Source of the DNA: Tagaea sp.
GTDB lineage: Bacteria > Pseudomonadota > Alphaproteobacteria > CACIAM-22H2
Reading direction: 5' to 3'
DNA length: 64,000 bases
Assembly (NCBI GenBank): GCA_965279525.1
Contig: CBDIIB010000005.1
Span: forward strand, 320,001-384,000
Shown: positions 1 through 64,000 of the stretch, piece by piece
How positions within the stretch are numbered: position 1 is the stretch's first letter
How the letters are laid out: each line of letters starts with the position of its first letter
Position numbers and translations under genes: made by a program
Notes under the pieces: generated by a model
Databases searched by the model: none
The model's input: the letters and a program-made list of their open reading frames with translations, nothing else
Told to the model about the DNA's origin: nothing

Positions 1-1345
1 GATGTCCGCCACGCAAGGGCTCCGTTCCGCGGCTACGACCTGCGCCTGCCGGCGGAACCGGATGCCGAAATCACGCGCGTCGAGCCGGGCACGCCGGCAG
101 GCGAGTATCTGCGTCGTTTCTGGACACCGGTCGCGATGACATCCCAGCTTGGCGCCAAACCCGTTCCAATCCGCATCCTCGGTGAGGATCTCGTCGATCT
201 TCCGCGACGGCAGCGGCAATATCGGCCTGCTGCACCGGCACTGCGCGCACCGGCGTGCGTCCCTCGAGTTCGGACGCATCGAGCAGCGCGGGATCCGCTG
301 CTGCTATCACGGCTGGCATTTCGACGTCGACGGCACGATCCTGGAAACGCCGGGCGAGCCGGCGTCGAGTTCGATCTGCAAGTCCGTCTGCCAGCCGGCC
401 TATCCGGTGCGCGAGATGAAGGGCCTCGTCTTCGCCTTTATGGGCCCGCCGGACGACATGCCGGCCTTCCCTTATCTCGACTCGCTCGACCTGCCGGACC
501 ACGAGCTCATCCCCTACTCCATCCATTCGCCGTGCAACTGGCTGCAGGAGACCGAGAACGCGATCGATCCCTACCATTCGGTATTCCTGCACGGACGTGT
601 CAACGGTCCGCAGTTCCCCGGTCTCGAGCATTTCGTCGAGTTGCCTGTCGTCTCGTATTTCCGGCGCGAAGCCGGCATCGTCTACAGCCATGCGCGGCGC
701 GTCGGCGATCTCGTCATGCTTCGCTTCCACGACTACCTGATGCCGAACCTCGCGCAGAACGGCGGCATGTTCCAGCGGCTGGAGAAGCCCCAGTTTTTCG
801 GCCGCACGAGCCTGACCAAGTGGGTCGTGCCGATCGACAGCACGAACAGCCGGAAGTTCGGCTGGCGGCATTTCAACGACAAGGACGAAGTGCTGCGCCA
901 GGGCAAGCGCGACGAGGTCGGCTGGGAGACGGTCGATTTCTACGGCCAGACCGCGCACCGCCCCTACGAAGAGCGCCAGTCGAATCCCGGCGACTGGGAT
1001 GTCTGGGTCAGCCAGGGACCGATCGCGGTGCATTCGCGCGAGTATCTCGGGCGCACCGACGAAGGCATCGCGATGCTGCGCCGGCGGCTGCGCCGCGAGA
1101 TCCGCGCACTCGCTGAAGGCAAAAGCCCGGCACGCGCCGCTGGCGATGCAGACAATCCGTTCCCGACCTATGGCGGCGACACGGTGCTGCGTGTCGCCAA
1201 GACAAACGACGACGAAGCGACCATGAAAGCCGTGCAGAACCAGGTGGCGGAGATCTATTTCGCCGCCGACGGACTGAAGGGCGAGGCGCGGTCGGCGCGC
1301 ATCAAGGCCGACCTCAAGGCGAAATTCCCGGATTCGGCGAGCTAG
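1..1345 (+). CDS. Rieske aromatic ring-hydroxylating oxygenase alpha subunit (phthalate 4,5-dioxygenase-like); 5' end outside window; apparent +1 frameshift near 196
   Basis: Frame 1 from base 1 reads ...EPGTPAGEYLRRFWTPVAMTSQLGAKPVPIRILGEDLV and continues in frame 2 as IFRDGSGNIGLLHRHCAHR...CCYHGW (Rieske motif) and ENAIDPYHSVFLH (mononuclear Fe site). Confidence 0.8.
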
Positions 1346-3639
1346 TCGCGCGCGACGAACTTCGGCGGATCGAACGCCGCGATGCGTGCGAGCGGCCCGT
1401 CATGGCGTTCGATTTGGACCAGCGCGGACTGTGCTGCACAGCCTTGCGAGAGCTTCGACGAGGGCCGGTCGGCGGTGATCATGTTGGGATTGCCGTGGCG
1501 ATCGAGGGCGCCGATCACACCGGGCGTCTCGGGATCGTACCAGGCACCGGTCGCGATCTGGACGACACCGGGCCTCAACCCGTCCGTCACACGCGCCGCC
1601 GCAAGGAAGGCACCCCGGTCGTTGAAGACCCGCACGATGTCGTCGCTGCGGATCCCGCGGGCGGCCGCATCCACCGTTGCGATCGAGATCGGTTCGCGGC
1701 CATTGATCTTCGACTGAACGCTGATGCTGCCATGGTCGTACTGGCTGTGCAGCCGCGTCGCCGGCTGGTTCGACAGCAGATGCAGCGGAAAATGCTTGGC
1801 AAGCGGTGCACCCAGCCATTCCTCGGCCGGGCGCCACACCGCATGACCGGGGCAGTCTTCGTAGCCGAAGCCGGCGATCGTGTCGGAATGGAGCTCGATG
1901 CGCCCGGACGGCGTGGCAAGCGGTGTGGTTTGCGGATCGGCGCGGAAGGCGGCGAACAACGTGCGTTCGGCATCCCCGGGCGGCAGCTCGAAATAGTCCT
2001 CGCTCCAGAACCGGTCGAATTCGGGCAGATCGATTCCCTTCGCGTGGGCGGTCGCTCGTGATTCGTCATAGAGGACCCGCAGCCAGTCCTGCACCGTACG
2101 ACCGCACGTGAAGGCGGATTCGACATCGAGACGGCGTGCCAGCCCGGCGAAGATCGCGTAGTCGTCTCGCGCCTCGCCGACTGGCGCGACCGCCGACTTC
2201 ATCGCGACGAGGTACGCGTCGTCGCCGGCGGCCCCGATATCGTCGCGCTCCAGCGACGTCGTCGCCGGCAGGACGATGTCGGAGAACTTGGCCTGTGCGG
2301 TCCAGAACTGCTCGTGCACGATCGTCGTTTCCGGCCGCCGCCACGCCGCGACAAGCCGGTTGATGTCCTGGTGGTGGTGGAAGACGTTGCCGCCCGCCCA
2401 ATAGACGAGACGGATGTCGGGATAGACGCAGCGCTGGCCATTGTAGTCGAACGACGTTCCCGGCCCGAGCAGCATGTCGGCGATGCGCGCGACCGGGATG
2501 AATGCCTTTACCGGATTGTCGCCCTGCGGCAGGCGCGGACCGGCGAAGCCAGTCGTGCGAGCGCCCACGCCATTGATCGCCGCGTAGCCGAACCCGATTC
2601 CGCCGCCCGGCAGGCCGATCTGGCCGAGGATCGCGGCAAGCGTCACCGCGGCCCAATAAGGCTGCTCGCCGTGGCGCGCGCGCTGCAACGACCAGCTTAT
2701 CGCGATCATCGTGCGATTCGTCGCCATCTGGACGGCGAGTGCGCGGATACGCTCGGCGGATACGCCGGAGATTGTGCTTGCCCACTCGGCCGTCTTGGCC
2801 TGTCCGTCCTCGTGCCCCAGTAAATAGTCGATCACGCGTCCCGCACCGACACAGTGCGTCGCCAAAAAGGCCTTGTCGTGAAGGTCCCGCACGACGATCT
2901 CGTGCGCGAGTGCGATCATCACGCACGCGTCGGTGTTGGGTCGGATTGACAGCCACTCCGCGGACCCGTCGGCAAGATCGGCACGCGCCGGCGAGACGTT
3001 GACCAGGATCGCACCCGTGCCGGCAAGCCGCCGTATCCGCTCGGCGACGTCGTGGTCGCCCACACCGCCGGCATTGACCTGCGCATTCTTGATCGGCAGC
3101 CCGCCGAATGCCACGAGAACCCTGCAATGCCGTTCGAGGCTTTCCCATGCCGAGGCGTCGCGGTTCAGCGTCTCGACGGGTGCCAGGATGTGCGGCAGCA
3201 GCACGCGCGCGGCGCCAAGACTGTAACTGTCCATGTGCCGGACATAGCCGCCGACGCAGTTGAGGAAGCGGTGGATCTGGCTTTGCGCATGATGGAATCG
3301 CCCGGCGCTGGCCCAACCATACGAGCCGCCGAAGACCGCCGTGTTGCCGTGCGCTCCGATCGTGCCGCGCAGTGCCTGCGCGACGATGTCCAGCGCTTCG
3401 TCCCACGGCACCTCGACAAACGGCTCGCTGCCGCGCGCCTCCCGGCTTGCCGGACCGTTCGCGAGATAGCCCTTGCGGATCGCCGGCCGACGCACCCGCG
3501 CCGGTCCGTCGAGCGCGGCGGCCATCGACTGGCCAATCGGTGACGGCGAACGGTCGCGCTCGAACGGATCGAGACCCGCAAGCACGCCGTCGCGCACGCG
3601 CGTGCGGTAGATGCCCCAATGCGTCGACGTGAGGGCCAT
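1342..3639 (-). CDS. Molybdopterin-dependent oxidoreductase, biotin sulfoxide/TMAO/DMSO reductase (BisC/TorZ) family, no signal peptide
   Basis: THWG start, GGSYGWASAGRFHHAQSQ, YWAGGNVFHHHQD and RLHSQ motifs. Confidence 0.9.
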   Translation of the reverse strand: MALTSTHWGIYRTRVRDGVLAGLDPFERDRSPSPIGQSMAAALDGPARVRRPAIRKGYLANGPASREARGSEPFVEVPWDEALDIVAQALRGTIGAHGNTAVFGGSYGWASAGRFHHAQSQIHRFLNCVGGYVRHMDSYSLGAARVLLPHILAPVETLNRDASAWESLERHCRVLVAFGGLPIKNAQVNAGGVGDHDVAERIRRLAGTGAILVNVSPARADLADGSAEWLSIRPNTDACVMIALAHEIVVRDLHDKAFLATHCVGAGRVIDYLLGHEDGQAKTAEWASTISGVSAERIRALAVQMATNRTMIAISWSLQRARHGEQPYWAAVTLAAILGQIGLPGGGIGFGYAAINGVGARTTGFAGPRLPQGDNPVKAFIPVARIADMLLGPGTSFDYNGQRCVYPDIRLVYWAGGNVFHHHQDINRLVAAWRRPETTIVHEQFWTAQAKFSDIVLPATTSLERDDIGAAGDDAYLVAMKSAVAPVGEARDDYAIFAGLARRLDVESAFTCGRTVQDWLRVLYDESRATAHAKGIDLPEFDRFWSEDYFELPPGDAERTLFAAFRADPQTTPLATPSGRIELHSDTIAGFGYEDCPGHAVWRPAEEWLGAPLAKHFPLHLLSNQPATRLHSQYDHGSISVQSKINGREPISIATVDAAARGIRSDDIVRVFNDRGAFLAAARVTDGLRPGVVQIATGAWYDPETPGVIGALDRHGNPNMITADRPSSKLSQGCAAQSALVQIERHDGPLARIAAFDPPKFVARD

Positions 3640-3659
3640 CGCCGGCGGCCGGTCGCCGG

Positions 3660-4406
3660 TCAGGCGACGATCCGGCGCGGCAACGGAATGCTCTCGATTG
3701 GAATATCCCCGAAGCGGGCATAGCCCTCCGCCAGCGGCAGCTCGCGTGCGACGATCATTCCGTCGCCCTGAACGCCGAATGTCGGGTCGAGCATGCGCCG
3801 GCCCTTGCCGCCCGGCGGATCGAACGTCCAGTCCTGGAAGCCGAGAATGTAGAAGTTCAGCATCACGGCGGGTCTGTCGTCGGCACAGAACCAGTGCGCG
3901 TTACGCGAGACCTCGGTGGTTTCGAACCGGTCGCCGATGCCGAACCACCGGTCGGTACGCGTGCGCAGCAGGATGGTGTCCGGTCCAAGTCGCGCCACGC
4001 GATCCCATTCGCGCGCGTAGACGCGGCCGTGCAGAACGACCTGGGTTGAAATCAGGTTGTGATGGCAATGCGGCGGATGGACCTCGTGCGGCTCGAGATA
4101 GAGGAGCTGCATCGTCCACGACTTGTCCGGCGTGGTCTTCTGGTTGAGGATCTGGTCCTTGCGCTCGGCGAGTGCACGTTCGATCCATGGCTTCAGCTCG
4201 ACCGGCAGGTCGATGCTGCGATGGAGATCGCGGATCCGATCGATATAGTCGTCGGGCGTGATCTCGCGTCGCCCGAGCCGCTCGATCTCCACCTGCGCGT
4301 CCGTCCAGAGCCGCTCCCGGTACATGTCGACGTCCGGCAGGACGGCACCGGCGCGCGTGTTCATCTTGACGAGCTTGCCCGTCGCCGTCCTGATTTCGCC
4401 AGCCAT
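3660..4406 (-). CDS. Cupin-fold protein, thiol dioxygenase (cysteamine/cysteine dioxygenase)-like
   Basis: HPPHCHHNLISTQVVLHG...NAHWFCADDRPAVMLN three-His pattern; ATG at 4406 preceded by an AAGGA RBS. Confidence 0.6.
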   Translation of the reverse strand: MAGEIRTATGKLVKMNTRAGAVLPDVDMYRERLWTDAQVEIERLGRREITPDDYIDRIRDLHRSIDLPVELKPWIERALAERKDQILNQKTTPDKSWTMQLLYLEPHEVHPPHCHHNLISTQVVLHGRVYAREWDRVARLGPDTILLRTRTDRWFGIGDRFETTEVSRNAHWFCADDRPAVMLNFYILGFQDWTFDPPGGKGRRMLDPTFGVQGDGMIVARELPLAEGYARFGDIPIESIPLPRRIVA

Positions 4407-4428
4407 CGTCCGGTCCTTCCGTAGTGCT

Positions 4429-5652
4429 TCAGTCGGGGTCCGCACCGAGCATCGTTTCGACAAGCATGCGCTGGAAATGGTGAACGTTCTTCTCCCACAC
4501 AGGCGAGAAGACGACCTTGTCGGCAACCGGCGACTGGCGCGCGATCTGCTGCTGTTCCCAGATCTTCATGTCCTGGCTGCGGATGCCGCCATAGTCGCGC
4601 AGGATGCCGGTTTCACCGAGCCAGCGCGACAGCGTCTTCTTGCGCTGCGGTGCGAACGCCGGATCGGTCGCGGCATCCCCTACGAAGAAGAAACCCATCT
4701 TCGATACGGTCCTGTCGGCTGCCGTCGGTGCGGCGATCACCGACGCCAGATGGTCGGACTGCAGTGTCAGCGTCATGTTCGGGAAGACCACGCTCGTGCA
4801 GCGCACGCGTTTCTTGCCCTCGGGGAACGGGATCAGCGGCAGGTCGCCGGCACCCGGGTAGAAATCCTGATCGCCGCGCCGCTTCAAGGTGACGACGGTC
4901 CCCAGCGGGATCGGCTCGGCGACCGGTTGGCCCGTGGCGAGATCGAGATCGTCCGAGATCTTCGTGAAGACGTTCTTGTGGACCCAGACGTGGTGGTACG
5001 TCTCCCAGTTGTCGTTCTGCATCTTCCAGTTTCCGCGCCATTCCCAGTCCTCGCGGTGGGCCATGCGCGTGGCGCCGATGTCCGCACCCTGGATGAGGTC
5101 GTCGAGCGGCCGCACATGCTCGGCGAACGGGGCAGCATTGGCGTCGATATTGATGAAGACCCAGTGGTGCCACACGGCTGTGCGGACGGGAATGAGGCCC
5201 AGCGCCGAAAGATCGAGATTGGTACGGCTGTTACCTTCTTTGGTGCCGTCGAAATAGGGCGTCGACTTGAGGCGCCCGTCGAGGTCGTAGGCCCACGCAT
5301 GATAGGGGCACGCGAACTGCTTCAATTTGGTGCAGGGCTCGGTCACCATCAGGGCAGCCCGGTGCCGGCACACGTTGTGGAAGACGCGGATCTGGCCGGC
5401 GCGGTCGCGGACGAGGATGAGCGGCAATCCTGCCGCCATGAGCGGGATTGCATCGCCCGGCTCCGGCACGTCGCTGGCGAATGCCAGGCACATCCAGGTG
5501 CGTGCAAATAGCTGCTTTTGCTCGATCTTGAAAAACACGTCGCTCGTATAGGCGACCGCCGGGAGGCCGCAGGCCTCGGCGATCGGCTTTCGCAGCGCCG
5601 CGATCGCCTCTTGCCCGAGAATGTCCGTTACCGTCGGTCCTGCAAGCGCCAT
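4429..5652 (-). CDS. Rieske non-heme iron oxygenase alpha subunit (choline monooxygenase/betaine demethylase-like)
   Basis: NVCRHR...CPYHAW Rieske motif; NWKMQNDNWETYHHVWVH catalytic motif. Confidence 0.88.
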   Translation of the reverse strand: MALAGPTVTDILGQEAIAALRKPIAEACGLPAVAYTSDVFFKIEQKQLFARTWMCLAFASDVPEPGDAIPLMAAGLPLILVRDRAGQIRVFHNVCRHRAALMVTEPCTKLKQFACPYHAWAYDLDGRLKSTPYFDGTKEGNSRTNLDLSALGLIPVRTAVWHHWVFINIDANAAPFAEHVRPLDDLIQGADIGATRMAHREDWEWRGNWKMQNDNWETYHHVWVHKNVFTKISDDLDLATGQPVAEPIPLGTVVTLKRRGDQDFYPGAGDLPLIPFPEGKKRVRCTSVVFPNMTLTLQSDHLASVIAAPTAADRTVSKMGFFFVGDAATDPAFAPQRKKTLSRWLGETGILRDYGGIRSQDMKIWEQQQIARQSPVADKVVFSPVWEKNVHHFQRMLVETMLGADPD

Positions 5653-5840
5653 CAGGTCCTCTTCCAGATCGTTGACACTATGCCAAAAGCGGACCAGTGC
5701 TGCCTGGAATTTTTATCTCCGGTCCAAGTCGAATCCGCGTGCGGCTGGTCTGTTATTTGCTCATCATCTTCGGTGACGACAATGCCCCCGCGCCCCGGAT
5801 GTAACGAGACCTCCATGCGTATCCCGAGCAGGAGACGTCG

Positions 5841-6695
5841 ATGAAAGCGCGCTGGCATTTCGTTCTCGTGCCGTCGCTGCTGCTGACGCTTTTCCTGCTG
5901 CTCAGCTCGCAGATCGCCTTCCTGCGCGGCAGCTTCTTCAAGGACCTCCGCCTCGGACGCCTCGGGACGGAACTTACGGCGGAGAACTATGCCCGTTTCT
6001 TCACGGACAGCCTCTATCTCGACTCGCTGCTGCTGACGATCCGCCTTTCCGCGACCGTCGCGATTCTCACGCTCGCGATCGGCTACCCGGTCGCCTACAT
6101 CCTCGCGCGCATGCGCTCGCGCTGGTCTCTCGCGCTGCTGGCGGCGATCATCGCCGCTTCGTTCATCACGATCGTCATCAAGGTCCTCGGCCTGATCATC
6201 ATCTTCTCGAGCGGCGGTACGCTGAACCGGTTGCTTCTCGGCTCCGGCCTGCTCGAGCGGCCGCTGACGATCATGGGCGAACCGTCCGGTGTCGTCGTGG
6301 GGCTCATGCATTTCACGATGGGTTTCGCCGTGCTGCTCCTCTACGGCGTCATCCGGACGATCCCGCGCTCGCTCGAGGAGGCGGCCGAAATCCACGGTGC
6401 GCCGCGCTGGCGCGTCTTCCTGCGCATCGTCGTGCCGCTCAGCCTGCCCGGCATCGTCGTGACGGCCCTGATCGTCTTCAACCTTTGCATGGGCGCGTTC
6501 ACGTCGGCGGCCCTGATCGGCGGCGGCAAGGTGTTCACGCTGCCGGTCCTCATCCAGCAGACGGTGATCATGCAGACACGCTACGCGATGGGTGCGACGG
6601 TCTCAGCCGTCCTGATGACGGCGACGCTGCTCATCAACGGGCTCTCGGTCCTGATCATGGCGCGCTTCGACCGGCGTCGCGGGATGGTCGCATGA
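5841..6695 (+). CDS. ABC transporter permease (PotB-like)
   Basis: Multiple TM helices; EAA loop LEEAAEIHGA. Confidence 0.88.
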   Translation: MKARWHFVLVPSLLLTLFLLLSSQIAFLRGSFFKDLRLGRLGTELTAENYARFFTDSLYLDSLLLTIRLSATVAILTLAIGYPVAYILARMRSRWSLALLAAIIAASFITIVIKVLGLIIIFSSGGTLNRLLLGSGLLERPLTIMGEPSGVVVGLMHFTMGFAVLLLYGVIRTIPRSLEEAAEIHGAPRWRVFLRIVVPLSLPGIVVTALIVFNLCMGAFTSAALIGGGKVFTLPVLIQQTVIMQTRYAMGATVSAVLMTATLLINGLSVLIMARFDRRRGMVA

Positions 6696-7531
6696 ACCGC
6701 TATCGTGCCATCGCGGCTTGCCGCAAGGCGGCGTCCGGCTTCTGGCTGTTCGGCGTATTCGTGTTCCTGTTTGCGCCACTCGTCGTCGTCGTGGGTGCGT
6801 CGTTCGACGGCGGCGAACGGACATTCCTAAACTTCCCGCCGCGCGAGATCTCGTTCCGCTGGTACGGCCGGATCAGCCCGGAACTTTTCGAAGCACTCGG
6901 CCTCAGCATCGCACTGGGCTTCATCACCGCGGCGATCGCCTGCCTCGTCGGCGTTCCGGCGGCACTCGGCCTCGTGCGCGCCCAGTTCCCCGGCAAGGCG
7001 ATCGTCGCCGCCGCGTTCCGCGCCCCCCTGCAGATTCCCGCCGTCGTCACCGGCGTTTCGTTCCTGAAGCTCTACTACCTGATCGGCGATGCGACGGGCT
7101 TCTACATGGTCGGCACGCTGCCGGGCCTCGTGGTCGCGCACAGCTTCCTGGCCACGCCATACGTGATCGGGACGGTCTCGGCCGTGCTGCAACGCTTCAA
7201 CACGCGCCTCGAAGAGGCGGCTCTCAGCCTTGGCGCCACCCGATGGCGGACGTTCAAGCGCGTGACACTGCCGGTGATCATGCCGGGCGTATACGCCGGC
7301 GCGATGTACGCCTTTCTCGTCTCGTTCGGCGACGTACCCGTCGCCCTCTTTCTCGGGTCGAGCGGCATGCAGCCTTTCGCCGCGAAGATCTTCCACCTGA
7401 TGGAGTTCGACTTCGATCCCACGCTTCTTGCCATCTCGACCTTCATAATCTTCGGCTCGCTTGCGGCGATCTACCTGCTGCAACGCGCCGTCGGACTCGA
7501 AGAACTCAGCCGCTCGAGCGGCGGCAACTGA
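6692..7531 (+). CDS. ABC transporter permease (PotC-like)
   Basis: ATGA overlap with the upstream stop; LEEAALSLGA EAA loop. Confidence 0.88.
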   Translation: MNRYRAIAACRKAASGFWLFGVFVFLFAPLVVVVGASFDGGERTFLNFPPREISFRWYGRISPELFEALGLSIALGFITAAIACLVGVPAALGLVRAQFPGKAIVAAAFRAPLQIPAVVTGVSFLKLYYLIGDATGFYMVGTLPGLVVAHSFLATPYVIGTVSAVLQRFNTRLEEAALSLGATRWRTFKRVTLPVIMPGVYAGAMYAFLVSFGDVPVALFLGSSGMQPFAAKIFHLMEFDFDPTLLAISTFIIFGSLAAIYLLQRAVGLEELSRSSGGN

Positions 7532-7559
7532 TCCCCCTTTCTCTTCCAGGAGAACTCCG

Positions 7560-8645
7560 ATGACCAATTTCGACAGACGGCAGATCCTGACTGGCATCGC
7601 GGCGACGGGTATCGGACTGGCAGCCGGCTCGCGCGGCGCCGTCGCCCAGCAACCCCGCTTCGACGGTGTCACGCTTCGCGTGGCGACCTTCGGCGGCGGC
7701 TGGGACCGGGCGGTCCACAAATACGCAGGCGTGAAACTCGAAGCGCTCGGCGCGAAAGTCGAGTACGTGACGGCGCCGCCGCGCGACAATCTTGCCAAGC
7801 TGATCGCCGCGAAGGGACGTCCGGCACCCTTCGACGTCGTCGAGATGGGCGACCTCACATGGGTCGACACCTACGATGCCGGCTTCCTCCAGAAGATCGA
7901 TCTTGCGAACGTGCCCAACCGCAGGGACCTGCTGCCCTCGCAGTCCGACGAGTGGAAGGTCGCGAGCTGGGTCACGCAGGAAGGCATCGTCTACAACACC
8001 GAGAAGTTTGCGGCCAACGGCATTCCGAAGCCGGAGCGCTACAAGGATCTCCTCAATCCCAAACTTGCCGGCAAGCTTGCCCTGATCGACATCACCCAGG
8101 CCGGCGCCTCGCAGCTGATCGTCGGTGCCGCGATGGACGAAGGCGGCAGCATGACCGATATCGAGCCGGCCCTGCGCTTCGTCAAGGCAGCCAATCCGTT
8201 CCAATTCTGGAAGGTCGGCGCGCAGGCGGTGACACTGATGAACTCGGGCGACATCTGGGCCTCGACCATGCATGCGGGCTTTGCCGTGCAGATGCGCCGG
8301 GCTGGCCTGCCGGTCGCCTTCTCGCACCCGAAGATCGGCCCGACCAAGCGGGGGCTACTCAAGGAAGGCTGGCTCGGCGTGGTCAAGGGCACGCCGGTGG
8401 CGCGCGCGGCCGAGTTCTTCATCAACGAGTACGTGTCCGACGAGACCCAGTTCGGCCTCGCGACGGAGCGCGGTGTCGTGCCGGTGAACGGAAAATCCCG
8501 CGCCAAGCTTGCCGGCGATCCGCTGCTGAAGGAAATGTTCCTGCTCAGCGATGCCGAGGTCGGCAACATGGTGTCGGTCGACTTCAACGTGTTCAACCTC
8601 GACGATGCGACTCAGCGCTGGGCGCGCACCGTCAGCTCGCGCTGA
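7560..8645 (+). CDS. ABC transporter substrate-binding protein (PotD/PotF-like), Tat signal
   Basis: MTNFDRRQIL twin-arginine signal; ATFGG and GIVYNTEK motifs; AGGAGA RBS. Confidence 0.88.
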   Translation: MTNFDRRQILTGIAATGIGLAAGSRGAVAQQPRFDGVTLRVATFGGGWDRAVHKYAGVKLEALGAKVEYVTAPPRDNLAKLIAAKGRPAPFDVVEMGDLTWVDTYDAGFLQKIDLANVPNRRDLLPSQSDEWKVASWVTQEGIVYNTEKFAANGIPKPERYKDLLNPKLAGKLALIDITQAGASQLIVGAAMDEGGSMTDIEPALRFVKAANPFQFWKVGAQAVTLMNSGDIWASTMHAGFAVQMRRAGLPVAFSHPKIGPTKRGLLKEGWLGVVKGTPVARAAEFFINEYVSDETQFGLATERGVVPVNGKSRAKLAGDPLLKEMFLLSDAEVGNMVSVDFNVFNLDDATQRWARTVSSR

Positions 8646-8658
8646 AGCGGAAAGAAGC

Positions 8659-9642
8659 GTGCGGATCGCGGTTGTCGGAGCCGGTGCCATCGGCAGCTCG
8701 ATCGCGCACGCGCTTGCCCACGCCGGGTGCGATCCCGTGCTCGTGGCGCGCGGGGCAGCGGCGGCTGCCATCGCGCGCGACGGCCTGCTGGTCGAACGGT
8801 TCGGCGAGTCCCAGAAGTCGCGGCCACGGGTCGTCGAGGATACGCGGGGCATCGAGCCGTTCGATGCCGTCATCGGAACACTGAAGGCACAGGACTGGGC
8901 CGCCGCGGTGCCGTTGATGAAGCCGCTTGTCGGACCGGAGACCTGCCTTGTCCCGGCAATCAACGGGATTCCCTGGTGGTACTTCCAGCGCTCGGGTGGC
9001 GCCCTGGAAGGAACGCGCCTTGGCTGCCTCGATCCGGAAGGCCTGCTCGAAGCCGGATTTCCGGCATCCTGTCTGGTCGGTGGCGTCGTCTACATGGCAG
9101 CGACACGGCTTGCCCCGGGCCGGATCGACTGGCCCACGGGCAAGCGGCTCGTGCTGGGCGAGATCGGCCGCGAAACCGGCACGCGCGTGCCGGCACTTGC
9201 CGCGGTCCTGCGCTCGGCGGGCATGGAAATCGACGAAAGCGCCGACATCCGGCATGCGCTCTGGATGAAGCTCCTCGGCAATGCGGGGTTCAACACGCTC
9301 TCGGCGCTTGCCGGTGCCACGATCTCGGACATCCTTGACGATCCAGACCTTCGTGCCGTCTGTGCCGAAACGATGAAAGAACTGATCGCGGTCGCCGCAG
9401 CCATCGGCGTCGATATCGACATATCGATCGACGTGCGGCTCGAAGCTGCCCGCCGGCTTGGCGATTTCCGGACATCGACGTTGCAGGACTTCGATGCCGG
9501 CCGGCCGCTCGAGACGGCGGCCCTCGTCGAGGCGCCCTGCGAAATCGGGCGGCTTGCCGGCGTCCCTACGCCTGTCCTTTCCACGCTCGGCAGGTTGTTG
9601 CGCAATGCCGTCGCCCGGCGCGATCGGGCGACGGGCGCATGA
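8659..9642 (+). CDS. Ketopantoate reductase (PanE/ApbA) family 2-oxoacid reductase
   Basis: RIAVVGAGAIG Rossmann motif; NGIPWWYF, WMKLLGN and TSTLQDFDAGRPLE motifs. Confidence 0.88.
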   Translation: MRIAVVGAGAIGSSIAHALAHAGCDPVLVARGAAAAAIARDGLLVERFGESQKSRPRVVEDTRGIEPFDAVIGTLKAQDWAAAVPLMKPLVGPETCLVPAINGIPWWYFQRSGGALEGTRLGCLDPEGLLEAGFPASCLVGGVVYMAATRLAPGRIDWPTGKRLVLGEIGRETGTRVPALAAVLRSAGMEIDESADIRHALWMKLLGNAGFNTLSALAGATISDILDDPDLRAVCAETMKELIAVAAAIGVDIDISIDVRLEAARRLGDFRTSTLQDFDAGRPLETAALVEAPCEIGRLAGVPTPVLSTLGRLLRNAVARRDRATGA

Positions 9643-9736
9643 ATCCCGTACCGACGCGCGCCACCGAAACTAATTCGACAAGCCGGCCATGCCACCTTAC
9701 CGTGATGCCGATCGCGACGACATCGGTGCCACGCGT

Positions 9737-10873
9737 ATGACGCAAGATAGATCGCAGTCCGGGTCATTGCCCGGTATCGGCTGGGCGGCCGCAGCAATCC
9801 GGGCTCTGCCTGCATATCGTGGACCCACGACATTCGCCGACTTTCCCGACCCGGCGACTCGGCCGCGACTCATCCACCTGAACGAGTCGCCCTATCCGCC
9901 TTCTCCGCGCGTCGGCGAGGCTATCGCCGCGGCGATGCATGACATCAACCGGTACCCCGACATTTTCGGCCGCCAGCTCTGCGCCGCGATCGCCGGATCG
10001 CTGGATCTACCGGCGGCGCACATCGTGCTGGGTTGCGGGAGCGACGAACTGATCCATTTCGCGACCGTCGTGGCACTCGCGGCAGGCGACGAGGCCGTCA
10101 TCCCTGCGCCGAGCTTTCCGCGCTACGCGCTCTCGACGAAGCTGGCCGGCGCAAGTGTCCGGCGTGTGCGTCTCGATGCCGGCGGTGCGTGCGATCCCGA
10201 CACGATCCTTTCAGCCATCGGTCCGCGCACGCGGCTTGTGGTCTGCTGCACGCCCAACCCGCCTTCCGGCGGGATGATGACCGCCGAAGCGCTGGCCGCG
10301 GTTGCGCGAGGCGTGCCGGACGACGTCTTGCTGCTCGTCGACGAGGCATATTACGAGTTCGGCCGGCACGCCGGGGGTCCCGACGCGCTTTCGATCCTGC
10401 GCGCACGCAAAGGGCCCTGGCTGTCGACGCGGACATTCTCGAAGGCCTATGCGTGCGCCGCGTTGCGTGTCGGCTACGCGATCTGCGGCGACGATGGCGT
10501 TGCCGAGGCGCTACGACGCGCGAAGCTCCAGTTCAACGTGCCGACACTCAGTCAGGCGGGGGCGCTGGCCGCCTTCGGCGATCAGGCTTACCTGCGCACG
10601 ATGCTCGACCGCATCTCTTCCGAACGCGACCGGCTTTCCAAGGGCCTCGCGCAGTTGGGCTTGCGCGTCCTGCCGACGGCGGCGAATTTCGTATCGTGCG
10701 TGCTGCCCGGGGCCGCCGCTCCGGCAATGGCGGCCCTCGAGAAGAAAGGCATTTTCGTTCGTGACTGGCGGGACCCCGAGCACCTGAACGAGCTTCGTAT
10801 CGGCGTCGGCACCTCCGACGACACAGGTGCCACACTCGCTGCGCTGGGCGACTATCTGCGGGGTGAGGCGTGA
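9737..10873 (+). CDS. PLP-dependent aminotransferase class I/II (HisC-like)
   Basis: LNESPY, GSDE, PNPP, DEAYYEF and RTFSKAY...LRVGY motifs. Confidence 0.88.
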   Translation: MTQDRSQSGSLPGIGWAAAAIRALPAYRGPTTFADFPDPATRPRLIHLNESPYPPSPRVGEAIAAAMHDINRYPDIFGRQLCAAIAGSLDLPAAHIVLGCGSDELIHFATVVALAAGDEAVIPAPSFPRYALSTKLAGASVRRVRLDAGGACDPDTILSAIGPRTRLVVCCTPNPPSGGMMTAEALAAVARGVPDDVLLLVDEAYYEFGRHAGGPDALSILRARKGPWLSTRTFSKAYACAALRVGYAICGDDGVAEALRRAKLQFNVPTLSQAGALAAFGDQAYLRTMLDRISSERDRLSKGLAQLGLRVLPTAANFVSCVLPGAAAPAMAALEKKGIFVRDWRDPEHLNELRIGVGTSDDTGATLAALGDYLRGEA

Positions 10874-11397
10874 GGAAGGCCGCACCGCAAGGCGAACGGA
10901 TCATCGCCAGCCTGAAAACGGCACGGGTCGAGTTCGTCGTCGCCTTGCCGGATATCGTGACGAGCGACGGATTGCTCTGGCCGCTGTCCCGGGATCCGGA
11001 TGTCCGGCTCGTGCGCATCTGCAAGGAAGACGAAGGCATCGCGATCTGCACGGGCCTCGCATTCGCCGGCCGCCGCTCGGTCCTGCTGATGCAGCAGACG
11101 GGTCTGCTCGATTCGATCAACGCGCTTCGCGCGGTCGGCGTCGAGTACGAGCAGCCGGTCGTCATGCTGGTCGGCCTGCAGGGCAAGGAGCCCGGAATCG
11201 CCCCTGCGGATTCGGCCAAGGTATCGGTGCGGATCGTCGTACCGATACTCGACGCCATGGGCGTGACCCATCACGTGATCGAGAACGACGGCGACGAAGC
11301 GGCAATCGGTCCCGCGATCGAGACGGCTTACGACCGTTCCCGTCCCGTCTGCCTGCTGATCGGCCGGCCACCGGACGCACCGGCGGCACGGCCATGA
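10870..11397 (+). CDS. ThDP-dependent decarboxylase alpha subunit (sulfopyruvate decarboxylase ComD-like)
   Basis: KEDEGIAICTG and LMQQTGL..SINAL Pyr-domain motifs; translationally coupled to neighbours. Confidence 0.75.
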   Translation: MRKAAPQGERIIASLKTARVEFVVALPDIVTSDGLLWPLSRDPDVRLVRICKEDEGIAICTGLAFAGRRSVLLMQQTGLLDSINALRAVGVEYEQPVVMLVGLQGKEPGIAPADSAKVSVRIVVPILDAMGVTHHVIENDGDEAAIGPAIETAYDRSRPVCLLIGRPPDAPAARP

Positions 11398-11969
11398 TGA
11401 AGCGCGACGCCTGCCTGAAACTTCTCGCCCGCCATATCCGGGATGAGGCGATCGTCGCTACCTATCAGGCCGCATTCGACTGGATGGCGATCGCACCGCG
11501 CGATCTCAACTACCTTTCGATCGGTGCGATGGGCATCGCCTCGTCGCACGGCCTGGGCCTGGCACTCGGCCGGTCCGACCGGCGCGTCATCGTGCTCGAC
11601 GGCGACGGAAGCCTGCTGATGAATCTCGGCAGTCTCGCGACGGTCGCGGCAGCCAACCCTCGCAACTTCGTGCATCTTGTCTGCGTCAACGGCGTCTACG
11701 AGGCCAATGGCAGCCACCCGCTGCCGGCAAGCGACAGACTCGATTTTGCCGCCATCGCACGTGGCGCCGGGATCGCCAACGCCGGGACCATCGATACGCT
11801 CGACGCGTTCGAGGCGGCATTGCCGGAGATCCTCGGCGGCGAAGGTCCGATCTTCCGTGCGCTGCTTGTCGAAGCGGGCGAGCCAAGCCAGCAGGATTAC
11901 GCCTACATCCATGGTGCACAGACGCGCCAGCGCTTCAAGGACGCGTTCGGCAAGCCGCCGAAAAGCTAG
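11394..11969 (+). CDS. ThDP-dependent decarboxylase beta subunit (ComE-like)
   Basis: GAMG and DGDGSLLMNLGSL...NGVY ThDP-binding motif. Confidence 0.8.
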   Translation: MMKRDACLKLLARHIRDEAIVATYQAAFDWMAIAPRDLNYLSIGAMGIASSHGLGLALGRSDRRVIVLDGDGSLLMNLGSLATVAAANPRNFVHLVCVNGVYEANGSHPLPASDRLDFAAIARGAGIANAGTIDTLDAFEAALPEILGGEGPIFRALLVEAGEPSQQDYAYIHGAQTRQRFKDAFGKPPKS

Positions 11970-12886
11970 ACCTTGCCCTGCGCTTCGGCGAACAGCCATG
12001 TGCGGAATGCCGCGATCTTCGGCGTGGCCAGCGCGCGCGGCGGGCAGACGAAATAGTGCGCGTAGCCGCTCGGGATCGAGATGTCGAACGGGCGCACGAG
12101 CCGGCCGGCGGCCAGGTCGTCGATCACGAGCGGCGTGCGGCCGAGCGCCACGCCCAACCCCTCGATCGCCGCCTGGATCGACATGTTCGACTGGCCGAAC
12201 CGCCGACCCTTCGAGATGTCGACGCCTGTCGCCGCTGCGGCATCGAGCCAGCTCTTCCAGCCCGGCGTGTTGCCGTCAAGCGTGAGGATGTCGTCATGCA
12301 GCAGCGGCACGTTGGCAAGGTCGCCCGGCACGCGCAGTGCCTTGGGGCCCTTCATGAGCCGCGGCGCGCAGACGGGGAACATCTCTTCGTCGAGGATCTT
12401 CTCGACATGCAGGCCCGGATACCGGCCGGTGCCATAGCGGATCGCCACGTCGGCTTCGCCTGCCGAGAAATCAGCGATCTGTCCCGTGGTAGCGATCGAC
12501 AGTTCGATGTGCGGATGGCGCTCGTCGAAGCGGATCAGTCTGGGAAACAGCCACTTCACCGCAAAGCCGGGCAGCGTCGAAACCGTCAGGCGCGGCCCCG
12601 TGTCGGTCTTGGTCAATTCGCGGATCGCATCGGCGACGACGCCAAGCCCGTCCCGCACGGCGCTTGCAAGCGCCTCGCCCTTGACCGTCAGCGTGATGCG
12701 CCGTGGCTCACGATGGAAAAGCTCGAAGCCGAGCTGGTTTTCGAGGCTGTGGATCTGGTGGCTGATGGCGCTCTGGGTAAGACCCAGTTCATCGGCGGCC
12801 ATCGTGAAGCTCTTGAGGCGTGCCGCTGCCTCAAAAGCGCGCAGCGCCGAGATCGGCGGCAAATGACGCAGGGGGGAGGTACCCAT
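11966..12886 (-). CDS. LysR-family regulator, GcvA-like
   Basis: LPPISALRAFEAAARLKSFTMAADELGLTQSAISHQI HTH. Confidence 0.9.
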   Translation of the reverse strand: MGTSPLRHLPPISALRAFEAAARLKSFTMAADELGLTQSAISHQIHSLENQLGFELFHREPRRITLTVKGEALASAVRDGLGVVADAIRELTKTDTGPRLTVSTLPGFAVKWLFPRLIRFDERHPHIELSIATTGQIADFSAGEADVAIRYGTGRYPGLHVEKILDEEMFPVCAPRLMKGPKALRVPGDLANVPLLHDDILTLDGNTPGWKSWLDAAAATGVDISKGRRFGQSNMSIQAAIEGLGVALGRTPLVIDDLAAGRLVRPFDISIPSGYAHYFVCPPRALATPKIAAFRTWLFAEAQGKV

Positions 12887-12899
12887 GAAATCGGCTCAC
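12885..12899. promoter_or_regulatory. Putative LysR operator in the divergent promoter region
   Basis: ATGA-N7-TCAC overlapping the regulator's start codon, a typical position for an LTTR recognition site. Confidence 0.35.
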
Positions 12900-12977
12900 T
12901 TGAGGATTTAGGTATTTCCAAACAGAATGCCAATACCCGATCTTCTCACATGAACGAAACAGATGGAAGGGCCGCAG

Positions 12978-13961
12978 ATGGCCTACGCGGGCGCCAAGCA
13001 GATTGCAGTCGAGGAAATCCCGATCATCGATGTCGGCGATCTCGCGTCGGACGACCGCGAGAAGATCGATGCGGTCGGCGCGCAGATGCGCGAGGCCGCC
13101 GAGCGGATCGGCTTTTTCTATGTCCGCAATCACGGCATAGCACCGGCCCTGGTCGAACGCGTCTATGCGGCCAGTCGGGCCTTCTTCGCGCAACCGGATG
13201 CCGTCAAGCGGACGGTCACGATCAACGATCTCCATCGCGGATTCCTGTCGGTCGGCGGCGCGAAGATGTACAGCAGCGCCAAGATCGATCTGAAGGAGAG
13301 CTATCTCTGGGGCCTCGAGCTTGGCGACGACGATCCCGACGTCGCCGCCGGCAAGCCGCTGATGGGGCCGAACAACTGGCCGGCCGGAAGCCCCGAGACG
13401 CGGGCGGCGTTCTACGCCTACTACCTCGCGATCTGCGATTGCGGACAACGCCTGCTCAAGGGTCTTGCCGCCAGCCTCGGGCGCGATCCCTCCTTCTTCG
13501 CTGCCGCGTTCGCCAAACCGCTCGCGCGCGGTTCGGCGATCTACTATCCGCCGCAACCCCCGGATCTCGGCGAGACACAGTTCGGCGTGGCGCCTCACAC
13601 CGACTACGGTGGCCTGACGCTGCTGTCGCAGGATCAGGTCGGAGGGCTTCAGGTTCTCGCCAAGTCCGGTCAGTGGGTCACGGCGCATCCGGTTCCGGAC
13701 ACGCTGGTCGTCAATATCGGCGATCTCATGCATCGCTGGACGAACGCGCGCTTCAGCTCGAACCCGCATCGCGTGATCAACGCGTCGGGTCGCGAACGCT
13801 ATTCGATCGCCGTCTTCTTCGATCCGCATCCCGACACGGTCGTCGATCCGCGCGACCTGCTCGACGACAAGGCCGCCGCGAAATACCCGCCGATCGCGTG
13901 TGGCGAGTACATCGTCCAGCGCTTCGACAAGGCGTTCAAGTACCGGCAGGCGAAGTCGTGA
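12978..13961 (+). CDS. Isopenicillin N synthase-like 2OG-Fe(II) oxygenase
   Basis: IPIID, GFFYVRNHG, HTDYG and NIGD...HRV...RYSIAVF motifs. Confidence 0.9.
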   Translation: MAYAGAKQIAVEEIPIIDVGDLASDDREKIDAVGAQMREAAERIGFFYVRNHGIAPALVERVYAASRAFFAQPDAVKRTVTINDLHRGFLSVGGAKMYSSAKIDLKESYLWGLELGDDDPDVAAGKPLMGPNNWPAGSPETRAAFYAYYLAICDCGQRLLKGLAASLGRDPSFFAAAFAKPLARGSAIYYPPQPPDLGETQFGVAPHTDYGGLTLLSQDQVGGLQVLAKSGQWVTAHPVPDTLVVNIGDLMHRWTNARFSSNPHRVINASGRERYSIAVFFDPHPDTVVDPRDLLDDKAAAKYPPIACGEYIVQRFDKAFKYRQAKS

Positions 13962-14349
13962 TCCGGCGTGCGCGCTCGAGCCAGGCCTCCAGCCATTCGG
14001 CATAGGACCGCTCGCAGCGCAGCACGTAGCCCCCGGGCGTACAGACGAGGATGACAGCCATGTCGCCGAGGCGCGTGCGGCCGGCGAAATCCGGCGCGAG
14101 GCGTCCGAGATCGAGCGCGATGCCTTGGGCCAGCAGGTCCGCCGCCCCTGGGCCGTCAACCGAAAAGGCGGCATAGGCGTGCGACATGTCGACGGCCATT
14201 CCGTCGGCCGGGGGCGCGGCGCATGCCCCGAAGACGAGCCACATCGCCGGCTCGATCCGCACGGACGGTTCGCGCGGCGCGGATCGCGAAAGCCACGCGG
14301 TCAACCGTTCCGCCGGCAAGGCACGGATGCGAATCTCGCGATCAGCCAC
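13936..14349 (-). CDS. soxG: Sarcosine oxidase gamma subunit-like (short)
   Basis: VDMSHAY...GPGAADLLAQG.LDL...RSYAEWL motif; directly downstream of soxA. Confidence 0.7.
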   Translation of the reverse strand: MADREIRIRALPAERLTAWLSRSAPREPSVRIEPAMWLVFGACAAPPADGMAVDMSHAYAAFSVDGPGAADLLAQGIALDLGRLAPDFAGRTRLGDMAVILVCTPGGYVLRCERSYAEWLEAWLERARRITTSPAGT

Positions 14350-17257
14350 GCTGGCGATCCCCGCGCGGGTCGTAGAAAGCCGGCGCCACGACCCGCGCGC
14401 CGGCGACCCCGTCGGCAAGCGCCACCGTCACGTCGCTGCCGACAAGTGCGCGACCGTTTTCGATCAGCGCCAGCGCCAGCGACCGGCCCAGCGCATCGCT
14501 CCAGCAGCTTGCGGTGACGTGGCCGCGTCCGCGCGCGGCATCGCGCCACATCACGCAGGCACCCTCCGGCAGCACGAAGCGCGCGTCGCGCGAAAGCAGG
14601 CCGACAAGCTGTGGCCGGCCGGAAGGATCGGCGCGGTTGCGCCGCAACGCCTGCCGGCCGATGAAATCGGCCTTGTCGGCTTGCACGGCAAAACCCAGTC
14701 CCAGATCGTAAGGATCGGCGATCCCGTCGCCTTCATGCCCGACCGAGATGAAGCCCTTCTCGATCCGCAGCACGTGGTTGGCCTCCGAACCGACCGGCAC
14801 GATTGCGTGCCGTGCACCGGCTTCCAGAAGACGCGCCCAGAGGGCGCGTGCCGCACTCGCAGGCAGGAAAATCTCGAACGACAATTCGCCGGTGAAGCCG
14901 GCGCGTGCAACGCGGACTGCCTGCCCGCCGATGCGCGCCTCCACGAGCGACATGAACGGAAAGTCGGCCGGAAGCACGGCGCCGGCCTCGGCAAGCACGG
15001 CACGCGCCTGCGGACCGCACAGCACCAGATCGGCCCATTGCTCGGTCACCGGCAGGATGAAGACCGAGAGGTCGGGTCGCAGGATCTGGCGGCAATATTC
15101 GAAGCGCTGCAGGCAGGCATCGGCATTGCCGGTCGTCGTCGTCACGAAGAAACGGTCGGGGGCAGTTCGGAAAACGATGCCGTCATCAAAGAGCCGCCCG
15201 TCCTCGTGGACCTGCAGCGCATAGCGCCCGCGGCCAGGCTTCAGGTCCGAGAGCCGCGTGGCATAGACGAAGTCGAGGAAGACGGCTGCATCCCGCCCGC
15301 CAATCTCGAACTTGCCGAGTGGCGAGGAATCGTAGAGGCCGACGCATTGGCGGACCGCGCGGCATTCCCGATGCGTGGCGCTTTCGAGCGTCTCGCCGGA
15401 ACGCGGGTAGTAGCCCGGTCGCCGCCAGTTGGCGCCGGATTCGTACATGACGGCACCAGACGCCTCGTGGATCGAGGTCAGTGTCGTGGTCCGCGACGGG
15501 CGAAGGAGCCTGCCGCCCGCATCGGCGAGTGCCGCGAACGCGACCGGGACGAAGGGCGGCCGATAGGTCGTGGTGCCCGCCGCCGCGGGCGAGACTTCGC
15601 GTGCCCGCGCGAGCGCGTCGATCGCGTTCATGTTGCCGAAGCGGCCCTGGTCGGGCGCCATGCCCGTCGTAGTATAGCGCTTCAGCAGCTCGACGGCATC
15701 GTAACCTTCCTGCACGGCAAGCCGCAGGTCGTCGGCCGTCACGTCGGCAGCCACATCGACGAAGGCCTTGCCGCCGCGCCGGGCGCGCGGCATTTCCCAG
15801 CGCGCCAGAAGACCGGCCGGTCGGTCGGTCGATACCGGAACATGTCGCGCCGCCGACGCGACGAAGCCGGCGGCTTTCACCGCCGCGATGCCGGCGCGAT
15901 GCCCGTCCGCAAGCGCCTCACCGATCCTTCCGCGTCCATTGCAGGCACCGGCACTGAACGCGCCGTCATGCGGCGCGGTCGGCACGAAAGCGGACAGGTG
16001 CGGCTCGAATTCGAGCCTGCCGCCGGCGTGCGAATGCAGATGCACGGCCGGCGTCCAGCCACCTGCCATCGCGACGGTGTCGCATGGAAGATCGCGCGTC
16101 CGGCCAGGCTCCGCGACCAGGGCAATGCGCAATCCGCGCACCGGCGAACCGAGGGCCGCGATCGCCGCATGGCCGGCATGGATCGCGATGCCGGCGGCTC
16201 GAGCCGCGGCGACGCGAAGCGGATCTGCTGCCGGCCGGATGTCGACGAGTGCCGATACCCGCACGCCGGCGGCGGCGAGGGCGGCCGCGTCGTCATAGGC
16301 CTCGTCGTTGTTGGCAATGACGGCGACATCGCGCCCGCAGGCGACGGCAAAACGTCGCGCATAGGACAGGACGGCGGAGAGCAGCATCACGCCCGGCCGG
16401 TCGTTGTCGGCGAAGACGAAGGGCCGCTCGAATGCGCCGGTCGCCAGCACGACCGTCTTCGCGCGGATCTTCCAGAGACGTTTCTCGATCCCGCAGGCAG
16501 GTGCCTCTTCAAGTGCGACGATCAAGCCGCCGTCGTACCGACCCAGCGCCGTCGTCCGCGACAGGACACGCACGCCGCGGGCGCGCAGAAGTGCAGTGGT
16601 CCGGGCAATCCAGTCTGGAGCCGCGTTGCCGTCGATTTCCGCGTCCGGCCGGTCGCGCAACGCGCCGCCCGGCGCCAGATCTTCGTCGAGGAGCCAGACC
16701 CGTGCGTCCGTCGCTGCCGACACAGCCGTTGCCGCGGCCAGACCGGCAGCACCGCCGCCGACGACCAGCACGTCGCAATGCGCGAAACGTTTCTCGCACG
16801 CGAGCGGGCCCGATGCTTCGGGCAACCTTCCCAAGCCGGCCAGTGCGCGGATCGCCGGCTCGAAAAGATGCCAGGCGCGGCCGCGCGGACCGCGAAATGT
16901 CTTGTAGTAAAATCCCGCCGGCATCAACGCGCCGAATGCACCGAGAACGGACGCGACATCGAATGCTGCCGACGGCCAGCAATTGACCGCGCGCGCGTCC
17001 AGTCCCGCCGTGGCAGCAAGCCGGGTCGCAAGCTCGACGCCGTCACGCGTCTGGACCAACGCGTTCGGTTCGTGCCAGCCGAAGCCGACAATCCCGCGCG
17101 GCCGGTGGTACTTGAAGCTGCGCGCGACGGTCCGCACGCCGTTTGCGAGCAGCGTTGCGGCAAGTGTTTCACCGGCACGGCCCGCGAGCGACCGGCCGTC
17201 GAAAGTGACGGGCACGATCGCATCGGGTGGGACAGCGGAAAGTCTGTATCCGCTCAT
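14342..17257 (-). CDS. soxA: Sarcosine oxidase alpha subunit
   Basis: RSFKYHRPRG, LKRYTTTGM.PDQG and a GcvT-like C-terminal domain. Confidence 0.9.
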   Translation of the reverse strand: MSGYRLSAVPPDAIVPVTFDGRSLAGRAGETLAATLLANGVRTVARSFKYHRPRGIVGFGWHEPNALVQTRDGVELATRLAATAGLDARAVNCWPSAAFDVASVLGAFGALMPAGFYYKTFRGPRGRAWHLFEPAIRALAGLGRLPEASGPLACEKRFAHCDVLVVGGGAAGLAAATAVSAATDARVWLLDEDLAPGGALRDRPDAEIDGNAAPDWIARTTALLRARGVRVLSRTTALGRYDGGLIVALEEAPACGIEKRLWKIRAKTVVLATGAFERPFVFADNDRPGVMLLSAVLSYARRFAVACGRDVAVIANNDEAYDDAAALAAAGVRVSALVDIRPAADPLRVAAARAAGIAIHAGHAAIAALGSPVRGLRIALVAEPGRTRDLPCDTVAMAGGWTPAVHLHSHAGGRLEFEPHLSAFVPTAPHDGAFSAGACNGRGRIGEALADGHRAGIAAVKAAGFVASAARHVPVSTDRPAGLLARWEMPRARRGGKAFVDVAADVTADDLRLAVQEGYDAVELLKRYTTTGMAPDQGRFGNMNAIDALARAREVSPAAAGTTTYRPPFVPVAFAALADAGGRLLRPSRTTTLTSIHEASGAVMYESGANWRRPGYYPRSGETLESATHRECRAVRQCVGLYDSSPLGKFEIGGRDAAVFLDFVYATRLSDLKPGRGRYALQVHEDGRLFDDGIVFRTAPDRFFVTTTTGNADACLQRFEYCRQILRPDLSVFILPVTEQWADLVLCGPQARAVLAEAGAVLPADFPFMSLVEARIGGQAVRVARAGFTGELSFEIFLPASAARALWARLLEAGARHAIVPVGSEANHVLRIEKGFISVGHEGDGIADPYDLGLGFAVQADKADFIGRQALRRNRADPSGRPQLVGLLSRDARFVLPEGACVMWRDAARGRGHVTASCWSDALGRSLALALIENGRALVGSDVTVALADGVAGARVVAPAFYDPRGDRQRG

Positions 17258-17478
17258 GGCACGAACGCGTTCGAAGCGGTGTCGCGGCGCAGGCGAAGCC
17301 AACCGCGGCAGCCGAACCTGTGCCACCAGAGTTCCTCGGCAACCCCCTTCGGATTGGCACGCGCGTAAAGCGTGTCCGCGAGATCATCCGCCGATGACGG
17401 ATGCGCCGTCGCCTCGCCCATGCAGACGAATTCATTCTGTTCGCGCAGACCGCAATCGGGACAAGGGACGAGCCGCAT
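17254..17478 (-). CDS. soxD: Sarcosine oxidase delta subunit
   Basis: CPDCG.R...EF and ELWWHRFGCRGW Zn-binding motifs. Confidence 0.88.
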   Translation of the reverse strand: MRLVPCPDCGLREQNEFVCMGEATAHPSSADDLADTLYARANPKGVAEELWWHRFGCRGWLRLRRDTASNAFVP

Positions 17479-17482
17479 GGCT

Positions 17483-18733
17483 TTATGAATCCCGGTTCGA
17501 CGCGCCGGCGGTTTCGTAGAGCGGCCGGCCGCGTGCGAACCGGTCGAGCGCGAACCCGGCGATCTCCGGTCCGGGAAGGTCGTTGGCGATGAGGTCCGCG
17601 AACGCGGCACCACCGGCCGGGATCGCCTTGAAGCCGCCGGAGCCCCATCCGACATCGAGATAAAGCCCCTCGACCGGCGTCTTCGAGACGATTGGCGACG
17701 TGTCGTGGCAAAGATCGATCGCACCGGCCCATTGGCGAAGCATCCGTACACGGCCGAGGACCGGGAAAAGCTCGACGAGGTTCGACACGACGCGCTCGAG
17801 CGTGGCGAACTCGCCGCGCTGGACATAGGACGGGACCGGATCCGAGCCGCCGCCGATGACCAGTTCGCCCTTGTCGGACTGGCTCAGATAGACCTGCCCC
17901 GGGCAATTGACGATGCAGGAGAGCATGGGCTTCAGCGGCTCGGAGACGAAAGCCTGCAGCGGCACCGTCTCGATCGGAAGCCGTAGGCCGGCCGTTTGGG
18001 CAAGCACGCTTGCGTGCGCCGAGACGGCGAGCGCCACTTTCGGGGCCGCGACGAAGCCGTGCGTCGTCTCGACGCCGGTAACGCGCCCGCCGCTTCGCCG
18101 GATCGCCGTCACTTCGCAGTTCTGGACGATATCCACGCCCAGCGCGTCGGCCGCACGCGCGTATCCCCATGCCACGGCATCGTGGCGGGCGACACCGGCG
18201 GTCGGATGCCAGGTCGCCGCCAGGATCGGCAGGCGCTTGGGTCCGTCGAGATCGAGAATCGGCACGCGTCCCTTCGCCGCCTGCGGCGTGATGATCTCGA
18301 ATGGCACGTCGGCAAGCCGCAGGATCGACTGGCGGCGCTTCACGTCGCGCAGCTTGGCCCATGTCTGGATCAGGTCGATCTGGCCGCGCTCGGAGAACAT
18401 GACGTTGAAGCCGAGTTCGCCCGACATCTCGCGCCACATCCGCAGGCCTTCGGCATGGAACCGGATGGATTCTTCGCGCAGGTAGTTGGCCCGGATCGTC
18501 ACCGTGTTGCGGCCCGTGTTGCCGCCACCCACCCAGCCCTTGTCGACCACCAGCACGTCGCGAAGCCCGTGCCGCCGGGCGAGGTAATATGCCGTGGCGA
18601 GGCCGTGCCCGCCCGCCCCGACGATCACGGCGTCGTATTTCGCGCGCAGCGGCGGACTGCGCCACGCGCGCGGCCAGTCGGTCCGGGCTGCGAACGCGTT
18701 GCGCGCCAGACTCCAGATCGAATAGCCGCGCAT
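17483..18733 (-). CDS. soxB: Sarcosine oxidase beta subunit
   Basis: GAGGHGLATAYYLA, GGGNTGRNT and GWGSGGFKA motifs. Confidence 0.92.
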   Translation of the reverse strand: MRGYSIWSLARNAFAARTDWPRAWRSPPLRAKYDAVIVGAGGHGLATAYYLARRHGLRDVLVVDKGWVGGGNTGRNTVTIRANYLREESIRFHAEGLRMWREMSGELGFNVMFSERGQIDLIQTWAKLRDVKRRQSILRLADVPFEIITPQAAKGRVPILDLDGPKRLPILAATWHPTAGVARHDAVAWGYARAADALGVDIVQNCEVTAIRRSGGRVTGVETTHGFVAAPKVALAVSAHASVLAQTAGLRLPIETVPLQAFVSEPLKPMLSCIVNCPGQVYLSQSDKGELVIGGGSDPVPSYVQRGEFATLERVVSNLVELFPVLGRVRMLRQWAGAIDLCHDTSPIVSKTPVEGLYLDVGWGSGGFKAIPAGGAAFADLIANDLPGPEIAGFALDRFARGRPLYETAGASNRDS

Positions 18734-18738
18734 GCGCG

Positions 18739-19347
18739 TCAGACGTGCTCCCAGTCGTCGAGCTTGTCGGAGTTCGGCGGCGAATAGCCGAGGATGTCGC
18801 CCTGCGTCGTGACGCCAAGCCCGTTCAGCAGCCGGTTTGAATAGTTGAAATAGGCGCAGACCTGGTTCGCCTCGAAGATCTCGGCATCGCTCGCACCGGC
18901 GGCGCGCGCGGCCTCGACATCGGCCTCTTCCATCTTCTGCGGCTCGAGCGTGAGCTTGCGCACGTAGCGCAGCAGGCCGAGCTCCTTGCCGTCGAACGCG
19001 CGTTCGGGCGCGCCAAGCACCAGCGCCTGATAGATCGAACGCGCCTTCGCGTCGTCCTTCAGCAGGCGCGTGAGCCCGGCATAATGGTGCGAGACCGAGT
19101 ACTCGCACTTGTTGGAAAGGCTCGTGTAGATGCCGAGACACTCGAGGAACCAGACGGGCATCGTATTGCCGACATGGTGCAGCACGCTTTTGTAGAGCGC
19201 ACTGTGGCCCTCCATGGTGTGCGGACGCAGCGAATGGATCTTCATCACGTTGTCGATGGCCCCGCCCGGCCCCTTCACGCGGTCGTAGAGCTGGCGCAGA
19301 TATCCGGTCGATTCGTCGTACTGCAGCATCTTGATCCAGGCCGTCAT
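18739..19347 (-). CDS. AhpD/carboxymuconolactone decarboxylase-like peroxidase-related protein
   Basis: HSLRPHTMEGH, N.CEYSVSHH and YFNYSNRLLNGLG motifs. Confidence 0.8.
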   Translation of the reverse strand: MTAWIKMLQYDESTGYLRQLYDRVKGPGGAIDNVMKIHSLRPHTMEGHSALYKSVLHHVGNTMPVWFLECLGIYTSLSNKCEYSVSHHYAGLTRLLKDDAKARSIYQALVLGAPERAFDGKELGLLRYVRKLTLEPQKMEEADVEAARAAGASDAEIFEANQVCAYFNYSNRLLNGLGVTTQGDILGYSPPNSDKLDDWEHV

Positions 19348-19373
19348 CGTGTCGTCTCCTTGAAGGGCCGGCG

Positions 19374-20627
19374 TCAGAACCAGCCGGAATAGCGGGTCGG
19401 CGAATAGGGCTTGAGATCGATCGCCGGCGCCCGGCCGGCAACCAGATCGGCGACGATCCCGGCCGTCGTGGCGGCAAGCGTGAGCCCGAGATGTGCGTGG
19501 CCGAAGGCGAGGATCGCGCGCTGGCTTGCGGGTGCTGCACCGATCACCGGCAGGCCGTCTGGAAGCGATGGCCGAAACCCCATCCAATAGGTCGGGTCGC
19601 GCACGTCCAGTTCCGGCAGAAGTCGTCGCGCATTCGCCACAAGTTGCTCGGCCCGCGCATAGTTCGGCGGCGCTTCCATTCCGGCCAATTCGACCGTTCC
19701 GGCAAGGCGCAGGCCGCCCGACATCGTGGTCAGCGCGTACTTGCCTTCGCCGTCGATCATCTGGGCCGGAAGCTCCAGCCCCGGTGCCGGCAGCATCGCG
19801 TGATAGCCGCGTTCCACATCGAGCGGCACGCGCGCACCCAGTTTGGCGGCAAATGGCCGGGAATGGGCGCCAGCGGCGAGCACGAAATGCCCGGCCCGCC
19901 ACGAAGCCCCCGACGTGCGGAAAGCAACGCCGTCGGCATCGGCGGCAAGATCGTCGATCGCTTCGCGCACTATGCGGCCGCCTTTGGATTCGAGCGCCGT
20001 CGCCAACCCGTCGCACAGAGCACCGGGATCGACGACATGTCCTGCACCCGGCGAGAAGACGCCGTAGCGGTACGTCGAAGACAGCATCGGCGCGAAGTTG
20101 CGCAGCCATGCGCCATCGACCTCCTCCATCGCCACGCCGCGCTTGCGCCGCAGTGCGTGTGCCGCTTCGGCACCCGCCCGGCTGCCGGCACTGGCGTAGG
20201 CATAGAGGATTCCCTGCCGGCGCAGCAGATGGCCCACACCCGTGCGGGCGGCAAAATCCTGCCAGACCTCGTACGAGGTCAGCGTCAGGGCCGCGAGCGC
20301 CTTCGAGATCGCCTCCACCCGGTGCGGCAAGGCCGCATGCGCGAAGCCGAGCAGCCAGGGAACGAGCCGTGGCAGATAGGCGGGCCGGATCGCGAGCGGG
20401 GACAGCGGATCGGCCAGCATGCGCGGCAGGGCACGGATCGTCGAGGGCATCGCCGTCGGCGCCACCCAGCCGGGCGTGATGCCGCCGGCATTGCCGAAGG
20501 ATGCGGCGCGCCCCGGAGCCGGATCGAAGAGCGTCACCTCGCGGCCGGCCTCGGCGAGTGCAAAGGCGCTGGCAAGCCCGATCGCACCGCCGCCCAGCAC
20601 CGCGACATCGAGGCGACGGATGCTCAC
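19374..20627 (-). CDS. FAD-dependent D-amino acid dehydrogenase (DadA-like)
   Basis: GGGAIG, ASFGNAG, WMGFRPSLPDGLPVIG and GHAHLGLT motifs. Confidence 0.88.
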   Translation of the reverse strand: MSIRRLDVAVLGGGAIGLASAFALAEAGREVTLFDPAPGRAASFGNAGGITPGWVAPTAMPSTIRALPRMLADPLSPLAIRPAYLPRLVPWLLGFAHAALPHRVEAISKALAALTLTSYEVWQDFAARTGVGHLLRRQGILYAYASAGSRAGAEAAHALRRKRGVAMEEVDGAWLRNFAPMLSSTYRYGVFSPGAGHVVDPGALCDGLATALESKGGRIVREAIDDLAADADGVAFRTSGASWRAGHFVLAAGAHSRPFAAKLGARVPLDVERGYHAMLPAPGLELPAQMIDGEGKYALTTMSGGLRLAGTVELAGMEAPPNYARAEQLVANARRLLPELDVRDPTYWMGFRPSLPDGLPVIGAAPASQRAILAFGHAHLGLTLAATTAGIVADLVAGRAPAIDLKPYSPTRYSGWF

Positions 20628-21538
20628 TTGAAGCGGCCCATCCGCACCTCGAGCCGGGCGAACTGGCGCGAGAGCGCGAAGCAGAGGGCGAAATAGAGAA
20701 GTGCGACGATCGTCCATGCCTCGAAGACGCGCGTCGTCGTCGCGGCGACCTCGTTGCCCATGAATGTCAGGTCCTGGATCGAGATCAGCGAGACGATCGA
20801 CGAATCCTTGATCAGCGATATGAACTGGCCGGCGAGCGGCGGGATCGTGCGCTGGATCGCCTGCGGCAGGATGACGAGGCGCAGCGTCTTGCCGCGCGTC
20901 AGCCCGAGCGATCTGGACGCTTCCCACTGCCCCTTGTCGATCGATTCGATTCCCCCACGCACGATCTCGGTCACATAGGCGCCTTCGAACAGCGCAAGGC
21001 ACAGGACGGCGGACAGGAGCGCGGGAAGGAACTGCGGCGGCCCCAGCAGCAGGTCGACGGCGGCGCGCGCCTCGGGCGATGCCGTGCGCACCCAGACATC
21101 GACCCCGAGCAGGGGCACGATCTGGCTGGTCAGGAAGAAATAGAACACGAAGATGAAGACGAGCGGCGGCACGTTGCGGATCAGCTCGACATAGCTGCGC
21201 GCGACGAGGTTGAGGAAAAGCGAGTTCGAGACCCGCGCGATCCCCATCAGGCCGCCGAATATGGCGGCAAGCAGGCCCGCCCAGACGGAAATGCGGATCG
21301 TGGTCCACAGGCCCTTGAGGATCAGGTTCGGAACCCAGGAATCCTGCACGGCGTCGTAGCGGATGACGAAGCCCCACACGGGGGCCCAGTTCCAGTCGTA
21401 ACGCAGAACGGTCTGCGCCCGCCATATGACGTACGCGATCGTCGCGAGCAGGACAGCGACGATGACGGCATCGATCGGCCCGAGCCGCCGCCTGCGTGGC
21501 GCAGGCGGCGGGCCGGAGGCTTGCAGTGCCGACGTCAC
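20624..21538 (-). CDS. Polar amino acid ABC transporter permease
   Basis: YVELIRNVP, GQWEASRSLG and ISLIKDSSI motifs. Confidence 0.9.
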   Translation of the reverse strand: MTSALQASGPPPAPRRRRLGPIDAVIVAVLLATIAYVIWRAQTVLRYDWNWAPVWGFVIRYDAVQDSWVPNLILKGLWTTIRISVWAGLLAAIFGGLMGIARVSNSLFLNLVARSYVELIRNVPPLVFIFVFYFFLTSQIVPLLGVDVWVRTASPEARAAVDLLLGPPQFLPALLSAVLCLALFEGAYVTEIVRGGIESIDKGQWEASRSLGLTRGKTLRLVILPQAIQRTIPPLAGQFISLIKDSSIVSLISIQDLTFMGNEVAATTTRVFEAWTIVALLYFALCFALSRQFARLEVRMGRFK

Positions 21539-22368
21539 TAGGGCTGCTGGTCCTTCCACTCGCGGGCCTTGAACCAGTAGGCCTGCCGCTCGGCGAGCCA
21601 GCCGTCGATCGTCCGGTTCTGGATCCAGTTGTTGAGGAAGTTGAGCGCGTCCGGATCGCCCTTGCGCACGGCCATCGCGTCGGCCTGGCCGACGAGCGGC
21701 TCGGCGAACGGACGGAACAGCGCGTTCGGGTTGTCGAGCGTCGCGAACGCCGGCTTGGGCACCGTGCTGACCCAGGCGTGCGCGCGGTCGTTGGTGACCT
21801 CGAGCAGTGCGGGCGCGTCGTCATCGAACAGGCGCAGCGTCGCTTTCGGGAACAGGCGCTGGGCCGTCGTCGCGGCCGACGTGCCGCGCCGCGCGGACAG
21901 CGTGACGGTCGGCTTGTCGAAATCCGCGACCGTCTTGAAGGCGCCGGCGAGCTTCTTGCTGGCGACGACGTCGACGCCGGTTGCCGAGTAGGGTGCCGTG
22001 AAGTTGACGGTCAGGTTGCGCGCCGGCGTGATCGTCATGCCGCCGATGATGAAGTCGAACTGGCCGGCGAGCAGGGCGGGAATGATGCCGTCCCAGGCCG
22101 TCGGCACGAACTCGGGCTTCACGCCCATGTCCTCGGCGAGCTTCTTGGCGACATCGACTTCGTAGCCGATGAGCTCGCCCGACTTGCTGCGGAAGGCCCA
22201 CGGCACGAACGTCGAAAGGCCGACGCGCAGCGTGCCGCGCTTCTTGATTTCCTCGATGGCGCTCGTCGCCGACAGGGCCGCGCGCGCGTCCTGCGCCACG
22301 GCCGCGTAGGGTGCGAGCAGGACCGTCGCGGCAAATGCCGCGAGAGCCAGTTTCTTGAGTCCGAACAT
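21538..22368 (-). CDS. Polar amino acid ABC transporter substrate-binding protein
   Basis: Signal peptide; WDGIIPALLAGQFD motif. Confidence 0.9.
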   Translation of the reverse strand: MFGLKKLALAAFAATVLLAPYAAVAQDARAALSATSAIEEIKKRGTLRVGLSTFVPWAFRSKSGELIGYEVDVAKKLAEDMGVKPEFVPTAWDGIIPALLAGQFDFIIGGMTITPARNLTVNFTAPYSATGVDVVASKKLAGAFKTVADFDKPTVTLSARRGTSAATTAQRLFPKATLRLFDDDAPALLEVTNDRAHAWVSTVPKPAFATLDNPNALFRPFAEPLVGQADAMAVRKGDPDALNFLNNWIQNRTIDGWLAERQAYWFKAREWKDQQP

Positions 22369-22393
22369 GTAGCCTCCTTCTTCTTGCGTTGGT

Positions 22394-23206
22394 TCAGTTC
22401 TTGAGTCGTCTCTCGAGTACGCCGACAGCCGCGGACATCGTCCCGGTCACGACCAGATAGACGGCGGCGACGGCAAGCCAGATCTCGAATGTCAGGAACG
22501 TGTCGGCGATGACGTTGCGCCCCTCGTTCGTCAGGTCGAACACGGCGATCACGCTGACGATCGCCGAGTGCTTGACCAGCGACACGGAAAGTCCCGTCAG
22601 CGGCGGCAGCACCAGCCGCAGCGCCTGCGGCAGCACGATGTTGCGATAGAGCCGCGCCGTCGTGAGGCCGAGACTGCGGCCGGCTTCCCACTGGCCCTTC
22701 GGCACGGCTTCGATCCCGGCGCGGAAGATCTCGGCCGCGAAGGCCCCTTCGAAGACCGCCAGGCACAGCACGCCGGTCCAGTAGCGGTCGATGCCCAGGA
22801 TCGGCGACAGGACGAAATAGAACAGATAGAGCTGCACGAGCAGCGGCGTGTTGCGGATCGCCTCGACATAGATGCGCACCAGCGCCCCGCCGACGAGCGA
22901 ACCCGACTGGCGCAGGATCGCCGCGACCAGGCCGAAGACCACCGTGAGCACGAGTGCGAGCGCGCTGATCTCCAGCGTGACGAGAAGCCCTTTGGCGAGA
23001 GGCCCCAGATAGATCTCGCCGTCGATCTCGCGGAAGAAATATCGCGGCACGCGGTACCACTGCCAGTTATAGCCCATGCGGCCGGCGCCATAGACCGTCG
23101 CCCAGACGATCAGGCCGGCAAAAAGGCCGAACTGGACGAGATCGGAAAGGCGGCGCCAGGCGAACGGTGCCTTTGGCGGTCCTTGCATGTTGTCGACTGC
23201 GTTCAT
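22394..23206 (-). CDS. Polar amino acid ABC transporter permease
   Basis: IRNTPLLVQLY and GQWEAGRSLG motifs. Confidence 0.9.
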   Translation of the reverse strand: MNAVDNMQGPPKAPFAWRRLSDLVQFGLFAGLIVWATVYGAGRMGYNWQWYRVPRYFFREIDGEIYLGPLAKGLLVTLEISALALVLTVVFGLVAAILRQSGSLVGGALVRIYVEAIRNTPLLVQLYLFYFVLSPILGIDRYWTGVLCLAVFEGAFAAEIFRAGIEAVPKGQWEAGRSLGLTTARLYRNIVLPQALRLVLPPLTGLSVSLVKHSAIVSVIAVFDLTNEGRNVIADTFLTFEIWLAVAAVYLVVTGTMSAAVGVLERRLKN

Positions 23207-23510
23207 CGCGTTCCGTTCGTCGGCATTCCGGCGAGCACGCCTCTCGTCCGCGCGAAATGCCCGGCGATGTTAACAGCGCACGCAAGAAACCTGCCATGCG
23301 TTCGAGCATGTCGGGGCGATGCAAACGTCTTCATGCGCGCCACAGCCGTGCTCATGCGCGCGCCCGGCGGACGCCCTGCACGAACACGGCACGGGTGGGG
23401 AAAATGGCCATCCCATCAGATGCTTGCCCCGGCCGACAGCGTGCTATCGTGCGATGGCATGCCGATTGATAGGCTGGCACCGCAAACGAATGGAAAGGAC
23501 GACGGATCGA

Positions 23511-23927
23511 ATGGAAAAGCTGCGCATCACCGCCGGACCGTTCGTCTTCGCCGGCCGCTTCGAGACGCAAGCGGCACCGAAGACCTGTGCCGTCTTCCGC
23601 AAGCTGCTGCCCTACCGGGAGCGCATCATCCATGTGCGCTGGAGCGGCGAAGGCTGCTGGGTGCCGCTGGGCGAGCTCGATCTGGGTCTCGGATACGAGA
23701 ACCACACGAGCCATCCGGCACCCGGCCAGATCATCGTCTATCCCGGCGGCATCAGCGAGACCGAGATCCTGCTTGCTTACGGTGCCGTGAGCTTCGCCAG
23801 CAAAGTCGGCCAGCTTGCCGGCAACCACTTCATCACGCTGACCGAAGGCCTCGAGAATCTCCCCGCACTCGGCAAGATGGTGCTGTGGAAGGGCGCGCAG
23901 GACATCGTCTTCGAACTCGTCCCGTAG
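23511..23927 (+). CDS. DUF3830-family (cyclophilin-like) protein
   Basis: APKTC...IIHVRWSGE...ENHTSHP.PG..SETEIL pattern. Confidence 0.8.
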   Translation: MEKLRITAGPFVFAGRFETQAAPKTCAVFRKLLPYRERIIHVRWSGEGCWVPLGELDLGLGYENHTSHPAPGQIIVYPGGISETEILLAYGAVSFASKVGQLAGNHFITLTEGLENLPALGKMVLWKGAQDIVFELVP

Positions 23928-23931
23928 GCAT

Positions 23932-24543
23932 ATGATTGACCGCCATCTGCTGCCGCTCCAGCGCCGCGTGTTGGCGCCTGCCGCCCGATGGCTTGCCGCC
24001 GTCGGCGTGTCGGCCAACACGGTCACCTTCGCCGGCTTCGCGATCGGCATGGCGGCGGTCCCGCTGATCTCGTCGGGCCAGTTCGGTGCCGGCCTTGCCG
24101 CAATCCTCGCGAACAGGCTTCTCGACGGTCTCGATGGTGCCATCGCGCGTATCGAGGGTGCGACCGACCGCGGCGCCTTCCTCGATATCGCACTCGACTT
24201 CTTCTTTTACGCGAGCGTCCCGCTCGCTTTCGCGCTTGCCGATCCGCCAGCCAACGCGCTTGCGGCGACCGCCCTGGTCGTCGCGTTCGTCGGCACGGGC
24301 AGCAGCTTCCTTGCTTTCGCGGCGATCGCGGCCAAGCGGGGAATCGAGGCGTCCGAATTTCCGGACAAGGGGATCCATTATCTCGGCGGTCTTACCGAAG
24401 GTGCCGAGACGATCGCCTTCTTTGCCGCGTCCTGCCTGTGGCCAGCCCTGTTCCCGACGTTCGCGTGGATCTTCGCGGCCGCCTGCCTGATGACGACCGT
24501 CGTGCGCTGGCATGCGGGCTGGCGCGCGTTTGCCGACAGGTAG
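23932..24543 (+). CDS. CDP-alcohol phosphatidyltransferase family protein (YnjF-like)
   Basis: DGLDGAIAR...GAFLD signature. Confidence 0.85.
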   Translation: MIDRHLLPLQRRVLAPAARWLAAVGVSANTVTFAGFAIGMAAVPLISSGQFGAGLAAILANRLLDGLDGAIARIEGATDRGAFLDIALDFFFYASVPLAFALADPPANALAATALVVAFVGTGSSFLAFAAIAAKRGIEASEFPDKGIHYLGGLTEGAETIAFFAASCLWPALFPTFAWIFAAACLMTTVVRWHAGWRAFADR

Positions 24544-24552
24544 CCTGCCGGA

Positions 24553-25611
24553 CTACCGGCAAGCCGGATAGACCTGCTCGCGGCGTGTTCCGCGACGGAA
24601 CTGGTCAAACAGCAGCTCCGTCGCATGGCGCGTCTGCGCGCGATACTGGCCGAACTTGAAATACTGGCGTTCGCCCGCCCGCGCGCGGTGGCCGATGTTG
24701 CCTTCGACCGCGACGACGTCGCTGCCGTTCGCCCAGACCTGCACGAGCCCGGTGCCGTCGCGCCCGGCGCGGACGCGCAGCGTCATATCCACCCAGTCGC
24801 GCCGCGGATCAGGCAGGACCGGCGTCGAGCCGGGCACGATCCGCAGCCTGGTTCCGTCCGCCGCAGCCGGATTGTCGATCACGTAGCTGAATTCGACGAA
24901 ACGGTCAGCGGATGTTTCGCCTGCAAGCCGCCGGAACAGGTCCGATCGCGCCTCGAGCTGCCGGCTGATCTGCGCGAATGTCAGCCGCAGCATCCGTCCG
25001 GCCAGGACGATCTGGCGCGCAATGTCGATCTCGACTGGCGAAAGTCCGCCGAGCTCCGCACGGTAGGTCTTGATCTGGTCGATCGTGTGCTGGGCCGAGG
25101 CGACGGTGAAACGCTCCTTGTCGTCCTGGACGGTGATGTGGAACACGCCATCGTCGAAGCGCAGTGCCAGGAACGGGCTTTCGTCGGACTGTTCCTTGAA
25201 CTGCGCGAGGATCCAGCGCGTGCTCAGCCCGTCTTCGGGATACTCGCCGCGGACCCGGAAGCTGAAGCCGTACCAGGCCTCGTCGCCGAACCGCAGCCAG
25301 TGCCCCGGACGCTCGCGGAATTCGGCGCGCTGGCAGAGTTCGCCGCCGCCACAGTTCGACCCGCCGGTCGTCCCGTCGATCCGGATCGCGACGGCGCTGT
25401 CGTTGCCGCAGCGGCCGGGTGACACGAAAGCGTACGCGTCGCGGCGGATATCCTTGAGGTCCCACAGGTCGGACCGGATTTCCGGCCGGTCGAACCCGTC
25501 GGAAAGCGTCGTGTCGGCAAAGGCCGGCAGCACGAAAACCGCCAGGACAGCGGCACGGACCGACGCGCGGATAAGGGCCGCCCGCAGGTTCGCGCATCGC
25601 GTTGGAAGCAT
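24553..25611 (-). CDS. Secreted polysaccharide-lyase-like (heparinase I-type jelly-roll) protein
   Basis: Signal peptide; QRAE, WYGFSF, ILAQFK and YFKFGQYR motifs. Confidence 0.6.
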   Translation of the reverse strand: MLPTRCANLRAALIRASVRAAVLAVFVLPAFADTTLSDGFDRPEIRSDLWDLKDIRRDAYAFVSPGRCGNDSAVAIRIDGTTGGSNCGGGELCQRAEFRERPGHWLRFGDEAWYGFSFRVRGEYPEDGLSTRWILAQFKEQSDESPFLALRFDDGVFHITVQDDKERFTVASAQHTIDQIKTYRAELGGLSPVEIDIARQIVLAGRMLRLTFAQISRQLEARSDLFRRLAGETSADRFVEFSYVIDNPAAADGTRLRIVPGSTPVLPDPRRDWVDMTLRVRAGRDGTGLVQVWANGSDVVAVEGNIGHRARAGERQYFKFGQYRAQTRHATELLFDQFRRGTRREQVYPACR

Positions 25612-25632
25612 TGCCGGAAGCCTGGGTTCGGA

Positions 25633-25707
25633 TGGTGGGCGCTACAGGGATTGAACCTGTGACCCCTACCATGTCAAGGTAGTGCTCTCCCGCTGAGCTA
25701 AGCGCCC
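25633..25707 (-). tRNA. tRNA-Val(GAC)
   Basis: Reverse complement GGGCGCTTAGCTCAGCGGGAGAGCACTACCTTGACATGGTAGGGGTCACAGGTTCAATCCCTGTAGCGCCCACCA; cloverleaf, GAC anticodon, encoded CCA. Confidence 0.97.
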
Positions 25708-25782
25708 ATCCGAACCCGGGAAGGCGCGGAATATACCGATCCGCCCCCGTTTGGCAAGCCCACGAAGCAGATATTTCCCAGA

Positions 25783-26676
25783 ATGACCGCCTTGCTTGCC
25801 GTCCGTCCCGCGCCGAGCCTGCCCTACAGGATCGTCGAGCCGACCGTCCCGCGCGTTCCGCTGATCTTTTCCTCGCCCCATTCCGGCTCGGACTATCCGG
25901 CCGAATTCGTCGCCGGCGCGCGGCTTGATCCGCTCTCGCTGCGCCGGTCCGAGGACGCGTTCGTCGACGAACTGTTCGATGCCACCCCCGCCCACGGCGC
26001 ACCGCTGATAAAAGCGCTCTTTCCCCGCGCCTATGTCGACGTCAACCGGGAGGCCTGGGAACTGGACCCCGCGATGTTCGACGGGCCGCTGCCGGCTTAC
26101 GTCAACATCGCGTCGCCGCGCGTGGGTGCCGGGCTCGGGACCGTGGCGCGCGTCGTCTCCAACGGTGCCGAAATCTACCGCGACAAGCTTTCGTTCGACG
26201 CGACGCGCGTGCGCATCGAATTGCACTACATGCCCTATCACGCCGCACTTGAAGGGCTGGTCGCCGACAGCGTGGAACGCCAGGGGCGCGCCCTGCTCGT
26301 CGACTGCCATTCGATGCCCTCGGTCGGCGGTCCGATGGATCGCGATCCCGGCCGCCGGCGCCTGGATTTCGTGCTCGGCGACTGCTTCGGCGCCGCCTGC
26401 GCGCCGGTGGTGACAGAAACGGCAGAGGCGGTGCTGAAGCGAATGGGATATGCCGTCGGGCGCAACGATCCCTACGCCGGCGGGTTCATCACGCGTCACT
26501 ACGGCGTTCCCCGCCGCGGCCGGCATGCACTCCAGATCGAGATCAACCGCCAGCTCTACATGGACGAGACGGCCATCGCGCGCGCGGCGGGCTTCCAGTC
26601 GCTGCGCGCCGACCTCGTCAAGCTCGTCGCCGCACTTGCCAAACTCGCCCCTTCCCTTCCCGGTGTCCACGCATGA
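25783..26676 (+). CDS. N-formylglutamate amidohydrolase family
   Basis: SSPHSG, RAYVDVNR, DCHSMPS and HALQIEINR motifs. Confidence 0.9.
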   Translation: MTALLAVRPAPSLPYRIVEPTVPRVPLIFSSPHSGSDYPAEFVAGARLDPLSLRRSEDAFVDELFDATPAHGAPLIKALFPRAYVDVNREAWELDPAMFDGPLPAYVNIASPRVGAGLGTVARVVSNGAEIYRDKLSFDATRVRIELHYMPYHAALEGLVADSVERQGRALLVDCHSMPSVGGPMDRDPGRRRLDFVLGDCFGAACAPVVTETAEAVLKRMGYAVGRNDPYAGGFITRHYGVPRRGRHALQIEINRQLYMDETAIARAAGFQSLRADLVKLVAALAKLAPSLPGVHA

Positions 26677-27221
26677 GTTCTTCCGTCAATGTCCTGGTTC
26701 CGCGCGACAGCGTCGAGGCCGACATCCCCGCCATCCAGGCGATCTACGCCCATCACGTGGCCAATGGCTTCGGAAGCTTCGAGGAAATCCCGCCGGATGC
26801 AGCCGAACTTGCCCAGCGCCGCCGCGCGATCCTCGACAAGGGCCTGCCCTACATCGCGGTCGACATCGACGGGAAACTTGCCGGTTACGCCTATGCCGGC
26901 CCCTTCCGGCCGCGGTCGGCCTATCGCTTCTCGGTCGAAGACTCGATCTATGTCGCACCCGGCCTCGCCGGTCGCGGCCTCGGTCGGGCACTGCTTTCGG
27001 CGCTGATCGAGCGCACGACCGCCTGGGGGGCGCGGCAGATGATCGCCGTGATCGGCGATAGCGCCAATGCCGGTTCGATCGGCTTGCATGCCAGCCTCGG
27101 TTTCCGCATGGTTGGGACGTTCCGTTCGATCGGGTTCAAGCACGCGCGCTGGGTCGACAGCGTGATGATGCAGCTGGCCCTGGGCGACGGCGACACGAAC
27201 GATCCGCCGGGGGGCCGATGA
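26673..27221 (+). CDS. GNAT N-acetyltransferase (phosphinothricin acetyltransferase/YncA-like)
   Basis: RSAYRFSVEDSIYV, GRGLGRALL and GFKHARWVD motifs. Confidence 0.9.
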   Translation: MSSSVNVLVPRDSVEADIPAIQAIYAHHVANGFGSFEEIPPDAAELAQRRRAILDKGLPYIAVDIDGKLAGYAYAGPFRPRSAYRFSVEDSIYVAPGLAGRGLGRALLSALIERTTAWGARQMIAVIGDSANAGSIGLHASLGFRMVGTFRSIGFKHARWVDSVMMQLALGDGDTNDPPGGR

Positions 27222-27883
27222 GCCAGACAGGAACAGCACGCCTCGAAGAGGCGCTGAATCTCCACAAGGCGGGCAAGCTCGCGGCGGCCGAAGCGGTCTA
27301 TGCCGCGATCCTTGCCGACAATCCGGACGATCTCGACGCGCTCAATCTCGGCGGACTTGCCCTGCATGCGCTCGGCAAGCGCGAACAGGCGGCCCAGCGC
27401 TTCGCGCGCGCCATCGCGATCTTCCCCGACTTCGCCGACGCGCATGCCAACCTCGGCGCCGTCCAGCGGACCGAGAACCGCCTCGACGACGCCGCCGTCA
27501 GCTTCGCGCGCGCCATCGAGATCGATCCCGCACACGGGTTCGCGGCGAACAATCTGGGCCTCGTGCGGCTGGCGCAGGGATCGTTTTTCGAGGCGATCGG
27601 GCGGTTTGCCCAGGCGCGCGCCCTGATGCCGGGGCAGCCCGAGATCGTGATCAATCTTTCGATCGCGTACATGTCGATGGGCGATTTCGTGACCGCACTC
27701 AAGGAACTCGACGTGCTCGTCGAGGCGGCCCCGAAGGACAAGCGGGCCCATTTCGGGCGCGGTGCCGCCCTGCTGGCGCTCGGCCAGAAGGCCGACGCGG
27801 TCGCGGCCCTGGAAAAGGCGCTGGCGCTCGATCCCGACTATGCCGACGCGCGCGCCAAGCTCGACGAGGCGAAGCGCGCCTAG
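27218..27883 (+). CDS. Tetratricopeptide repeat protein
   Basis: Repeated AIAIFPDFADAHANLG-type TPR units. Confidence 0.85.
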   Translation: MSQTGTARLEEALNLHKAGKLAAAEAVYAAILADNPDDLDALNLGGLALHALGKREQAAQRFARAIAIFPDFADAHANLGAVQRTENRLDDAAVSFARAIEIDPAHGFAANNLGLVRLAQGSFFEAIGRFAQARALMPGQPEIVINLSIAYMSMGDFVTALKELDVLVEAAPKDKRAHFGRGAALLALGQKADAVAALEKALALDPDYADARAKLDEAKRA

Positions 27884-27912
27884 CACTGCGATTTTCCGTC
27901 GAGGAGTTGCGG

Positions 27913-28416
27913 ATGTTTGCGCTGAAAAAGGCATCACCGGTTCCGCTCGACGCGATCCCGAGCGAGACGCTCAACGAACTGCTCGGCTTCTGGCGGCGCA
28001 AGTGCGGCAACGACCCGCTTCCGCGGCTCGGAAACATCAACCCGACCGAGGTCCAGAAGCTCCTGCCCCGGATGCATCTCCTGGCAGTCGAAGGGCCGGG
28101 AGTTTTCCGATACAGCATCTATGGATCCGGCGTCACGAATCCGGACCGGCTCGACATGACTGGCCGGACGACGCTCGACTACATCGACAAGGAATTTTCC
28201 CGGCTCGTCACGGCGCATATCGACGAGGCCGTACGGCTCGCGATGCCGAGCTGCTACCACATCGAGGCGGAGACCGACGCAAAGCCGTACGTCTATATCC
28301 GTCTCAGCCTGCCGATCGGCCAAGCCGGCAAGGTCAGTCACGTCCTCGTCGGAACCCAACGCATCGAGGTTGATCCTTCGGTGGACCGCAATGTGGACGG
28401 TACGCGGCTGGCATGA
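27913..28416 (+). CDS. PAS-domain (PAS_5-type) protein
   Basis: LLGFWRRK...LP....INP....LLP..FRY..G pattern. Confidence 0.7.
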   Translation: MFALKKASPVPLDAIPSETLNELLGFWRRKCGNDPLPRLGNINPTEVQKLLPRMHLLAVEGPGVFRYSIYGSGVTNPDRLDMTGRTTLDYIDKEFSRLVTAHIDEAVRLAMPSCYHIEAETDAKPYVYIRLSLPIGQAGKVSHVLVGTQRIEVDPSVDRNVDGTRLA

Positions 28417-28467
28417 CCGACGCGGCGGATTTGGATCCGGCGAACGATGGCCGGACGCCGGCATCCG

Positions 28468-28572
28468 GACAAAAAGAAAGGGCCGCGCCCGAAGGCACGG
28501 CCCAAGTTTAGGGAGGAAACGCCCACGAAACGGCCCGGAGGCCATTTCGAGCTGCGACAAATCAATGTCGCA
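28468..28572. repeat. Left att direct repeat (displaced sRNA copy, separated from native promoter)
   Basis: Identical to 38843-38947 (GACAAAAAGAAAGGGCCGCG...AAATCAATGTCGCA). Confidence 0.95.
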
Positions 28573-28663
28573 TTTTCCCAATAACTTGAGGTGCCTACGC
28601 TGGAATGGACGGAGACTAGTAGCAATGGCTACTGGCATCAAGCCTCTCAGTTCCGTGCGCCCG

Positions 28664-28682
28664 GTGTGACATGGGTGTGACA
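28664..28682. repeat. Putative integrase arm-type sites (GTGTGACA x2, 11-bp period)
   Basis: GTGTGACA at 28664 and 28675; same motif and spacing at the other island end (38796, 38807). Confidence 0.6.
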
Positions 28683-29053
28683 GGTCGCGACTAATAGTTC
28701 GGAAGGTTGCCAGAGAGGGGGGTGGACTAGGGCCATGCCGGGGGTGGGGGTAGTGCATATACGCGCTCGTGTGAAAATTCCTGACAGGAGTTGGCAACCA
28801 CCTCGACCAATCCGGATCGACCGATTGGATCCCACGAACAAAGAGCTAGCTCAGGAAATCTGGACAGCGGGATCTGCAGCATATCTGCCTGACGGTAGCC
28901 AATCTCCGCTATTGCAGGCACTCGACGCTCGGCTATGAGAGCCTGATAGCCTTCGAGGCGAAGATGCGGGTAGCTTAACTACGTGTCCACGGAACTCGGG
29001 GCATGCCAGATTATTATTGATTTGCATCGACGCCTTGACGTTAGTTTGTAGTT

Positions 29054-29584
29054 ATGACGTCAATCCGCACGATAGCTCTAGTCATTTTCGGGCTGTTTAT
29101 TGGCGCCGCAAGTCCTTCTGGGCTCGCGTCCGAACCCTTGCCTAAGGGTTTCTTTGAGCTTCGAAATCTGGAGTTTTCTACATCGTTTCAGGATGAAACC
29201 GGGCGACCGGTATCTTTAGAAAGTTTTCGAGGAAGAGTTGTGGTTCTGAATTTATGGGCAACATGGTGCGCGCCCTGTATCAAAGAGATGCCATCTCTAG
29301 ATCGGCTCTCGAAAGTACTCCCTGCCGATAAATTCGCGGTCGTAGCAGTGAGTCAAGACAATGCCGGTGTCCTCGTAGCGAAGCCTTTTTTGGCTAAACT
29401 TGGCGTGATGATGGTCAATTCCTATTTTGATCCAAGGGGCCGTGTATCACGGGACCTCAGCGCAAGAGGGCTTCCCACAACCGTCATTGTTAGCAGCAAG
29501 GGGACGTTAATTTCGCGCCTCGAAGGCGCGATTGAATGGGACGCGCAAGAGGTGGTTTCGTACCTTAAGTCGCTTACTCATTAG
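29054..29584 (+). CDS. TlpA/ResA-family extracytoplasmic thioredoxin
   Basis: N-terminal hydrophobic anchor/signal; LNLWATWCAPCIKEMPSL and GLPTT motifs. Confidence 0.92.
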   Translation: MTSIRTIALVIFGLFIGAASPSGLASEPLPKGFFELRNLEFSTSFQDETGRPVSLESFRGRVVVLNLWATWCAPCIKEMPSLDRLSKVLPADKFAVVAVSQDNAGVLVAKPFLAKLGVMMVNSYFDPRGRVSRDLSARGLPTTVIVSSKGTLISRLEGAIEWDAQEVVSYLKSLTH

Positions 29585-29647
29585 CCTTGCCCTCCTCTGT
29601 TGTTTCCCTTAAAGTTTTTTTAAGTTAATTTTGTGTGGGGGAACGCC

Positions 29648-29995
29648 ATGAAACTATTGGTTGGTTTTGTCTTTGCGGTATTCGCACTTTTTGCGGTCGC
29701 AAACCCTCCTGCCAATGCATCTGACGGATGCGTTGTGATAAAGTCTTCGCAATTGATGGCAGCCGAAATCAATGAATTGGGCTCGCCAGACGCAAAGTTC
29801 GCCATCGCCTCTTTGGAATCTTTCGCCAATGGAGCTGTTGAGAAGATTGCCAAAGAATCATCGGTCGGCAATCAAGGAAGCACCATTCAACTCGCTCAAA
29901 GCCGTAGCACCGGCTGCTCTTCCGGTTGCTCCAACGGGTGCTCCACCGGTTGCTCTGTCGGTTGTTCCGTTGGCTGTTCAGTAGGTTGTCGATAG
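29648..29995 (+). CDS. Secreted Cys-rich repeat peptide (115 aa) with C-terminal (xGCS)7-type tail; candidate precursor or metal-binding peptide
   Basis: GGGGGA RBS; Sec-type signal ending ANA; tail TGCSSGCSNGCSTGCSVGCSVGCSVGCR with synonymously diverged codons. Confidence 0.85.
   Translation: MKLLVGFVFAVFALFAVANPPANASDGCVVIKSSQLMAAEINELGSPDAKFAIASLESFANGAVEKIAKESSVGNQGSTIQLAQSRSTGCSSGCSNGCSTGCSVGCSVGCSVGCR
29909..29992 (+). repeat. Degenerate 12-bp tandem repeat x7 encoding xGCS
   Basis: accggctgctct tccggttgctcc aacgggtgctcc accggttgctct gtcggttgttcc gttggctgttca gtaggttgtcga. Confidence 0.9.
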
Positions 29996-30027
29996 TTGAT
30001 CCAGTGTCGTTAGTTTCTCAGTAGCTA

Positions 30028-32706
30028 TTGGCGAGTTTATCGACACATGCACGGCCCGGTTGGCAAGACCGGGCCGTTTGCATTTGGGCCGTAGCACTCA
30101 CAGCCACCTCGGCTTTTGCTATAGTTGATGCCAGTGAAGTTGCCGCACATTCCGCCGCGCTAGTTGGATTTCTTTTCCCGTCCAGGACTAGCCAAATTAG
30201 GCGAGTGGTATTGGTGCTCTTGGCAACAATTGGTTGGATGTTCGGTCCAACGTCTCTAATTGCTACAACTACGGGAATGCTTCTGATCGTTGCTATGGCA
30301 GATACAGCCATCGCCTTTGCATTTGCGATATGCACATGCGCATTTCTAGGTCACCACTTTCAGTCAATCGAGAGAATTTCGGGGCTAACTTTTCATATAG
30401 GCTCTTCGCCGTTTATTATTCTTCCTGCAATTGTCGCCTGCACATCTCTCAATTGGCGAATTGGATGGAGTGGCGTTCTCACTATCTTACTAGCCGCTAC
30501 AACTGTGCTCATCGGTATAAATTTGTCGGCAGCAATATGGATCAATCACAACACTTTGACATCTCAATATTTCCGACTGGCGGCTTCCGTGCTGCCGATT
30601 GCTATCGCAGCGCTCGCAGTTAGTTCGGGATCTACGCAATGCTTAAAAATGCCTTCTGTCTTTTGGATGCTCGGCGGCGTGACTATTGGCGCACTAGTCA
30701 CATTTGCTGCGCCCCAGTTTCCAGTCTCCCAGATCGTTTTTGACGAGGCTCATGGTCGCTGGGAAACCGTCAGGGCAACATTCGGTCCTAACGATTTCGG
30801 ACGCAGCGCAAACTACACATATAGCCTTCTAGAAAGGCATGCTGATCGTCTCGTAGGTTCTACTACCCTGGACAATGAGGGGGATTCGTTACCCCCCCAT
30901 GCCCTATTTGTATTGAAAATGCCCACAACGGCACTTTCAGATGAATTTTCCAGCCGACTTTATCAATGGATTTCCGATGGAGGGCGCCTATTGGTAGTGG
31001 CCGACCACACTGACCTCTACGACACTACTCAGAACTTGAATTTGTTTTTGCAGCTACTAGGCGTCAGCATAAATTCGGACGCGGTGTTTGATACGCGCGG
31101 AATGCCGACCGTCCCTGAGACGGAACAGTTCGCCTTTTTTCTGGGCCGCATAGACGCTTACGCAAAACCGCTTCCTTGGCAGACGGGTGCAAGCTTCGGA
31201 AGATTGCCCGCGAACGCCGTGGAGTTAGCGTCCTATGGGCCATCTTTCTCGGAGCCCGGCGACTATTCTCGCCCGAATCGCTTTGGCCCCTTCTTGCCAC
31301 GCTCCACTCTTCGCTTCACAAAACATACGGCAGTTGCGGCCTTCTCTGTTGGGGCGGGAGCAGTTGCCATCATTCTTGACAGCACGCCGTGGTCAAATTT
31401 TTCGATCTTTATTGACCAATATACGCGACTATTCCGATCTATCGTTTTCGCACTAAGCAATCCTATCGCAATAAAAATCTGGGGGTGGGCCGCACTGCTT
31501 CTGCCAATTGCGGGCATAGCTGTTCTGGTTTGGAGAACACGCACGATACTTGTTCTAGGTGGCGCCGTATTAGGTCTTGTCGTTGGTGCAGCTAGCCAGA
31601 TTGGTGCCCTATCTCATTTAATGCCGGTTGAGGGGCGGGATTTTGGATTGAAAGTTCAACTAGGAAACTCCGCTCGACTGGAGTTCTTGAAGCAACTTGT
31701 TGGGTCAGGAGACCGAAATTTTTCGCGAATTATTTCTGCCATGGCGAAGTACGGCCTTAATCCTTCGGCAGAGCTCCCAGGCACTGATGCTCAAACAATT
31801 TCTACCGCGAAGCGATGGCTTTTTATTCAGCCAGAGTTTCGCACTCTTCCAAATATTCAAGTCGTCCTGCGTCACCTCAAGGCTGGTGGCGATCTCACAA
31901 TTCTGTTTGGCCCAGAACAAGGGCAGAGCATGGAAATCGAAACTTGGCTGCGTTCGTTAGGGCTTAATTTGCGAAAGACTGTGGCGTTAGCTGTAGCAGA
32001 AGATGCGTATCTCGATCAGGGTGGATTGCTTACTCGCAGAGGACCATCGATCATCCGCGACGTACGGCCGGTCACTTCTGCTCTTCCAACCAGTATTCTG
32101 AAGCCTCACGATGGTGATCAGTTCTTTCAGTCTTATACATTGCGGCCGACTACGCTGCCCCGCACTAGTGGCCGGCTAACAGTAGGGTTCTCGGCCGATC
32201 AATTCTCAGATGATGCAGTAGGCGAAGTATGGGAGGGGACGAATCCTGCATCTATCGGGCGGTTGCGCGAACGGCAACTTGCATCCGCATTATTGGGGGA
32301 GGATTTCCCCGCACCATTCCCCAGCGAACTTGCCTATGTGCAGGCAAAAAAAGAGGGTAAAGCGCTTACTTCGTATCTAGTAATGGAGGATGGACGCACA
32401 ATCATTACGGGAAAATTCGAATCAGTTGAGAACACTACTGAAAATGTAGCTGCTATAAATCCGTCCGCCAATCCGGTGGGATATTTGCAGGACCTGCGCT
32501 CACGGGCACTGTCATTCGTTGACTTAAATTGCCCTCTAAGCGGCAAGGTCACATTCTGCGAGCGTCGAATGCTCGGCCCCGATATGACTGAATGGATGGT
32601 TTCCTGGGCGGCAGATATGAACGGAGCGCCGGTGGCGCTGGAGCTACTGCACGAGCGGCGGTTTTCGGGCCTCGGTAGCACGGTCAATGTTGTCTTTGGC
32701 GAGTAG
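30028..32706 (+). CDS. Large polytopic membrane protein with a DUF4350/class-I-GATase-like soluble domain (hypothetical)
   Basis: About 7-8 N-terminal hydrophobic segments, then IVFDEAHGRWE, GGRLLVVADHTD and IILDSTPWSN motifs, two more TMs and a C-terminal domain; start codon uncertain. Confidence 0.75.
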   Translation: MASLSTHARPGWQDRAVCIWAVALTATSAFAIVDASEVAAHSAALVGFLFPSRTSQIRRVVLVLLATIGWMFGPTSLIATTTGMLLIVAMADTAIAFAFAICTCAFLGHHFQSIERISGLTFHIGSSPFIILPAIVACTSLNWRIGWSGVLTILLAATTVLIGINLSAAIWINHNTLTSQYFRLAASVLPIAIAALAVSSGSTQCLKMPSVFWMLGGVTIGALVTFAAPQFPVSQIVFDEAHGRWETVRATFGPNDFGRSANYTYSLLERHADRLVGSTTLDNEGDSLPPHALFVLKMPTTALSDEFSSRLYQWISDGGRLLVVADHTDLYDTTQNLNLFLQLLGVSINSDAVFDTRGMPTVPETEQFAFFLGRIDAYAKPLPWQTGASFGRLPANAVELASYGPSFSEPGDYSRPNRFGPFLPRSTLRFTKHTAVAAFSVGAGAVAIILDSTPWSNFSIFIDQYTRLFRSIVFALSNPIAIKIWGWAALLLPIAGIAVLVWRTRTILVLGGAVLGLVVGAASQIGALSHLMPVEGRDFGLKVQLGNSARLEFLKQLVGSGDRNFSRIISAMAKYGLNPSAELPGTDAQTISTAKRWLFIQPEFRTLPNIQVVLRHLKAGGDLTILFGPEQGQSMEIETWLRSLGLNLRKTVALAVAEDAYLDQGGLLTRRGPSIIRDVRPVTSALPTSILKPHDGDQFFQSYTLRPTTLPRTSGRLTVGFSADQFSDDAVGEVWEGTNPASIGRLRERQLASALLGEDFPAPFPSELAYVQAKKEGKALTSYLVMEDGRTIITGKFESVENTTENVAAINPSANPVGYLQDLRSRALSFVDLNCPLSGKVTFCERRMLGPDMTEWMVSWAADMNGAPVALELLHERRFSGLGSTVNVVFGE

Positions 32707-34636
32707 CCGCCGAAGCGCCGCCTTCGCGGCGGTTGCGTCCGCCGCAGCGCATGCCTTTCCATTGGCCGCGCCATGGAGTCTGGTACTCCTTTTAGTGCCA
32801 TTTAGTGTTGGCCTGTTTGTTTTACGTAAGAGATCGAATCGCATCATTTGGCTGGTTCTTTGCACAAGCATTGCTGGCGCTGTTCTTGCCGGTATAGCTC
32901 CGGCACCAATTGCCATTGCATCTCTCTCCTTCACAGTATTGATATTTGTTGGCGCAGCTAGCGTCGGAGCTGCGCTGCTACTACTCAACATGTCTGTGAT
33001 TGGTAGTGCTGAGATGATGCTCGCACAGACGCTTGATATGATCGGACTAGAAGCAGCTGCGCCAGCAATGTTGACAACGGCAGTCTTGGTGATCGCTCGA
33101 CCCTCCGCTATTTCCGCTGGGGTTTGTTTAGCGGCAGTCTCCGCAATAGCTGCTCTTGTTGCTGACAAAATCGCCTCTCACCCGTATGCATTAATGATCG
33201 CCGCAGCAGTTCCGGCCACCATCTTTTCTGTTGTCGTATGTTTTGTTTCCGAGTCTTCACCAAGAGCCCGCTCTCTCGTGTTTATTGCCATTGCTTTCGG
33301 CTTGCTACTGCCTTGGGCAGCTACTCCCCCGAGATCGTGGGGCGAGATATTTGTTCTATTGCCAGATGCATCGGACACATACGAGGCACAGTTCTTTAAG
33401 AACTATACCGACGCCCTCAGATTTGCAGGCATACGAGCGGAGAGGGTTACTCGACTAAACGACATACCATCAAGATCATTGGTACTCATGCCGTGGACAT
33501 CCGCAGATTTTAAATCTGCGGATGACAACGAGATGCTCAAAAGCATAGGGCAGCTAGCTCAAGGTCATCAATGGACCGTTATCGTAGGCGGGGAGCATAC
33601 CAACTTGGGCGGTGCGGCGGACCGGATAGAAGCCATGAGCGGAAAGCCTTTTCTGCGCCGAGACCTCACAGTGCCGCCGTACAATACTGATGACTCTGGT
33701 CCTTTACACGTCTCTGATCTTCGTGAGTGGCCGCATGGAAGTATTTTGAATCGCGGCGCAAGCGTCGAAATAATGTCGCTTCTCGATAAAGTGCTGTTAG
33801 CCGGAGACGGATGGTGGGCAGAGCCCGACTTGGGCGAATGGCTGTGGGTCGGTGACTATATTTGGCGTTCAGGAGAGCGCGCCGGCCGAATGGCCTTGGC
33901 AATCGCTTCAGATTCAGGCGGTGCCCGCTGGATCATTGTTGGCGACAATAGCTTTTTCCTAAGTAACCAAATTTACGCTGATCCACGTACTTTGCTTCGA
34001 TTGATTGAACTCGCCTCGCTTTGGCCTGCTCTTGTTAAAGACATTGCGATTGGATTTCTCGCTATAGCAGGTTGCTTGCTTATGCTTGCTCACGTCACGT
34101 TAGCCGAAGCTAGCATCACGATGTCTTCCGTCTTTTTTGTAGTTTCTGGCATCTATATATTTCTATTTCCAACACCAGAGAGCAGTAGGTGGAGGGATAC
34201 ATACGTTGACCAAATTGGATTTGATGAAAGAAATTTCAACCTGGCATTCACGGAGAGCCCGCTACTTACAAACAGTAGGCGCCTGATGCGATTGAAGGGT
34301 TCATTCACCGGTGAATTTGAAGTTCCTCACGGAAACGCAATTATCTTTTTGCACGTTGATGGAACGATGACGGCTGGCAAAGCACGACTTACTAACTGCC
34401 GCCGGCTAGGTGCGCTTGCGCTTGAAGAAGGGCCGTACCTGATGGACGCCCAAGCCTGCCGCGTTACAGGTGCGGATAGAATTTTGATTGGTACTCCAGA
34501 AGCTGCTGTCGCATTTTCGATTCAATACGGATTGTCTGAAGCAATTTTTATTCTGGACACCGTCTTTCTAGGGCAAAAGGCGCCATCGAGTAATGCGGAT
34601 TGGTTGATTCGGGAGATGGCGATTGAGAAACGATAA
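32687..34636 (+). CDS. Polytopic membrane protein, apparent paralogue of the upstream gene (hypothetical)
   Basis: Overlaps the upstream stop; N-terminal TM block, then VIVGGEHTNLGG and WIIVGDNSFFLSN motifs, two TMs and a C-terminal domain. Confidence 0.75.
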   Translation: MLSLASSRRSAAFAAVASAAAHAFPLAAPWSLVLLLVPFSVGLFVLRKRSNRIIWLVLCTSIAGAVLAGIAPAPIAIASLSFTVLIFVGAASVGAALLLLNMSVIGSAEMMLAQTLDMIGLEAAAPAMLTTAVLVIARPSAISAGVCLAAVSAIAALVADKIASHPYALMIAAAVPATIFSVVVCFVSESSPRARSLVFIAIAFGLLLPWAATPPRSWGEIFVLLPDASDTYEAQFFKNYTDALRFAGIRAERVTRLNDIPSRSLVLMPWTSADFKSADDNEMLKSIGQLAQGHQWTVIVGGEHTNLGGAADRIEAMSGKPFLRRDLTVPPYNTDDSGPLHVSDLREWPHGSILNRGASVEIMSLLDKVLLAGDGWWAEPDLGEWLWVGDYIWRSGERAGRMALAIASDSGGARWIIVGDNSFFLSNQIYADPRTLLRLIELASLWPALVKDIAIGFLAIAGCLLMLAHVTLAEASITMSSVFFVVSGIYIFLFPTPESSRWRDTYVDQIGFDERNFNLAFTESPLLTNSRRLMRLKGSFTGEFEVPHGNAIIFLHVDGTMTAGKARLTNCRRLGALALEEGPYLMDAQACRVTGADRILIGTPEAAVAFSIQYGLSEAIFILDTVFLGQKAPSSNADWLIREMAIEKR

Positions 34637-34646
34637 ATCGCCTACG

Positions 34647-35063
34647 ATGATTGGACTACTGCCAGGTGGCGTGCCTCAACGGGAACCGTACCCTTCGGAA
34701 GACGTGTTTTTTAAAAGAAATATGCACATCTCAGGATTGGCAGCCGAAGATAATTCGGTTGTTCTAAACCCGTACAGCAATCTCTCTCCGACAGAGCGTC
34801 GCTGCGTTGCACTTAACGAAGCCGCCAGAGTTGTTATGCGGCGAGACCCTGAGTTGCAGCCCATATTCGATCTCACACCCGAACAGCTTGCTTCCTTCCA
34901 GAGCTACGGTCCCTTAGATAGCGTCAGAGCTACCGTAGCAGCGCGAATTCTTTCAGGTGATCCTAGTGCGTTGAGACCGACCGTCGACCAAACTAAGTTT
35001 GTGAAGAAACTCGCCACCGCGATGGGCCTCAAGAAGCGTAAGGCGGCCCCTTCCCCTGGCTAG
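34647..35063 (+). CDS. Hypothetical protein (possibly phage-related)
   Basis: Open frame of ~138 aa with natural composition immediately after the membrane-protein genes. Confidence 0.6.
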   Translation: MIGLLPGGVPQREPYPSEDVFFKRNMHISGLAAEDNSVVLNPYSNLSPTERRCVALNEAARVVMRRDPELQPIFDLTPEQLASFQSYGPLDSVRATVAARILSGDPSALRPTVDQTKFVKKLATAMGLKKRKAAPSPG

Positions 35064-35131
35064 TAACACGGGGGGGTTCAAAATGAACTTTCTTTGGTTC
35101 TATTTGGCGCGGGGGTCCTATAGACCCACAC

Positions 35132-35385
35132 TGTCCGTCGTCAGAATAATCGGGACGTTTTGAGGCGGCTGTTAACGGAGGCTTCGGCGCATCTGCGTTG
35201 GCAGTATTGGCGGTCGCTTGCCGATGCCAGCAAGCGGCGGTGCTCGATGGTTCTGCGCTTGATCGTCTCCCTCCTTTCCAGAATGGCCTGCCCACGTTCG
35301 GTATAGACGTTGGCCCGCGCGAGGATACTGAGGCGCTCGTGGTATCGGCAGTAGTTGTAGTGATCGACGAAGCTGCCGATGCTCG
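35132..35385 (-). pseudogene. IS3-family transposase C-terminal remnant with adjacent IS end
   Basis: IGSFVDHYNYCRYHERL...VYTERGQAILERRETIKRRTIEHRRL resembles IS3 OrfB C-termini; TGTCCGTCGTCAGA end-like sequence at 35132. Confidence 0.7.
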
Positions 35386-35397
35386 CGTAGTGAAGAG

Positions 35398-35631
35398 TCA
35401 CTTCGCAGCAGTTGCCCTGAAACGCCCCCCAGTCAGAGCGGCGCGTAACTCTTTCTGGAACCGCCCCTGTATCTGAATCGTACCCTTCTTGGGCCACCAG
35501 TTGAGTATTTGCCCAAGGTCAGTCGTGAACGTCGCCCGCCCATCCTGGCCGCCCAAAGCCCAAGTACCGACGATACCGAGCCGAGTGATCTCATTGCGTA
35601 GCTCACTGATGGTTCCTACGAATGGCTCCAT
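35398..35631 (-). CDS. Small hypothetical protein (77 aa)
   Basis: AAGGA RBS upstream; LNWWPKKGTIQIQG motif. Confidence 0.55.
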   Translation of the reverse strand: MEPFVGTISELRNEITRLGIVGTWALGGQDGRATFTTDLGQILNWWPKKGTIQIQGRFQKELRAALTGGRFRATAAK

Positions 35632-36086
35632 TCGATGTGATCCTTCTCTGTTGACGGTCGGCTAGGCCCCGTTGCCATGCCATTCGAGTCAGGAGAGTCG
35701 CCACACACTGGCAACCACCCTCTTGGTACCTACCTAGCCAGATTGGAACGGCCGACTCAGTGACTCTCTAATGGCGATTGAGGCCCTATGGACTTGGGCT
35801 TTCTAGGACCCCCGTGGGGGATATGCCTTGCCTCGTGTGCCTGCCTTATTGGCAGATCAGAAGGGGCATCTCCTGTTAAGGCCTTGATACTGAGTCATTG
35901 TCCGTAACAGTGACCATCGAATCCAGTAACTGATCTTAGTTATAGTTATTACTATTATTCTTCTCGCAAAAAGGGCCGTAATTTCCCTCGGATCTAGGCG
36001 GTCTCTCCCTTTCTATCTTCCAAATTCATCCCTACAGCACCCTTACAATGGGGTAGTGCGCTTCCAACCGTGGGCGAAGCCCACAG

Positions 36087-37532
36087 TCACACCAACTCCT
36101 TCCGATAGGCCCCCCGAAGGGGGTAATCATTCTTTCCATCCGAGATCATAAACAGACTGGCATCCATAAGATTGGATCCATCGATCATCTGCTTACCGTC
36201 ACGATCTGTGATCTTCAGGCTAATCAGTACCCCGAATCGTTCCTGGAACACTTGGACCATGACCCTCTGAAGCTCCTCAGAACGCTCCTCCGCAATGATG
36301 AAGCTGTCGTGGACCGGGAGTACGGGGATCCCTTCGTCTGCGAAGTGCAGCATGACCGTCTCTGCGAGCTGGCTCTCCCAGAACTGCATGGTCTTGCCTA
36401 CGCCCGTATGGAACAGGTCGCTCAGCGGAGCGAAGTGCAATTTGACCCTCTCGACGAACTCGCCCCGTGTGACGCCGAGTACTGTCTCGTCATAACCCTC
36501 TTCCAGGTCGAAGCTCTTGAGATGAGGTTGACGAACCCATCCCCTCTTATCGTTGATCAGGGCATTGAAGGTCTTCTTCACCCATATCCGAACGATTGGC
36601 GGGGCATCCGGGAACGCGTCGTACACATCGGCAGGAATTGGCATGCTCCGGGATGCGTAGAGCATGCTCGGGTGTAGGCCGACATAGTCCACTTCGACCG
36701 TCTGATACCCATCGATGGTCAGATATGGTCGGTACTCCTTAGGCATGTTCTGCCATGAGGATTGGAAGAATCGACCACCGCGCTGGAAGCTTGCATCGTT
36801 GAACTTGCGCACAAGAGTTCGCTTGCGTGGATCGAATGGTCGACGGAGCTTCGTGCCTATCATGCGCCGGTTGAGATCGATCAAATCGCCGGGCAAGAGA
36901 TCCATTGCAATCTTGGAGTCTCGGAGTACCGCGTTGATGGTCCCAATATTCGCCCGCTTCGCCTCTGTTTCAGGCGTCGGATCGAACTGGATCGGTTTCT
37001 TCATCGCGTCCCGAAGCTCGATATCCGCGTGCCAGTGGTCAACGTGCTCGATCTCATCTGGGGAGAAATCGGGAATTGCTACGATCCGCTCGATCAGGCT
37101 CGGCGTAGCTCGTATCTTCGTGTTGAAGTACATCGCGGCACTCGGCGCATACAATCCTTTCTTGGCAATCTCGATAAGCCCGGCAGTCCGCAGTCCTTCG
37201 TACGCTTGGATCATCGGGCGATAGGTTATCCCTCGCTGGGCATATCGACTGGTTGCCGCATATTTGCTCCGATTGAGATCGATGCCGACGGTGCACCCGG
37301 GCAGATTTTCATGCGCAAGAATCAGGTTCAGAAGGAGAGCGCGAAGAGCTGCAGTAAGGCGTTCAAGCTCCATCTTGGAGCGCTTGCGACGACCCGAAGC
37401 CGTGTCAATCTCAGTGGCGATCTGTGAGACGAGGACATCGAAGCCCTCGTTCTCAATCACGTAGCTGGGGTCAATCGGAACAGAAAGTATTTGGGACGGG
37501 CTGACTGCATCACTCAAGTTGCGATCCTTCAT
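36087..37532 (-). CDS. Stand-alone superfamily-A polymerase-like protein (PolA/T7-RNAP-type palm; TV-Pol-like)
   Basis: GGRFF..WQN, motif A VEVDYVGLHP, motif B-like KKTFNALIN, QFWES and motif C PVHDSFII; no exonuclease domain evident. Confidence 0.7.
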   Translation of the reverse strand: MKDRNLSDAVSPSQILSVPIDPSYVIENEGFDVLVSQIATEIDTASGRRKRSKMELERLTAALRALLLNLILAHENLPGCTVGIDLNRSKYAATSRYAQRGITYRPMIQAYEGLRTAGLIEIAKKGLYAPSAAMYFNTKIRATPSLIERIVAIPDFSPDEIEHVDHWHADIELRDAMKKPIQFDPTPETEAKRANIGTINAVLRDSKIAMDLLPGDLIDLNRRMIGTKLRRPFDPRKRTLVRKFNDASFQRGGRFFQSSWQNMPKEYRPYLTIDGYQTVEVDYVGLHPSMLYASRSMPIPADVYDAFPDAPPIVRIWVKKTFNALINDKRGWVRQPHLKSFDLEEGYDETVLGVTRGEFVERVKLHFAPLSDLFHTGVGKTMQFWESQLAETVMLHFADEGIPVLPVHDSFIIAEERSEELQRVMVQVFQERFGVLISLKITDRDGKQMIDGSNLMDASLFMISDGKNDYPLRGAYRKELV

Positions 37533-37770
37533 GGCAGCAAAGGACGCAAGGGGCGTCGTCGCCCAACGACGTCCTTAGATTCTGAGATGAGATTGACTTG
37601 AGGCAGTGGCAAGACCGAGTCTTCGCGTGCTGCCTACATATTACTTGGGCATCACGCGGAGACTTTTCAAGTGAGTGACGATGAATTTCTCACATCGCAG
37701 TTTCACCCGCCCCTGTCTTTGGCAGTGAAGCTCGAAGGGACTTGGAAATCCCCGTTGAGGCTAGGCCCTT

Positions 37771-38793
37771 TCAGGGAACTGCATCCGGTGGTGACAGCAG
37801 TACCGGGCCAGATTCGGTAGCAACTTGCTTGGCCGATAGGCATGCGAGCTTCTTCGCAACATCTTCAGGCCGAAGATGCGTGTAGCGAAACAGCATGCGC
37901 GGATCCCGGTGCCCGGAGATCAGGGCGACTTCGGGGATGCTCAACCCGGCTTCGAAGAACCGGCTAACAGCCTCGTGGCGCAGGTCGTGAAAATGTAGAT
38001 CCTCGATCCCAGCTCGACGCACTGCGCGATACCACCTCATTTGGATTGCCCTCGGACTCCACTCGAATATGCGATGCCCCTCTCTGCACGGAAGGCTCTG
38101 AAGGATAGCTACGGCAACAGGAGTAAGCGGGATAGTTCGAGGGTAACCGTTCTTGGCTTCCCTAACGACGAGGAGACTAGAGGCTAGATCAATATCGGTC
38201 GGCTCAAGTCGGACAAGCTCGCCCCTTCGCAGGCCGGTCTCCAGCGCGAACAAGACAAGGCCATGGAACTTGGGATCGAGGGCCGCCAGCAATAGCCGCA
38301 TTTCCCCAGGCGCTATTCGCCGTGTCCGATGCCTGCCTGCCGCAGGCTTGCGAACCTGAATGAGGGCATCCGCCATCGGCATCGACCATTCGCGATGGGC
38401 ATACCGCAGAATTGTCTGCAGCAAACCAAGCTCCCGCCGGACAGTCTCGGTCGAACACGCAGCTAGGCGGCGATCACGATATTGGGCAAGGCAGGAGGCC
38501 GGAATCTGATGCATGGGAAGATGCATCCATTTTTCTCGCAGCATGACCGCGAGTAGCCCCACGCAATTCTCTTCGCGCCGCATCGAGACGGCAACTTCGG
38601 TTCGATAGCGTTCGACTACGTCGATCAAGGGTGGGGCAGTCAGAACCAAGGCCTCCCCGAGGTCGACCCGACGCTCGTGGAGCCGCGCCCATTGCTGGGC
38701 ATCCTGACGTGTTGAAAAGGTCTTGCTGAGCTTGTGTCCTGCGCGACGGACCTGAACCTGGTACATCGAGCCGCGACGACGAATGGTAGCCAT
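37771..38793 (-). CDS. Tyrosine recombinase/integrase with N-terminal arm-binding domain
   Basis: MATIRRRG..YQVQVRR N-terminus; catalytic TGLRRGEL (R), AKNG (K), HDLRH (H-x-x-R), SGH and RYTHL (Y). Confidence 0.93.
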   Translation of the reverse strand: MATIRRRGSMYQVQVRRAGHKLSKTFSTRQDAQQWARLHERRVDLGEALVLTAPPLIDVVERYRTEVAVSMRREENCVGLLAVMLREKWMHLPMHQIPASCLAQYRDRRLAACSTETVRRELGLLQTILRYAHREWSMPMADALIQVRKPAAGRHRTRRIAPGEMRLLLAALDPKFHGLVLFALETGLRRGELVRLEPTDIDLASSLLVVREAKNGYPRTIPLTPVAVAILQSLPCREGHRIFEWSPRAIQMRWYRAVRRAGIEDLHFHDLRHEAVSRFFEAGLSIPEVALISGHRDPRMLFRYTHLRPEDVAKKLACLSAKQVATESGPVLLSPPDAVP

Positions 38794-38795
38794 GC

Positions 38796-38821
38796 TGTGA
38801 CACCCGTGTGACACGCGTGAC
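38796..38821. repeat. Putative integrase arm-type sites (TGTGACA x2 at 11-bp period plus a partial GTGAC)
   Basis: ctgtgacacccgtgtgacacgcgtgacc between the integrase start and the right att repeat. Confidence 0.6.
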
Positions 38822-38845
38822 CAGCAACCGGGCTAACCCTTTGAC

Positions 38846-38947
38846 AAAAAGAAAGGGCCGCGCCCGAAGGCACGGCCCAAGTTTAGGGAGGAAACGCCCA
38901 CGAAACGGCCCGGAGGCCATTTCGAGCTGCGACAAATCAATGTCGCA
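38846..38947 (-). ncRNA. SuhB/MmgR (alpha-r8)-family small RNA, promoter-retaining copy; lies within the right att repeat 38843-38947
   Basis: Minus strand: hairpin CGAAATGGCC-TCCG-GGCCGTTTCG, UUUCCUCCCU decamer, ACTTGGGCCG terminator stem and U-tract; TTGTGCA heptamer just upstream. 5' end approximate. Confidence 0.8.
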
Positions 38948-39103
38948 CTGCACAATTTAATTGTTGCGGCGCAAAAATCAAGGGCAATTATGCGGTGACC
39001 ATCTGAAATCTCATGATTAATTTGTAGTACTTCGATTATCCACCTGATTTATTTGTGCTATTCGAGGCCCTCTCAGACCCCCTCCCTTGCCGCAATGCAG
39101 CAT
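38948..39103. promoter_or_regulatory. AT-rich divergent promoter region (sRNA / mlaE) with TTGTGCA heptamer and TGC-GCA-rich motifs
   Basis: TGCACAA at 38949-38955; TTGCGGCGCAA and TGCCGCAATGCAGCA motifs resemble PhaR/AniA-type operators (inference). Confidence 0.45.
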
Positions 39104-39188
39104 ACAGAAATACGAATGTAGAGGATCAGCGACGCTCCAAGGGACGGCTTGCCCTTGCTGCGGCCCGGCTTCAAGAATGGGTGGACGC

Positions 39189-40358
39189 ATGGAGTCGGGA
39201 CGGATGGACGGGGACCGCACACAGCGCGGCGATGCCGGCTGGGCGCGCAGCCGCTTGGAAGGGTCCGCCGCCGTCGTGGCGCTCGGCGGGCGCTGGACAC
39301 TTGCGCACGCGCGCACGCTCGAGGAAACGCTCGGCCGCATCGACACGAAAGGTGCGGCGGCGCTGCGCATCGACTTTTCCGATGTCGCGGCGATCGACAC
39401 CGGCGGTGCATGGCTGCTGCACCGGCAAATCCTGCGCTGGCAGGAAGCCGGCGGCGAGATCGAGCTTGTCCGCGCGAACCATGCCCAGACCGCCCTGCTC
39501 GAGCGCATGTCGATCGAGAACGAGGTCCGCATGTCGCTGGCACGCCCCGGCGAAGGGGCGATGCGCGAACTCGTCATCCGGACCGGCGAGGCGACGGTCG
39601 ATATGGCGCGCGAGGCCCATGCGCTGCTGTCGTTCGTCGGCGCCGTCTTCTCGGCGTGGGGCCGCGCCTGGCGCAGGCCCGGCCGCATCCGCCTGACGAG
39701 TACCGTCTTCCACATCGAGCGCATCGGCATCGACGCACTGCCGATCATGGGGCTGCTGGCATACCTGATCGGCGTCGTTCTCGCGTTCCAGGGCGCCGAC
39801 CAGCTTCGCCAGTACGGCGCGGAAGTTTTCACGATCAACCTGCTGGGCGTGTCGATCCTGCGCGAGATCGGCGTGCTGATCACCGCGATCATGGTCGCCG
39901 GGCGCACGGGCAGCGCCTTCGCCGCCGAGATCGGGACGATGAAGGTGAACCAGGAAGTCGACGCCATGCGCACGATCGGCCTCGATCCGATGGAAACGCT
40001 CGTCATGCCGCGCCTGTTCGCGCTGGCGATCGCCCTGCCGCTTCTGGTTTTCTTCGCCAACGCGATGGCGCTTGCCGGCGGTGCCACGATGGTCATCGTC
40101 GGGCTCGACCTGTCGCTGCCGCAGTTCTTCGAACAGCTTGCCGCAGCGGTCACGTTTTCCACGTTCCTCGTCGGCATGATCAAGGCGCCGGTCTTTGCGG
40201 TGCTGATCGGCATGGTCGCATGCTACGAAGGACTGAAGGTTTCAGGATCGGCCGAAAGCGTGGGCATCCACACCACGCGTTCGGTCGTCAAATCGATCTT
40301 CCTGGTCATCCTGTTCGACGCCGCCTTCTCGATCTTTTTCTCGCAGATCGGCCTATGA
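39189..40358 (+). CDS. mlaE: MlaE-family ABC permease with N-terminal STAS domain
   Basis: DTGGAWL STAS motif; REIGVLITAIMVAGRTGSAFAAEIGTMKV. Confidence 0.9.
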   Translation: MESGRMDGDRTQRGDAGWARSRLEGSAAVVALGGRWTLAHARTLEETLGRIDTKGAAALRIDFSDVAAIDTGGAWLLHRQILRWQEAGGEIELVRANHAQTALLERMSIENEVRMSLARPGEGAMRELVIRTGEATVDMAREAHALLSFVGAVFSAWGRAWRRPGRIRLTSTVFHIERIGIDALPIMGLLAYLIGVVLAFQGADQLRQYGAEVFTINLLGVSILREIGVLITAIMVAGRTGSAFAAEIGTMKVNQEVDAMRTIGLDPMETLVMPRLFALAIALPLLVFFANAMALAGGATMVIVGLDLSLPQFFEQLAAAVTFSTFLVGMIKAPVFAVLIGMVACYEGLKVSGSAESVGIHTTRSVVKSIFLVILFDAAFSIFFSQIGL

Positions 40359-41155
40359 GCGAACCCGTCATCCGCGTCCGCAATCTCGTCACCCGCTTCG
40401 GCGCGCAGACGATCCATGACGGCGTCAATCTGGAAGTCCGGCGCGGCGAGATCCTCGCGATCGTCGGCGGCTCGGGAACCGGCAAGTCCGTCCTGCTGCG
40501 CACGATCCTGGGACTGAAGGCACCGGACGGCGGCACGGTCGAGGTGCTCGGCAAGAACCTCTCCGCACTCGACGACGACGCGCGGCGGCCGGTGCTCAAG
40601 CGCATGGGTGTCCTGTTCCAGGATGGCGCGCTGTTCAGCGCGCGCACCGTGGCCCAGAACATCCGGCTCCCCTTCTCGGAGCATACCGACCTCGACCACC
40701 GGCTGGTCACCCAGCTCATCCGCGTCAAGCTCGCGATGGTCGGGCTGCCGCAGGAGGCCGGCGCCAAGATCCCGGCCGAGCTGTCGGGCGGCATGCGCAA
40801 GCGCGCGGGACTGGCGCGCGCCATCGCCCTCGACCCCGACGTCCTGTTCCTCGACGAACCGACCGCCGGTCTCGACCCGATCGGGGCGGCGAAGTTCGAC
40901 GAGCTGATCCGCGACCTGCAGCGCTCGCTTTCGCTCAGCGTCGTGATGATCACGCACGACGTCGACACGCTCTGCGCGATCGCCGACCGCATCGCGGTCC
41001 TGCTCGACAAGAAGATGGTCGTCGGAACGCTGGACGAAATCCGCGCCTACCCCCATCCTTGGGTCCACGAGTACTTTTCCGGCCCGCGCGGACGCGCGGC
41101 GCAGACCGGGCGCTACGAGCCGGACGAAAAGACTTCGGACAGGAAGGACGCCTAG
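40355..41155 (+). CDS. mlaF: MlaF-family ABC ATPase
   Basis: GGSGTGKS, LSGGMRKR and DEPTAGLDP motifs. Confidence 0.9.
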   Translation: MSEPVIRVRNLVTRFGAQTIHDGVNLEVRRGEILAIVGGSGTGKSVLLRTILGLKAPDGGTVEVLGKNLSALDDDARRPVLKRMGVLFQDGALFSARTVAQNIRLPFSEHTDLDHRLVTQLIRVKLAMVGLPQEAGAKIPAELSGGMRKRAGLARAIALDPDVLFLDEPTAGLDPIGAAKFDELIRDLQRSLSLSVVMITHDVDTLCAIADRIAVLLDKKMVVGTLDEIRAYPHPWVHEYFSGPRGRAAQTGRYEPDEKTSDRKDA

Positions 41156-41157
41156 AG

Positions 41158-42141
41158 TTGGAAACGCGCGCCAATCATTTTCTCGTCGGCTGCTTCGTCC
41201 TGGCGCTGCTTGCGGGAGTCTTCGCCGCCGGCACCTGGTTCGCCCGGGCCAATCTCGGCGACGAGAGCACCTACTACTACACCTACTTCCGCGGCGCCGT
41301 GACCGGGCTGTCCCTGGGCTCGACCGTGCGCTACCGCGGCGTGCCGGTCGGCACGGTGTCGGACATCGCGATCGACGACCAGAACCTCGAACTCATCCAG
41401 GTCACGTTGGCGCTGCGCCCCGACACGCCCGTCCGGACCGACACGGTCGCGGGCCTGCAGCCGCAGGGCATCACGGGGCTTTCGTTCATCCAGCTCTCGG
41501 GCGGAACGCAGGCGGCCGAGCCGCTTCGCCCCCGTCCCGGCCGCCGGCGCGCGGTGATCCCGTCCATACCCTCGCCGCTCGACAAGATCATGAGCGATGC
41601 GCCCCTCGTCGTGGCGCGCGTGGCCGAACTCGCCGAGCGCATCACGGCCATGCTCAACGAGGAGAACGCCAAGAACATCGACCGGTTGATCGACAATTCG
41701 GCGGATGCGGCGGCAAGCCTCGCGCGCGCGATGCTCGGCATCGAGACCTTCGCCGGCAACATCGACCAGACGCTCAAGAACGTCGATCGCACGCTCGCCA
41801 ACGTCGACGGGCTGGCCGTCGACGCGCGGGCACTGATCGGCGAGGCGAACAGGCTTACTCGTTCGGCCGGAACGCTGACGCCGCAGGCCAATGCCATGAT
41901 CGAGGAAGTCCGGCGGACCGCCGGCAGCTTCGGCAGGGTCGCGGACGAGCTCGAGAAGATCGCTTCGGTGACCCGGCCCGGCGTCCAGGATTTCGGGCAG
42001 GCCGGGCTCTACGAAGTGCAGCAGTTCATGCTCGAAGGCCGTGCGCTCATGACGACGATAAACCGTGTCGTGACGAATTTCGAACGCGACCCGGCGCGCT
42101 TCCTGTTCGGCGACCAGCAGAAGGGACTAGAGGCGAAATGA
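41158..42141 (+). CDS. mlaD: MlaD/MCE-family protein
   Basis: TTG start METRANHFLVG; VTGLSLGSTVRYRGVPVG MCE motif. Confidence 0.88.
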   Translation: METRANHFLVGCFVLALLAGVFAAGTWFARANLGDESTYYYTYFRGAVTGLSLGSTVRYRGVPVGTVSDIAIDDQNLELIQVTLALRPDTPVRTDTVAGLQPQGITGLSFIQLSGGTQAAEPLRPRPGRRRAVIPSIPSPLDKIMSDAPLVVARVAELAERITAMLNEENAKNIDRLIDNSADAAASLARAMLGIETFAGNIDQTLKNVDRTLANVDGLAVDARALIGEANRLTRSAGTLTPQANAMIEEVRRTAGSFGRVADELEKIASVTRPGVQDFGQAGLYEVQQFMLEGRALMTTINRVVTNFERDPARFLFGDQQKGLEAK

Positions 42142-42770
42142 CCGGCACGGCAAGCAGACTGGCACGGCGCGGTTTTCTCGGGCTCGGGGCGGGGGCTCTC
42201 GGCGCGTGCGCGCTGCCCGGCACCGGCGAGCCGCCGCGGCTTTTCACGCTGACGCCGAAATCGACGTTCGCCGCCGATCTGCCGCGCGTCGACTGGCAGC
42301 TCGCGATCGAGGCACCCGTGGCGCCGGGCGGCATCGACACGACGCGCATCGCCGTGCAGCGCACGCCGCTGACGCTCGACTATTTCGCCCGCGCCGCCTG
42401 GACCGATACGGCACCGCGCATGGTCCAGACGCTGCTGCTTGAAAGCTTCGAGAACACCGGCAAGCTCGTCGCGGTCGGGCGGGAATCATCGAGCCTGCGG
42501 CCGGACTACCTGCTGAAGGTCGATCTGCGCGAATTCCAGGCGGAGTTCCGCGGGGCGGCCGCACCGGTCGCGCGCGTGCGCCTGTCGGTCAGGCTCGTGC
42601 GCCTGCCCGAACGCACGGTCGTCGCGAGTTTCGCGCACGAGGGGATCGAGCCGGCCGCCGGACCGGAGATCGAGAAGGTCGTCGTGGCGTTCGACAACGC
42701 GCTCGGCTCGGTGTTGCGGCGTGTCGCGGAATGGACGCTGCGCACCGGGACGTCGCGCCCGCGGGGCTAG
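42138..42770 (+). CDS. ABC-type transport auxiliary lipoprotein (PqiC-like)
   Basis: RRGFL and LGAC lipobox; last gene of the mla-type operon. Confidence 0.85.
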   Translation: MTGTASRLARRGFLGLGAGALGACALPGTGEPPRLFTLTPKSTFAADLPRVDWQLAIEAPVAPGGIDTTRIAVQRTPLTLDYFARAAWTDTAPRMVQTLLLESFENTGKLVAVGRESSSLRPDYLLKVDLREFQAEFRGAAAPVARVRLSVRLVRLPERTVVASFAHEGIEPAAGPEIEKVVVAFDNALGSVLRRVAEWTLRTGTSRPRG

Positions 42771-42777
42771 GCCCCGT

Positions 42778-43155
42778 TCAGGCCCGCATCCGGTTTTCGA
42801 TCGCGTCGCCGTCTTTGGGCCATTTGGCCCAGTCCGCCGGGCCCAGCCCGTATTTGTTTACATGCGCACGCGCGGCACCGGCGCCGACAAGCGTCACGAC
42901 CACCGCTTCGTGGCCGCGGGCGCACGCGTACATCAGCGCCGTGTTGCCGAACGCGTCGGGCGCGTCGACGGCCGCCCCGCGCGCCAGCAGCAGGTCGACC
43001 GCCTGTGCCTGGCCGCGCGCGGCCGCGCGCATCAAAGCCGTCAGCCCGCCGGCACCCGGTGCATCGGGACCGCCGCCGGTCGGATCGTCGAGGAGCCGGC
43101 CGATCGCCGCCAGGTCGCCGGCCTCGGCCGCGCGGATGAGCGCGTTCTTTTCCAT
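42778..43155 (-). CDS. Ankyrin repeat protein
   Basis: GLTALMRAAARG and GNTALMYACARGH repeats. Confidence 0.85.
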   Translation of the reverse strand: MEKNALIRAAEAGDLAAIGRLLDDPTGGGPDAPGAGGLTALMRAAARGQAQAVDLLLARGAAVDAPDAFGNTALMYACARGHEAVVVTLVGAGAARAHVNKYGLGPADWAKWPKDGDAIENRMRA

Positions 43156-43258
43156 TCGAGGGCTAGGGAGCCCGATGCGGGCGGCTGCGTCAAGCACCGC
43201 TTGCGCAAGGTGCTGCCATCGGCGAACGTGCCGCATCCCAGCCACGCCGGAGACAGAC

Positions 43259-43528
43259 ATGCAGAGCGTTGCCGAGCGCATGCGCGCCAAGATCGAAGCC
43301 GCCTTCGCACCCGACGACTTCAAGATCACCGACGATTCGCACAAGCACGCCGGCCACGCCGGTGCCCGTCCCGGCGGCGAATCGCATTTCACGGTGTCGA
43401 TCGTCTCGGCCGCATTCGCCGGCAAGAGCCGCGTCGACCGCCAGCGGCTCGTGCACGCGGCGTTGGCCGACGAACTAGCAGGCCCGGTCCACGCCCTCGC
43501 TCTCGTCCTGCGTGCACCGGGCGAGTAA
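43259..43528 (+). CDS. bolA: BolA-family protein
   Basis: DDSHKHAGH, GGESHF, SRVDRQRLV and VHALAL motifs. Confidence 0.92.
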   Translation: MQSVAERMRAKIEAAFAPDDFKITDDSHKHAGHAGARPGGESHFTVSIVSAAFAGKSRVDRQRLVHAALADELAGPVHALALVLRAPGE

Positions 43529-43625
43529 CGCTGAAGCCTGCCGGCGCGGATTCTGCTCGACGGCCATACTACTTTAATGATATTTTTCTTTTTAGTTATT
43601 AAACCCTGAATATTCGGCGGCCGCG

Positions 43626-43880
43626 ATGGAACCCAAGCATCCCCGCAATATCCGGATCGAAGGCCAGCGCACGAGCATGCGTCTGGAAAGCAAGTTCTGG
43701 CTCGCACTCGCCGAGATCGCCGAGCGCTCGGGCATCAGCGTCCCGGCCCTTTGCGAGCGCATCCTGCGCGACGCGCATCGCGGCAACCGGACGTCGGCGA
43801 TCCGGGTCTTCGTGCTGAACTGGTTCCGTCTCGCGCGCACGCCCCACCACCCCCGGCGGCGGCGGCCGCTGCGGCACTAG
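43626..43880 (+). CDS. Ribbon-helix-helix domain protein (RHH_4)
   Basis: RTSMRLE..FW.AL.EIA...SAIRVFVL pattern. Confidence 0.85.
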   Translation: MEPKHPRNIRIEGQRTSMRLESKFWLALAEIAERSGISVPALCERILRDAHRGNRTSAIRVFVLNWFRLARTPHHPRRRRPLRH

Positions 43881-44428
43881 GTCGGTCCGGTATAGTGCCG
43901 GGGATAGTGTTCGCGCACGACCGGGCCGTCGCTGGCAAGCGCGTGGCAGGTGTCGAGGTGGTTCGGCTTCCTTTCCGACTTCGGCCTGTCGGCCGCGCGC
44001 ATCGGGAAGATCGTCTGGATGGCGGCGGTCGCCATGGCACCCAGCGCCAGTTCGACCAGGTGCGTGCAGCCCTGCACGCCGCCGAGCTTCTCCTTGACCT
44101 GGCCGTACCAGCCCTTGCCGATGCGCATGCCGACCAGCTTGCGGAATTCCGGCACGATCGCCGGACAGATCTCGAACGGGCTGTTGTCGGTCGCGGCCGC
44201 GACGTCGTGGACGAGAAGATCGTCGTCGAGCGTCAGGCGCAGCCACATCTCGTGGATGGGAACGCCGGGATGCACGGTCCCGCGCCACGCGTTCTCGAAC
44301 GGATAGGCCTTCGTGTCGACGAGATAGCCTTCGATGTCCCACAGCCCGTCGTCGCGCCGGAAGCCGTTGCACTCGATGCGTCTGGTATGGATCGGCTTGC
44401 GCGGGGCGGCGGGCGGGGGCAGCGGCAT
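43877..44428 (-). CDS. DUF2889-family protein
   Basis: HTRRIEC.GFRRDDGLWDIEG, GCTHL and DTCHAL motifs. Confidence 0.85.
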   Translation of the reverse strand: MPLPPPAAPRKPIHTRRIECNGFRRDDGLWDIEGYLVDTKAYPFENAWRGTVHPGVPIHEMWLRLTLDDDLLVHDVAAATDNSPFEICPAIVPEFRKLVGMRIGKGWYGQVKEKLGGVQGCTHLVELALGAMATAAIQTIFPMRAADRPKSERKPNHLDTCHALASDGPVVREHYPRHYTGPT

Positions 44429-44495
44429 GGGAAGCGGTCTCCGGGCGGGGTTGCCGCCCGATGATCGCGCGTCCGCGGACCGAACGCAAAAGCCT

Positions 44496-44948
44496 TCAGG
44501 TCAGCCCGTAGCCGGCCGAACCCGAAATGAACGCGTCGCGTTCCTTGAGCCCTTCCTCGAGCTCGCCAAGGGCGGTCGAGTAGAGATCGCGCACCGAAAC
44601 CATGCCGATCAGCCGGCCCGCGTCCATCACCGGCAGGTGGCGGTAGCCGCGCTTGCGCATCATGTCGAGTGCGGCGAACGCCGTCTCGTCCGGGCCGATC
44701 GTGTCGGGATCGCGCGTCATCACTTCGGCAAGGCGGAGCGTGTCGGGGTCGCGCTTCATGGCGACGACCTTCGAGAGCAGGTCGCGCTCGGTGAAGATCC
44801 CGACCAGCCGCGCCCCGTCGATCACCATCACGGCGCCGATGCGCCGCTGGGCCATCGCCAGGGCTGCTTCGCGGACGGTCATGTTTGCACTGGCCGTGGC
44901 CAGGTTCTGGGTCCCGGAAATTACGTCGGGCACGATCTTGCGGATCAT
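44496..44948 (-). CDS. CBS-domain protein
   Basis: LVGIFTERD and RHLPV...GMVSVRDL motifs. Confidence 0.88.
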   Translation of the reverse strand: MIRKIVPDVISGTQNLATASANMTVREAALAMAQRRIGAVMVIDGARLVGIFTERDLLSKVVAMKRDPDTLRLAEVMTRDPDTIGPDETAFAALDMMRKRGYRHLPVMDAGRLIGMVSVRDLYSTALGELEEGLKERDAFISGSAGYGLT

Positions 44949-45069
44949 CTGTTTCTCCCTTCGTCGGACTGTCGCCACGTCGAGGGACGGTCTTGCGCCG
45001 CCTTTGGACATGATGATAGCGCCCGGAAGGGCGGCATTGGCAAGTCCAGAGTCAGGGGCAAGCCCCGAG

Positions 45070-46440
45070 TCAGGCGACCGATTCGGGTGCCGATTCAGCG
45101 GCCTTGGCTGCAGACGGCACCTTTTGCGTCGCCGCATCCGCGATGACGCTGATGCGCAGCGTCGCGACCTGATTTCTCTTGCGGCGCAATATCTCGAAGC
45201 GCAGCCCGTGGAACAGGAAAACCTGGCCCACCTCGGGGATCCGGCGCGACTCGTAGAGGACCAGTCCCGCGATCGTCGCGGCGTCGGCGTCGGGCAGGCG
45301 CCAGTCGAACTGGCGGTTGATGTCGCGGATCGTCACGCTGCCGTCCACGACGAAGCTGCCGTCGGTCTGCGGGCGCACGCCGGGCACGCGGAACTCGTGC
45401 TTCTCGTCGATGTCCCCGACGATCTCCTCGAGGATGTCCTCCAGCGTCACGACGCCCATCAGCCCGCCATACTCGTCCACGACAAGCGCGAAATGCTCGC
45501 GCCGGCGGCGGAACGCCTCGAGCTGGTCGAGCAGGCTGGTCGAGTCCGGGATGAACCAGGGTCGCGTGGCGATCTGGGTGATGTCGATCGTGGACGGATC
45601 GCCGCCGTTGGCACGAAGCGCGGAAAGCAGCGCCTTGGCATGCAGCACGCCCACCACGTTGTCCGGCGTTCCGCGCCAGAGCGGGATGCGCGTATGCGGG
45701 CTCGACAACGCCTGCTCGAGGATCGCTTCGGGCTTCTGGTCGGCGTCGATCGCCACGACGAGCCGGCGATGGACCATGATGTCCGACACGCTGACGTCGG
45801 CAAGGTCCAGCACCGAGCGCAGCATCTGGCGCTCCTTGCGCACCGTGGCGTCGCGGTGGGCGGCCCCGTGCAGTTCGATGGCGCCGCGAAGCTCCTCGGC
45901 GGCCGCTTCGGCTTCCTCGTCGGCTTCCCGCACGCGCACGCCCAGCAGCCAAAGCATGCCGCGGGCGGCGCCGCCGGTCGCATTGGCAAGCGGCGACAGG
46001 ACGGCGACCATGCCGCGCGCGAAGGGGGCAAGGATCAGCGCCACGCGGTCGGCATGCGCGAAGGCCCAGAGCTTGGGCATCACCTCGCCGAAGACGACGA
46101 CCAGAACGGTCATGATGACGGTCGCGTAGAGCACGCCGGCGTCGCCGAAGAGCGCGATGAGGGCGCTCGTCGTCAGGGCCGATCCCAGGATGTTGACGAG
46201 GTTGTTGCCGAGCAGCACGGCGCTGATGAACTTGTCGCGCTGGACGCGCAGGCGGTTGACGAGGCCGGCCCGCTTCGACCCGCGGCGCTCCATCTCGGCC
46301 AGCCGCGGACGCGAAGCCGACGTGATCGACGTCTCGACGGCCGAAAGCAGGGCCGCGATCACAAGCAGCGTCAGAACGGCCGCGATCGTGAACCAGCCGG
46401 GAAGATCGGGAAACTCGAAGCTCATGCCGTCCATGCTCAT
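45070..46440 (-). CDS. HlyC/CorC (CNNM) family transporter
   Basis: LLGNNLVNI, GEVMPK, VVDEYG and DILEEIVGDI motifs plus CorC domain. Confidence 0.9.
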   Translation of the reverse strand: MSMDGMSFEFPDLPGWFTIAAVLTLLVIAALLSAVETSITSASRPRLAEMERRGSKRAGLVNRLRVQRDKFISAVLLGNNLVNILGSALTTSALIALFGDAGVLYATVIMTVLVVVFGEVMPKLWAFAHADRVALILAPFARGMVAVLSPLANATGGAARGMLWLLGVRVREADEEAEAAAEELRGAIELHGAAHRDATVRKERQMLRSVLDLADVSVSDIMVHRRLVVAIDADQKPEAILEQALSSPHTRIPLWRGTPDNVVGVLHAKALLSALRANGGDPSTIDITQIATRPWFIPDSTSLLDQLEAFRRRREHFALVVDEYGGLMGVVTLEDILEEIVGDIDEKHEFRVPGVRPQTDGSFVVDGSVTIRDINRQFDWRLPDADAATIAGLVLYESRRIPEVGQVFLFHGLRFEILRRKRNQVATLRISVIADAATQKVPSAAKAAESAPESVA

Positions 46441-47549
46441 GCCGCGGCCTCTTCGGCCAACATATCGCGCACGCGCGCGATGTCGACGCCGGTCGCGACG
46501 AACGACCTGCCGATGCCGCGCGCGAGGATGAACGTGACCTTGCCGTCGCGCACCTTCTTGTCGTGTCCCATATGGACGACGAGATCGTCGGCGCGCCAGG
46601 CGCGCTGTCGGGCGAGGCCGACCGGCAGGCCGGTCGCGTCCAGATGCCGGCGCACGCGCACCGCATCGTCCGACGGGCAGAAGCCGAGGCGGACGGACAG
46701 GTCGAAGGCCATGCGCATGCCGATCGCCACGGCCTCGCCGTGCAGCAGTTCGGCACCAAAGCCGGTCTCGGCTTCGAGCGCGTGACCGAACGTGTGGCCC
46801 AGATTGAGGAGGGCGCGCACGCCGTTCTCGCGCTCGTCGGCGGCGACGATGCGCGCCTTGGCGCGGCACGACACGGCCACCGCATGCGCGCGAAGCGCCA
46901 CGTCGCCCGCAAGCATCTCAGCCGAATTTTTCTCGCACCAGTCGAAGAAACCCGGCTCGTCGATCAGGCCGTACTTCACCACTTCGGCGTAGCCGGCGAG
47001 GAGTTCGCGCTGGGGCAGCGTGTCGAGCGTACCAAGGTCGCACAGCACGAGGCGTGGCTGGTGGAAGGCGCCGATCAGGTTCTTGCCATGGCGCGTGTTG
47101 ACGCCGGTCTTGCCGCCGACCGAACTGTCGACCTGGGAGAGCAGCGTCGTCGGGCACTGGACGAAATCCACGCCGCGCAGGAGCAGCGAGGCGGCGACAC
47201 CCGTCATGTCGCCGACCACGCCGCCGCCAAGGGCCAGCAGCAGGTCGCCGCGCTCGGGCCGGCGTTCGAGGATGCGGTCGAGCAGCACGCCCAGATGCGC
47301 GAAATCCTTCGACGTCTCGCCGGGGGCCTGGAGGAACGTCTCGCTCGCGATCCCCGCCTTGGCGAGGCCCGCTTCGAGGCGCGGCAGGTGGGCCGCCGCC
47401 ACACGCGTGTCGCTGACGACGAAGACGCGCCGGACGGCGCGTACCGCACGGATCGACTCGCCCGCGGTCTCGAGCAGGCCGTTGCCGATCAGGATGTCGT
47501 AGCCGCGCTCGCCAAGTTCGACGCGCACGCGTTCGGTCGAACCGCTCAT
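46437..47549 (-). CDS. aroB: 3-dehydroquinate synthase
   Basis: [24 protein letters not shown] and [12 protein letters not shown] motifs. Confidence 0.96.
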
Positions 47550-48139
47550 GTCCGGTCCGCCGTTTCGAAATGCCGGGTCAGTGCATCGACGACGCGCGAC
47601 GTCGTCTCGTCGGGCGGCGATTCGAGCGACTGCACGTGGATGTCGGCTTGCGCATAGACCGGATAGCGCGTCTCCATCAGGCCCGCGAGGATCTCGCGCG
47701 GGTCGCCGCTGTGCAGCAGCGGCCGGTTCGTGCGCCGCGCGGTCCGCCGGACCAGCGTGTCGAGATCGGCCCGGAGCCAAATCGAAAGGCCGGCCGCCTT
47801 GACCGCCGCACGCGTGTCCGCGTCCATGAAGGCGCCGCCGCCCGTCGCCAGCACGCAGCGTGGGCCCGCGAGCAGGCGCGCGATCACGCGCCGTTCGCCG
47901 TCGCGGAAGGCCGGTTCGCCGAAGCGCGCGAAGATTTCCGGGATGGTGCAGCCGGCAGCCTGTTCGATTTCCTTGTCTGTGTCGACGAAGGGCAGATCCA
48001 GGCGTGCGGCCAGTCGCTTGCCGATCGCGGTCTTGCCTGCCCCCATCAGCCCGACCATGACGATCGAGCGGTCGACCGGCGGCAGTCCGGAGCGCACCGC
48101 CGGGGAAGCCGGCAGTTCGTTTTGGGTCGCATCGATCAT
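47546..48139 (-). CDS. aroK: Shikimate kinase
   Basis: [17 protein letters not shown] and ATGGGA motifs. Confidence 0.95.
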
Positions 48140-48314
48140 GGCGGCTAGACCGGGGACGCGAATCGCCGTTCCGGTGTTTCAAACCGGGTCTGGGCTTCGC
48201 CTTTCCTCTTGCACGGGCGCGTCATAAACCGGAGTGTAGCAAAGCACGGCCCGACTCGCACGGCTCGCCGTTCGAATCCCGTGTTATGATTTTAAAACAA
48301 GGACTTGTACGGAT

Positions 48315-48455
48315 ATGCGTCGCCCGCTTGCGCTGGCTCTGATCGGCCTTCTGGTCATTCTCGCCGGCTTCGTGGCCTTCCTCGCCACCTGGGAAATCCC
48401 CGCGCCGACCGCGCGCATCGAAAAGACCATCCCCAATGACCGCCTTCCCCGCTAG
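48315..48455 (+). CDS. Small single-TM protein (46 aa), absent from the ORF track
   Basis: MRRPLALALIGLLVILAGFVAFLATWEIPAPTARIEKTIPNDRLPR; host-like codon usage; overlaps the next gene's start. Confidence 0.7.
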   Translation: MRRPLALALIGLLVILAGFVAFLATWEIPAPTARIEKTIPNDRLPR

Positions 48456-50214
48456 GCCCCGCCCCCTCGTGCTTGCCCTGCTGGCCGGCCTCGCCGCCGG
48501 CCCGGCCTTCGGCCAGGGCACGCCGATGCCCCTGCTGGTGCCGCCGGGCCGCGAAGCGCCGCGACCGGCCGCTCCGCCGGAGCCGGCCGCAGGCCCGGCC
48601 CTGCGCGGTCCCGCCGGCATCGAGATCGAGAACGCGCGGCCGATGGACACCGAAGGCGTGGGCCTCATCGATGCGGCCAATGGCGGTCTTGCCGCCGAAG
48701 CCTGGGCGACCAGCAACCGCGCCCTGGCCGAGCGGCTGGTCCGCGACCTGCCGGCCCCCATCGCCTCGACGCCGGCGCGGGCACTCGCGACGCGCGCCCT
48801 CGTCTCGGCAAGCGGTGCGCCGGCCGGCGACAGCAAGACGAATTTCGCCGCCCTTCGCGCCCTCAAGCTGCGCCAGATCGGCGACATCGCTGCGGCGGCG
48901 GATCTCGCCGGGCGCATCCCGCAGCGCACCGGCGACGAGAACCTGCTGCGCATCCTGATCGACGAAGCCTGGCTTGCCGGGGCCGACGAGCGCGCCTGCG
49001 GCCATGTGCGCGAAGCGCTCGCCGTCTCGCGCCACGCGGATTTCCAGAAGGCGCTGATGTTCTGCCAGGCGCTTGCCGGCGATTCCAACCGCGCCCAGCT
49101 CGGCCTTGCCATGCTGCGCGACCAGGGCGTGCCGGAAGACGCCGCCTTCGTCACGCTGCTGCTTGCCGCCGGCGGCGACGGCAAGGGCATCAAGGTCGAT
49201 ACCTTGCGCAACGCAAGCCCGCTGTCGCTGGCGATGCTGCGTTCGGCGAAGGTCGCGCCGCCGGCCGATACGGCCCAGTCGGCCGATCCTGCGGTGCTCG
49301 CGAGCCTTGCCAAAGGCAGCCTCGGCACGCCGGAGTTCCGCCTTGCGGCCGGCGAGCGCGCCGAAGCCTTCGGCGTGCTTGCCGCCGAGGCACTGGGCGA
49401 ACTCTACGCGGCCATCGAACTCACGCCGGCCCAGATGAACGATGCCGCCGCCTTCGCGCGCCAGGACGGCGGGCCGAAGGGGCGGGCCGCCCTCTATAAG
49501 GCCGCGAAGGCGGCGACGGATCCGGCCCAGCGCCTGGCCGCCCTCCAGCGCCTGTGGCGTCATGGCCGCGAACGCGGCGGCTATGCCACGCTCGCGCGCG
49601 TCAGCCTTGGCCTGCTCGCCGATGTCCCGGCATCGCCCGAGCATGCGGCCGCCGCCGGCGACGTCGCGCGTGCCCTGCTGATGGCGGGGCGCGAGGACGA
49701 CGCACTTGGCTGGATGCGCTTCGCGCGCGCCGCCCAGATCGGCGGCAACGCCGATGCCGAGACGCAGGTCGCCGGCTTCTGGCTGCTGGCCACGCTGGGC
49801 GGATTGCAGTGGGACGGCCCGCGCGATCCCGCCCGCCTCGACGCGTGGCGCCAGGCACAGGAACGCATCGACGCGCGCGCGGCACCCGCACGCGCCGCAC
49901 TCGGCATCACGCTGCTGAGCGGCCTTGGCCACCTGCCGCCGGGTGGTGCCGTGATCGCGCTTGTGCAAGGCCCGTTCGAACGGCTGAGCGTGCCGATGCC
50001 AAGCCCCGTGCTGTGGACCGGCCTGCACGAAGCCGCGATCGGCGGGCGCACCGCCGAGACCGCGTTGCTGGCGGTCCATCTGCTGGGGGCCGAAGGTGCC
50101 GCAGGCGCCAGTCCCTATGCGCTGCTCGCCGTCCTCGACGGGCTGCGCGCCGTCGGCTTCGAGGAGACCGCACGCCGGCTCGCCCTCGAAGCGGCGATCG
50201 CGTCGGGGCTCTAG
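48436..50214 (+). CDS. Exported alpha-helical hypothetical protein upstream of xerD
   Basis: Signal peptide, Pro-rich linker, long Ala-rich helical body with host codon usage. Confidence 0.75.
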   Translation: MTAFPARPRPLVLALLAGLAAGPAFGQGTPMPLLVPPGREAPRPAAPPEPAAGPALRGPAGIEIENARPMDTEGVGLIDAANGGLAAEAWATSNRALAERLVRDLPAPIASTPARALATRALVSASGAPAGDSKTNFAALRALKLRQIGDIAAAADLAGRIPQRTGDENLLRILIDEAWLAGADERACGHVREALAVSRHADFQKALMFCQALAGDSNRAQLGLAMLRDQGVPEDAAFVTLLLAAGGDGKGIKVDTLRNASPLSLAMLRSAKVAPPADTAQSADPAVLASLAKGSLGTPEFRLAAGERAEAFGVLAAEALGELYAAIELTPAQMNDAAAFARQDGGPKGRAALYKAAKAATDPAQRLAALQRLWRHGRERGGYATLARVSLGLLADVPASPEHAAAAGDVARALLMAGREDDALGWMRFARAAQIGGNADAETQVAGFWLLATLGGLQWDGPRDPARLDAWRQAQERIDARAAPARAALGITLLSGLGHLPPGGAVIALVQGPFERLSVPMPSPVLWTGLHEAAIGGRTAETALLAVHLLGAEGAAGASPYALLAVLDGLRAVGFEETARRLALEAAIASGL

Positions 50215-50218
50215 GCGC

Positions 50219-51160
50219 ATGGCGCGCGGCCGGCCGGCAGGTGCGAAAGCCGGCCTGTCGGCGCCCGCGGAAAACTTCATCGAGATGCTGCGCGCGACAC
50301 GCAACGCATCGGCCAATACCGAGCGCGCCTATCGCGGCGACATCGCGGATTACGAAAGCTTCCTCGGGAAACGCGGGGCAAGCGCGCTCGACGTCGATGC
50401 CGCTGCGGCGCGTGCCTACCTGAAGCAGATCGCACAGGCGGGACTTGCGCCGCGCAGTGCGGCCCGCCGGCTTTCGGCCTTGCGCCAGATGCACCGCTTC
50501 CTCGTCTCCGAAGGGCTGCGCGCCGACGATCCGCTCGCCACGCTGGACGCACCGCGCGTGGGCCGGGCGCTCCCGAAGATCCTGTCGGAGGACGAGGTGC
50601 GCGCCCTCCTCGATGCCGCGAAGGCGCTTGACGGGATCGACGGCACGCGCCTCGTGTGCATCCTCGAGATCCTCTATTCGAGCGGGCTGCGCGTCTCCGA
50701 ACTCGCGGGGCTGAAGCTTGCTTCGCTGTCGCGCGACGGGCGCTTCCTGATCGTGCGCGGCAAGGGCGACAAGGAACGCCTGATCCCGCTCGCTGCCCCG
50801 GCCCTTGCCGCCCTCGAAGCGTGGCGGGCCGCCCGCACGCGCGAGTTCCCGCTCGCCGCCAAGTCACGCTTCCTGTTCCCCACGCGCGCCGTCTCCGGCC
50901 ACCTGACGCCGGCGCGCATCGCGCAGCTGCTGAAGGCGCTGGCCCCGAAGGCCGGGATCGATCCGCGCCGGCTGTCGCCCCACGTGCTGCGCCATGCCTT
51001 CGCGAGCCATCTCGTCGACCGCGGGGCGGACCTGCGCGCCGTCCAGCAGATGCTGGGCCACGCCGACATCGCGACCACGCAGATCTACACGCATGTCGGC
51101 GGCGAGCGCCTGAAACGCCTTGTCGCCACGCACCATCCGCTTGCCCGTCGGCGCCACTAG
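50219..51160 (+). CDS. xerD: Chromosomal tyrosine recombinase XerD
   Basis: SGLRVSEL, GKGDKER, SPHVLRHAFASHL and LGHADIATTQIYTHV motifs. Confidence 0.92.
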   Translation: MARGRPAGAKAGLSAPAENFIEMLRATRNASANTERAYRGDIADYESFLGKRGASALDVDAAAARAYLKQIAQAGLAPRSAARRLSALRQMHRFLVSEGLRADDPLATLDAPRVGRALPKILSEDEVRALLDAAKALDGIDGTRLVCILEILYSSGLRVSELAGLKLASLSRDGRFLIVRGKGDKERLIPLAAPALAALEAWRAARTREFPLAAKSRFLFPTRAVSGHLTPARIAQLLKALAPKAGIDPRRLSPHVLRHAFASHLVDRGADLRAVQQMLGHADIATTQIYTHVGGERLKRLVATHHPLARRRH

Positions 51161-51201
51161 AGGCTACGTTCCAGACCTGCTCTTTTTGAGGAAATCCGCT
51201 C

Positions 51202-53220
51202 ATGGCCGCGAAGAAGAAGCCCGTCAAGAAAGCCCCCGCCAAGAAGGCCGTCAAGAAGCCTGACCCCAAGAAAGCAGCGGCCAAGAAGCCGGTCGCCAAG
51301 AAGGTGCTGCCCAAAAAGGTCGTCGCCAAAAAGCCGGCGCCCAAGCCGGTCGCGAAGAAGGTCGCCGCCAAGCCGGCCCCCAAGCTGGCGGCCAAGAAGC
51401 CCGCCCCCAAGATCGTCGCGAAGCCGGCGGCAAAGCCGGTCGCCAAAACCGTCGCCGCGAAGCCGATGCCTGTCGCCAAGCCCGTCGCCAAGCCGGTCGT
51501 GGCCGCCAAGCCCGTGCCGGTGGCAAAGCCGGTCGTGGCCAAGCCGGTGGCCCCGCCGCCGCCGCCCAAGCCCGTCGTCAAGCCGCCCGTGAAGGGGCCC
51601 GGCGGCACGGTGCTGCCCGACGACGGCGTCAAGCTCGACGCGAAGATCACGCCCGACCAGCTGACGATCCTCACGCCCGAAGCGCTCGCCTTCGTCGTCG
51701 AGCTCGAGCGCAAGTTCGGTGCCCGCCGCCATGAACTGCTCGCCGCGCGCGTCGAGCGCCAGAAGCGCCTCGATGCCGGCGAGCGGCCCGACTTCCTGCC
51801 GCAGACGCGCTCGGTGCGCGAGGCGGAATGGACCGTGGCCCCGCTGCCCAAGGACATCCTCGACCGCCGCGTCGAGATCACCGGGCCCGTCGACCGCAAG
51901 ATGGTCATCAACGCGCTCAACTCCGGCGCCAACGTGTTCATGGCCGATTTCGAGGATGCCTCGACGCCGACCTGGGCCAACCTGATCGAGGGCCACGTCA
52001 ACCTGCGCGACGCCAACGCCGGCACGATCGCGTTCACCGATCCCAAGACCGCCAAGGCCTACAAGCTCAACCCCAAGCATGCCGTGCTGTTCGTGCGCCC
52101 GCGCGGCTGGGCGCTGCCCGAGAAGCACCTCACCGTCGACGGCAAGCCGATGTCGGGTTCGCTGTTCGATTTCGGCATGTACTTCTTCCATAACGCCAAG
52201 CAGCTGCTGAAGAAGGGCTCGGGCCCGTATTTCTACCTGCCGAAGATGGAAAGCCATCTCGAAGCGCGCCTGTGGAACGACGTGTTCGTCCACGCGCAGG
52301 AGAAGCTCGGCGTCAAGCGCGGCTCGATCAAGGCAACAGTGTTGATCGAGACGATCCTCGCCGCGTTCGAGATGGACGAGATCCTCAACGAGCTGCGCGA
52401 GCACTCGGCCGGCCTCAATTGCGGGCGCTGGGACTACATCTTCAGTTTCATCAAGAAGTTCGCCGAGCAGCCCAACTACCTGATGCCCGACCGCGGCCAG
52501 GTGACGATGACCTCGCACTTCATGCGCTCGTACAGCCAGCTGCTGATCAAGACGTGCCACCGGCGCAACGTGCACGCGATGGGCGGCATGGCCGCCCAGA
52601 TCCCGATCAAGGACGATCCGGCCGCCAACGAGGCCGCGATGGCCAAGGTGCGCGCCGACAAGGACCGCGAGGCGACCGACGGCCACGACGGCACGTGGGT
52701 GGCGCATCCGGGTCTCGTTCCCATCGCCAAGGCGGTGTTCGACGAGAAGATGAAGGACGCCAACCAGATCGCGCGCAAGCGCCAGGACGTGCATGTCGTG
52801 GCGGCCGACCTCATCCAGGTGCCGGCCGGCACGATGACGGAAGCGGGCCTGCGGCAGAACTGCGCGGTGGGCATCGGCTATCTGGAAGCGTGGCTGCGCG
52901 GCCTTGGCTGCGTGCCGCTCTACAACCTGATGGAAGACGCCGCGACCGCCGAGATCAGCCGCGCGCAGGTCTGGCAGCAGCTGCGCCACTCGGCCACGCT
53001 CGAGGACGGGCGCGCGGTCGACAAGGCGATGATGCGCAAGATCGTCGAGGAGGAACTCGACAAGATCCGCAAGTCGGTCGGCGCCGAACGCTACGGCAAA
53101 GGGCGCTTCAAGGAAGCGGCGAAGATGTTCATCGAGCTGTGCGAGGCCGACCGCTTCCCCGACTTCCTGACGATCCCGGCCTATGACTGGATCATCGCGA
53201 ACGAGTCGAAGATCGGGTGA
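51202..53220 (+). CDS. aceB: Malate synthase A with ~135-aa Lys/Ala/Pro/Val-rich histone-H1-like N-terminal extension
   Basis: [26 protein letters not shown] and [12 protein letters not shown] motifs; extension in frame, GAGG RBS at its ATG. Confidence 0.93.
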
Positions 53221-53229
53221 GGTCCCGGG

Positions 53230-53262
53230 AAACAGGTTACCACCGGTTACGGTAACCTGTTT
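53230..53262 (+). terminator. Stem-loop after aceB (possible terminator)
   Basis: AAACAGGTTACC-N9-GGTAACCTGTTT 12-bp inverted repeat. Confidence 0.5.
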
Positions 53263-53355
53263 ATCCCGCTGGAATCGCTTGCAGGTAACTTCCGTGCGCG
53301 CGGCAACGTATGACTCCGACGTTCAGCATCGCGTGTGCATGCCATTAATTTCGCG

Positions 53356-53394
53356 GACGGATCGATGCGACACGCGACGTCGCATCGATCCGTC
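53356..53394. repeat. Perfect 16-bp inverted repeat
   Basis: GACGGATCGATGCGAC-N7-GTCGCATCGATCCGTC. Confidence 0.75.
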
Positions 53395-53658
53395 ACGCAA
53401 ATCTTGCAGTCATATTCGATTGTCAAAGAGCACGTCCCGAGGGTGTGAATATATTTACACACCCTGCAATTGTCAAGATAAATAGCCTATAATATTTCCG
53501 CCGGGACAAGCCCGGTAAAAGTCCAGCCGGGCAATGCCCAATGCCGCGACTTCCGGAACCATCCCTATGGAAGGATGCCGGATACGGCACGCGCGGAATT
53601 CGACTTGAATTATCCTTAGAGTGTATATAATTCAGCCGGGTAATCTGAGGTGTGTTAA

Positions 53659-54447
53659 ATGCTGAAGACTGTTTGCGTCATCGGTTCGATGCTGATTTCC
53701 GTGCTGGTACCGCAGTGCCTGGCACAGTCGATCCACGAGCAACCAAATGGCACCCGGATCCTCGGAAGCTTCCAACTCGGCTCGGTAACGGTTCCCCTGC
53801 CGCCGGGAGAGTGGGTCCTGAACGGGCGAGGCGTATTCACTGTGAACGCGTCGACCGGTCCTCTTAAGGTCGGCGAAGCCTATCTGTCCGAGTCGAAAGA
53901 CGGCAAGGTGACCCGCATCATCTACGCGCGCGCGAATCTGGGCGGGGAATCGACCGGAGGCGGATGGACTCGCGACAGGAACGTCTGCGACCGGGTCAAC
54001 GTGATCCACGCCGAGTTCGACCGGCACTTCAATCCCAAGGAAGCCAAGTGCTGGATGGTGACCCATTTCTTCGATGGAACGCCGAACAATCCGTCCGACG
54101 CCTTCAGGGAATTCTACGCGTCACTCGCACAAAGCAAGCTCGATACGCCGAAGCTGCGCCTCAGTGCGGTCTATTTCCTGACGGACGCGACGAACTTCGT
54201 CTACGTGAACTACGCGTTCAATCCAGAGATCGTCGGCGTTCCGCTGGGAAGTCTCGAGCGCTGGGATTCGAGCGAATGGAATATCTTGCGAATCAACCTG
54301 TTCCCCGACCGCGTGAAATTCGCCGGAACGATCAAGTCGTTCGGTGAAGCGATGCTTCCCTTCGTCGAAAAAGGCCTGCAAGGCCGCATCAAGGCCGGCG
54401 AGTACGTTCCCGTCACGATCGAAGGCTGGCCGACCGGCGCGCAGTGA
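53659..54447 (+). CDS. Secreted hypothetical protein
   Basis: Signal peptide (..QCLA|QS); lower GC than neighbours; GAGG RBS. Confidence 0.75.
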   Translation: MLKTVCVIGSMLISVLVPQCLAQSIHEQPNGTRILGSFQLGSVTVPLPPGEWVLNGRGVFTVNASTGPLKVGEAYLSESKDGKVTRIIYARANLGGESTGGGWTRDRNVCDRVNVIHAEFDRHFNPKEAKCWMVTHFFDGTPNNPSDAFREFYASLAQSKLDTPKLRLSAVYFLTDATNFVYVNYAFNPEIVGVPLGSLERWDSSEWNILRINLFPDRVKFAGTIKSFGEAMLPFVEKGLQGRIKAGEYVPVTIEGWPTGAQ

Positions 54448-54515
54448 CCGAGGCAGCCTGCCGCCGGCGGCAGACCAATTCCCGTGATCGGCAGGGTACT
54501 TCATGCAACCGAACT

Positions 54516-54548
54516 CGTGGATGCCCGGGACAAGCCCGGGCATCCACG
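54516..54548. repeat. Alphaproteobacterial REP-like palindrome
   Basis: CGTGGATGCCCGGG-ACAAG-CCCGGGCATCCACG; partial copy CCGGGACAAGCCCGG at 53501-53515. Confidence 0.7.
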
Positions 54549-54561
54549 GCTTTTGTGATTT

Positions 54562-55263
54562 CTACCCGCCCGGCTTCAGCGCCGCCGCCCCCATCACGCG
54601 GCCATCCGCGCCCTGCACGAGCACGGCGAAGCCGGGGCCGGTTTCGGCCGGCACACGCCATTCGCCGGCGACCGTGCCGGCGACGCCCAGCGTTTCGACC
54701 GAGCGCACGATGTTGGTGTTGGCAAGTGCCCGCCCGCCATTCTCGCCGGTGGTCACGCGCGTGACGTGGGCGGGCACGAACGAAACGAGCTGCACGCTGG
54801 TGCGTCCCATCCCTTCGACCGGCCCGACCTGCACGACGAGCTCGCCCGCCTCGCGCACGAGCTTCACGTCGACGGTCTGGCGGGCGCGCGCCGCCGCGAT
54901 CGCGCGCGCGACGGCCCGGCGGTCGGAGCCGACCATCTCGGCCGTGCCGTCCACGACGGCCTGTGGCGTATAGACGGTGCGCAGGCCCAGCCTGTGCGCG
55001 TAGGCACGCTGGCGGGCCGTGGCCATCGGCGAGGAGAACGGGTCCTTCCAGCCGAGCCGGTCCCAGTAATCGACATGGAACGACAGCGCCAGCACGTCGT
55101 CGCGCCGGGCAAGCTCGCCCAGCAGCAGGTCGGCCGGCGGGCAGGACGAACAGCCCTGCGAGGTGAAAAGCTCGACCACGACCGGCCGGTCGGCCGCCGA
55201 AGCCGCAGGGATGGCGCCCAGGGCCGCAAAGCCTGCGAATGCCGCGAGGATATAGCTGTTCAT
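54562..55263 (-). CDS. DUF1223-family thioredoxin-like secreted protein
   Basis: VVELFTSQGCSSCPPAD, HVDYWDRLGWKDPF and YTPQ motifs. Confidence 0.9.
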   Translation of the reverse strand: MNSYILAAFAGFAALGAIPAASAADRPVVVELFTSQGCSSCPPADLLLGELARRDDVLALSFHVDYWDRLGWKDPFSSPMATARQRAYAHRLGLRTVYTPQAVVDGTAEMVGSDRRAVARAIAAARARQTVDVKLVREAGELVVQVGPVEGMGRTSVQLVSFVPAHVTRVTTGENGGRALANTNIVRSVETLGVAGTVAGEWRVPAETGPGFAVLVQGADGRVMGAAALKPGG

Positions 55264-55348
55264 GCCTTCCGGTTCGCGCGTCCGGCCCCCGGAGTTACGG
55301 GCGATTCCCTTTGAATCTCCCCGGAAAATGCGGTGAATATCGGCCGGC

Positions 55349-56293
55349 ATGACCGACCCCATCCCCAGCCGCCTCAACCGCACCGAACTGGCCGTTCCGG
55401 CCAGCCGGCCCGAGCTGTTCGCCAAGGCGGCCCGCTCGGCCGCCGACGTCGTGTTCCTCGATCTCGAGGACGCGGTCGCCCCGGGCGACAAGGCCAAGGC
55501 GCGCAAGAACGCGGTCGAGGGGCTCAACGACATCGACTGGGAGGCGGTCGGCAAGACCGTTTCCGTGCGCGTCAACGGCTTCGACAGCGAATGGCTCTAC
55601 CGCGATCTCGTCGATCTGGTGGAGAAGGCCGGCGACCGTCTGCACATGATCATGCTGCCCAAGGTCACGCGGCCCGAGGAGGTCATCGCGGTCGATCTGT
55701 GGATCTCGCAGATCGAGCGCGCGAAGAAACTCACGCGGCGCATCGGGCTCGAACTGCTGGTCGAGTCCGCGCAGGGCATCGCCAATGCCGAGGCGATCGC
55801 TTCGGCAAGCAGCCGGACCGAATCGCTCGTGTTCGGCGTGGGCGATTTCGCCGCATCCACCGGCATGCGCACGACCAATATCGGCGGCCTGTCGCGCCAG
55901 TACATGGTCGAGGGGCGCATGGCCGACATCTGGCACTACGCGCTCGCCCGCCTTGTCGTGGCCGCGCGTGCCGCCGGCAAGCGGCCGATCGACGGACCTT
56001 ATGCCGATTTCAACGATTCGATCGGCATGAAGGAATCGGCCCTGCGTGCGGCGGCCCTGGGCTGCGAGGGCAAGATGGTGATCCACCCCTCGCAGATCGA
56101 CGAAGTCAACGAGGTCTTCACGCCCGACCCGATGGAGATCGAGCGCGCGCGCGCGATTCTGCTGGCCATGGAAGAGGCCGCCGCGAAGGGCCAGGGTGCG
56201 GCCGCCTTCGAGGGCCGGCTCATCGACATCGCCTCGATCCGCCAGGCCGAGGCGCTGGTCGCCAAGGCGGCCCGGATCCGCTCGGGCATGTAG
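55349..56293 (+). CDS. CoA-ester lyase (CitE/malyl-CoA lyase family)
   Basis: RTELAVPAS, FLDLEDAVAP, PIDGPY and GCEGKMVIHPSQI motifs. Confidence 0.88.
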   Translation: MTDPIPSRLNRTELAVPASRPELFAKAARSAADVVFLDLEDAVAPGDKAKARKNAVEGLNDIDWEAVGKTVSVRVNGFDSEWLYRDLVDLVEKAGDRLHMIMLPKVTRPEEVIAVDLWISQIERAKKLTRRIGLELLVESAQGIANAEAIASASSRTESLVFGVGDFAASTGMRTTNIGGLSRQYMVEGRMADIWHYALARLVVAARAAGKRPIDGPYADFNDSIGMKESALRAAALGCEGKMVIHPSQIDEVNEVFTPDPMEIERARAILLAMEEAAAKGQGAAAFEGRLIDIASIRQAEALVAKAARIRSGM

Positions 56294-56342
56294 CGGGCGA
56301 ATGCTCGTGACCCCCCCTTCCCTTGTGCTATAGACCCCCGCC

Positions 56343-57296
56343 ATGGCGCACTATCTGGAATTCGAAAAGCCGATCGCCGAACTCGAAGGCAAGATCGAGG
56401 AGCTGAAACGCCTCACCGGCGACGGCACCCTCAACATCGCCGACGAGGTCGCGAAGCTTCAGGGCAAGGTCGACCGGCAGATCCGCGCGGTCTACGGCAA
56501 GCTGACCGCATGGCAGAAGGTGCAGGTCGCCCGCCATCCCGAGCGGCCGCACTGCTCGGATTACATCGCCGGACTGATCGAGGAATTCACGCCGCTCGCC
56601 GGCGACCGGCTGTTCGCCGACGACAAGGCGATCATCGGCGGCATCGGCCGCCTGCAGGGCCGCTCGGTCGTCGTGTTGGGCCACGAGAAGGGCTCGGACA
56701 CCGAATCGCGCATCAAGCACAATTTCGGCATGGCGCGGCCCGAGGGCTACCGCAAGGCCCAGCGCCTGTTCGAGCTTGCCGACCGCTTCAAGCTGCCGGT
56801 CGTCGCCCTCGTCGACACCGCCGGCGCCTATCCCGGCATCGACGCCGAGGCGCGCGGCCAGGCCGAGGCCATCGCCAAGACGATCGAGGTTTCCTTGCGC
56901 GTGCGCGTGCCCTTCGTGGCGGCCATCGTGGGCGAAGGCGGCTCGGGCGGCGCCATCGCCATCGCGTCGGCCAACAAGGTGCTGATGCTCGAGCATTCGA
57001 TCTATTCGGTCATCTCGCCGGAAGGCTGCGCCTCGATCCTGTGGCGTGCGGGCGACCAGGCGCAGACGGCGGCCGAAGCGCTGAAGCTGACGGCCCAGGA
57101 TCTCTACAAGCTCGGCATCATCGACGGAATCGTGTCCGAGCCGCTCGGCGGCGGGCATCGCGGCAAGGCCGAGACGATCGCGGCCCTCGGCGAAGCGATC
57201 GGCCGGGCGCTTGGCGAGATGAAGGGTGTCGACGGCGGCGTGCTGCGCGCGCGCCGGCGCGAGAAGTTCCTCGACATGGGCCGCAAGGGCCTGTGA
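56343..57296 (+). CDS. accA: Acetyl-CoA carboxylase carboxyltransferase alpha subunit
   Basis: [23 protein letters not shown] and [14 protein letters not shown] motifs. Confidence 0.97.
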
Positions 57297-58282
57297 GCGG
57301 GCCGGGCGCCCTCTCGGCGCTTGCGGCTTCGATCCGCGCCGGCGACCGGCGCGCACTCGCCCGCGCGATCACGACGGTCGAGTCCACGCTGCCCGAGCAT
57401 CGCGTGCAGGCCGATGCCCTGCTGTCCGAGCTGCGGCCCCATTCGGGCCATGCGGTGCGCGTGGGCATTTCCGGCCCGCCGGGTGCCGGCAAATCCACCT
57501 TCATCGAGGCGTTCGGCCTGCATCTGCTGTCCCTGGGCCGGAAGCCCGCCGTGCTGGCGGTCGATCCGTCCTCGCCGGTTTCGGGCGGCTCGATCCTGGG
57601 CGACAAGACGCGCATGGAACTGCTGGCGCGCGATGAACGCGCGTTCATCCGCCCGTCGCCGTCAGGCGGCACGCTTGGCGGCGTGGCCCGGCGCACGCGC
57701 GAAGCCTCGTTCGTGTGCGAGGCGGCCGGCTTCGACACGGTGCTGATCGAGACGGTCGGCGTGGGCCAGTCGGAAACCGCCGTCGCCGAGATGGTCGATC
57801 TCTTCATGCTGCTGCTGCCGCCGGCGGGCGGCGACGAGCTGCAGGGGATCAAGAAGGGCATCGTGGAGCTGGCCGACCTCGTGGTCATCAACAAGGCCGA
57901 CGGGGACCTGTTGGCCGCCGCCGGGCGCACCGCGTCGGACTACACGGCCGCCCTCCACATGCTGCGCCCGGCCAACGCCGCCTGGCACCCCCCGGTCCTG
58001 AAGATTTCCGCCCTGGAACGGCGCGGGATCGACGGGGTCTGGACGGCCATCGAGGCGCACGGCAAGGCGCTGGGACCGGCCGGGATCGCGGCAAGGCGGG
58101 CCGCCCAGGCCAAGGCGACCCTGTGGCGGGAAATCGGCGATCTGGTGCGCGAAACCCTGACCGGGGAGCCGGCCCTCGCGGCCTTGGTAAAATCCCTGGA
58201 AACCAAGGTTTCCCAAGGGCTTGAAAGCCCCTACGGGGCCGCCGGGCGGGTCGTGGCGGCCCTGCGCGAAGGCGGCGGTTGA
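57293..58282 (+). CDS. meaB: Methylmalonyl-CoA mutase-associated GTPase
   Basis: [39 protein letters not shown] and NKAD motifs. Confidence 0.93.
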
Positions 58283-58362
58283 CGGCGCCCCCCGAAGCCC
58301 GTAAAACCGCGCCTCTTCGCTTTCGCCCCCCAAAGGGGGCCATTTCCACGGGGATTCGTAAC

Positions 58363-58656
58363 ATGGCGCGCCGCTGCATGGTTACCGGCAAGGGTCCGAT
58401 GGTCGGGAACAACGTCTCGCACGCGAACAACAAGACGAAGCGCCGCTTCCTGCCCAACCTGCAGGACGCCACGCTGCTGTCCGACGTGCTGGGCCGCTCG
58501 GTGCGCGTGCGCATCTCCACCAACGGTCTCAAGACCGTCGAACATGCCGGCGGCCTCGACGCGTGGCTGTCCAAGACTCCGGGCGCAAAGCTCGACAAGG
58601 AAATGCGCCGTCTCAAGGTTCAGGTCGAGACGGCCCTCGAGAAGCGCGCTGCCTGA
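58363..58656 (+). CDS. rpmB: 50S ribosomal protein L28
   Basis: [34 protein letters not shown]. Confidence 0.97.
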
Positions 58657-58718
58657 GCGGGCGGCGCGTGACGGTATAAGCAGAAAACGTCACTCCTTGT
58701 TTCCGATACAAGAACTTC

Positions 58719-58751
58719 GGGCCCGCCGGCGACGGCGGGCCCGCTTCATTT
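58719..58751 (+). terminator. GC-rich hairpin between convergent rpmB and the MCP gene
   Basis: GGGCCCGCCG-GCGA-CGGCGGGCCC followed by GCTTCATTT. Confidence 0.55.
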
Positions 58752-58779
58752 GAGCTTCTGCATACGATCGTAAGTCGAC

Positions 58780-60954
58780 CTAGCCCTGGCGCACGGATGC
58801 CAGGAACCGGTCGGCCTCGCTGCGCAGGTTCTCGCCAAGGCGCGCGAACTGGGCCGCCACACCCGACACGTTCGCCGCCGCGTCGCCCGTGCGCCCGGCC
58901 GCGTCGTTGACCCCGCCGATCATCGTCGAGACGCGCGCCGTCCCGTCGGCCGCGACCTCCAGATCGCGCCCGATCCCGCGCGTGGCGGCCGTCTGCTCCT
59001 CCACCGCCGCCGAAACCGCCGCCGCGATCTCGCGCATCTGGCGGATCGTGCGCGCGATGGTGCCGATGGCGCTCGCCGTGTCGCCCGTCGCCACGCGGAT
59101 GCTGTCGATCTGCTGGGCGATCTCGCCGGTCGCACTCGCGGTCTGGGTCGCCAGCGTCTTCACCTCGTTCGCCACGACCGCGAAGCCCTTGCCCGCATCG
59201 CCCGCGCGCGCCGCCTCGATGGTGGCGTTGAGGGCGAGCAGGTTCGTCTGCCCGGCGATCGCGTTGATGAGCTTGACCACGTCGCCCACCTTCTGTGCGG
59301 CTTCCTCCAGCGCCTTCACGCAGGCATCCGTGCGCTCGGCCTGCACGCCGGCCTCGTCGGCGATGCGCGCACTCTCGCCCACGCGCCGCGCGATCTCGTC
59401 GGTCGAGCCGGCAAGCTGCGTGGTCGCCGTGGCGACCGACTGCACGCTGGCCGCCGCCTGCCCGACCGCACCGGCGGCCGACGCGGTCTGGGCGCGGGTG
59501 TCCTCGGCCGTATGCGTCATCGATCCGGCGGCCTGCTCGAGTTCGGCCGACGAAGTTCCGATATCGCGCACGACGGCCCCGATGCTCGCCTCGAAGGCAC
59601 CGGCGAGCCGCTCAAGCGCTTCGCGTTTCTCGGCGTCGGCCGCTTGCTTGGCGGCCGCCTCGCGCCGGGCCGCGTCGCGCGCCAGAAGTGCGGCCGCGCG
59701 GAACGATTCCAGCGCCGCCGTCAGCGTGCCGATCTCGTCCGGCCGGGCGGGCGGAATCGCGGCGGCAAGATCGCCGCCGGCGATGGCGCGCATGCCGGCG
59801 GCAAAGGAGTCGAGGCGGGAAAGCACGCGCCGCCCGACATAGAACCACGCGATCCCGACCGCCAGCAGCAGGCTTGCGGCCGCGATCGCCGCGACAAGCC
59901 GGATGCCGTCGTCGATGGCACGCCCGGCATCCGCTGCCGCCGAACGGCCGGCGGCCTGTGCTTCGGCCGCGAGGGCATCCACCCGGACGACGAGTTCGGC
60001 CGATATGGCACGGCCCTGCTCGAGGGCGGCACGCGCCTGGCGGTCCATGTCGATTTCCTGCTCGCGCAATTCGAACAGGTTGCGGTAACCGTCGCCGAAA
60101 TCGGCGACGGTGAGCGCGGCATCCTTGAGCTCGGTCCCGTCGAGGCCTTCGACCTTCAGCCCCGCGAACACGGCATCGATCGCCGCAAGGAAGCGTTCGC
60201 GCACCGCTTCGAGTGCCGCAGGCGTATCGGCCGCGGTCGCCTCGTTGAGGATGGCGACCGACTGGTTGATGCCCGCCAGCGCCTTCATCGCGTTGTCGTA
60301 GACCACGAGATCGGTGTCCGCGAGGGCTGCGGCGCGCGCGGCAAGCTCGGCCGGACCGGCCTTCGCGAGACCGCCGATGCCGGACTTCAACGCCGCGGCG
60401 CGCGTCGCGACGAACGGGACGGCGAGTTCGACGAACCTGTCTTTCGCGGCGGCAAGCTGGGCTTCGAGCGTCACGCGCTCCGTCTGGCTGGCCACGCGCC
60501 GCTCGGCCGTCTTGTCGATCGCGGCGATCCGCTCGGCGACGGCGCCGGCAAGCTCGCGCAACGCCTGCACGTCCGTCTCGGCACCGCCCTGCCCGATCTC
60601 GACGAACAGTTCCGCGAGCCGCTCCTGGCTGCCGGCAAGCTTCGAGAGGATCTCGCTGCGGGCCTGTTCTTCGACGACGGACGCGAGAACCGGCGCGAAC
60701 GCCGAGATCTCCGCCGCGACCTGCGCCATGCGAAGCGACGCGGCGACGACGGGCATGCGCCGTTCGGTCATCGTCCCGATCGTGCCGCCCACGCCGGAAA
60801 GCAGCAGCGCCGCGACGAGTGCTGCGACGCCGGAGCCGGCGGCGATGGCGCCCATCGCGAGGAAGATCTTGAGGCGGATGCTCGAACGCAGCGGAACGCG
60901 GACTTCGTGCAAAGGGGCGGCAGGGCCTGACGGCGGCTCGGTCTGATCTGTCAT
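58780..60954 (-). CDS. Methyl-accepting chemotaxis protein with large helical periplasmic sensor
   Basis: Two TMs, HAMP (DEIG) and [30 protein letters not shown]. Confidence 0.93.
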
Positions 60955-61014
60955 GACGCGCGAAGTCTAGGCGCGTCGGGTAAACAATCTGTTATCTTAA
61001 ATTGTAGTACGTCG

Positions 61015-62016
61015 TCATGGCGCAACGCGGATCGTAAAGACCGCAAGTAGCGTCCGCTGGAGCAGGCTGTAGTTATCGTCGGACACGAGCCACAACAGAT
61101 CGGATCCGTCGGATGCGCGCGTCGTCGCAATACCTTCGTAGTTGTCGACGGCCAAAGGCGGGCGCAGGCGGGCCAGTTCAGCACCCTCCGTCACTGCACC
61201 TTCGCCCCAGGCGCCGGCGGCCACCCGCACGATGCGCGTGCCGAACCCGCCGAAGAACGAGAACGACCGCTCGAGTACGGCCGTGTCGCCGCCGGCAAGC
61301 GTGCATGCACCGACCGGCACGAAGCCCGGGGCCGCGCGATAGCCGATCTTCGTCCAGCCGCCGTTTGCACCGACGAAGCCGACATGCACGCCGTCCTCGA
61401 CGAGATCCTCGATGAGGAACAAGAAGCGCCCGTCGGCAAGCCGTGTGAGCGTCTCGATCCCGCCATTGCGCGGGGCGGCAGCGAGCGCCGGCGGCAGCGC
61501 CATCGCGCGCGGCCGCCGCGCGAACGGCGGCTCGGACGGCGGATAGACGAGGATGCGGTGCTGGCGCTCGAAGCTGACGGCAAAGCCGCCATCCGCCAGG
61601 CGGATCAGCCCTTCGGCGTCGGCGGCCGGCCCTTCCAGCACCTTGCCGTCCGGTCCGATCAGCCGGCCGAGCTTCGCGTGCGACAGGCCGCGCAGGGTTC
61701 CGTCGAACGCGATGCGCGCATCGAGCGTCCAGCCATTGTCGGAAATCGCGACCAGCCGCGAGGCATCGGACGAGACCCACAGGTCCGACCAGCCGCCGAA
61801 GCGCCGGTCGGAGGAGCCCAGCAGCAGGCCGCCGCGCCATTCGAGCGCACCGGCGGTCGTGCGGTCGGCGGTCGTCTCGTCGAAGGGGATGGGGGCCGCG
61901 TAGAGGGGGAATTCCTCGACGCCCGCGGCACGGGCGGCGGGAGCGAAGGTCCACGCGGCAAGCGCACCGCCCGCAAGGGCAAGTGCGCCGCGCCGCGTGG
62001 ACGCGACTTCGATCAA
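61015..62016 (-). CDS. Esterase-like/phytase-like beta-propeller protein, Tat signal
   Basis: TRRGAL signal; FGGWS, DAEG, DNYEG and LVSDDNYSLLQRTLL motifs. Confidence 0.82.
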   Translation of the reverse strand: MIEVASTRRGALALAGGALAAWTFAPAARAAGVEEFPLYAAPIPFDETTADRTTAGALEWRGGLLLGSSDRRFGGWSDLWVSSDASRLVAISDNGWTLDARIAFDGTLRGLSHAKLGRLIGPDGKVLEGPAADAEGLIRLADGGFAVSFERQHRILVYPPSEPPFARRPRAMALPPALAAAPRNGGIETLTRLADGRFLFLIEDLVEDGVHVGFVGANGGWTKIGYRAAPGFVPVGACTLAGGDTAVLERSFSFFGGFGTRIVRVAAGAWGEGAVTEGAELARLRPPLAVDNYEGIATTRASDGSDLLWLVSDDNYSLLQRTLLAVFTIRVAP

Positions 62017-62918
62017 GCGATGTTGCGCGAGAACCAGACTTCCAGGCGCTTCCAGCCGTCCTTGGCGGGACCGTCGCGATAGGTCGGGCGGTAGTCGGCG
62101 TGGAAGGCGTGCGGCGTGTCGGGATAGAGCACGATTTCGGAGTTCTTGCCGGCCGCACGCAGGGCGTCGCGCATGCGCTCCACGCCATCGTTCGGGATGC
62201 CGGCATCGGCACCGCCGTAGAGGCCGAGAACCGGCGCGTTGATGCGAGCGACGAGCTGGATCGGATGCTGCGGACGCATCGCGTTGTTCTCGCCGACGAG
62301 CGGCCCGTACCACGCCACCCCGGCCTTCACGCCCGGATTGTGCGCCGCATAGAGCCATGTCACGCGGCCGCCGAAGCAGAAGCCCGTGATGCCGAGCTTG
62401 CGGGTGTCGCCCTGGGCAACCCTGCCGCCGGCCCATTTCACCGTCGAATCGATGTCGGACATGATCTGCGCGTCCGACACCTTCGAGATGACCTCGCGGA
62501 TGATCGTCGCGTTGTCCGGCAGCTTCGACGGATCGCCCTGGCGGAAATAATAGCCGGGCGCGATGGCGAGGTAGCCGATCTTCGCGAGGCGGCGGCACAC
62601 GTCCTTGATGTGCTCGTGCACGCCGAAGATTTCCTGCGCCACGATGACGGTCGCGAAATTCTTTCCGTCCCTCGGGCGCGCGTAATAGACCTCCATGCGC
62701 TTGCCGTCGGCGGTCGGGATCATGGCTGTCCCGGCGGTGAGGCCGTTGGTGTCGGTCGTGATGATCGTCTGGGCGGTCACCGGGTGGGCTGCAAGCGCGA
62801 AGCCCGTGGCGATGCCGGCTCCGGCGAGGAAACCGCGACGGCCGACCGGAAGGGCGGCCGGTTCGAGCGACGTCTTCTGGGAATCGAGCAGATCGGGTGT
62901 CCGGATATCGTCGGGCAT
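62013..62918 (-). CDS. Dienelactone hydrolase family protein
   Basis: QEIFGVHEHI, GFCFGG nucleophile elbow and HAFHADYRP. Confidence 0.92.
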   Translation of the reverse strand: MPDDIRTPDLLDSQKTSLEPAALPVGRRGFLAGAGIATGFALAAHPVTAQTIITTDTNGLTAGTAMIPTADGKRMEVYYARPRDGKNFATVIVAQEIFGVHEHIKDVCRRLAKIGYLAIAPGYYFRQGDPSKLPDNATIIREVISKVSDAQIMSDIDSTVKWAGGRVAQGDTRKLGITGFCFGGRVTWLYAAHNPGVKAGVAWYGPLVGENNAMRPQHPIQLVARINAPVLGLYGGADAGIPNDGVERMRDALRAAGKNSEIVLYPDTPHAFHADYRPTYRDGPAKDGWKRLEVWFSRNIA

Positions 62919-62943
62919 GGGCGCTCCTCGGAAGCTTCTGGGG

Positions 62944-64000
62944 TTATCGGTTCACTATACGGCCGTCGGTGGCGATGCGCACCGGGCTGTTGGCGCGGAT
63001 GTAGCTGGCGAGCGCGTCGTCGAGACCCGGACCGAAATCGTAGGGATCGACCGCACGGTCGCGGAACACCACATAGCCGTCGCCGCCCTTGCGCATGAAG
63101 TCGTTCGTCGCGACCGTATATAGGGCGTCCGGATCGACGGGCAAGAAGCTGCCGTCGGGGCGGCGCACTTCGAGCGAGATCACGCGGCTGCCGACCGGGC
63201 GCGACAGCGCCCACGTCAGGCGCGCACCGGCGAGCTGCGGGAAGCGCCCGCCATTCTCGGCGACCTGCGACAGGCCGTTCTCCAGTGCGGCAACCAGATC
63301 GCGGCCGCGCAGCTTCAGCGTGGCGATGTTGTTCTGGAAAGGCAGCGTCGTCAGCACGTTACCCAGCGTGATCGGACCTTCCGCGATGCCGGCGCGCAGG
63401 CCGCCGCCGTTCTGCACGGCGATGGTGGTGCCGGCCGCGCGCGTGGCGACGAGCATCGCCTCGGCGACGAGATTGCCCAGCGCGCACTCGCGCGCCCGGC
63501 AACCATCCAGCGAATAGGTTACGGCACCCGACCCGACCGGCTGGTTGCGGACCTGGATCAGCGGCGCGTCGAGCCGGTCGACCGCCGCCTGGATGACGGC
63601 GTTGGGCACGATCGACTGGACGACCGGGATCGTGTTGCCGGCGGCCGAAACCACATTGCCGGCCGCGTCGAAATCGACGTCGATGCGCCCGATGTGGCGC
63701 GAGAACGAGCCCGCCTGCACGATCGGCACGTCGCGCCCCGTGGGCCCCTTGACGACGACCGGATACGGCGCCTCGGCACCCTGGATGCCGTTGCCCAGCA
63801 GCGTGTGCGAATGACCGCCGACGATCACGTCGATGCCGTCGATCTTCTCGGCAAGCTGGCGGTCGCGCGACAGGCCCATGTGCCCGACGACGACGACGTG
63901 GCTGACGCCCTGCGAACGCAGCTTCGCGATCAGGGCCGGCAGCACCGTCTCGGCCAGCACGAACTTCAGGCGCGAGCCGGGCGACGAGATCTCGGGCGTG
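62944..64000 (-). CDS. Bifunctional 5'-nucleotidase/UDP-sugar hydrolase (UshA-like), 5' part outside window
   Basis: IDVIVGGHSHT, NGGGLRA, LPFQN, FPQLAG and TNDFMRKGGDGY motifs. Confidence 0.9.
   Translation of the reverse strand, partial: TPEISSPGSRLKFVLAETVLPALIAKLRSQGVSHVVVVGHMGLSRDRQLAEKIDGIDVIVGGHSHTLLGNGIQGAEAPYPVVVKGPTGRDVPIVQAGSFSRHIGRIDVDFDAAGNVVSAAGNTIPVVQSIVPNAVIQAAVDRLDAPLIQVRNQPVGSGAVTYSLDGCRARECALGNLVAEAMLVATRAAGTTIAVQNGGGLRAGIAEGPITLGNVLTTLPFQNNIATLKLRGRDLVAALENGLSQVAENGGRFPQLAGARLTWALSRPVGSRVISLEVRRPDGSFLPVDPDALYTVATNDFMRKGGDGYVVFRDRAVDPYDFGPGLDDALASYIRANSPVRIATDGRIVNR

Follow-up and report, generated by a model that had tools for sequence, protein, structure and literature searches.

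Probable integrase-driven insertion of a 10.3-kb element into a suhB/mmgR small RNA gene of Tagaea sp.

Introduction

Rules for the sublocation of islands within tRNA genes were reportedly set out by Williams in 2002. Genomic islands in tRNA and tmRNA genes make up the Islander class, as described in excerpts of Hudson et al. 2015 (PMC4383910). Such islands have a tyrosine integrase at one end, split and rebuild their RNA gene, and leave a displaced piece at the far end. Their identity block runs from a stem-loop to past the 3′ end of the gene, their occurrence is sporadic and their composition foreign. The TIGER/Islander announcement nowhere mentions sRNA, ncRNA or Rfam.

Integration at small regulatory RNA genes has been described in enterobacteria. 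Prophages integrate at ryeB in Salmonella and at ryeE in E. coli, according to excerpts of Bobay, Rocha and Touchon 2013 (PMC3603311), in which Balbontin 2008 and Wassarman 2001 are cited for these cases. The same excerpts give further integration sites at most 1 kb from conserved sRNA genes, 11 in E. coli and 4 in S. enterica.

The MmgR (Sinorhizobium meliloti) or alphaR8 family of sRNAs includes SuhB of Sphingopyxis granuli and SisA-D of Caulobacter, for which duplication as well as vertical and lateral transfer are reported as routes of spread (excerpts of PMC12542648, PMC7143759, PMC12559287 and a bioRxiv preprint). S. meliloti mmgR has its own promoter with a PhaR/AniA-type operator, in the same excerpts. 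The family is linked to carbon storage and stress, and is known for its multiple copies and lateral spread. The excerpts of the mmgR/suhB literature consulted here describe neither a mobile-element insertion at the gene nor phage copies of it.

Here, we analyze a 64,000-nucleotide stretch of a Tagaea sp. genome (the window). It contains a 10.3-kb element that was probably inserted by its own lambda-type tyrosine integrase into an attB formed by the suhB/mmgR gene. The element shares with Islander-type islands the integrase at one end, the split and rebuilt RNA gene, the displaced piece at the far end, the identity block from stem-loop to past the 3′ end, the sporadic occurrence and the foreign composition. 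It differs in its target, which is a regulatory sRNA gene and not a tRNA or tmRNA gene. Moreover, its identity block comprises the whole transcript (105 bp), whereas the displaced piece of Islander-type islands is a 3′ fragment; therefore, the piece displaced here is a complete gene. Like the ryeB and ryeE prophages, as far as the excerpts describe them, the element has a hairpin-containing small regulatory RNA gene as attachment site, but it differs from them in host bacteria, sRNA and integrase.

Results

Repeats and sRNA copies

A first-pass annotation of the window had reported perfect 105-bp repeats around a low-GC block, and this held in full. The repeat search gave a pair of direct repeats, each 105 nt long and 100% identical to the other, which occupy 28468-28572 and 38843-38947 with a spacing of 10,375 bp from start to start. 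They enclose an inserted island of 10,270 bp (28573..38842), with a GC content of 0.532 as a whole, compared with 0.667 and 0.676 in the flanks. Along the block, GC ranged between 0.49 and 0.56, versus 0.65-0.70 outside. One further repeat family was found in 27000-40500, a 47-nt pair, 74% identical, within a TPR gene.

Both repeats matched the suhB/mmgR family RF00519 on the minus strand, above the Rfam gathering cut-off of 41 bits and over model positions 1-77 of 77. The scores were 52.5 bits at 28465-28549 and 52.1 bits at 38840-38924, and these two copies were the only RF00519 matches in the entire genome. The earlier assignment of the repeat to the SuhB/MmgR sRNA was thus confirmed, as were the elements it had listed on the minus strand: both copies contain the hairpins, the UUUCCUCCCU seed and the GGGCCG..CGGCCC terminator with its U tract. 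The intrinsic terminator has 10 pairs, followed by a T run. In the centroid fold (MFE -55.1 kcal/mol, z -7.04), the CCUCCC anti-Shine-Dalgarno seed is unpaired between hairpins. Compared with the excerpted descriptions of MmgR/alphaR8, the window sRNA belongs to the same Rfam family, shares the CCUCCC seed and the terminator, and has upstream a TTGTGCA-type box resembling the PhaR/AniA box. The copy in this genus has an additional 5′ hairpin, and would be ~105 nt long if transcription starts just upstream, compared with 77 nt for MmgR.

This hairpin, TGCGACA-TTGATT-TGTCGCA (7-6-7), lies at 38928..38947 (minus strand), and the same sequence is found in the left copy at 28553-28572. The seven pairs are intact in every one of the 14 native copies of the genus; one change is compensatory. 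The 5′ end of the repeat coincides with the first base of the hairpin, from which the repeat extends through the terminator. We propose that the hairpin is the first stem-loop of the RNA.

The two copies differ in their surroundings. Upstream of the right copy lies the native promoter region (38948..38982, minus strand), recognized by alignment within the genus and by comparison with the PhaR boxes upstream of mmgR and phaP2 in S. meliloti. A candidate promoter consists of CTTGAT (38982-38977), a 17-nt spacer and TAAATT (38959-38954), with CTTGAT identical across all native copies in the genus alignment. Because it matches the consensus at only 8 of 12 positions, it was absent from the list of a promoter scan, which gave another site (39014-38987). 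The heptamer TTGTGCA, noted earlier as retained only by the right copy, is indeed found upstream of this copy alone (38955-38949), and island DNA precedes the left one. Judged by its sequence, TTGTGCA is the putative left half of a PhaR/AniA-type operator, with a 21-mer spanning 38958-38938; by S. meliloti geometry it would also be the -35 region. The TTGTGCA-N-TGCGACA box of the right copy resembles published PhaR boxes, and the left copy retains the right half only. The repeat boundary falls within this PhaR-like operator, and as a result the native promoter was kept by the right copy only. In the DNA preceding the left copy, the promoter scan found nothing resembling a sigma-70 site.

The copy at 38843..38947 (minus strand) is therefore called the promoter-side copy: its upstream DNA matches the native promoter region of congeners, and it is presumably the rebuilt, working gene. 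The copy at 28468..28572 (minus strand) is the displaced one. It is full-length and followed by native downstream DNA that matches the congeners, and the island DNA upstream of it does not match them. The sRNA was thus restored and a second full copy left on the far side, as had been suggested in the first-pass annotation. That annotation had also stated that a nearby tRNA-Val is not used; this tRNA-Val(GAC), at 25633-25707, is 2.76 kb from the left repeat and is not touched by any repeat. Regarding the definition of a tDNA island, a rebuilt target with a displaced copy and precise absence from relatives (G019 and G011) were found, but the target is not a tRNA or tmRNA gene. Because the target is the RF00519 gene suhB and tRNA-Val is untouched, the element works like a tDNA island without being one by definition.

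Empty sites, a sister remnant and read data

Two congeners, G019 and G011, lack the island at the same place. In both, the left flank, a single suhB gene and the right flank are contiguous, so that the empty site searched for was found. In the base-level alignment, the right copy is preceded by the native promoter, and the left copy is followed by the native downstream DNA. A tandem duplication of the sRNA gene, followed by insertion of unrelated foreign DNA between the copies, would also give two copies around a low-GC block. Extra suhB-family copies do occur: there are three within 600 bp in G082, and two on one contig in both G033 and G069; an excerpt of the Caulobacter paper mentions multiple copies of this sRNA family in many genera. 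However, these paralogues have diverged (87-93% identity over 28-52 nt), whereas the copies in the window are identical at 105 of 105 positions. Furthermore, the low-GC DNA exactly fills the interval between the repeats, the left copy has island DNA directly upstream instead of a duplicated promoter, and the congeners with the empty site have one copy. We consider such a duplication very improbable.

Among the 50 genomes of the family, occupied suhB sites were found only in this genome and in a sister species, G012. Two sRNA copies are present at the same place in G012, together with a 60-codon integrase fragment and 1.27 kb of low-GC DNA. The integrase fragment is a pseudogene with two stop codons. 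Divergence of the G012 island DNA is close to the neutral rate of the flanks, which makes it probable, as judged from these divergences, that the remnant stems from the same old insertion and not from an independent second one. The double-copy genomes G004, G434, G439 and G442 had no match to the integrase within ~7 kb. The same-strand suhB pairs of G033 and G069, found in a class sample of 151 genomes, were rejected as occupied sites; they are diverged paralogues, with no integrase or GC dip.

The stretch was present in four public runs, all from one study and available as k=31 unitigs. In three of them (X1-X3), the unitigs contain each of the four junctions between flank and repeat or repeat and island. 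Unitigs of this k-mer size break within the 105-bp repeat, and the integrated form and an empty site plus circle give the same graph. A single unitig of 10,330 nt spans the island and reaches 30 nt into the repeat on either side. These data bear on an assembly artefact, in which the island or the second repeat would be misplaced. In its favor, unitigs cannot resolve repeats longer than the k-mer, and the sample may be mixed, since the runs also contain suhB variants of other organisms and a right-flank variant. Against it stand the four junctions and the unitig joining the island to both repeats, the assembly of the genome in only 5 contigs, and the same design at the same place in the independently assembled G012. 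An artefact is extremely improbable. Of the findings that the first-pass annotation had named as fatal to its reading (no Rfam match, an artefactual repeat, no empty site), none was obtained.

Integrase and arm motifs

The tyrosine integrase gene is located at 37771..38793 on the minus strand. Its product matched Pfam PF00589 (E 2.1e-22, 80.1 bits, cut-off 27.1) and the PHROGs integrase family phrog_1 (E 4.1e-49). In an alignment of 10 sequences, R196, K221, H276, R279, H302 and Y311 were in invariant columns; we take these six to be the catalytic R, K, H-x-x-R, H and tyrosine nucleophile. The reading frame is open from a GTG at 38814, but alignment with relatives, whose proteins begin with MA[ST]IR, makes the ATG at 38793 the likely start. 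The integrase begins 49 nt after the promoter-side sRNA copy, on the same strand. This order, sRNA before integrase, is that found in relatives in which a tRNA gene precedes the integrase.

Short repeated words were found on both sides of the island. The integrase-side arm (38795..38813, minus strand) has TGTCACAC (38813-38806) and TGTCACAG (38802-38795), 11 bp apart and directly before the integrase start codon. The distal arm (28664..28682, minus strand) has two exact TGTCACAC words, also 11 bp apart and 92-110 nt from the repeat. Counting exact or one-mismatch copies, both arms thus have pairs with a distance of 11 bp. Exact TGTCACAC occurs three times in the 64-kb window, always within the island arms and on the sRNA strand. 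With one mismatch it was not enriched window-wide (23 matches, 26 expected); the motif was spotted in the sequence before its test, and the striking part is the clustering of the exact copies only. The integrase-side arm is conserved, with changes, in G012. By their sequence and placement, the words are candidate arm-type binding sites of the integrase. An intact integrase together with TGTCACAC words in both arms argues for integrase-driven insertion into the sRNA gene.

The proposed steps are as follows. The attP of the element would carry a 105-bp block identical to the stretch of the sRNA that begins with the first stem-loop and ends with the terminator, and would recombine site-specifically with attB, the suhB/mmgR gene. 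The 7-6-7 hairpin, with which the block begins at its 5′ end, would be the most likely place of strand exchange. By analogy with a tRNA anticodon stem-loop, this hairpin would provide a pair of binding arms in inverted orientation, separated by a 6-nt spacer, and it is likely the core and crossover site. In the promoter-side copy, all sequence 3′ of the crossover would come from the element, so that the gene would stay whole behind its native, putatively PhaR-controlled promoter. The original 3′ part would be joined to the 5′ part of the element, giving a second full-length copy 10.4 kb away, in which the native -35 region is missing along with the left operator half.

The crossover scar is unreadable, because both repeat copies are identical, a point in favor of a Campbell-type insertion. 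In that case, a circular element with its own complete suhB-type gene, such as many alphaproteobacterial phages carry, would have been inserted by RecA across the ~105 bp, with the integrase uninvolved. A perfect identity of 105 bp suffices in length for RecA. The suhB/mmgR core was found in at least 120 viral contigs, and 19 of 20 scanned viral suhB loci exceeded the Rfam cut-off; complete suhB-type genes being common in phage contigs, a copy borne by the element could in principle recombine by homology. Several observations speak against it. The integrase is 49 nt from the block and ordered as in relatives beside tRNA genes, repeated arm motifs are present on both sides of the block, and a family member in G121 shows the same design at tRNA-Val. 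The identity block stops exactly at the first base of the hairpin and includes no promoter; an attP explains this better than a carried gene does. In addition, an integrase was the nearest ORF to the sRNA in just 4 of 80 phage-contig loci. Homologous insertion is therefore improbable, and site-specific integration into the sRNA gene is the reading followed below.

Integrase relatives and their target sites

Apart from the pseudogene fragment of G012, relatives of the integrase were at most 53% identical in every search. Searches of genome contigs gave five loci (best 45% over the full length), and those of metagenome contigs four (best 44%). In a class sample of 401 genomes, relatives were found in 20 other genomes (29-46%). 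Within the family, 15 of 50 genomes including this one had matches, the best (53%) in G015 being half a protein at a contig edge. IMG/VR had at least 582 relatives, the best at 39%. Relatives with readable context were located beside tRNA genes or had no recognizable RNA gene, and none was beside suhB; they sit mostly at tRNAs. The idea of an integrase clade specialized for an sRNA target, put forward in the first-pass annotation together with a proposed survey of homologues, was not supported by these data: one intact integrase of this kind was found, and the other case is the 60-codon fragment of G012 at the same site.

The G121 island offers a comparison within the integrase family. It is a low-GC island of 12.5 kb in tRNA-Val(GAC), bounded by a related integrase (35% identity; family-profile score 210 bits), with a direct repeat of 55 bp from the first base of the anticodon loop to beyond the tRNA 3′ end. 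Its arms have TTCACA[CG] motifs, which flank its integrase. The suhB island resembles it in integrase family, low GC, a repeat from a stem-loop to past the 3′ end, TCACA-type repeats by the integrase and the same chromosomal neighborhood; suhB and tRNA-Val are 1.6 kb apart in G121 and 2.8 kb in the window. In contrast to the 105-bp repeat of the suhB island, that of G121 is 55 bp long and starts in the anticodon loop. Its integrase, 35% identical, is at the far end beside the displaced fragment, on the opposite strand. A speculative and rather doubtful idea is that the integrase lineage may have shifted, within this conserved neighborhood, from the anticodon loop of tRNA-Val(GAC) to the first hairpin of the nearby sRNA.

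Cargo of the island

A 481-aa protein is encoded next to the integrase (36087..37532, minus strand). It belongs to the phage family phrog_4756 (PHROGs, E 5.2e-38), and 183 phage records match it at no more than 25% identity, all annotated as hypothetical among the matches listed. It had no match in Pfam, NCBIfam or PDB sequences. A VHDSF motif, which we assumed to be polymerase-like, suggested a polymerase-like protein, but this reading was supported by no test and was dropped. Residues 38-73 of an ORF at 35141..35497 (minus strand) form a small transposase remnant of the IS3 family: over 34-36 residues, they are 61-65% identical to loci with that annotation. The ORF had no Pfam match.

The cargo genes form a row on the plus strand (29054..35063; Pfam, NCBIfam). 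The first, at 29054-29584, encodes a TlpA/ResA-like thiol:disulfide oxidoreductase (Redoxin, E 1.7e-16), which scored 122 bits against the TlpA model, under its cut-off of 230. The remaining ORFs encode, in order, proteins of 120, 892, 649 and 146 aa with no attributable function; the 892-aa protein has a weak DUF4350 match (33.2 bits, cut-off 30.4). The cargo was also considered as a defense system, which was rejected, as none of the six cargo proteins matched PADLOC. No excisionase was recognized among 12 small ORFs (16 proteins scanned, E up to 1). Searches with Pfam, NCBIfam and PHROGs found no capsid, terminase, tail, relaxase or type IV secretion genes among the island ORFs, three large ones of which have no family. 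Within the scope of these searches, the element is probably neither a prophage nor an integrative conjugative element. The IS3 remnant and the decay in G012 suggest that the element may no longer be mobile.

Discussion

Phage insertion into enterobacterial sRNA genes is known, so what is new here is the target and not the mechanism. The mechanism of insertion is textbook; the target gene alone is unusual. For research on mobile elements, the locus is a clean case, at base level, of a tRNA-type integrase family with a regulatory sRNA gene as attB, and the empty site is at hand in a congener. Island-finding software restricted to tRNA and tmRNA genes misses such islands. Because the sRNA is highly conserved, the 105-bp attB and the integrase could serve as an insertion tool for Alphaproteobacteria.

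The displaced copies of this genome and G012 are identical over 104 nt, and the adjoining island DNA is 71-80% identical. Given one shared old insertion, the probability of this identity under neutral drift is between 1e-4 and 4e-13, depending on the divergence assumed. If the insertion is shared, this contrast would point to selection on the displaced copy. As a tentative and rather doubtful reading of these sequences, the displaced copy might be maintained by selection as an additional sRNA gene no longer under PhaR control, and island insertion might be one route by which alphaR8 siblings with new regulation arise and move laterally. For sRNA biology, the locus offers a concrete route for the duplication of an alphaR8/MmgR gene and its separation from its putatively PhaR-controlled promoter.

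An island bounded by two copies of an sRNA gene

As the first-pass annotation had described, the low-GC block was bounded by perfect 105-bp direct repeats, at 28468–28572 (left copy) and 38843–38947 (right copy), which were 100% identical to each other. The GC content of the 10,270 bp between them was 0.532, versus 0.667 and 0.676 in the flanks. The proposed identity of the repeat as a SuhB/MmgR sRNA also held. The Rfam scan placed an RF00519 match on the minus strand of both copies, with 52.5 bits (left) and 52.1 bits (right) against a gathering score of 41, and both matches spanned the full-length model (positions 1–77). They were the sole RF00519 matches of the whole 4.35-Mb genome. In the predicted fold of the 105-nt block (MFE −55.1 kcal/mol, z −7.04), a first hairpin of 7 bp closed by a 6-nt loop is followed by one of 10 bp, then by a single-stranded CCUCCC seed stretch, and finally by a terminator of 10 bp and its U tract. 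The neighboring tRNA-Val(GAC) (25633–25707), correctly noted as unused, lay 2.76 kb away, outside the repeats and untouched by them. An N-formylglutamate deformylase-like gene (25783–26676, plus strand) was located 1.8 kb from the sRNA.

The empty site was present in two congeners. With a 568-bp left-flank probe, the same locus was retrieved from G019 (86% identity) and G011 (77%), and Rfam found one tRNA and one suhB in each of the 14-kb stretches taken from these genomes. In BLAST, the left flank of the window, a single repeat copy (98% over 102 nt) and the right flank lay next to each other. In G019, the left flank extended up to 5204, the repeat covered 5240–5341, and the right flank started at 5343. 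In a four-way alignment, native upstream DNA was found at the right copy and native downstream DNA at the left copy; everything between the two is insert. Accordingly, none of the three objections anticipated in the first-pass annotation applies: a missing Rfam match, a repeat created by assembly, and relatives lacking an empty site.

In one public sequencing run (X1), the island unitig was identical to the window, the right-flank unitig (window 38953–39734) had nine differences, and the depth of the left flank was ~2× that of the island. These observations hint at a second strain in the sample.

The island has the same design as those in tRNA and tmRNA genes. It differs from the Islander definition, which requires a tRNA or tmRNA target, in that its target gene is suhB/mmgR, and thus it works as a tDNA-type island without being one. 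Phage insertion into the sRNA genes ryeB and ryeE is documented in PMC3603311, together with 15 further sRNA-adjacent integration sites in E. coli and Salmonella. In the literature searched, no description of suhB/mmgR as an attachment site was found.

Gene content and integrase

The cargo included, on the plus strand, a TlpA/ResA-like thiol:disulfide oxidoreductase and four more ORFs (120, 892, 649 and 146 aa, the 892-aa ORF with a weak DUF4350 match), and also a short IS3 transposase remnant. The integrase was adjoined by a 481-aa protein (36087–37532, minus strand) of the phage family phrog_4756 (E 5.2e-38). Distant relatives of this protein (≤25% identity) occurred in 183 records, from large Aeromonas, Vibrio, Rheinheimera and other phages, and all those listed were annotated as hypothetical. 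No defense-system, conjugation or virion genes were recognized in the island cargo, and no excisionase among its small ORFs. The island is best viewed as a small integrative element, possibly in decay.

The tyrosine integrase ORF (37771–38814, minus strand; PF00589 E 2.1e-22, phrog_1 E 4.1e-49) had R196, K221, H276, R279, H302 and Y311 in invariant columns of an alignment with nine relatives. Its start is likely the ATG at 38793, 49 nt past the repeat. The motif TGTCACAC, picked post hoc after the sequence had been viewed, occurred without mismatch at just three places of the 64-kb window (28664, 28675 and 38806). Each of these falls within an island arm, on the strand of the sRNA. The copy at 38806 has a one-mismatch neighbor at 38795, at a distance of 11 bp, and the distal pair is spaced in the same way. 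Allowing one mismatch, 23 copies were observed in the window and 26 expected. Overall enrichment was thus absent, and the signal lies in the clustering of the copies.

Integrase relatives and the crossover site

A survey of homologues did not support the suggested integrase clade specialized for the sRNA. Of 29 loci of relatives, 17 had a tRNA gene according to ARAGORN. Rfam detected no suhB in any of 25 loci scanned. Upstream flank was present for 42 IMG/VR loci: in six of them, a tRNA lay no more than 400 nt from the start of the integrase, and the suhB core was absent from all 42. No close relative was found in any set searched: the best identity was 45% over the full length in genome contigs and 44% in metagenome contigs. 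Relatives with 29–46% identity were present in 20 other genomes of the 401-genome class sample. G015 reached 53%, but with half a protein only, at a contig edge. IMG/VR held at least 582 relatives, the best at 39%.

The single relative resolved in full was in G121 (L312, G121:C18:70000-89000). Here, a 12.5-kb block with a GC content of 0.48–0.53 was inserted in tRNA-Val(GAC) and bounded by an integrase of the same family (features at 4009–4093 and 15486–16617 of L312). Its 55-bp direct repeat reached from the first anticodon-loop base to 13 nt beyond the tRNA, and its arms carried TTCACA[CG] motifs. The neighborhood was the same as in the window, with suhB 1.6 kb upstream of the tRNA. Based on the tRNA loci of the relatives and the G121 anatomy, the window integrase is a member of a tRNA-targeting family.

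Judging by these sequences, members of the family use a stem-loop for crossover, and their attP supplies the remainder of the RNA gene. In the window, this stem-loop would be the first hairpin of the sRNA, TGCGACA-TTGATT-TGTCGCA, located precisely where the identity block begins on its 5′ side. The hairpin was kept in all 14 native genus copies; its loop varied, and one change in it was compensatory.

Promoter and operator of the two copies

In the genus alignment, all native copies were preceded by CTTGAT, a spacer of ~17 nt and a TA..TT hexamer (window 38982–38977 and, as TAAATT, 38959–38954, both minus strand). The pair agrees with the consensus at only 8 of 12 positions and for that reason was not listed by the promoter scan. 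A TTGTGCA heptamer (38955–38949, minus strand) preceded the right copy and formed, with the first repeat bases, TTGTGCA-G-TGCGACA. This resembles the PhaR boxes of S. meliloti mmgR and phaP2 in PMC12542648; in S. meliloti, the mmgR box (3046679–3046699) ends 13 nt ahead of the MmgR RNA (3046712–3046789).

Two starts can be considered. By analogy with S. meliloti, the sRNA would start near 38924, the start of the Rfam model, with TTGTGC as −35 element. Alternatively, the CTTGAT/TAAATT pair would set the start just ahead of the first hairpin. The latter is favored by phage copies of the sRNA, which likewise carry a −10-like CATAGG just ahead of a first hairpin. With either start, the repeat boundary cuts the putative PhaR-like operator, and the left copy would then be missing either the −35 element of the native promoter or that promoter as a whole. 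The promoter scan gave no promoter-like site upstream of the left copy, nor does any gene of the island read into this copy.

A further short palindrome, TTGCG-C-CGCAA, lay between CTTGAT and TAAATT (38961–38976, minus strand). It was conserved in most of the genus and resembles some PhaR boxes in PMC12542648. The native promoter may have two candidate operators.

sRNA copies in phages and plasmids

The 21-nt sRNA core occurred in at least 120 IMG/VR contigs of alphaproteobacterial phages and prophages (L107–L186 among them). A full RF00519 match above cut-off was found in 19 of 20 loci scanned, and the 80 loci fetched had 76 distinct sequences. Mostly, the copies were within late modules and not beside an integrase, which was the nearest ORF in 4 of 80 loci. 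The upstream ORF was NusG-like or an antiterminator in 11 loci, and several copies preceded terminase genes. Their position, in many cases between these two gene types or directly after capsid or portal genes, suggests that the phage copy is a late-operon leader RNA, terminated by its own terminator. With suhB/mmgR-type genes so common in phage contigs, the island could have entered by homologous recombination through an element-borne sRNA instead of by integrase action, which we consider very improbable.

Twenty-two plasmids (Roseomonas, Methylobacterium, Azospirillum and others; records H1–H20) matched the 3′ 55–60% of the repeat with 80–88% identity. The matches covered the seed and terminator, in a region with no annotated feature, and are probably unannotated plasmid-borne alphaR8 copies. 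PMC12559287, citing other work, attributes the spread of the alphaR8 family to duplication and to vertical and lateral transfer. In one genome of the class sample, a tandem of three suhB copies on one strand, spanning less than 600 bp (G082:C60:54432-55030), is an example of sibling sRNAs from local duplication. Mobile elements of Alphaproteobacteria often handle this sRNA.

One insertion or two

The nearest genome, the sister species G012, had flanks 91.5–91.7% identical to the window (G019 86%, G011 81–84%). At the same site, it had an sRNA copy behind the native promoter, a second copy straddling a contig break, and a 1.27-kb insert (GC 0.506). The insert contained an integrase fragment of ~60 codons (65–71% identical, two stop codons) and a 242-aa membrane-protein ORF for which the window had no counterpart (best E 0.34). 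The gene of a MopJ-like PAS-domain protein (window ORF 27907–28416), between a TPR gene and the sRNA in the window's genome, G019 and G011, was absent from G012 (L072, G012:C261), whose alignment leaps from window 28456 to 27881 (gap 27882–28455).

The island DNA common to both species was 80% identical on the integrase side and 71–76% in the distal arm, and identity at third codon positions was 81–89% for mlaE, mlaF and mlaD in the flank. The island thus appears to have diverged roughly neutrally. For this reason, it is simpler to assume a single insertion that preceded the split of the two species and later decayed in G012, and we lean slightly towards this reading. The displaced copies of the two species were identical over 104 nt. 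If there was a single insertion, the chance of such identity under neutral drift would be 1e-4 to 4e-13, depending on the divergence assumed (8.5–24%), and the displaced copy would therefore either be under selection or be homogenized with the working copy through gene conversion. Alternatively, there were two insertions, of related elements that differed in cargo. Related integrases would then have struck the sRNA site on two occasions, a point in favor of site specialization.

Follow-up and report, generated by a model that had tools for sequence, protein, structure and literature searches.

Island genes and the exported Cys-repeat peptide

A low-GC island of 10.4 kb was found within the window, the whole stretch of 64,000 nucleotides that was analysed. 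Two identical 105-nt copies of a direct repeat delimit it, on the left at 28468-28572 and on the right at 38843-38947. At each repeat lies a copy of the mmgR/suhB sRNA (RF00519) on the minus strand, at 28465-28549 on the left and at 38840-38924 on the right. The tyrosine integrase of the island (37771-38814, minus strand) was identified by family searches with Pfam, NCBIfam and PHROGs. A backbone gene, orf481 (36087-37532, minus strand), encodes 481 aa and belongs to phrog_4756, of unknown function; a homologue was present in a Bradyrhizobium locus (L004), and no NCBIfam family was matched. Scanning of the locus for promoters and terminators gave no richer signal than shuffled sequences.

All cassette genes are housed in this island. 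The four co-oriented ORFs given in the preliminary description were confirmed at their positions, but a fifth gene, orf146, and a conserved hairpin had been missed there. The first gene (29054-29584, plus strand) encodes a TlpA-like periplasmic thiol:disulfide oxidoreductase of 176 aa, assigned by family profiles (Pfam Redoxin, 1.7e-16; AhpC-TSA, 3.5e-16). It combines the features of the TlpA/ResA/CcmG type, namely the fold with a WCxPC site (here WCAPC, Cys72/Cys75) and an N-terminal segment placing it in the periplasm; this hydrophobic segment, at residues 1-25, is an anchor or a signal. The reductase-type thioredoxin claimed earlier is present. It matched the NCBIfam TlpA equivalog NF047696 with an E-value of 2.9e-35, but because the score of 122 bits falls below the cut-off of 230, we call it TlpA-like and not a TlpA equivalog. 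No PHROGs match was obtained. A DsbD-family gene was found elsewhere in the host genome.

The second gene (29648-29995, plus strand) is an ORF for an exported precursor peptide of 115 aa, or 120 aa if a GTG start at 29633 is used. The precursor consists of a signal peptide (residues ~1-24), a conserved docking segment (~37-78), an Arg-Ser junction, seven S-x-G-C units and a terminal Arg. Its N-terminus is a hydrophobic signal sequence of the Sec type, and export of the peptide, as proposed before, was supported by this sequence and by the models. Asp48, inside the docking segment, is invariant among the peptide homologues. The core, (S-x-G-C)7-R, is encoded at 29906-29992 (plus strand) by a sequence that forms a 12-nt tandem repeat in the DNA. 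It had been described as seven CxxxC-spaced repeats; the tail holds seven Cys in six C-x3-C steps, and the natural register is (S-x-G-C)n with Arg on both sides. Runs of at least four such steps occurred in only 3 of 50,795 stop-free frames of at least 40 aa in the genome, and six steps were found in this peptide alone. The peptide belongs to no NCBIfam family.

Just after the peptide gene, within codons 8-17 of the next gene, lies a GC-rich stem-loop with an 11-bp stem (30051-30077, plus strand), which resembles a terminator or attenuator. Such strong folding is common: for the 100 nt 3' of the peptide stop codon, z lay below -2 relative to mononucleotide shuffles in 36 of 46 loci, with a median of -3.24. 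Judged from sequence, a hairpin at the 3' side of the peptide gene fits production of the peptide in excess over the two membrane proteins that follow.

The fifth gene, orf146 (34623-35063, plus strand), is co-oriented with the others and overlaps the end of the second membrane protein gene by 14 nt. It encodes a small protein without a hydrophobic segment, for which neither an NCBIfam family nor a PHROGs match was found; its nearest atlas clusters were unnamed and viral, with scores of 0.94 and 0.92. The gene is facultative, being present in 14 of 24 related loci. It follows the second membrane protein gene or, in L008, L037, L045 and L048, lies just upstream of tlpA; in these four loci tlpA and orf146 are on the opposite strand yet still within the cassette.

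Membrane proteins M1 and M2 and the predicted peptide docking

The two membrane proteins, M1 (30028-32706, plus strand, 892 aa) and M2 (32687-34636, plus strand, 649 aa), were characterized from their ORFs, profiles and predicted structures, and their genes overlap by 20 nt, consistent with the overlap noted earlier. The full-length models were confident (pLDDT 91.3 for M1 and 93.0 for M2). M1 starts with a helical membrane bundle, followed by a GIFT/DUF4350 domain (~232-478), a transmembrane hairpin (479-530) whose loop is positively charged, and a C-terminal domain that contains the invariant C835 and C844 and a predicted peptide-docking sheet (~782-892). M2 has the same order of parts: a membrane bundle, a GIFT-fold domain (217-450), a transmembrane hairpin (446-493) and a C-terminal beta domain with the invariant C571 and C591. 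Each protein thus carries a membrane domain of ~10 helices. These four Cys are the only invariant ones, and all of them sit in the C-terminal soluble domains. An electron conduit of the DsbD/CcdA kind was rejected, since no conserved Cys pair lies within the membrane helices of M1 or M2.

Sequence and models support an arrangement in which the large domains of both proteins, including the GIFT domains, face the periplasm. Cytoplasmic loops are nearly lacking in M1 and M2, and neither has an output domain, which makes it unlikely that the complex senses the peptide, as had been suggested as one option.

The two proteins had also been called paralogous. BLASTP gave an E-value of 0.15 for the pair, whereas hhalign aligned 404 columns with a probability of 90.4% (E 1.4e-6), and both proteins have the GIFT-fold middle domain. 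The profile comparison indicates that they are distant paralogues at that level only, and the earlier wording overstated the relation. Mean column identity was ~50% in each of the two alignments.

M1 was assigned to the DUF4350/GIFT (GldG-IFT52) group, as it scored above the Pfam cut-off for DUF4350 (33.2 versus 30.4 bits) and had a GATase1-like fold; its ABC_transp_aux score remained below the cut-off (33.0 versus 34.7 bits). Against PDB sequences, the M1 profile found IFT52 alone (E 0.0091), and the M2 profile found nothing credible. Matches from Foldseek and VIA-align were all taken by the GIFT domain (M1 232-538, M2 217-501). No catalytic domain was recognized in either protein by profile searches or by these fold matches, which covered the GIFT region. 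Neither protein belongs to an NCBIfam family, and no second Pfam family appeared consistently across members at permissive E-values (for M1, in a smaller alignment). Neither matched a characterized transporter, in line with the earlier expectation. The nearest atlas clusters of M1 531-892 were again GIFT/DUF4350 (0.89-0.90), which serves as a lead only. The M1 profile reached 878 clusters (50% identity) at E <= 1e-10.

Complex prediction docked the conserved N-terminal segment of the peptide on the C-terminal sheet of M1 with a score of 0.61, while the best control gave 0.00. Three runs scored 0.63, 0.59 and 0.61, with at least 55% of contacts agreeing between runs and a partner pLDDT of 51-53. 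Of 157 solved complexes, 116 attained the mark used for docking, as did 2 of 215 mismatched pairs, a calibration that is only rough here, where our own alignments were used. The Cys tail was not placed with confidence in this model; a conserved patch with the motifs [D/E]-H-T-[D/N] and D-S-T would be a candidate site for it. The predicted interface was not significantly richer in residues conserved at 90% or more (13 of 42; 10.3 would be expected from the periplasmic residues; p = 0.20).

Related and distant loci

Related loci were defined as M1 matches in tblastn with E <= 1e-30, and 48 were obtained. The peptide gene preceded M1 in 42 of the 43 with at least 350 nt available upstream, and M2 followed M1 in 36 of the 37 with at least 300 nt available downstream. 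In loci with full context, the TlpA-like gene was present in 20 of 22, missing only in L039 and L041. No further recurrent gene was found beside the cassette among 49 loci. The hosts that could be named were Alphaproteobacteria, Methylophilaceae, Nitrotoga and a Cryomorphaceae MAG, and the gene set recurs across phyla. This recurrence, together with the rarity of such Cys runs in the genome, excludes chance as the origin of the cassette.

All 44 distinct tails in the related loci read R-(S-x-G-C)5-11-R/K. Counted over their 340 units, the first position was Ser in 339 and the third was Gly in 332; Arg preceded the core in 40 of the 44 tails, and Arg or Lys followed the last Cys in 39. The tails are rich in Cys, Gly and Ser and offer 5-11 thiols. 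The near-invariant Ser and Gly of each unit speak for recognition of the units by a protein, or for one defined shape that they must adopt, and against mere spacers.

The preliminary description had expected Cys-repeat peptides and TlpA to recur beside homologues of the membrane proteins. This linkage was strong, and it reached very distant relatives with other Cys-repeat proteins. Of the 18 distant tandem-pair loci in which at least 1,400 nt were available upstream, 13 had an upstream gene with long runs of Cys spaced 4 or 5 apart, with up to 63 Cys, the background in the genome of the window being 3 of 50,795 frames. In such distant loci, two paralogous membrane proteins in tandem, with two GIFT-type domains facing outward, adjoin secreted proteins that have regularly spaced Cys and a short tag at the N-terminus. 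The clients of these distant relatives are large membrane-anchored proteins, in which a folded GEVED domain follows the Cys stalk, and their repeats have Thr, not Gly, before Cys. The client in the window differs: it is a short peptide, has another tag, and its core is strictly (S-x-G-C)n. A match to the TlpA profile was found in only 1 of 36 distant loci and was weak (L065), whereas the cassette in the window adds its own TlpA-like reductase, the facultative fifth gene and carriage on a mobile element.

The neighbours of the related loci were mobile-element and phage-defence genes (110 flanking ORFs from 33 loci). Genes for an integrase, resolvase, relaxase, TraG, transposase or terminase were present in 13 of these 33. 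Such neighbours are weak evidence of function, because mobile islands gather many kinds of cargo. The mobility itself suggests that the cassette confers a portable selective benefit related to metal, redox, competition or phage.

Proposed mechanism, alternatives and known systems

We favour the reading, at a probability of roughly 0.45, that the cassette is a self-contained and horizontally mobile extracytoplasmic machine that handles a Cys-repeat client. The 115-aa precursor would be exported through its Sec-type signal peptide. After export, residues ~44-54 around Asp48 would extend the C-terminal sheet of M1 by a beta-strand, as suggested by conservation and the model; the same segment would touch the first GIFT domain of M1 and act like a leader or recognition tag. 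M1 and its paralogue M2, whose genes overlap and whose large domains are predicted to be periplasmic, would form one complex. The TlpA-type reductase, probably fed by DsbD/CcdA of the host, would keep the 5-11 Cys of the tail reduced in the oxidizing periplasm, and the M1-M2 complex might then act on the R-(S-x-G-C)n-R core. As the outcome we prefer, at a clearly lower probability than the mechanism itself, a maturation that depends on free thiols and yields a thiol-rich peptide binding soft metals of the copper type, by loading of a metal-thiolate cluster or by covalent modification, with possible release of the core at the Arg-Ser junction. In part, these results support the preliminary interpretation, that the peptide is exported, held reduced by TlpA and then modified, metal-loaded or sensed.

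Several points stand against this client-handling reading. No catalytic domain was recognized in M1 or M2 by the searches above, and in two papers (PMC7226087, PMC5898192) GIFT domains are regarded as binding or scaffold modules with no catalytic role; the Cys tail has no confident place in the model and the interface showed no significant enrichment of conserved residues; and the TlpA-like gene is lacking from 2 of the 22 loci with full context and gave a single weak profile match in the distant ones. The metal-binding outcome is rather doubtful, as none of the 110 flanking ORFs in the 33 related loci was a recognizable metal-resistance gene. A bolder generalization, which we regard as rather improbable, is that membrane pairs with GIFT domains make up a large and so far unstudied class of ATP-free extracytoplasmic maturases for proteins with evenly spaced Cys, with the window holding a minimal, mobile version. 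The tag would dock on M1, and the complex with its dedicated reductase would turn each S-x-G-C unit into a small ring or an altered residue (a serial thioether, S-lipid or S-glycan linkage, for instance) or into a defined metal-thiolate chain, so that a RiPP-like pathway would run wholly in the periplasm. Lgt-like lipid transfer onto the lipobox-like units, a WWD-like haem site in the Trp-rich motif of M2, and serial rings of the lanthionine type are ideas only.

M1-M2 might also be a platform for secretion or surface assembly, which moves, anchors or assembles Cys-repeat proteins with no chemical change while TlpA only blocks premature disulfides. The large anchored clients with a GEVED domain in the distant relatives would suit such a platform, as would the Bacteroidetes locus L012, where one M-like gene lies directly 5' of TolC-, HlyD- and MacB-type genes; Makarova et al. 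2015 (PMC5898192) also predicted a role in secretion or membrane remodelling for DUF4350. We consider the platform rather unlikely, however, given that the proteobacterial cassette has no outer-membrane component, no ATPase and no further recurrent gene, that its client is a peptide of ~90 aa with no folded passenger, and that a mere passenger would not readily account for the near-invariant Ser and Gly. These strict residues are likewise left unexplained if the poly-thiol peptide is a sacrificial periplasmic buffer that scavenges oxidants or electrophiles, is re-reduced by the TlpA-like protein and is tethered by M1-M2. The dedicated thioredoxin of the Redoxin/AhpC-TSA superfamily, the probable excess of the peptide and the variation from 5 to 11 units, as predicted for a capacity function, would agree with a buffer, but conserved membrane proteins of 892 and 649 aa seem too costly for a tether and TlpA hardly occurs in the distant loci, which makes this explanation very unlikely.

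Other explanations start from the mobile context. The cassette was always found in such contexts, here with its own integrase and att repeats; M1 was present in only 1 of 61 related genomes, that of the window itself; confident defence genes flank the cassette in L006, L023, L029, L041 and L046, and AIPR does so in L043. With these neighbours, with the viral clusters nearest to orf146, and with a precursor gene plus hairpin, a leader-like tag and an Arg-flanked core that resemble bacteriocin loci, the cassette could be a 'moron' of the mobile element that makes an antimicrobial peptide, with M1-M2 for processing and immunity, or that excludes phages at the envelope. However, PADLOC 2.0 assigned none of its families to six island proteins at E <= 0.01, a dedicated exporter across the outer membrane is lacking, and the distant relatives are unlike toxin loci. 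We therefore judge this role unlikely; it concerns physiology and can coexist with the client-handling mechanism. In a classical cytoplasmic RiPP pathway, an enzyme of the radical SAM, MNIO, YcaO or lanthipeptide kind, with its gene elsewhere, would modify the peptide before it is exported, and M1/M2 would be unrelated neighbours or immunity proteins. A precedent is given by the MNIO-modified bufferins and oxazolins, whose Cys-motif precursors with Sec signals can be modified in the cytoplasm first (PMC12452194). As stated before, Pfam searches found no radical SAM, YcaO, Lan or MNIO gene among the island ORFs. Enzymes of these kinds were also absent among the recurrent neighbours (49 loci), including a Radical_SAM match as expected for SCIFF/ranthipeptides or sactipeptides, and no LanB/C/M/KC/L or YcaO was found by Pfam in the 110 flanking ORFs of the 33 related loci. 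The sole radical SAM match in these flanking ORFs lay ~5 kb away in L001 alone, and MNIO (PF05114) was absent from the island and from the genome, which is 97% complete. A cytoplasmic pathway is thus extremely improbable.

Membrane-tethered WCxPC thioredoxins that keep the Cys of an exported client reduced for attachment of a metal or cofactor are known from TlpA with ScoI/CoxB and from ResA/CcmG. The client found here, unlike those, has neither a CxxCH motif nor a Sco fold; M1 and M2 gave no ResB, CcsA or Ccm match, and the thioredoxin scored below the TlpA equivalog cut-off (122 versus 230). Cytochrome c maturation System II has two polytopic membrane proteins, but it was rejected as an identity for the cassette, whose tail has C-x3-C spacing with no His and no CxxCH, and whose M1/M2 lack a ResB/CcsA match in Pfam. 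In SoxYZ with SoxS/SoxW, the Cys of a periplasmic carrier sits on a C-terminal arm that is flexible and rich in Gly, and the carrier stays active only with the help of its own periplasmic thioredoxin. The one Cys of SoxY belongs to a folded protein that works with the Sox enzymes, whereas the peptide has 5-11 Cys on an unstructured tail and no Sox genes are in the cassette.

M1 and M2 share with GldG and DUF4350 proteins an outward-facing GIFT/GATase1-like fold, and they add to it the membrane domain of ~10 helices. For GldG and the archaeal DUF4350 (arCOG01314) systems, a role in moving, anchoring or assembly at the envelope has been proposed. GldG is paired with the ABC transporter GldA/GldF, and arCOG01314 with MoxR, vWA and DUF58, according to the available portions of PMC5898192 and PMC7226087, in which the domain is not linked to Cys-repeat clients; none of these partners is present here. 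A GldG identity of M1/M2 was rejected, as no ABC transporter gene was found on the island or among the recurrent neighbours. Bufferins and oxazolins resemble the peptide in having Sec signal peptides and repeated Cys motifs, in precursors that may be short peptides or long proteins carrying dozens of Cys, and their proposed role is periplasmic copper chelation (PMC12452194). They depend on a cytoplasmic MNIO and a DUF2063 partner, neither of which is in the island or the genome here, and the text of that paper mentions neither thioredoxin nor DUF4350. In place of those partners, the cassette has two membrane proteins with outward GIFT domains and a periplasmic thioredoxin. For the system as a whole, which had not been recognized as described, no description was found in the openly searchable literature, subscription-only papers lying outside the search.

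To our knowledge, the GIFT fold has no demonstrated biochemical function in bacteria. If the client-handling reading is true, bacteria would have a new way to handle peptides after export, in which recognition like that of a RiPP leader takes place in the periplasm on a GIFT-domain membrane complex. A superfamily with over a thousand sequence clusters would gain its first client and, with it, a first assay that can be put to the test. A compact module of five genes, carried between phyla by mobile elements, would be added as well. Its small size allows expression of the whole cassette in a laboratory strain.

Gene content and recurrence of the cassette

An ORF listing that covered 26-38 kb of the window recovered all four genes of the preliminary description where it had placed them, and added a fifth. 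The product of the tlpA-like gene (29054-29584, 176 aa) has a hydrophobic segment at its N terminus and a Redoxin/AhpC-TSA fold (E 1.7e-16) with a WCAPC motif. Its top NCBIfam match was the rhizobial TlpA, where its 122 bits fall short of the cut-off of 230. It is followed by the peptide gene (29648-29995, 115 aa) and by the genes of two large membrane proteins, M1 (30028-32706, 892 aa) and M2 (32687-34636, 649 aa), which overlap by 20 nt. M1 was read from a TTG codon; the public call for this gene gives a shorter protein of 830 aa, and conservation among homologues begins at about residue 13. The fifth gene, orf146 (34623-35063), overlaps M2 by 14 nt and belongs to a larger, unnamed family (243 hits, mostly of about 137 aa); the atlas clusters nearest to it are viral. 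Since its product lacks a signal peptide, orf146 would encode the one cytoplasmic protein in the cassette.

In a 90%-clustered protein collection, 161 relatives of M1 and 130 of M2 were found at E <= 0.001, all unnamed or labelled 'DUF4350 domain-containing'. Loci around M1 relatives were fetched from genomes (14) and metagenomes (71), and the 48 with an M1 match at tblastn E <= 1e-30 were taken as related. The M1 E value was used because the group must not be defined by the feature to be counted. Gene presence was scored with profiles built from first-pass hits, only in loci with sufficient flanking DNA. The counts are not all independent, since they include near-duplicates such as L002/L018 and L042/L043.

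Looking beside M1 homologues for a Cys-repeat peptide and tlpA, as the preliminary description had proposed, we found the peptide gene in 42 of 43 related loci with at least 350 nt upstream of M1 and the TlpA-like gene in 20 of 22 with full context (absent in L039 and L041). The one locus lacking the peptide, L035, has an M1 that itself appears truncated; L083, a 1.5-kb contig outside the counts (M1 E 1e-12), has the peptide too. M2 was present in 36/37 loci with at least 300 nt downstream (absent in L020). With at least 1,200 nt past M2, orf146 was present in 14 of 24 loci and absent in ten. In four loci (L008, L037, L045 and L048) tlpA and orf146 lie past M2 on the opposite strand; there orf146 shares the strand of tlpA and directly precedes it, with an overlap in all except L037. 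In L032 tlpA lies past M2 on the strand of M2. The membership of the cassette is constant while its gene order varies. Clustering of all other ORFs gave no further recurrent gene except recombinases and a Sel1-repeat protein (three loci each). The named hosts were Bradyrhizobium, Methylophilus, Nitrotoga, Magnetospirillum, a Methylophilaceae genome, and Hyphomicrobiaceae and Cryomorphaceae MAGs.

The Cys-repeat peptide and its predicted docking on M1

The 46 peptides gave 44 distinct tails with 340 units, and every tail kept a pure period of 4 throughout its 5 to 11 units, most commonly 8. Position 1 of the unit was Ser in 339/340 and position 3 Gly in 332/340, and position 2 varied, with Thr, Val and Ser making up most of it. 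Arg preceded the first unit in 40 of the 44 tails, and Arg or Lys followed the last Cys in 39. From these position counts, the core reads R-(S-x-G-C)n-R. N-terminal to it are a signal peptide, with a small-x-small cleavage motif at its end, and a segment of roughly 60 residues. One Asp of this segment (D48 in the window) is invariant and forms part of a conserved motif, E-[IV]-x-G-[LM]-x-x-P-D.

At least four consecutive C-x3-C steps occurred in 3 of the 50,795 stop-free frames of the window's genome, and six only in this peptide. The sole other frames with four or five steps (C4:1133964-1134770 and C4:1226800-1227090) are Arg/Pro-rich, lie in high-GC DNA and are probably not genes.

The 100 nt past the peptide stop folded with z < -2 in 36 of 46 loci (median z -3.24; 100 mononucleotide shuffles per locus; loci L001-L083). 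In the window, a hairpin with an 11-bp GC-rich stem (30051-30077), followed by a T-rich stretch, lies inside the first codons of M1. A hairpin past a precursor gene usually leaves the precursor in excess over the downstream proteins. The peptide would be made in excess over M1 and M2 owing to this hairpin, which may be an attenuator setting the ratio of peptide to machine.

Full-length M1 and the mature peptide (residues 25-115) were modelled together from separate alignments. The score was 0.61 (runs 0.63, 0.59 and 0.61), and the best of three controls scored 0.00; 116/157 solved complexes and 2/215 mismatched pairs reach this score, counts that apply only roughly to models made, like this one, from user-supplied alignments. 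At least 55% of contacts agreed between runs, with a partner pLDDT of 51-53. Confident predicted contacts span peptide residues 37-78, and the Cys tail was not placed. Strand 49-54 of the peptide pairs in the model with the C-terminal sheet of M1 (841-892), and later residues contact its first GIFT (GATase1-like) domain (244-263, 300, 331-332). Residues of at least 90% conservation were not significantly enriched at the interface (13/42, 10.3 expected, p = 0.20). The model supports, short of proof, a tag-like recognition of the peptide by M1.

M1, M2 and their distant relatives

The two membrane proteins had been described as paralogous. This holds at the level of profiles, where hhalign aligned 404 columns with 90.4% probability (E 1.4e-6) over the membrane bundle and the first soluble domain, but not by BLASTP, which gave no relation (E 0.15). 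AlphaFold models from 65- and 68-row alignments (M1, pLDDT 91.3, pTM 0.91; M2, 93.0 and 0.92) share a common plan: about eight helices joined by very short loops at the N terminus, then an alpha/beta domain of the GIFT fold, a hairpin of two helices and a C-terminal domain. From an atlas feature search, and as a lead only, the C-terminal part of M1 may be GIFT-like again. The hairpin loop of M1 is basic, each protein has an invariant Cys pair in its C-terminal domain (M1 C835/C844, M2 C571/C591) and the partner proteins are exported, so that the large domains should be periplasmic. Neither protein has conserved membrane cysteines, which ruled out a DsbD-like identity.

Only three positions are invariant among M1, M2 and their distant relatives. 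Two are the His-Thr of [D/E]-H-T-[D/N], a motif that comes after RLLVV (320-324), a core strand of the fold; the third is the Asp in G-D-[ST]-[ST]. M1-type proteins additionally have F-D-E-x-H-G-x-W-E.

Among clusters made at 50% identity, the M1 profile matched 1,215 at E <= 0.001, of which 878 reached E <= 1e-10. Most of the 36 loci in which the M1 match is weaker carry a tandem pair of DUF4350 membrane proteins of about 800 aa. Eighteen pair loci extend at least 1,400 nt upstream, and in 13 of them the gene before the pair codes for a signal-anchored protein that has a short S-P-L-[YF] motif and, after it, long runs of Cys spaced by 4 or 5, with as many as 63 Cys. A GEVED domain often comes next (examples within L055-L081 are L073:1944-3911 and L060:472-1623). 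Three of the five remaining (L065, L071 and L077) have a protein of the same family with 19-27 irregularly spaced Cys. In two Bacteroidetes loci, a single M-like gene lies near a 246-266-aa protein with the S-P-L-[YF] motif and period-4 x-x-T-C repeats (L012:4934-5674, L014:10100-10900). The S-P-D of the docking motif in the window's peptide may be a diverged form of this tag.

In L012, a Bacteroidetes MAG, TolC-like, HlyD-like and MacB/FtsX-like genes (9745-13695) directly follow the M-like GIFT protein, which hints that the family is linked to export from the periplasm.

Proposed role and mobile setting

The best-supported reading is that the cassette is an extracytoplasmic machine handling a Cys-repeat client. 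The peptide is exported, as read from its sequence, and its tag would dock on M1, as the complex model and conservation suggest. Given the gene overlap, the paralogy and the 36/37 linkage, M1 and M2 would work as a single complex. The TlpA-type reductase would hold the peptide thiols free, the established role of its family, and the complex would act upon the strictly patterned core. A DsbD-family gene elsewhere in the genome can feed this thioredoxin. The preliminary description had seen no radical SAM motif and no YcaO, LanC or MNIO gene, and indeed no island ORF matched the radical SAM, YcaO, Lan or MNIO families; MNIO had no match in the window's genome (97% complete) either. No ABC, MoxR or vWA partners were present.

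For the outcome, we favour a thiol-dependent maturation that makes the peptide able to bind soft metals, by analogy with bufferins and TlpA-ScoI and in view of a composition rich in Cys, Gly and Ser and a number of units that varies. An argument against this outcome is that metal genes are missing from the neighbourhood: among 110 ORFs flanking the cassette in 33 related loci, no recognisable metal-resistance gene was found. A transport or assembly role is a live alternative, as is a role of the entire cassette in competition or defence. The cassette gave no PADLOC match. It tends to lie in variable or defence islands; 13 of the 33 flank-scanned loci had mobile-element genes and six had confident defence genes: PDC-S06 (PDC-S06/PrrC-like) and PDC-S73 in L006, SIR2 in L023, a restriction-helicase in L029, AbiEi/AbiEii in L041, AIPR in L043 and PDC-S36 in L046, with nSTAND3 also among the flanking phage-defence genes of these six. 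No published description of the cassette was found in the searchable literature, subscription journals being outside its scope.

In the window, the cassette has a GC content of 50-55%, against 65-70% in the surrounding background. A perfect 105-nt direct repeat (28468-28572 and 38843-38947) flanks the low-GC stretch, and each copy contains a full-scoring mmgR/suhB sRNA (RF00519, 52 bits; island ends at 28465-28572 and 38840-38947). The stretch is thus a 10.4-kb element that brought along a tyrosine integrase (37771-38814) and, on inserting into the sRNA gene, duplicated the end of that gene. The attachment site of the element is therefore an sRNA gene. Among 61 related genomes M1 was found only in the window's own (1/61), and in 0/20 other genomes of the same genus. 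The island also encodes a 481-aa protein (36087-37532, minus strand) that matches phrog_4756, of unknown function (E 5e-38). Its homologue adjoins the cassette in the Bradyrhizobium locus (L004:15098-16480), which suggests a common element backbone in the two.

What the first reader, a model, noticed from the sequence alone, without database searches (positions are those of the whole stretch)
29648..29995. Peptide architecture: signal / spacer / IQLAQ boundary / Cys-Ser-Gly repeat core under protein-level selection
Seen: signal peptide (..PPANA|), a ~60-aa spacer with one Cys, then TIQLAQ-SRS-TGCS-SGCS-NGCS-TGCS-VGCS-VGCS-VGCR-stop. G and C are invariant in all seven units, but their codons differ (ggc/ggt/ggg; tgc/tgt), so this is an old, selected repeat rather than recent slippage. 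Total 8 Cys. Inference: LAQ just before a low-complexity repeat recalls the leader/core junction of His-Xaa-Ser-repeat precursors and may be a processing site. The i,i+4 Cys ladder could bind soft metals or carry serial modifications.
Basis: partly seen in the sequence, partly recalled or inferred. Interest (0 to 1): 0.75.

Follow-up and report, generated by a model that had tools for sequence, protein, structure and literature searches.

The report
Exported cysteine-ladder peptide with membrane partners
This is a real, conserved gene for a small exported protein ending in a ladder of evenly spaced cysteines, and it always travels with two large uncharacterised membrane proteins, so it looks like an undescribed peptide-handling system whose chemistry is still unknown.

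Summary
ORF 29648-29995 (+) encodes 115 aa: a signal-like N-terminus, a middle region of about 60 aa, and a tail with 7 Cys spaced i,i+4. It belongs to an unnamed family (80 database hits; 50 metagenome loci) under purifying selection.

The interpretation needs three corrections.
- The natural repeat register is R-(S-x-G-C)n-R. Ser sits at -3 of 892 of 904 ladder Cys.
- 'LAQ' is not conserved (5 of 80). The conserved junction is Arg-Ser (69 of 80).
- The 'spacer' is a conserved docking domain.

The gene sits in a conserved cassette: TlpA-like periplasmic thioredoxin, the peptide, an 892-aa and a 649-aa polytopic membrane protein (paralogues with GIFT/DUF4350-like domains), and a 146-aa protein. 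No radical-SAM, YcaO, Lan or MNIO enzyme lies nearby. A co-fold supports, but does not show, docking of the middle domain on the 892-aa protein (score 0.65; best control 0.00).

Here the cassette is cargo of a 10.4-kb integrative island. It was not found in 400 other genomes sampled from the phylum.

Best reading (0.5): an exported leader-plus-core peptide, kept reduced by the thioredoxin and handled or modified by the membrane pair. The chemistry is unknown. Main rival: an unmodified metal-binding thiol ladder.

The parts
28468..28572 (.). Left copy of a perfect 105-nt direct repeat (island boundary). It overlaps an mmgR/suhB sRNA match at 28465-28549 (-).
   Evidence: Same-genus genomes have one copy and no island.
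29054..29584 (+). TlpA-like periplasmic thiol:disulfide oxidoreductase, 176 aa, with an N-terminal hydrophobic segment and a W-C-A-P-C motif.
   Evidence: Pfam Redoxin 1.7e-16. NCBIfam TlpA 2.9e-35 but 122 bits, below the 230-bit cut-off. PDB 1jfu TlpA 9.8e-26. A homologue is present in 13 peptide loci.
29648..29719 (+). Signal-like N-terminus of the peptide (aa 1-24, ending A-N-A).
   Evidence: Hydrophobic peak at 1-19. The AxA site was read from the sequence. No signal-peptide predictor was run.
29720..29902 (+). Conserved middle (docking, leader-like) domain, aa 25-85, with the motifs E-I-x-G-L-G-x-P-D-A-K-F and G-[DN]-Q-G.
   Evidence: Alignment A1. Co-fold contacts at peptide residues 29-78, tightest at 49-54.
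29903..29995 (+). Core R-(S-x-G-C)7-R plus stop codon (aa 86-115).
   Evidence: Family statistics.
30051..30077 (+). Terminator-like hairpin (11 pairs, 8 G-C) followed by a T-rich tail, 56 nt after the peptide stop.
   Evidence: The fold of 29990-30100 gives -43.3 kcal/mol, z -3.68. A hairpin of -15 kcal/mol or better lies within 130 nt after the stop in 36 of 47 loci, against 3 of 24 control stretches.
30028..32706 (+). 892-aa polytopic membrane protein ('M892'): about 9 TM helices, a GIFT/DUF4350-like alpha/beta domain (about 232-460), a TM hairpin (479-530), and a C-terminal domain (541-892) with invariant C835 and C844.
   Evidence: The start is uncertain: a database gene call of 830 aa starts 62 codons later.
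32687..34636 (+). 649-aa polytopic membrane protein ('M649'), a paralogue of M892: TM bundle, GIFT-like domain (about 217-449), TM hairpin, and a C-terminal beta-sandwich with invariant C571 and C591.
   Evidence: hhalign A2 vs A3 gives probability 96.9, E 1.4e-10.
34623..35063 (+). 146-aa protein with no family and no hydrophobic segment. It is a recurrent member of the cassette.
   Evidence: No Pfam or NCBIfam family. Homologue in 6 loci.
36087..37532 (-). 481-aa island protein of unknown function.
   Evidence: phrog_4756, E 5.2e-38, function unknown.
37771..38814 (-). Tyrosine integrase of the island.
   Evidence: Pfam Phage_integrase 2.1e-22.
38843..38947 (.). Right copy of the 105-nt direct repeat. 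It overlaps the second mmgR match at 38840-38924 (-).

Best explanation
The ORF encodes the abundant small product of a self-contained, mobile five-gene cassette.

Proposed path:
1. The precursor is exported by Sec and loses its signal peptide after A-N-A. This is inferred from the sequence.
2. Its conserved middle domain of about 60 aa acts as a leader-like docking module. A beta-strand (A-K-F-A-I-A within G-L-G-x-P-D-A-K-F) and the G-[DN]-Q-G motif bind the periplasmic C-terminal domain and the most conserved face of the GIFT domain of M892. A co-fold with controls supports this, and leader type and C-terminal domain type change together. M649 is the paralogous partner of M892.
3. The TlpA-like thioredoxin keeps the ladder cysteines as thiols in the oxidising periplasm. 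This is inferred from what the TlpA/ResA family does.
4. The tail R-(S-x-G-C)n-R is then processed or modified unit by unit. This would happen at the family-wide D-H-T-D and D-S-T motifs of the GIFT domain and/or at the membrane interface. The tail may be released at the conserved Arg-Ser junction. This step is inferred and the chemistry is unknown.

The strict 1:1 pairing of Ser and Cys and the invariant Gly favour a covalent reaction that uses both side chains, or enzyme recognition of the S-x-G-C unit, over plain metal chelation.
For: - Family and selection: 80 homologues; 50 metagenome loci; dN/dS 0.06-0.14 for several window-type pairs and below 1 for all 23 pairs that gave a ratio.
- Register: Ser at -3 of 892 of 904 ladder Cys. 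In the 80 database hits, Gly precedes the ladder Cys in 548 of 561 cases, Ser follows it in 472 of 481, the junction is R-S in 69 of 80, and the residue after the last Cys is Arg in 68 of 80.
- The units are not equivalent: x is T/S at the N-terminal end of the ladder and V/M/Y/I at the C-terminal end.
- Cassette: an M892-family protein is present in 19 of 26 loci with at least 600 nt downstream. All 6 window-type loci that cover -700 to +5800 have both TlpA and M892. M649 is present in 8-9 loci and the 146-aa protein in 6.
- Excess of the peptide transcript is plausible: a hairpin follows the stop in 36 of 47 loci against 3 of 24 controls.
- Docking: the co-fold scores 0.67, 0.61 and 0.65, and the best of 3 controls scores 0.00. 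The tool states that this mark was reached by 116 of 157 solved complexes and 2 of 215 mismatched pairs. Partner pLDDT is 52-56, and the runs share at least 58% of their contacts.
- The M892 contact residues include invariant positions G243, W245, G258, R259, Y263, L330, Y413 and R418.
- Distant cassettes with the other leader (F-S-S-P-A-A) keep the GIFT motifs A-D-H-T-D-L and D-S-T..N-F but have a different C-terminal domain.
- Topology: the K/R distribution fits N-in, with the GIFT and C-terminal domains outside. Invariant Cys pairs in both C-terminal domains fit a periplasmic location.
Against: - No modification, cleavage or binding has been observed. No RNA run holds the locus, so expression is untested.
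- The GIFT fold's best structural matches (IFT52, the S1P C-terminal domain, OST48, the GH42 middle domain) are non-catalytic modules. M892 may only bind the peptide.
- The co-fold does not place the Cys tail, and the partner pLDDT is low. My own unpaired alignments were used, so the tool's calibration holds only roughly.
- Cassettes with the second leader type show no TlpA in the DNA available (0 of 18). A dedicated reductase is therefore not universal.
- Three loci with a third leader type (L149, L173, L181) showed no M892 relative in the 1.1-1.2 kb available downstream.
Confidence: 0.5

Rival explanations
1. An unmodified periplasmic thiol ladder. The mature protein would be a ribosomal analogue of a metallothionein or phytochelatin. 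It would bind soft metals or metalloids (Cu(I), Cd, Hg, As) or sulfane sulfur. TlpA would keep it reduced, and M892/M649 would act as its membrane receptor or hand-over partner.
For: The ladder is 25% Cys with Gly and Ser around it and a variable length of 4-11. A TlpA-like reductant is adjacent. The GIFT domains look like binding modules. The cargo sits on a mobile island, as resistance traits often do. From memory, and tested by no call: fungal Cu-metallothioneins contain G-C-S, and phytochelatins are (gamma-Glu-Cys)n.
Against: None of the 71 neighbouring ORFs scanned in 12 loci hit a metal-resistance family at E <= 1e-5. The near-invariance of Ser after Cys (472 of 481) and of Gly before it (548 of 561), and the near-absence of charged x residues, are tighter than chelation alone would need. 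The second cassette type lacks TlpA. Nothing explains why two 650-900-aa membrane proteins would be needed.
Confidence: 0.25
2. A secreted structural or surface component. The peptide would dock by strand addition on M892/M649, which would act as an assembly or secretion platform. It would then be polymerised or anchored through ladder disulfides, changing the cell envelope, for example as surface exclusion carried by mobile elements.
For: The docking is predicted as strand addition to a beta-sheet. An archaeal DUF4350 family was proposed to belong to a secretion or membrane-remodelling complex (PMC5898192, section 3.2 read). Neighbours of the cassette elsewhere are mobile-element and conflict genes: primase-like proteins, resolvase, integrase, an Mrr-helicase, Macro, ADP-ribosylglycohydrolase and PIN. 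GT2 plus PMT_2 glycosyltransferase genes adjoin the cassette in 2 of 12 loci.
Against: No outer-membrane or secretion component is conserved in the cassette. A reductase next to a protein meant to form disulfides is odd. PADLOC has no match for any cassette protein.
Confidence: 0.12
3. A classical cytoplasmically matured RiPP (azole-forming, lanthipeptide-like, radical-SAM or MNIO type), modified by enzymes encoded elsewhere in the genome and then exported.
For: Sec-signal RiPP precursors exist: bufferins and oxazolins (PMC12452194, passages read). G-C-S and S-x-G-C resemble known heterocyclisation and ring motifs; this is recalled from memory, not tested.
Against: No such enzyme was found in any cassette or flank examined. 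The cassette moves as a unit on a 10.4-kb island into a genus that otherwise lacks it: 0 of 20 same-genus genomes match the peptide profile. A TlpA partner points to chemistry outside the cytoplasm.
Confidence: 0.05
4. Not a functional gene: a chance ORF over a simple-sequence repeat.
For: Simple repeats that translate to G-C-S-x are common. My first genome-wide pattern scan returned almost only such artefacts.
Against: The whole architecture is conserved at 27-55% identity, synonymous changes are saturated while dN/dS is low, synteny is conserved, and there is a recurrent downstream hairpin.
Confidence: 0.01

Closest known systems
Bufferins and oxazolins (MNIO-modified, Sec-exported Cys-containing RiPPs; PMC11626156 seen as search listing and abstract start only; PMC12452194 passages read)
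   Same: Small precursors with a Sec-type signal peptide instead of a classical leader. Cys residues are the functional sites. Oxazolins have repeated Cys motifs (E-G-K-C-G). The product acts outside the cytoplasm.
   Different: No MNIO (DUF692), DUF2063 or DoxX gene lies in the cassette. The motif is different. The partners here are GIFT-domain membrane proteins and a TlpA-like thioredoxin. A large conserved docking domain lies between the signal and the core.
System II cytochrome c maturation (ResA / ResB / ResC); this comparison comes from my own knowledge
   Same: The gene logic: a TlpA/ResA-type periplasmic reductant sits beside two polytopic membrane proteins with large periplasmic parts that act on the reduced Cys of an exported apoprotein.
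   Different: There is no sequence or fold relation to ResB or ResC. The substrate has no C-x-x-C-H motif. There is no evidence for a cofactor.
GldG / IFT52 / OST48 GIFT-domain (DUF4350, ABC_transp_aux) proteins
   Same: The alpha/beta domain of M892 matches IFT52 (Z 17.7, rmsd 2.9, 209 aligned), the S1P C-terminal domain (Z 17.3) and OST48 (Z 14.6). M649 matches the same set at Z 10.7-11.6. Pfam DUF4350 matches 45 of 45 M892-family members.
   Different: Here the domain is inserted between a TM bundle of about 9 helices and a TM hairpin, followed by a further domain. It carries its own invariant D-H-T-D and D-S-T motifs. No GIFT protein is known to me to bind a Cys-repeat peptide.
His-Xaa-Ser repeat precursors
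   Same: A leader followed by a short-period, low-complexity repeat core.
   Different: Those systems depend on radical-SAM maturases, and none is present here. The window peptide matched no NCBIfam family at E <= 1.
Metallothioneins and phytochelatins (recalled)
   Same: Cys-, Gly- and Ser-rich composition, variable number of thiol units, no aromatic residues in the core.
   Different: This protein is exported, carries a conserved docking domain, has a strictly periodic S-x-G-C unit, and has dedicated membrane partners. It has no Pfam match.

Membership tests
RiPP precursor (general definition) | Leader or recognition part plus a core that varies independently | tested here: met
   The middle domain is conserved and the ladder varies from 4 to 11 units. 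The co-fold places the middle domain, not the core, on M892.
RiPP precursor (general definition) | A known maturase family encoded beside it (radical SAM, YcaO, LanB/C/M, MNIO) | tested here: not met
   Pfam and NCBIfam scans of the cassette proteins and of 71 flanking ORFs in 12 loci found none.
RiPP precursor (general definition) | Post-translational modification of the core | not testable with these tools
   This needs mass spectrometry of the mature product.
Bufferin / oxazolin (MNIO-dependent) | MNIO (DUF692) enzyme with a DUF2063-type partner next to the precursor (PMC12452194, passages read) | tested here: not met
Bufferin / oxazolin (MNIO-dependent) | Sec-type signal peptide on the precursor | tested here: inconclusive
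   There is a hydrophobic segment at 1-19 and an A-N-A site, and N-termini in homologues look similar. No dedicated predictor or experiment was available.
His-Xaa-Ser repeat system | Radical-SAM maturase pair and a His-Xaa-Ser repeat | tested here: not met
   The repeat is S-x-G-C, and no radical-SAM gene lies in the cassette.
TlpA/ResA-type thiol:disulfide oxidoreductase (gene 29054-29584) | Thioredoxin fold with a C-x-x-C active site and an export signal | tested here: met
   Redoxin 1.7e-16 and AhpC-TSA 3.5e-16. Cys72 and Cys75. PDB TlpA 1jfu 9.8e-26. The NCBIfam TlpA equivalog scores 122 bits against a 230-bit cut-off, so it is TlpA-like and not the TlpA equivalog.
DUF4350 / GIFT domain (M892) | Pfam DUF4350 at or above the gathering score, and a GATase1-like flavodoxin fold | tested here: met
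   33.2 bits against a cut-off of 30.4. Matches 45 of 45 family members. IFT52 Z 17.7.
Class I glutamine amidotransferase / peptidase (catalytic members of the fold) | A nucleophile (Cys or Ser) with His and Glu at the canonical positions | tested here: inconclusive
   D-H-T-D follows strand 320-324 and D-S-T follows strand 444-449, which from memory of this fold is where the nucleophile and His/Glu sit. There is no Cys or Ser nucleophile motif.
Metallothionein | Metal-thiolate cluster binding | not testable with these tools
   Only the composition is similar. No Pfam match and no PDB sequence match below E 0.44.
Known anti-phage defence systems | A match to a PADLOC model | tested here: not met
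   0 families for 8 proteins at E <= 0.01.

The most novel reading that the evidence does not exclude
This could be a new class of ribosomal peptide maturation that takes place wholly outside the cytoplasm. A pair of polytopic GIFT-domain membrane proteins, a new enzyme family marked by D-H-T-D and D-S-T motifs, would dock a leader domain by strand addition. They would then convert each S-x-G-C unit of an exported, thioredoxin-reduced core into a covalent product, for example serial Ser-Cys-derived cross-links or a lipid or cofactor adduct. The result would be a ladder-shaped molecule spread by small integrative elements.
Probability: 0.25. Interest if true: 0.9.

Novelty: categorically new. 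Interest (0 to 1): 0.72.

Why it matters
If the membrane pair really processes the ladder, this would be a peptide-maturation route with no known maturase family, working in the periplasm without ATP. It would also give a first function to a DUF4350/GIFT-domain membrane protein family.

If the ladder is used unmodified, it would be a ribosomal, exported counterpart of metallothioneins or phytochelatins with its own reductase and membrane receptor.

Either way, the cassette is a compact unit of 4-5 genes that moves on mobile elements. It can be cloned whole and tested directly, and the sharply defined motifs (R-(S-x-G-C)n-R, P-D-A-K-F, D-H-T-D) give ready handles for mutagenesis and genome mining.

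Tried and rejected
- Searches failed because my start coordinate was off by one. I corrected it.
- The search for related loci with alignment A1 failed because it found no conserved stretch.
By my script, the stretches with DNA gave almost only simple-repeat artefacts. Only L056 was a clear family member. That scan was in effect wasted.
- Paper searches found nothing on this family:
  - 'GCS repeat', cysteine-rich, signal peptide, RiPP
  - DUF4350, TlpA, cysteine-rich peptide
  - the strings GCSTGCS, GCSVGCS, GCSSGCS, CSVGCSVGC and CSTGCSTGC anywhere in the text, which gave 2 unrelated papers
  - DUF4350 alone, which gave 5 papers, none on this architecture
  The claim 'not in print' rests on these searches of the held library only.
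- The protein atlas returned only 'hypothetical protein' clusters at 0.81-0.82.
- The listing of cluster members could not be run because the shared database was off. Organism names for the NCBI-sourced peptides are therefore unknown.
- tblastn of M892 found no match in the plasmid or phage collections.
- PADLOC gave no match. In PHROGs the peptide has only a weak hit, phrog_6085, E 0.0022, function unknown.
- No RNA holder was listed for the locus: 4 runs from 1 study, none on record as RNA.
- The PDB sequence search with the peptide profile gave nothing below E 0.44.
- The fold searches returned only the GIFT domain as a clear match. The rows were dominated by residues 232-538 (M892) and 217-498 (M649), so the TM bundles and C-terminal domains are barely tested.
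- Earlier findings of this scan held nothing.
- Considered and set aside:
  - a lipobox reading of V-G-C, because no signal h-region precedes it and position -3 is Ser
  - a GT-C or WaaL-like reading of the TM bundle, because there is no Pfam signal in 45 and 56 members and no conserved acidic first loop
Full report
THE OBSERVATION

The ORF starts at ATG 29648 and ends at TAG 29993-29995. Its 115-aa product has four parts:
- a hydrophobic N-terminus (Kyte-Doolittle peak at residues 1-19) that ends A-N-A before Ser25
- one Cys at residue 28
- a middle region of about 60 aa
- the tail S-R-S-TGCS-SGCS-NGCS-TGCS-VGCS-VGCS-VGCR, with Cys at 90, 94, 98, 102, 106, 110 and 114

Codons for Gly, Cys and Ser differ between units. 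Tandem Repeats Finder reports only four 12-nt copies at 75% matches.

IT IS A REAL, SELECTED GENE FAMILY

No Pfam or NCBIfam model matches the peptide at E <= 1. A search of the 5.8-billion-protein collection gave 80 proteins with E <= 0.01 among 532 candidates. They are 97-186 aa long and at best 55% identical. All are unnamed or 'hypothetical'.

Every one I read has a hydrophobic N-terminus, a middle region and a G-C-S ladder.

Statistics for these 80, which were not chosen by any motif pattern:

| Feature | Count |
|---|---|
| Ladder length | 4-10 Cys |
| Gly before a ladder Cys | 548 of 561 |
| Ser after a ladder Cys | 472 of 481 |
| Two residues before the first unit are R-S | 69 of 80 |
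| Residue after the last Cys is Arg | 68 of 80 |
| Arg is also the last residue of the protein | 48 of 80 |
| 'LAQ' within 11 residues of the junction | 5 of 80 |

It added 50 loci that encode a family member. These loci were selected with a pattern that demands (G-C-S-x)3-G-C-R-stop, so their C-termini are biased.

The pooled non-redundant set has 125 peptides:
- Ser lies three residues before 892 of 904 ladder Cys, so the natural register is R-(S-x-G-C)n-R.
- The variable residue runs from T/S in the first units to V/M/Y/I in the last.

Pairwise dN/dS was computed on the loci. It is 0.06-0.14 for several window-type pairs and below 1 for all 23 of 36 listed pairs that gave a ratio (0.06-0.88). 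The highest values were a near-identical pair (L224/L056) and several pairs with the other leader type. Thirteen pairs were synonymously saturated and gave no ratio.

A CONSERVED CASSETTE

In the window the peptide gene is flanked as follows:
- Upstream lies a TlpA-like thioredoxin at 29054-29584. It matches Redoxin at 1.7e-16 and PDB TlpA 1jfu at 9.8e-26. It scores below the NCBIfam TlpA cut-off.
- Downstream lie an 892-aa membrane protein (M892), a 649-aa membrane protein (M649) and a 146-aa protein.

I compared these proteins with the ORFs of the 50 loci by BLASTP, clustering and profile search:
- An M892 relative lies directly downstream of the peptide in window-type loci. It was found in 19 of 26 loci with at least 600 nt downstream.
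- An M649 relative follows it in 8-9 loci.
- The TlpA-like gene is present in 13 loci: directly upstream in 9 and after M649 in 4.
- The 146-aa protein is present in 6 loci.
- All 6 window-type loci that span -700 to +5800 have both TlpA and M892.

The seven loci without an M892 hit were:
- three with a third leader type (L149, L173, L181)
- one false positive (L192)
- three loci of the second leader type with too little flanking DNA or a truncated match (L176, L199, L200)

A second leader type (F-S-S-P-A-A..S-F; 18 loci) goes with a distant M892 relative of 660-760 aa and a 510-590-aa protein. No TlpA was seen with it in the DNA available (0 of 18).

No radical-SAM, YcaO, lanthipeptide or MNIO enzyme appears in any cassette, nor among the 71 flanking ORFs of 12 loci. 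One database protein, P0065, fuses a TlpA-like domain to a ladder, and L126 has two peptide genes in tandem.

THE MEMBRANE PARTNERS

M892 has 129 relatives at E <= 1e-5 among 8000 candidates scored. The only names given are 'DUF4350 domain-containing' or 'hypothetical'. M649 has only 142 cluster representatives at E <= 0.001 among 1.84 billion proteins.

| | M892 | M649 |
|---|---|---|
| AlphaFold2 confidence | pLDDT 88.9, pTM 0.88 | pLDDT 95.0, pTM 0.93 |
| Best fold matches of the alpha/beta domain | IFT52 N-domain Z 17.7 (rmsd 2.9, 209 aligned); S1P C-domain Z 17.3; OST48 Z 14.6 (Foldseek agrees) | S1P C-domain Z 11.6; IFT52 Z 11.4; OST48 Z 10.7 |

Both models show the same plan: an N-terminal helical bundle, an alpha/beta domain, a TM hairpin and a C-terminal domain. 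The alpha/beta domain is the GIFT / class-I-glutamine-amidotransferase-like fold. The other parts were barely tested by these searches.

The two proteins are paralogues (hhalign probability 96.9, E 1.4e-10).

M892 relatives of both leader types share A-D-H-T-D-L-[YF] after strand 320-324 and D-S-T..[SA]-N-F after strand 444-449. From memory of the fold, these are the positions where catalytic members carry their nucleophile and their His/Glu. I could not check the geometry.

The K/R distribution over the alignments fits an N-in topology with the GIFT and C-terminal domains outside. Each C-terminal domain has an invariant Cys pair. The periplasmic location is an inference.

DOCKING

I co-folded M892 (alignment A2) with peptide residues 25-115 (alignment A1).
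- The three runs scored 0.67, 0.61 and 0.65, and the best of three controls scored 0.00.
- The tool states that this mark was reached by 116 of 157 solved complexes and 2 of 215 mismatched pairs. It adds that the counts hold only roughly with my own alignments.
- Partner pLDDT was 52-56, and the runs shared at least 58% of their contacts.

The confident contacts involve these regions:
- Peptide residues 29-78, tightest at 49-54 (A-K-F-A-I-A).
- M892 residues 737-739, 782-795 and 841-892 in the C-terminal domain.
- M892 residues 243-245, 258-260, 263, 300, 330-332, 413-414 and 418 in the GIFT domain. Many of these are invariant in the family.

The ladder itself is not placed. The model supports binding but does not show it.

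Independent support comes from the second-type cassettes. They have a different leader and also a different C-terminal domain in their M892 relative, while the GIFT motifs are kept.

EXPRESSION SIGNALS

A terminator-like hairpin lies at 30051-30077. The fold of 29990-30100 gives -43.3 kcal/mol, z -3.68. A hairpin of -15 kcal/mol or better lies within 130 nt of the peptide stop in 36 of 47 loci, against 3 of 24 control stretches 700 nt further on.

This fits a peptide transcript made in excess over the downstream genes. In the window the hairpin lies inside the long M892 reading frame (start 30028), whereas a database gene call starts 62 codons later. The true start is unsettled.

No RNA run holds the locus, so expression is untested.

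MOBILE CONTEXT

The cassette lies in a low-GC stretch (about 0.49-0.56 against 0.65-0.68 in the flanks). The stretch is bounded by perfect 105-nt direct repeats 10,375 nt apart. Each repeat overlaps an mmgR/suhB sRNA match. A tyrosine integrase lies at 37771-38814.

In two same-genus genomes the two flanks are contiguous across a single repeat copy, so this is an insertion.

The cassette is rare in the genomes sampled:
- The peptide profile matched none of 20 same-genus genomes. Among 60 relatives it gave only two weak hits, each interrupted by a stop codon.
- The M892 profile matched none of 400 other genomes drawn from the phylum at E <= 1e-10.
- M892 has no match in the plasmid or phage collections.

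Elsewhere the cassette also sits beside mobile-element genes.

HOW IT MOST LIKELY WORKS

Shown by the data:
- It is a selected gene family with a periodic S-x-G-C ladder flanked by Arg.
- It has a conserved middle domain.
- It is in conserved synteny with a TlpA-like gene and two paralogous GIFT-domain membrane proteins.

Supported but not shown:
- The middle domain docks on M892.

Inferred:
- Sec export and cleavage of the signal peptide.
- Periplasmic orientation of the partner domains.
- Reduction of the ladder by the thioredoxin.
- Processing or modification of the ladder.

I put 0.5 on the leader-guided handling or modification model. I put 0.25 on an unmodified metal- or sulfur-binding ladder, 0.12 on a structural or surface role, and little on the remaining readings.

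The near-invariance of Gly, Cys and Ser, the 1:1 Ser:Cys pairing and the polar-to-hydrophobic gradient along the ladder argue for recognition or chemistry at the level of the S-x-G-C unit. They do not identify the reaction.

COMPARISON WITH WHAT IS KNOWN

Sec-signal RiPP precursors are described as highly unusual and are known for bufferins and oxazolins, which depend on MNIO enzymes (PMC12452194, passages read). That enzyme set is absent here.

An archaeal DUF4350 family was predicted to belong to a secretion or membrane-remodelling complex (PMC5898192, section 3.2 read). That family has a different architecture.

I found no paper on this peptide family or cassette in the searches listed under Tried and rejected.

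Noticed in passing
window 28468-38947: A 10,375-bp low-GC integrative island lies between perfect 105-nt repeats, inserted at the mmgR/suhB sRNA gene, which is therefore present twice. The site is empty in two same-genus genomes (L246, L248). A third genome (L245) matches 38634-40900, reaching into the island's right end, and holds a repeat copy, so it may carry a related island with other cargo.
   Followed up: partly
window 30028-30214: The start of M892 is ambiguous. The long frame from TTG 30028 contains the post-peptide hairpin (30051-30077), while a database gene call of 830 aa begins 62 codons later. The family consensus 'A-R...R-A' at this spot could reflect the conserved hairpin and not protein constraint.
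   Followed up: partly
L126 (peptide offsets +3 and +347): Two family peptide genes lie in tandem ahead of one M892/M649 pair.
   Followed up: no
protein P0065: A 186-aa database protein joins a TlpA-like domain directly to a 7-Cys ladder. It could be a fusion or a frameshifted assembly. Either way it shows the same gene order in another organism.
   Followed up: no
L129 (+5.5 to +8.2 kb) and L176 (-4.1 to -0.5 kb): GT2 plus PMT_2 (GT-C type) glycosyltransferase genes adjoin the cassette in 2 of 12 loci scanned. This may hint at periplasmic glycosylation, or it may be ordinary mobile-element cargo.
   Followed up: no
L126, L129, L144, L155, L056 flanks: Elsewhere the cassette sits beside primase-like (DUF3987, DUF5906), resolvase, integrase, Mrr-helicase, Macro, ADP-ribosylglycohydrolase, PIN and group II intron genes, which are mobile-element or conflict-island surroundings.
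   Followed up: partly
L149, L173, L181; proteins P0041, P0074: A third leader type (..W-V-x-V-N-L-x-x-M-Q-x-P-D-A-T-F..) has the same ladder. No M892 relative was seen in the short DNA available. In L149 a homologue of the 146-aa protein lies next to it.
   Followed up: no
window 36087-37532 (-): A 481-aa island protein matches phrog_4756 (E 5.2e-38), a phage protein family of unknown function.
   Followed up: no
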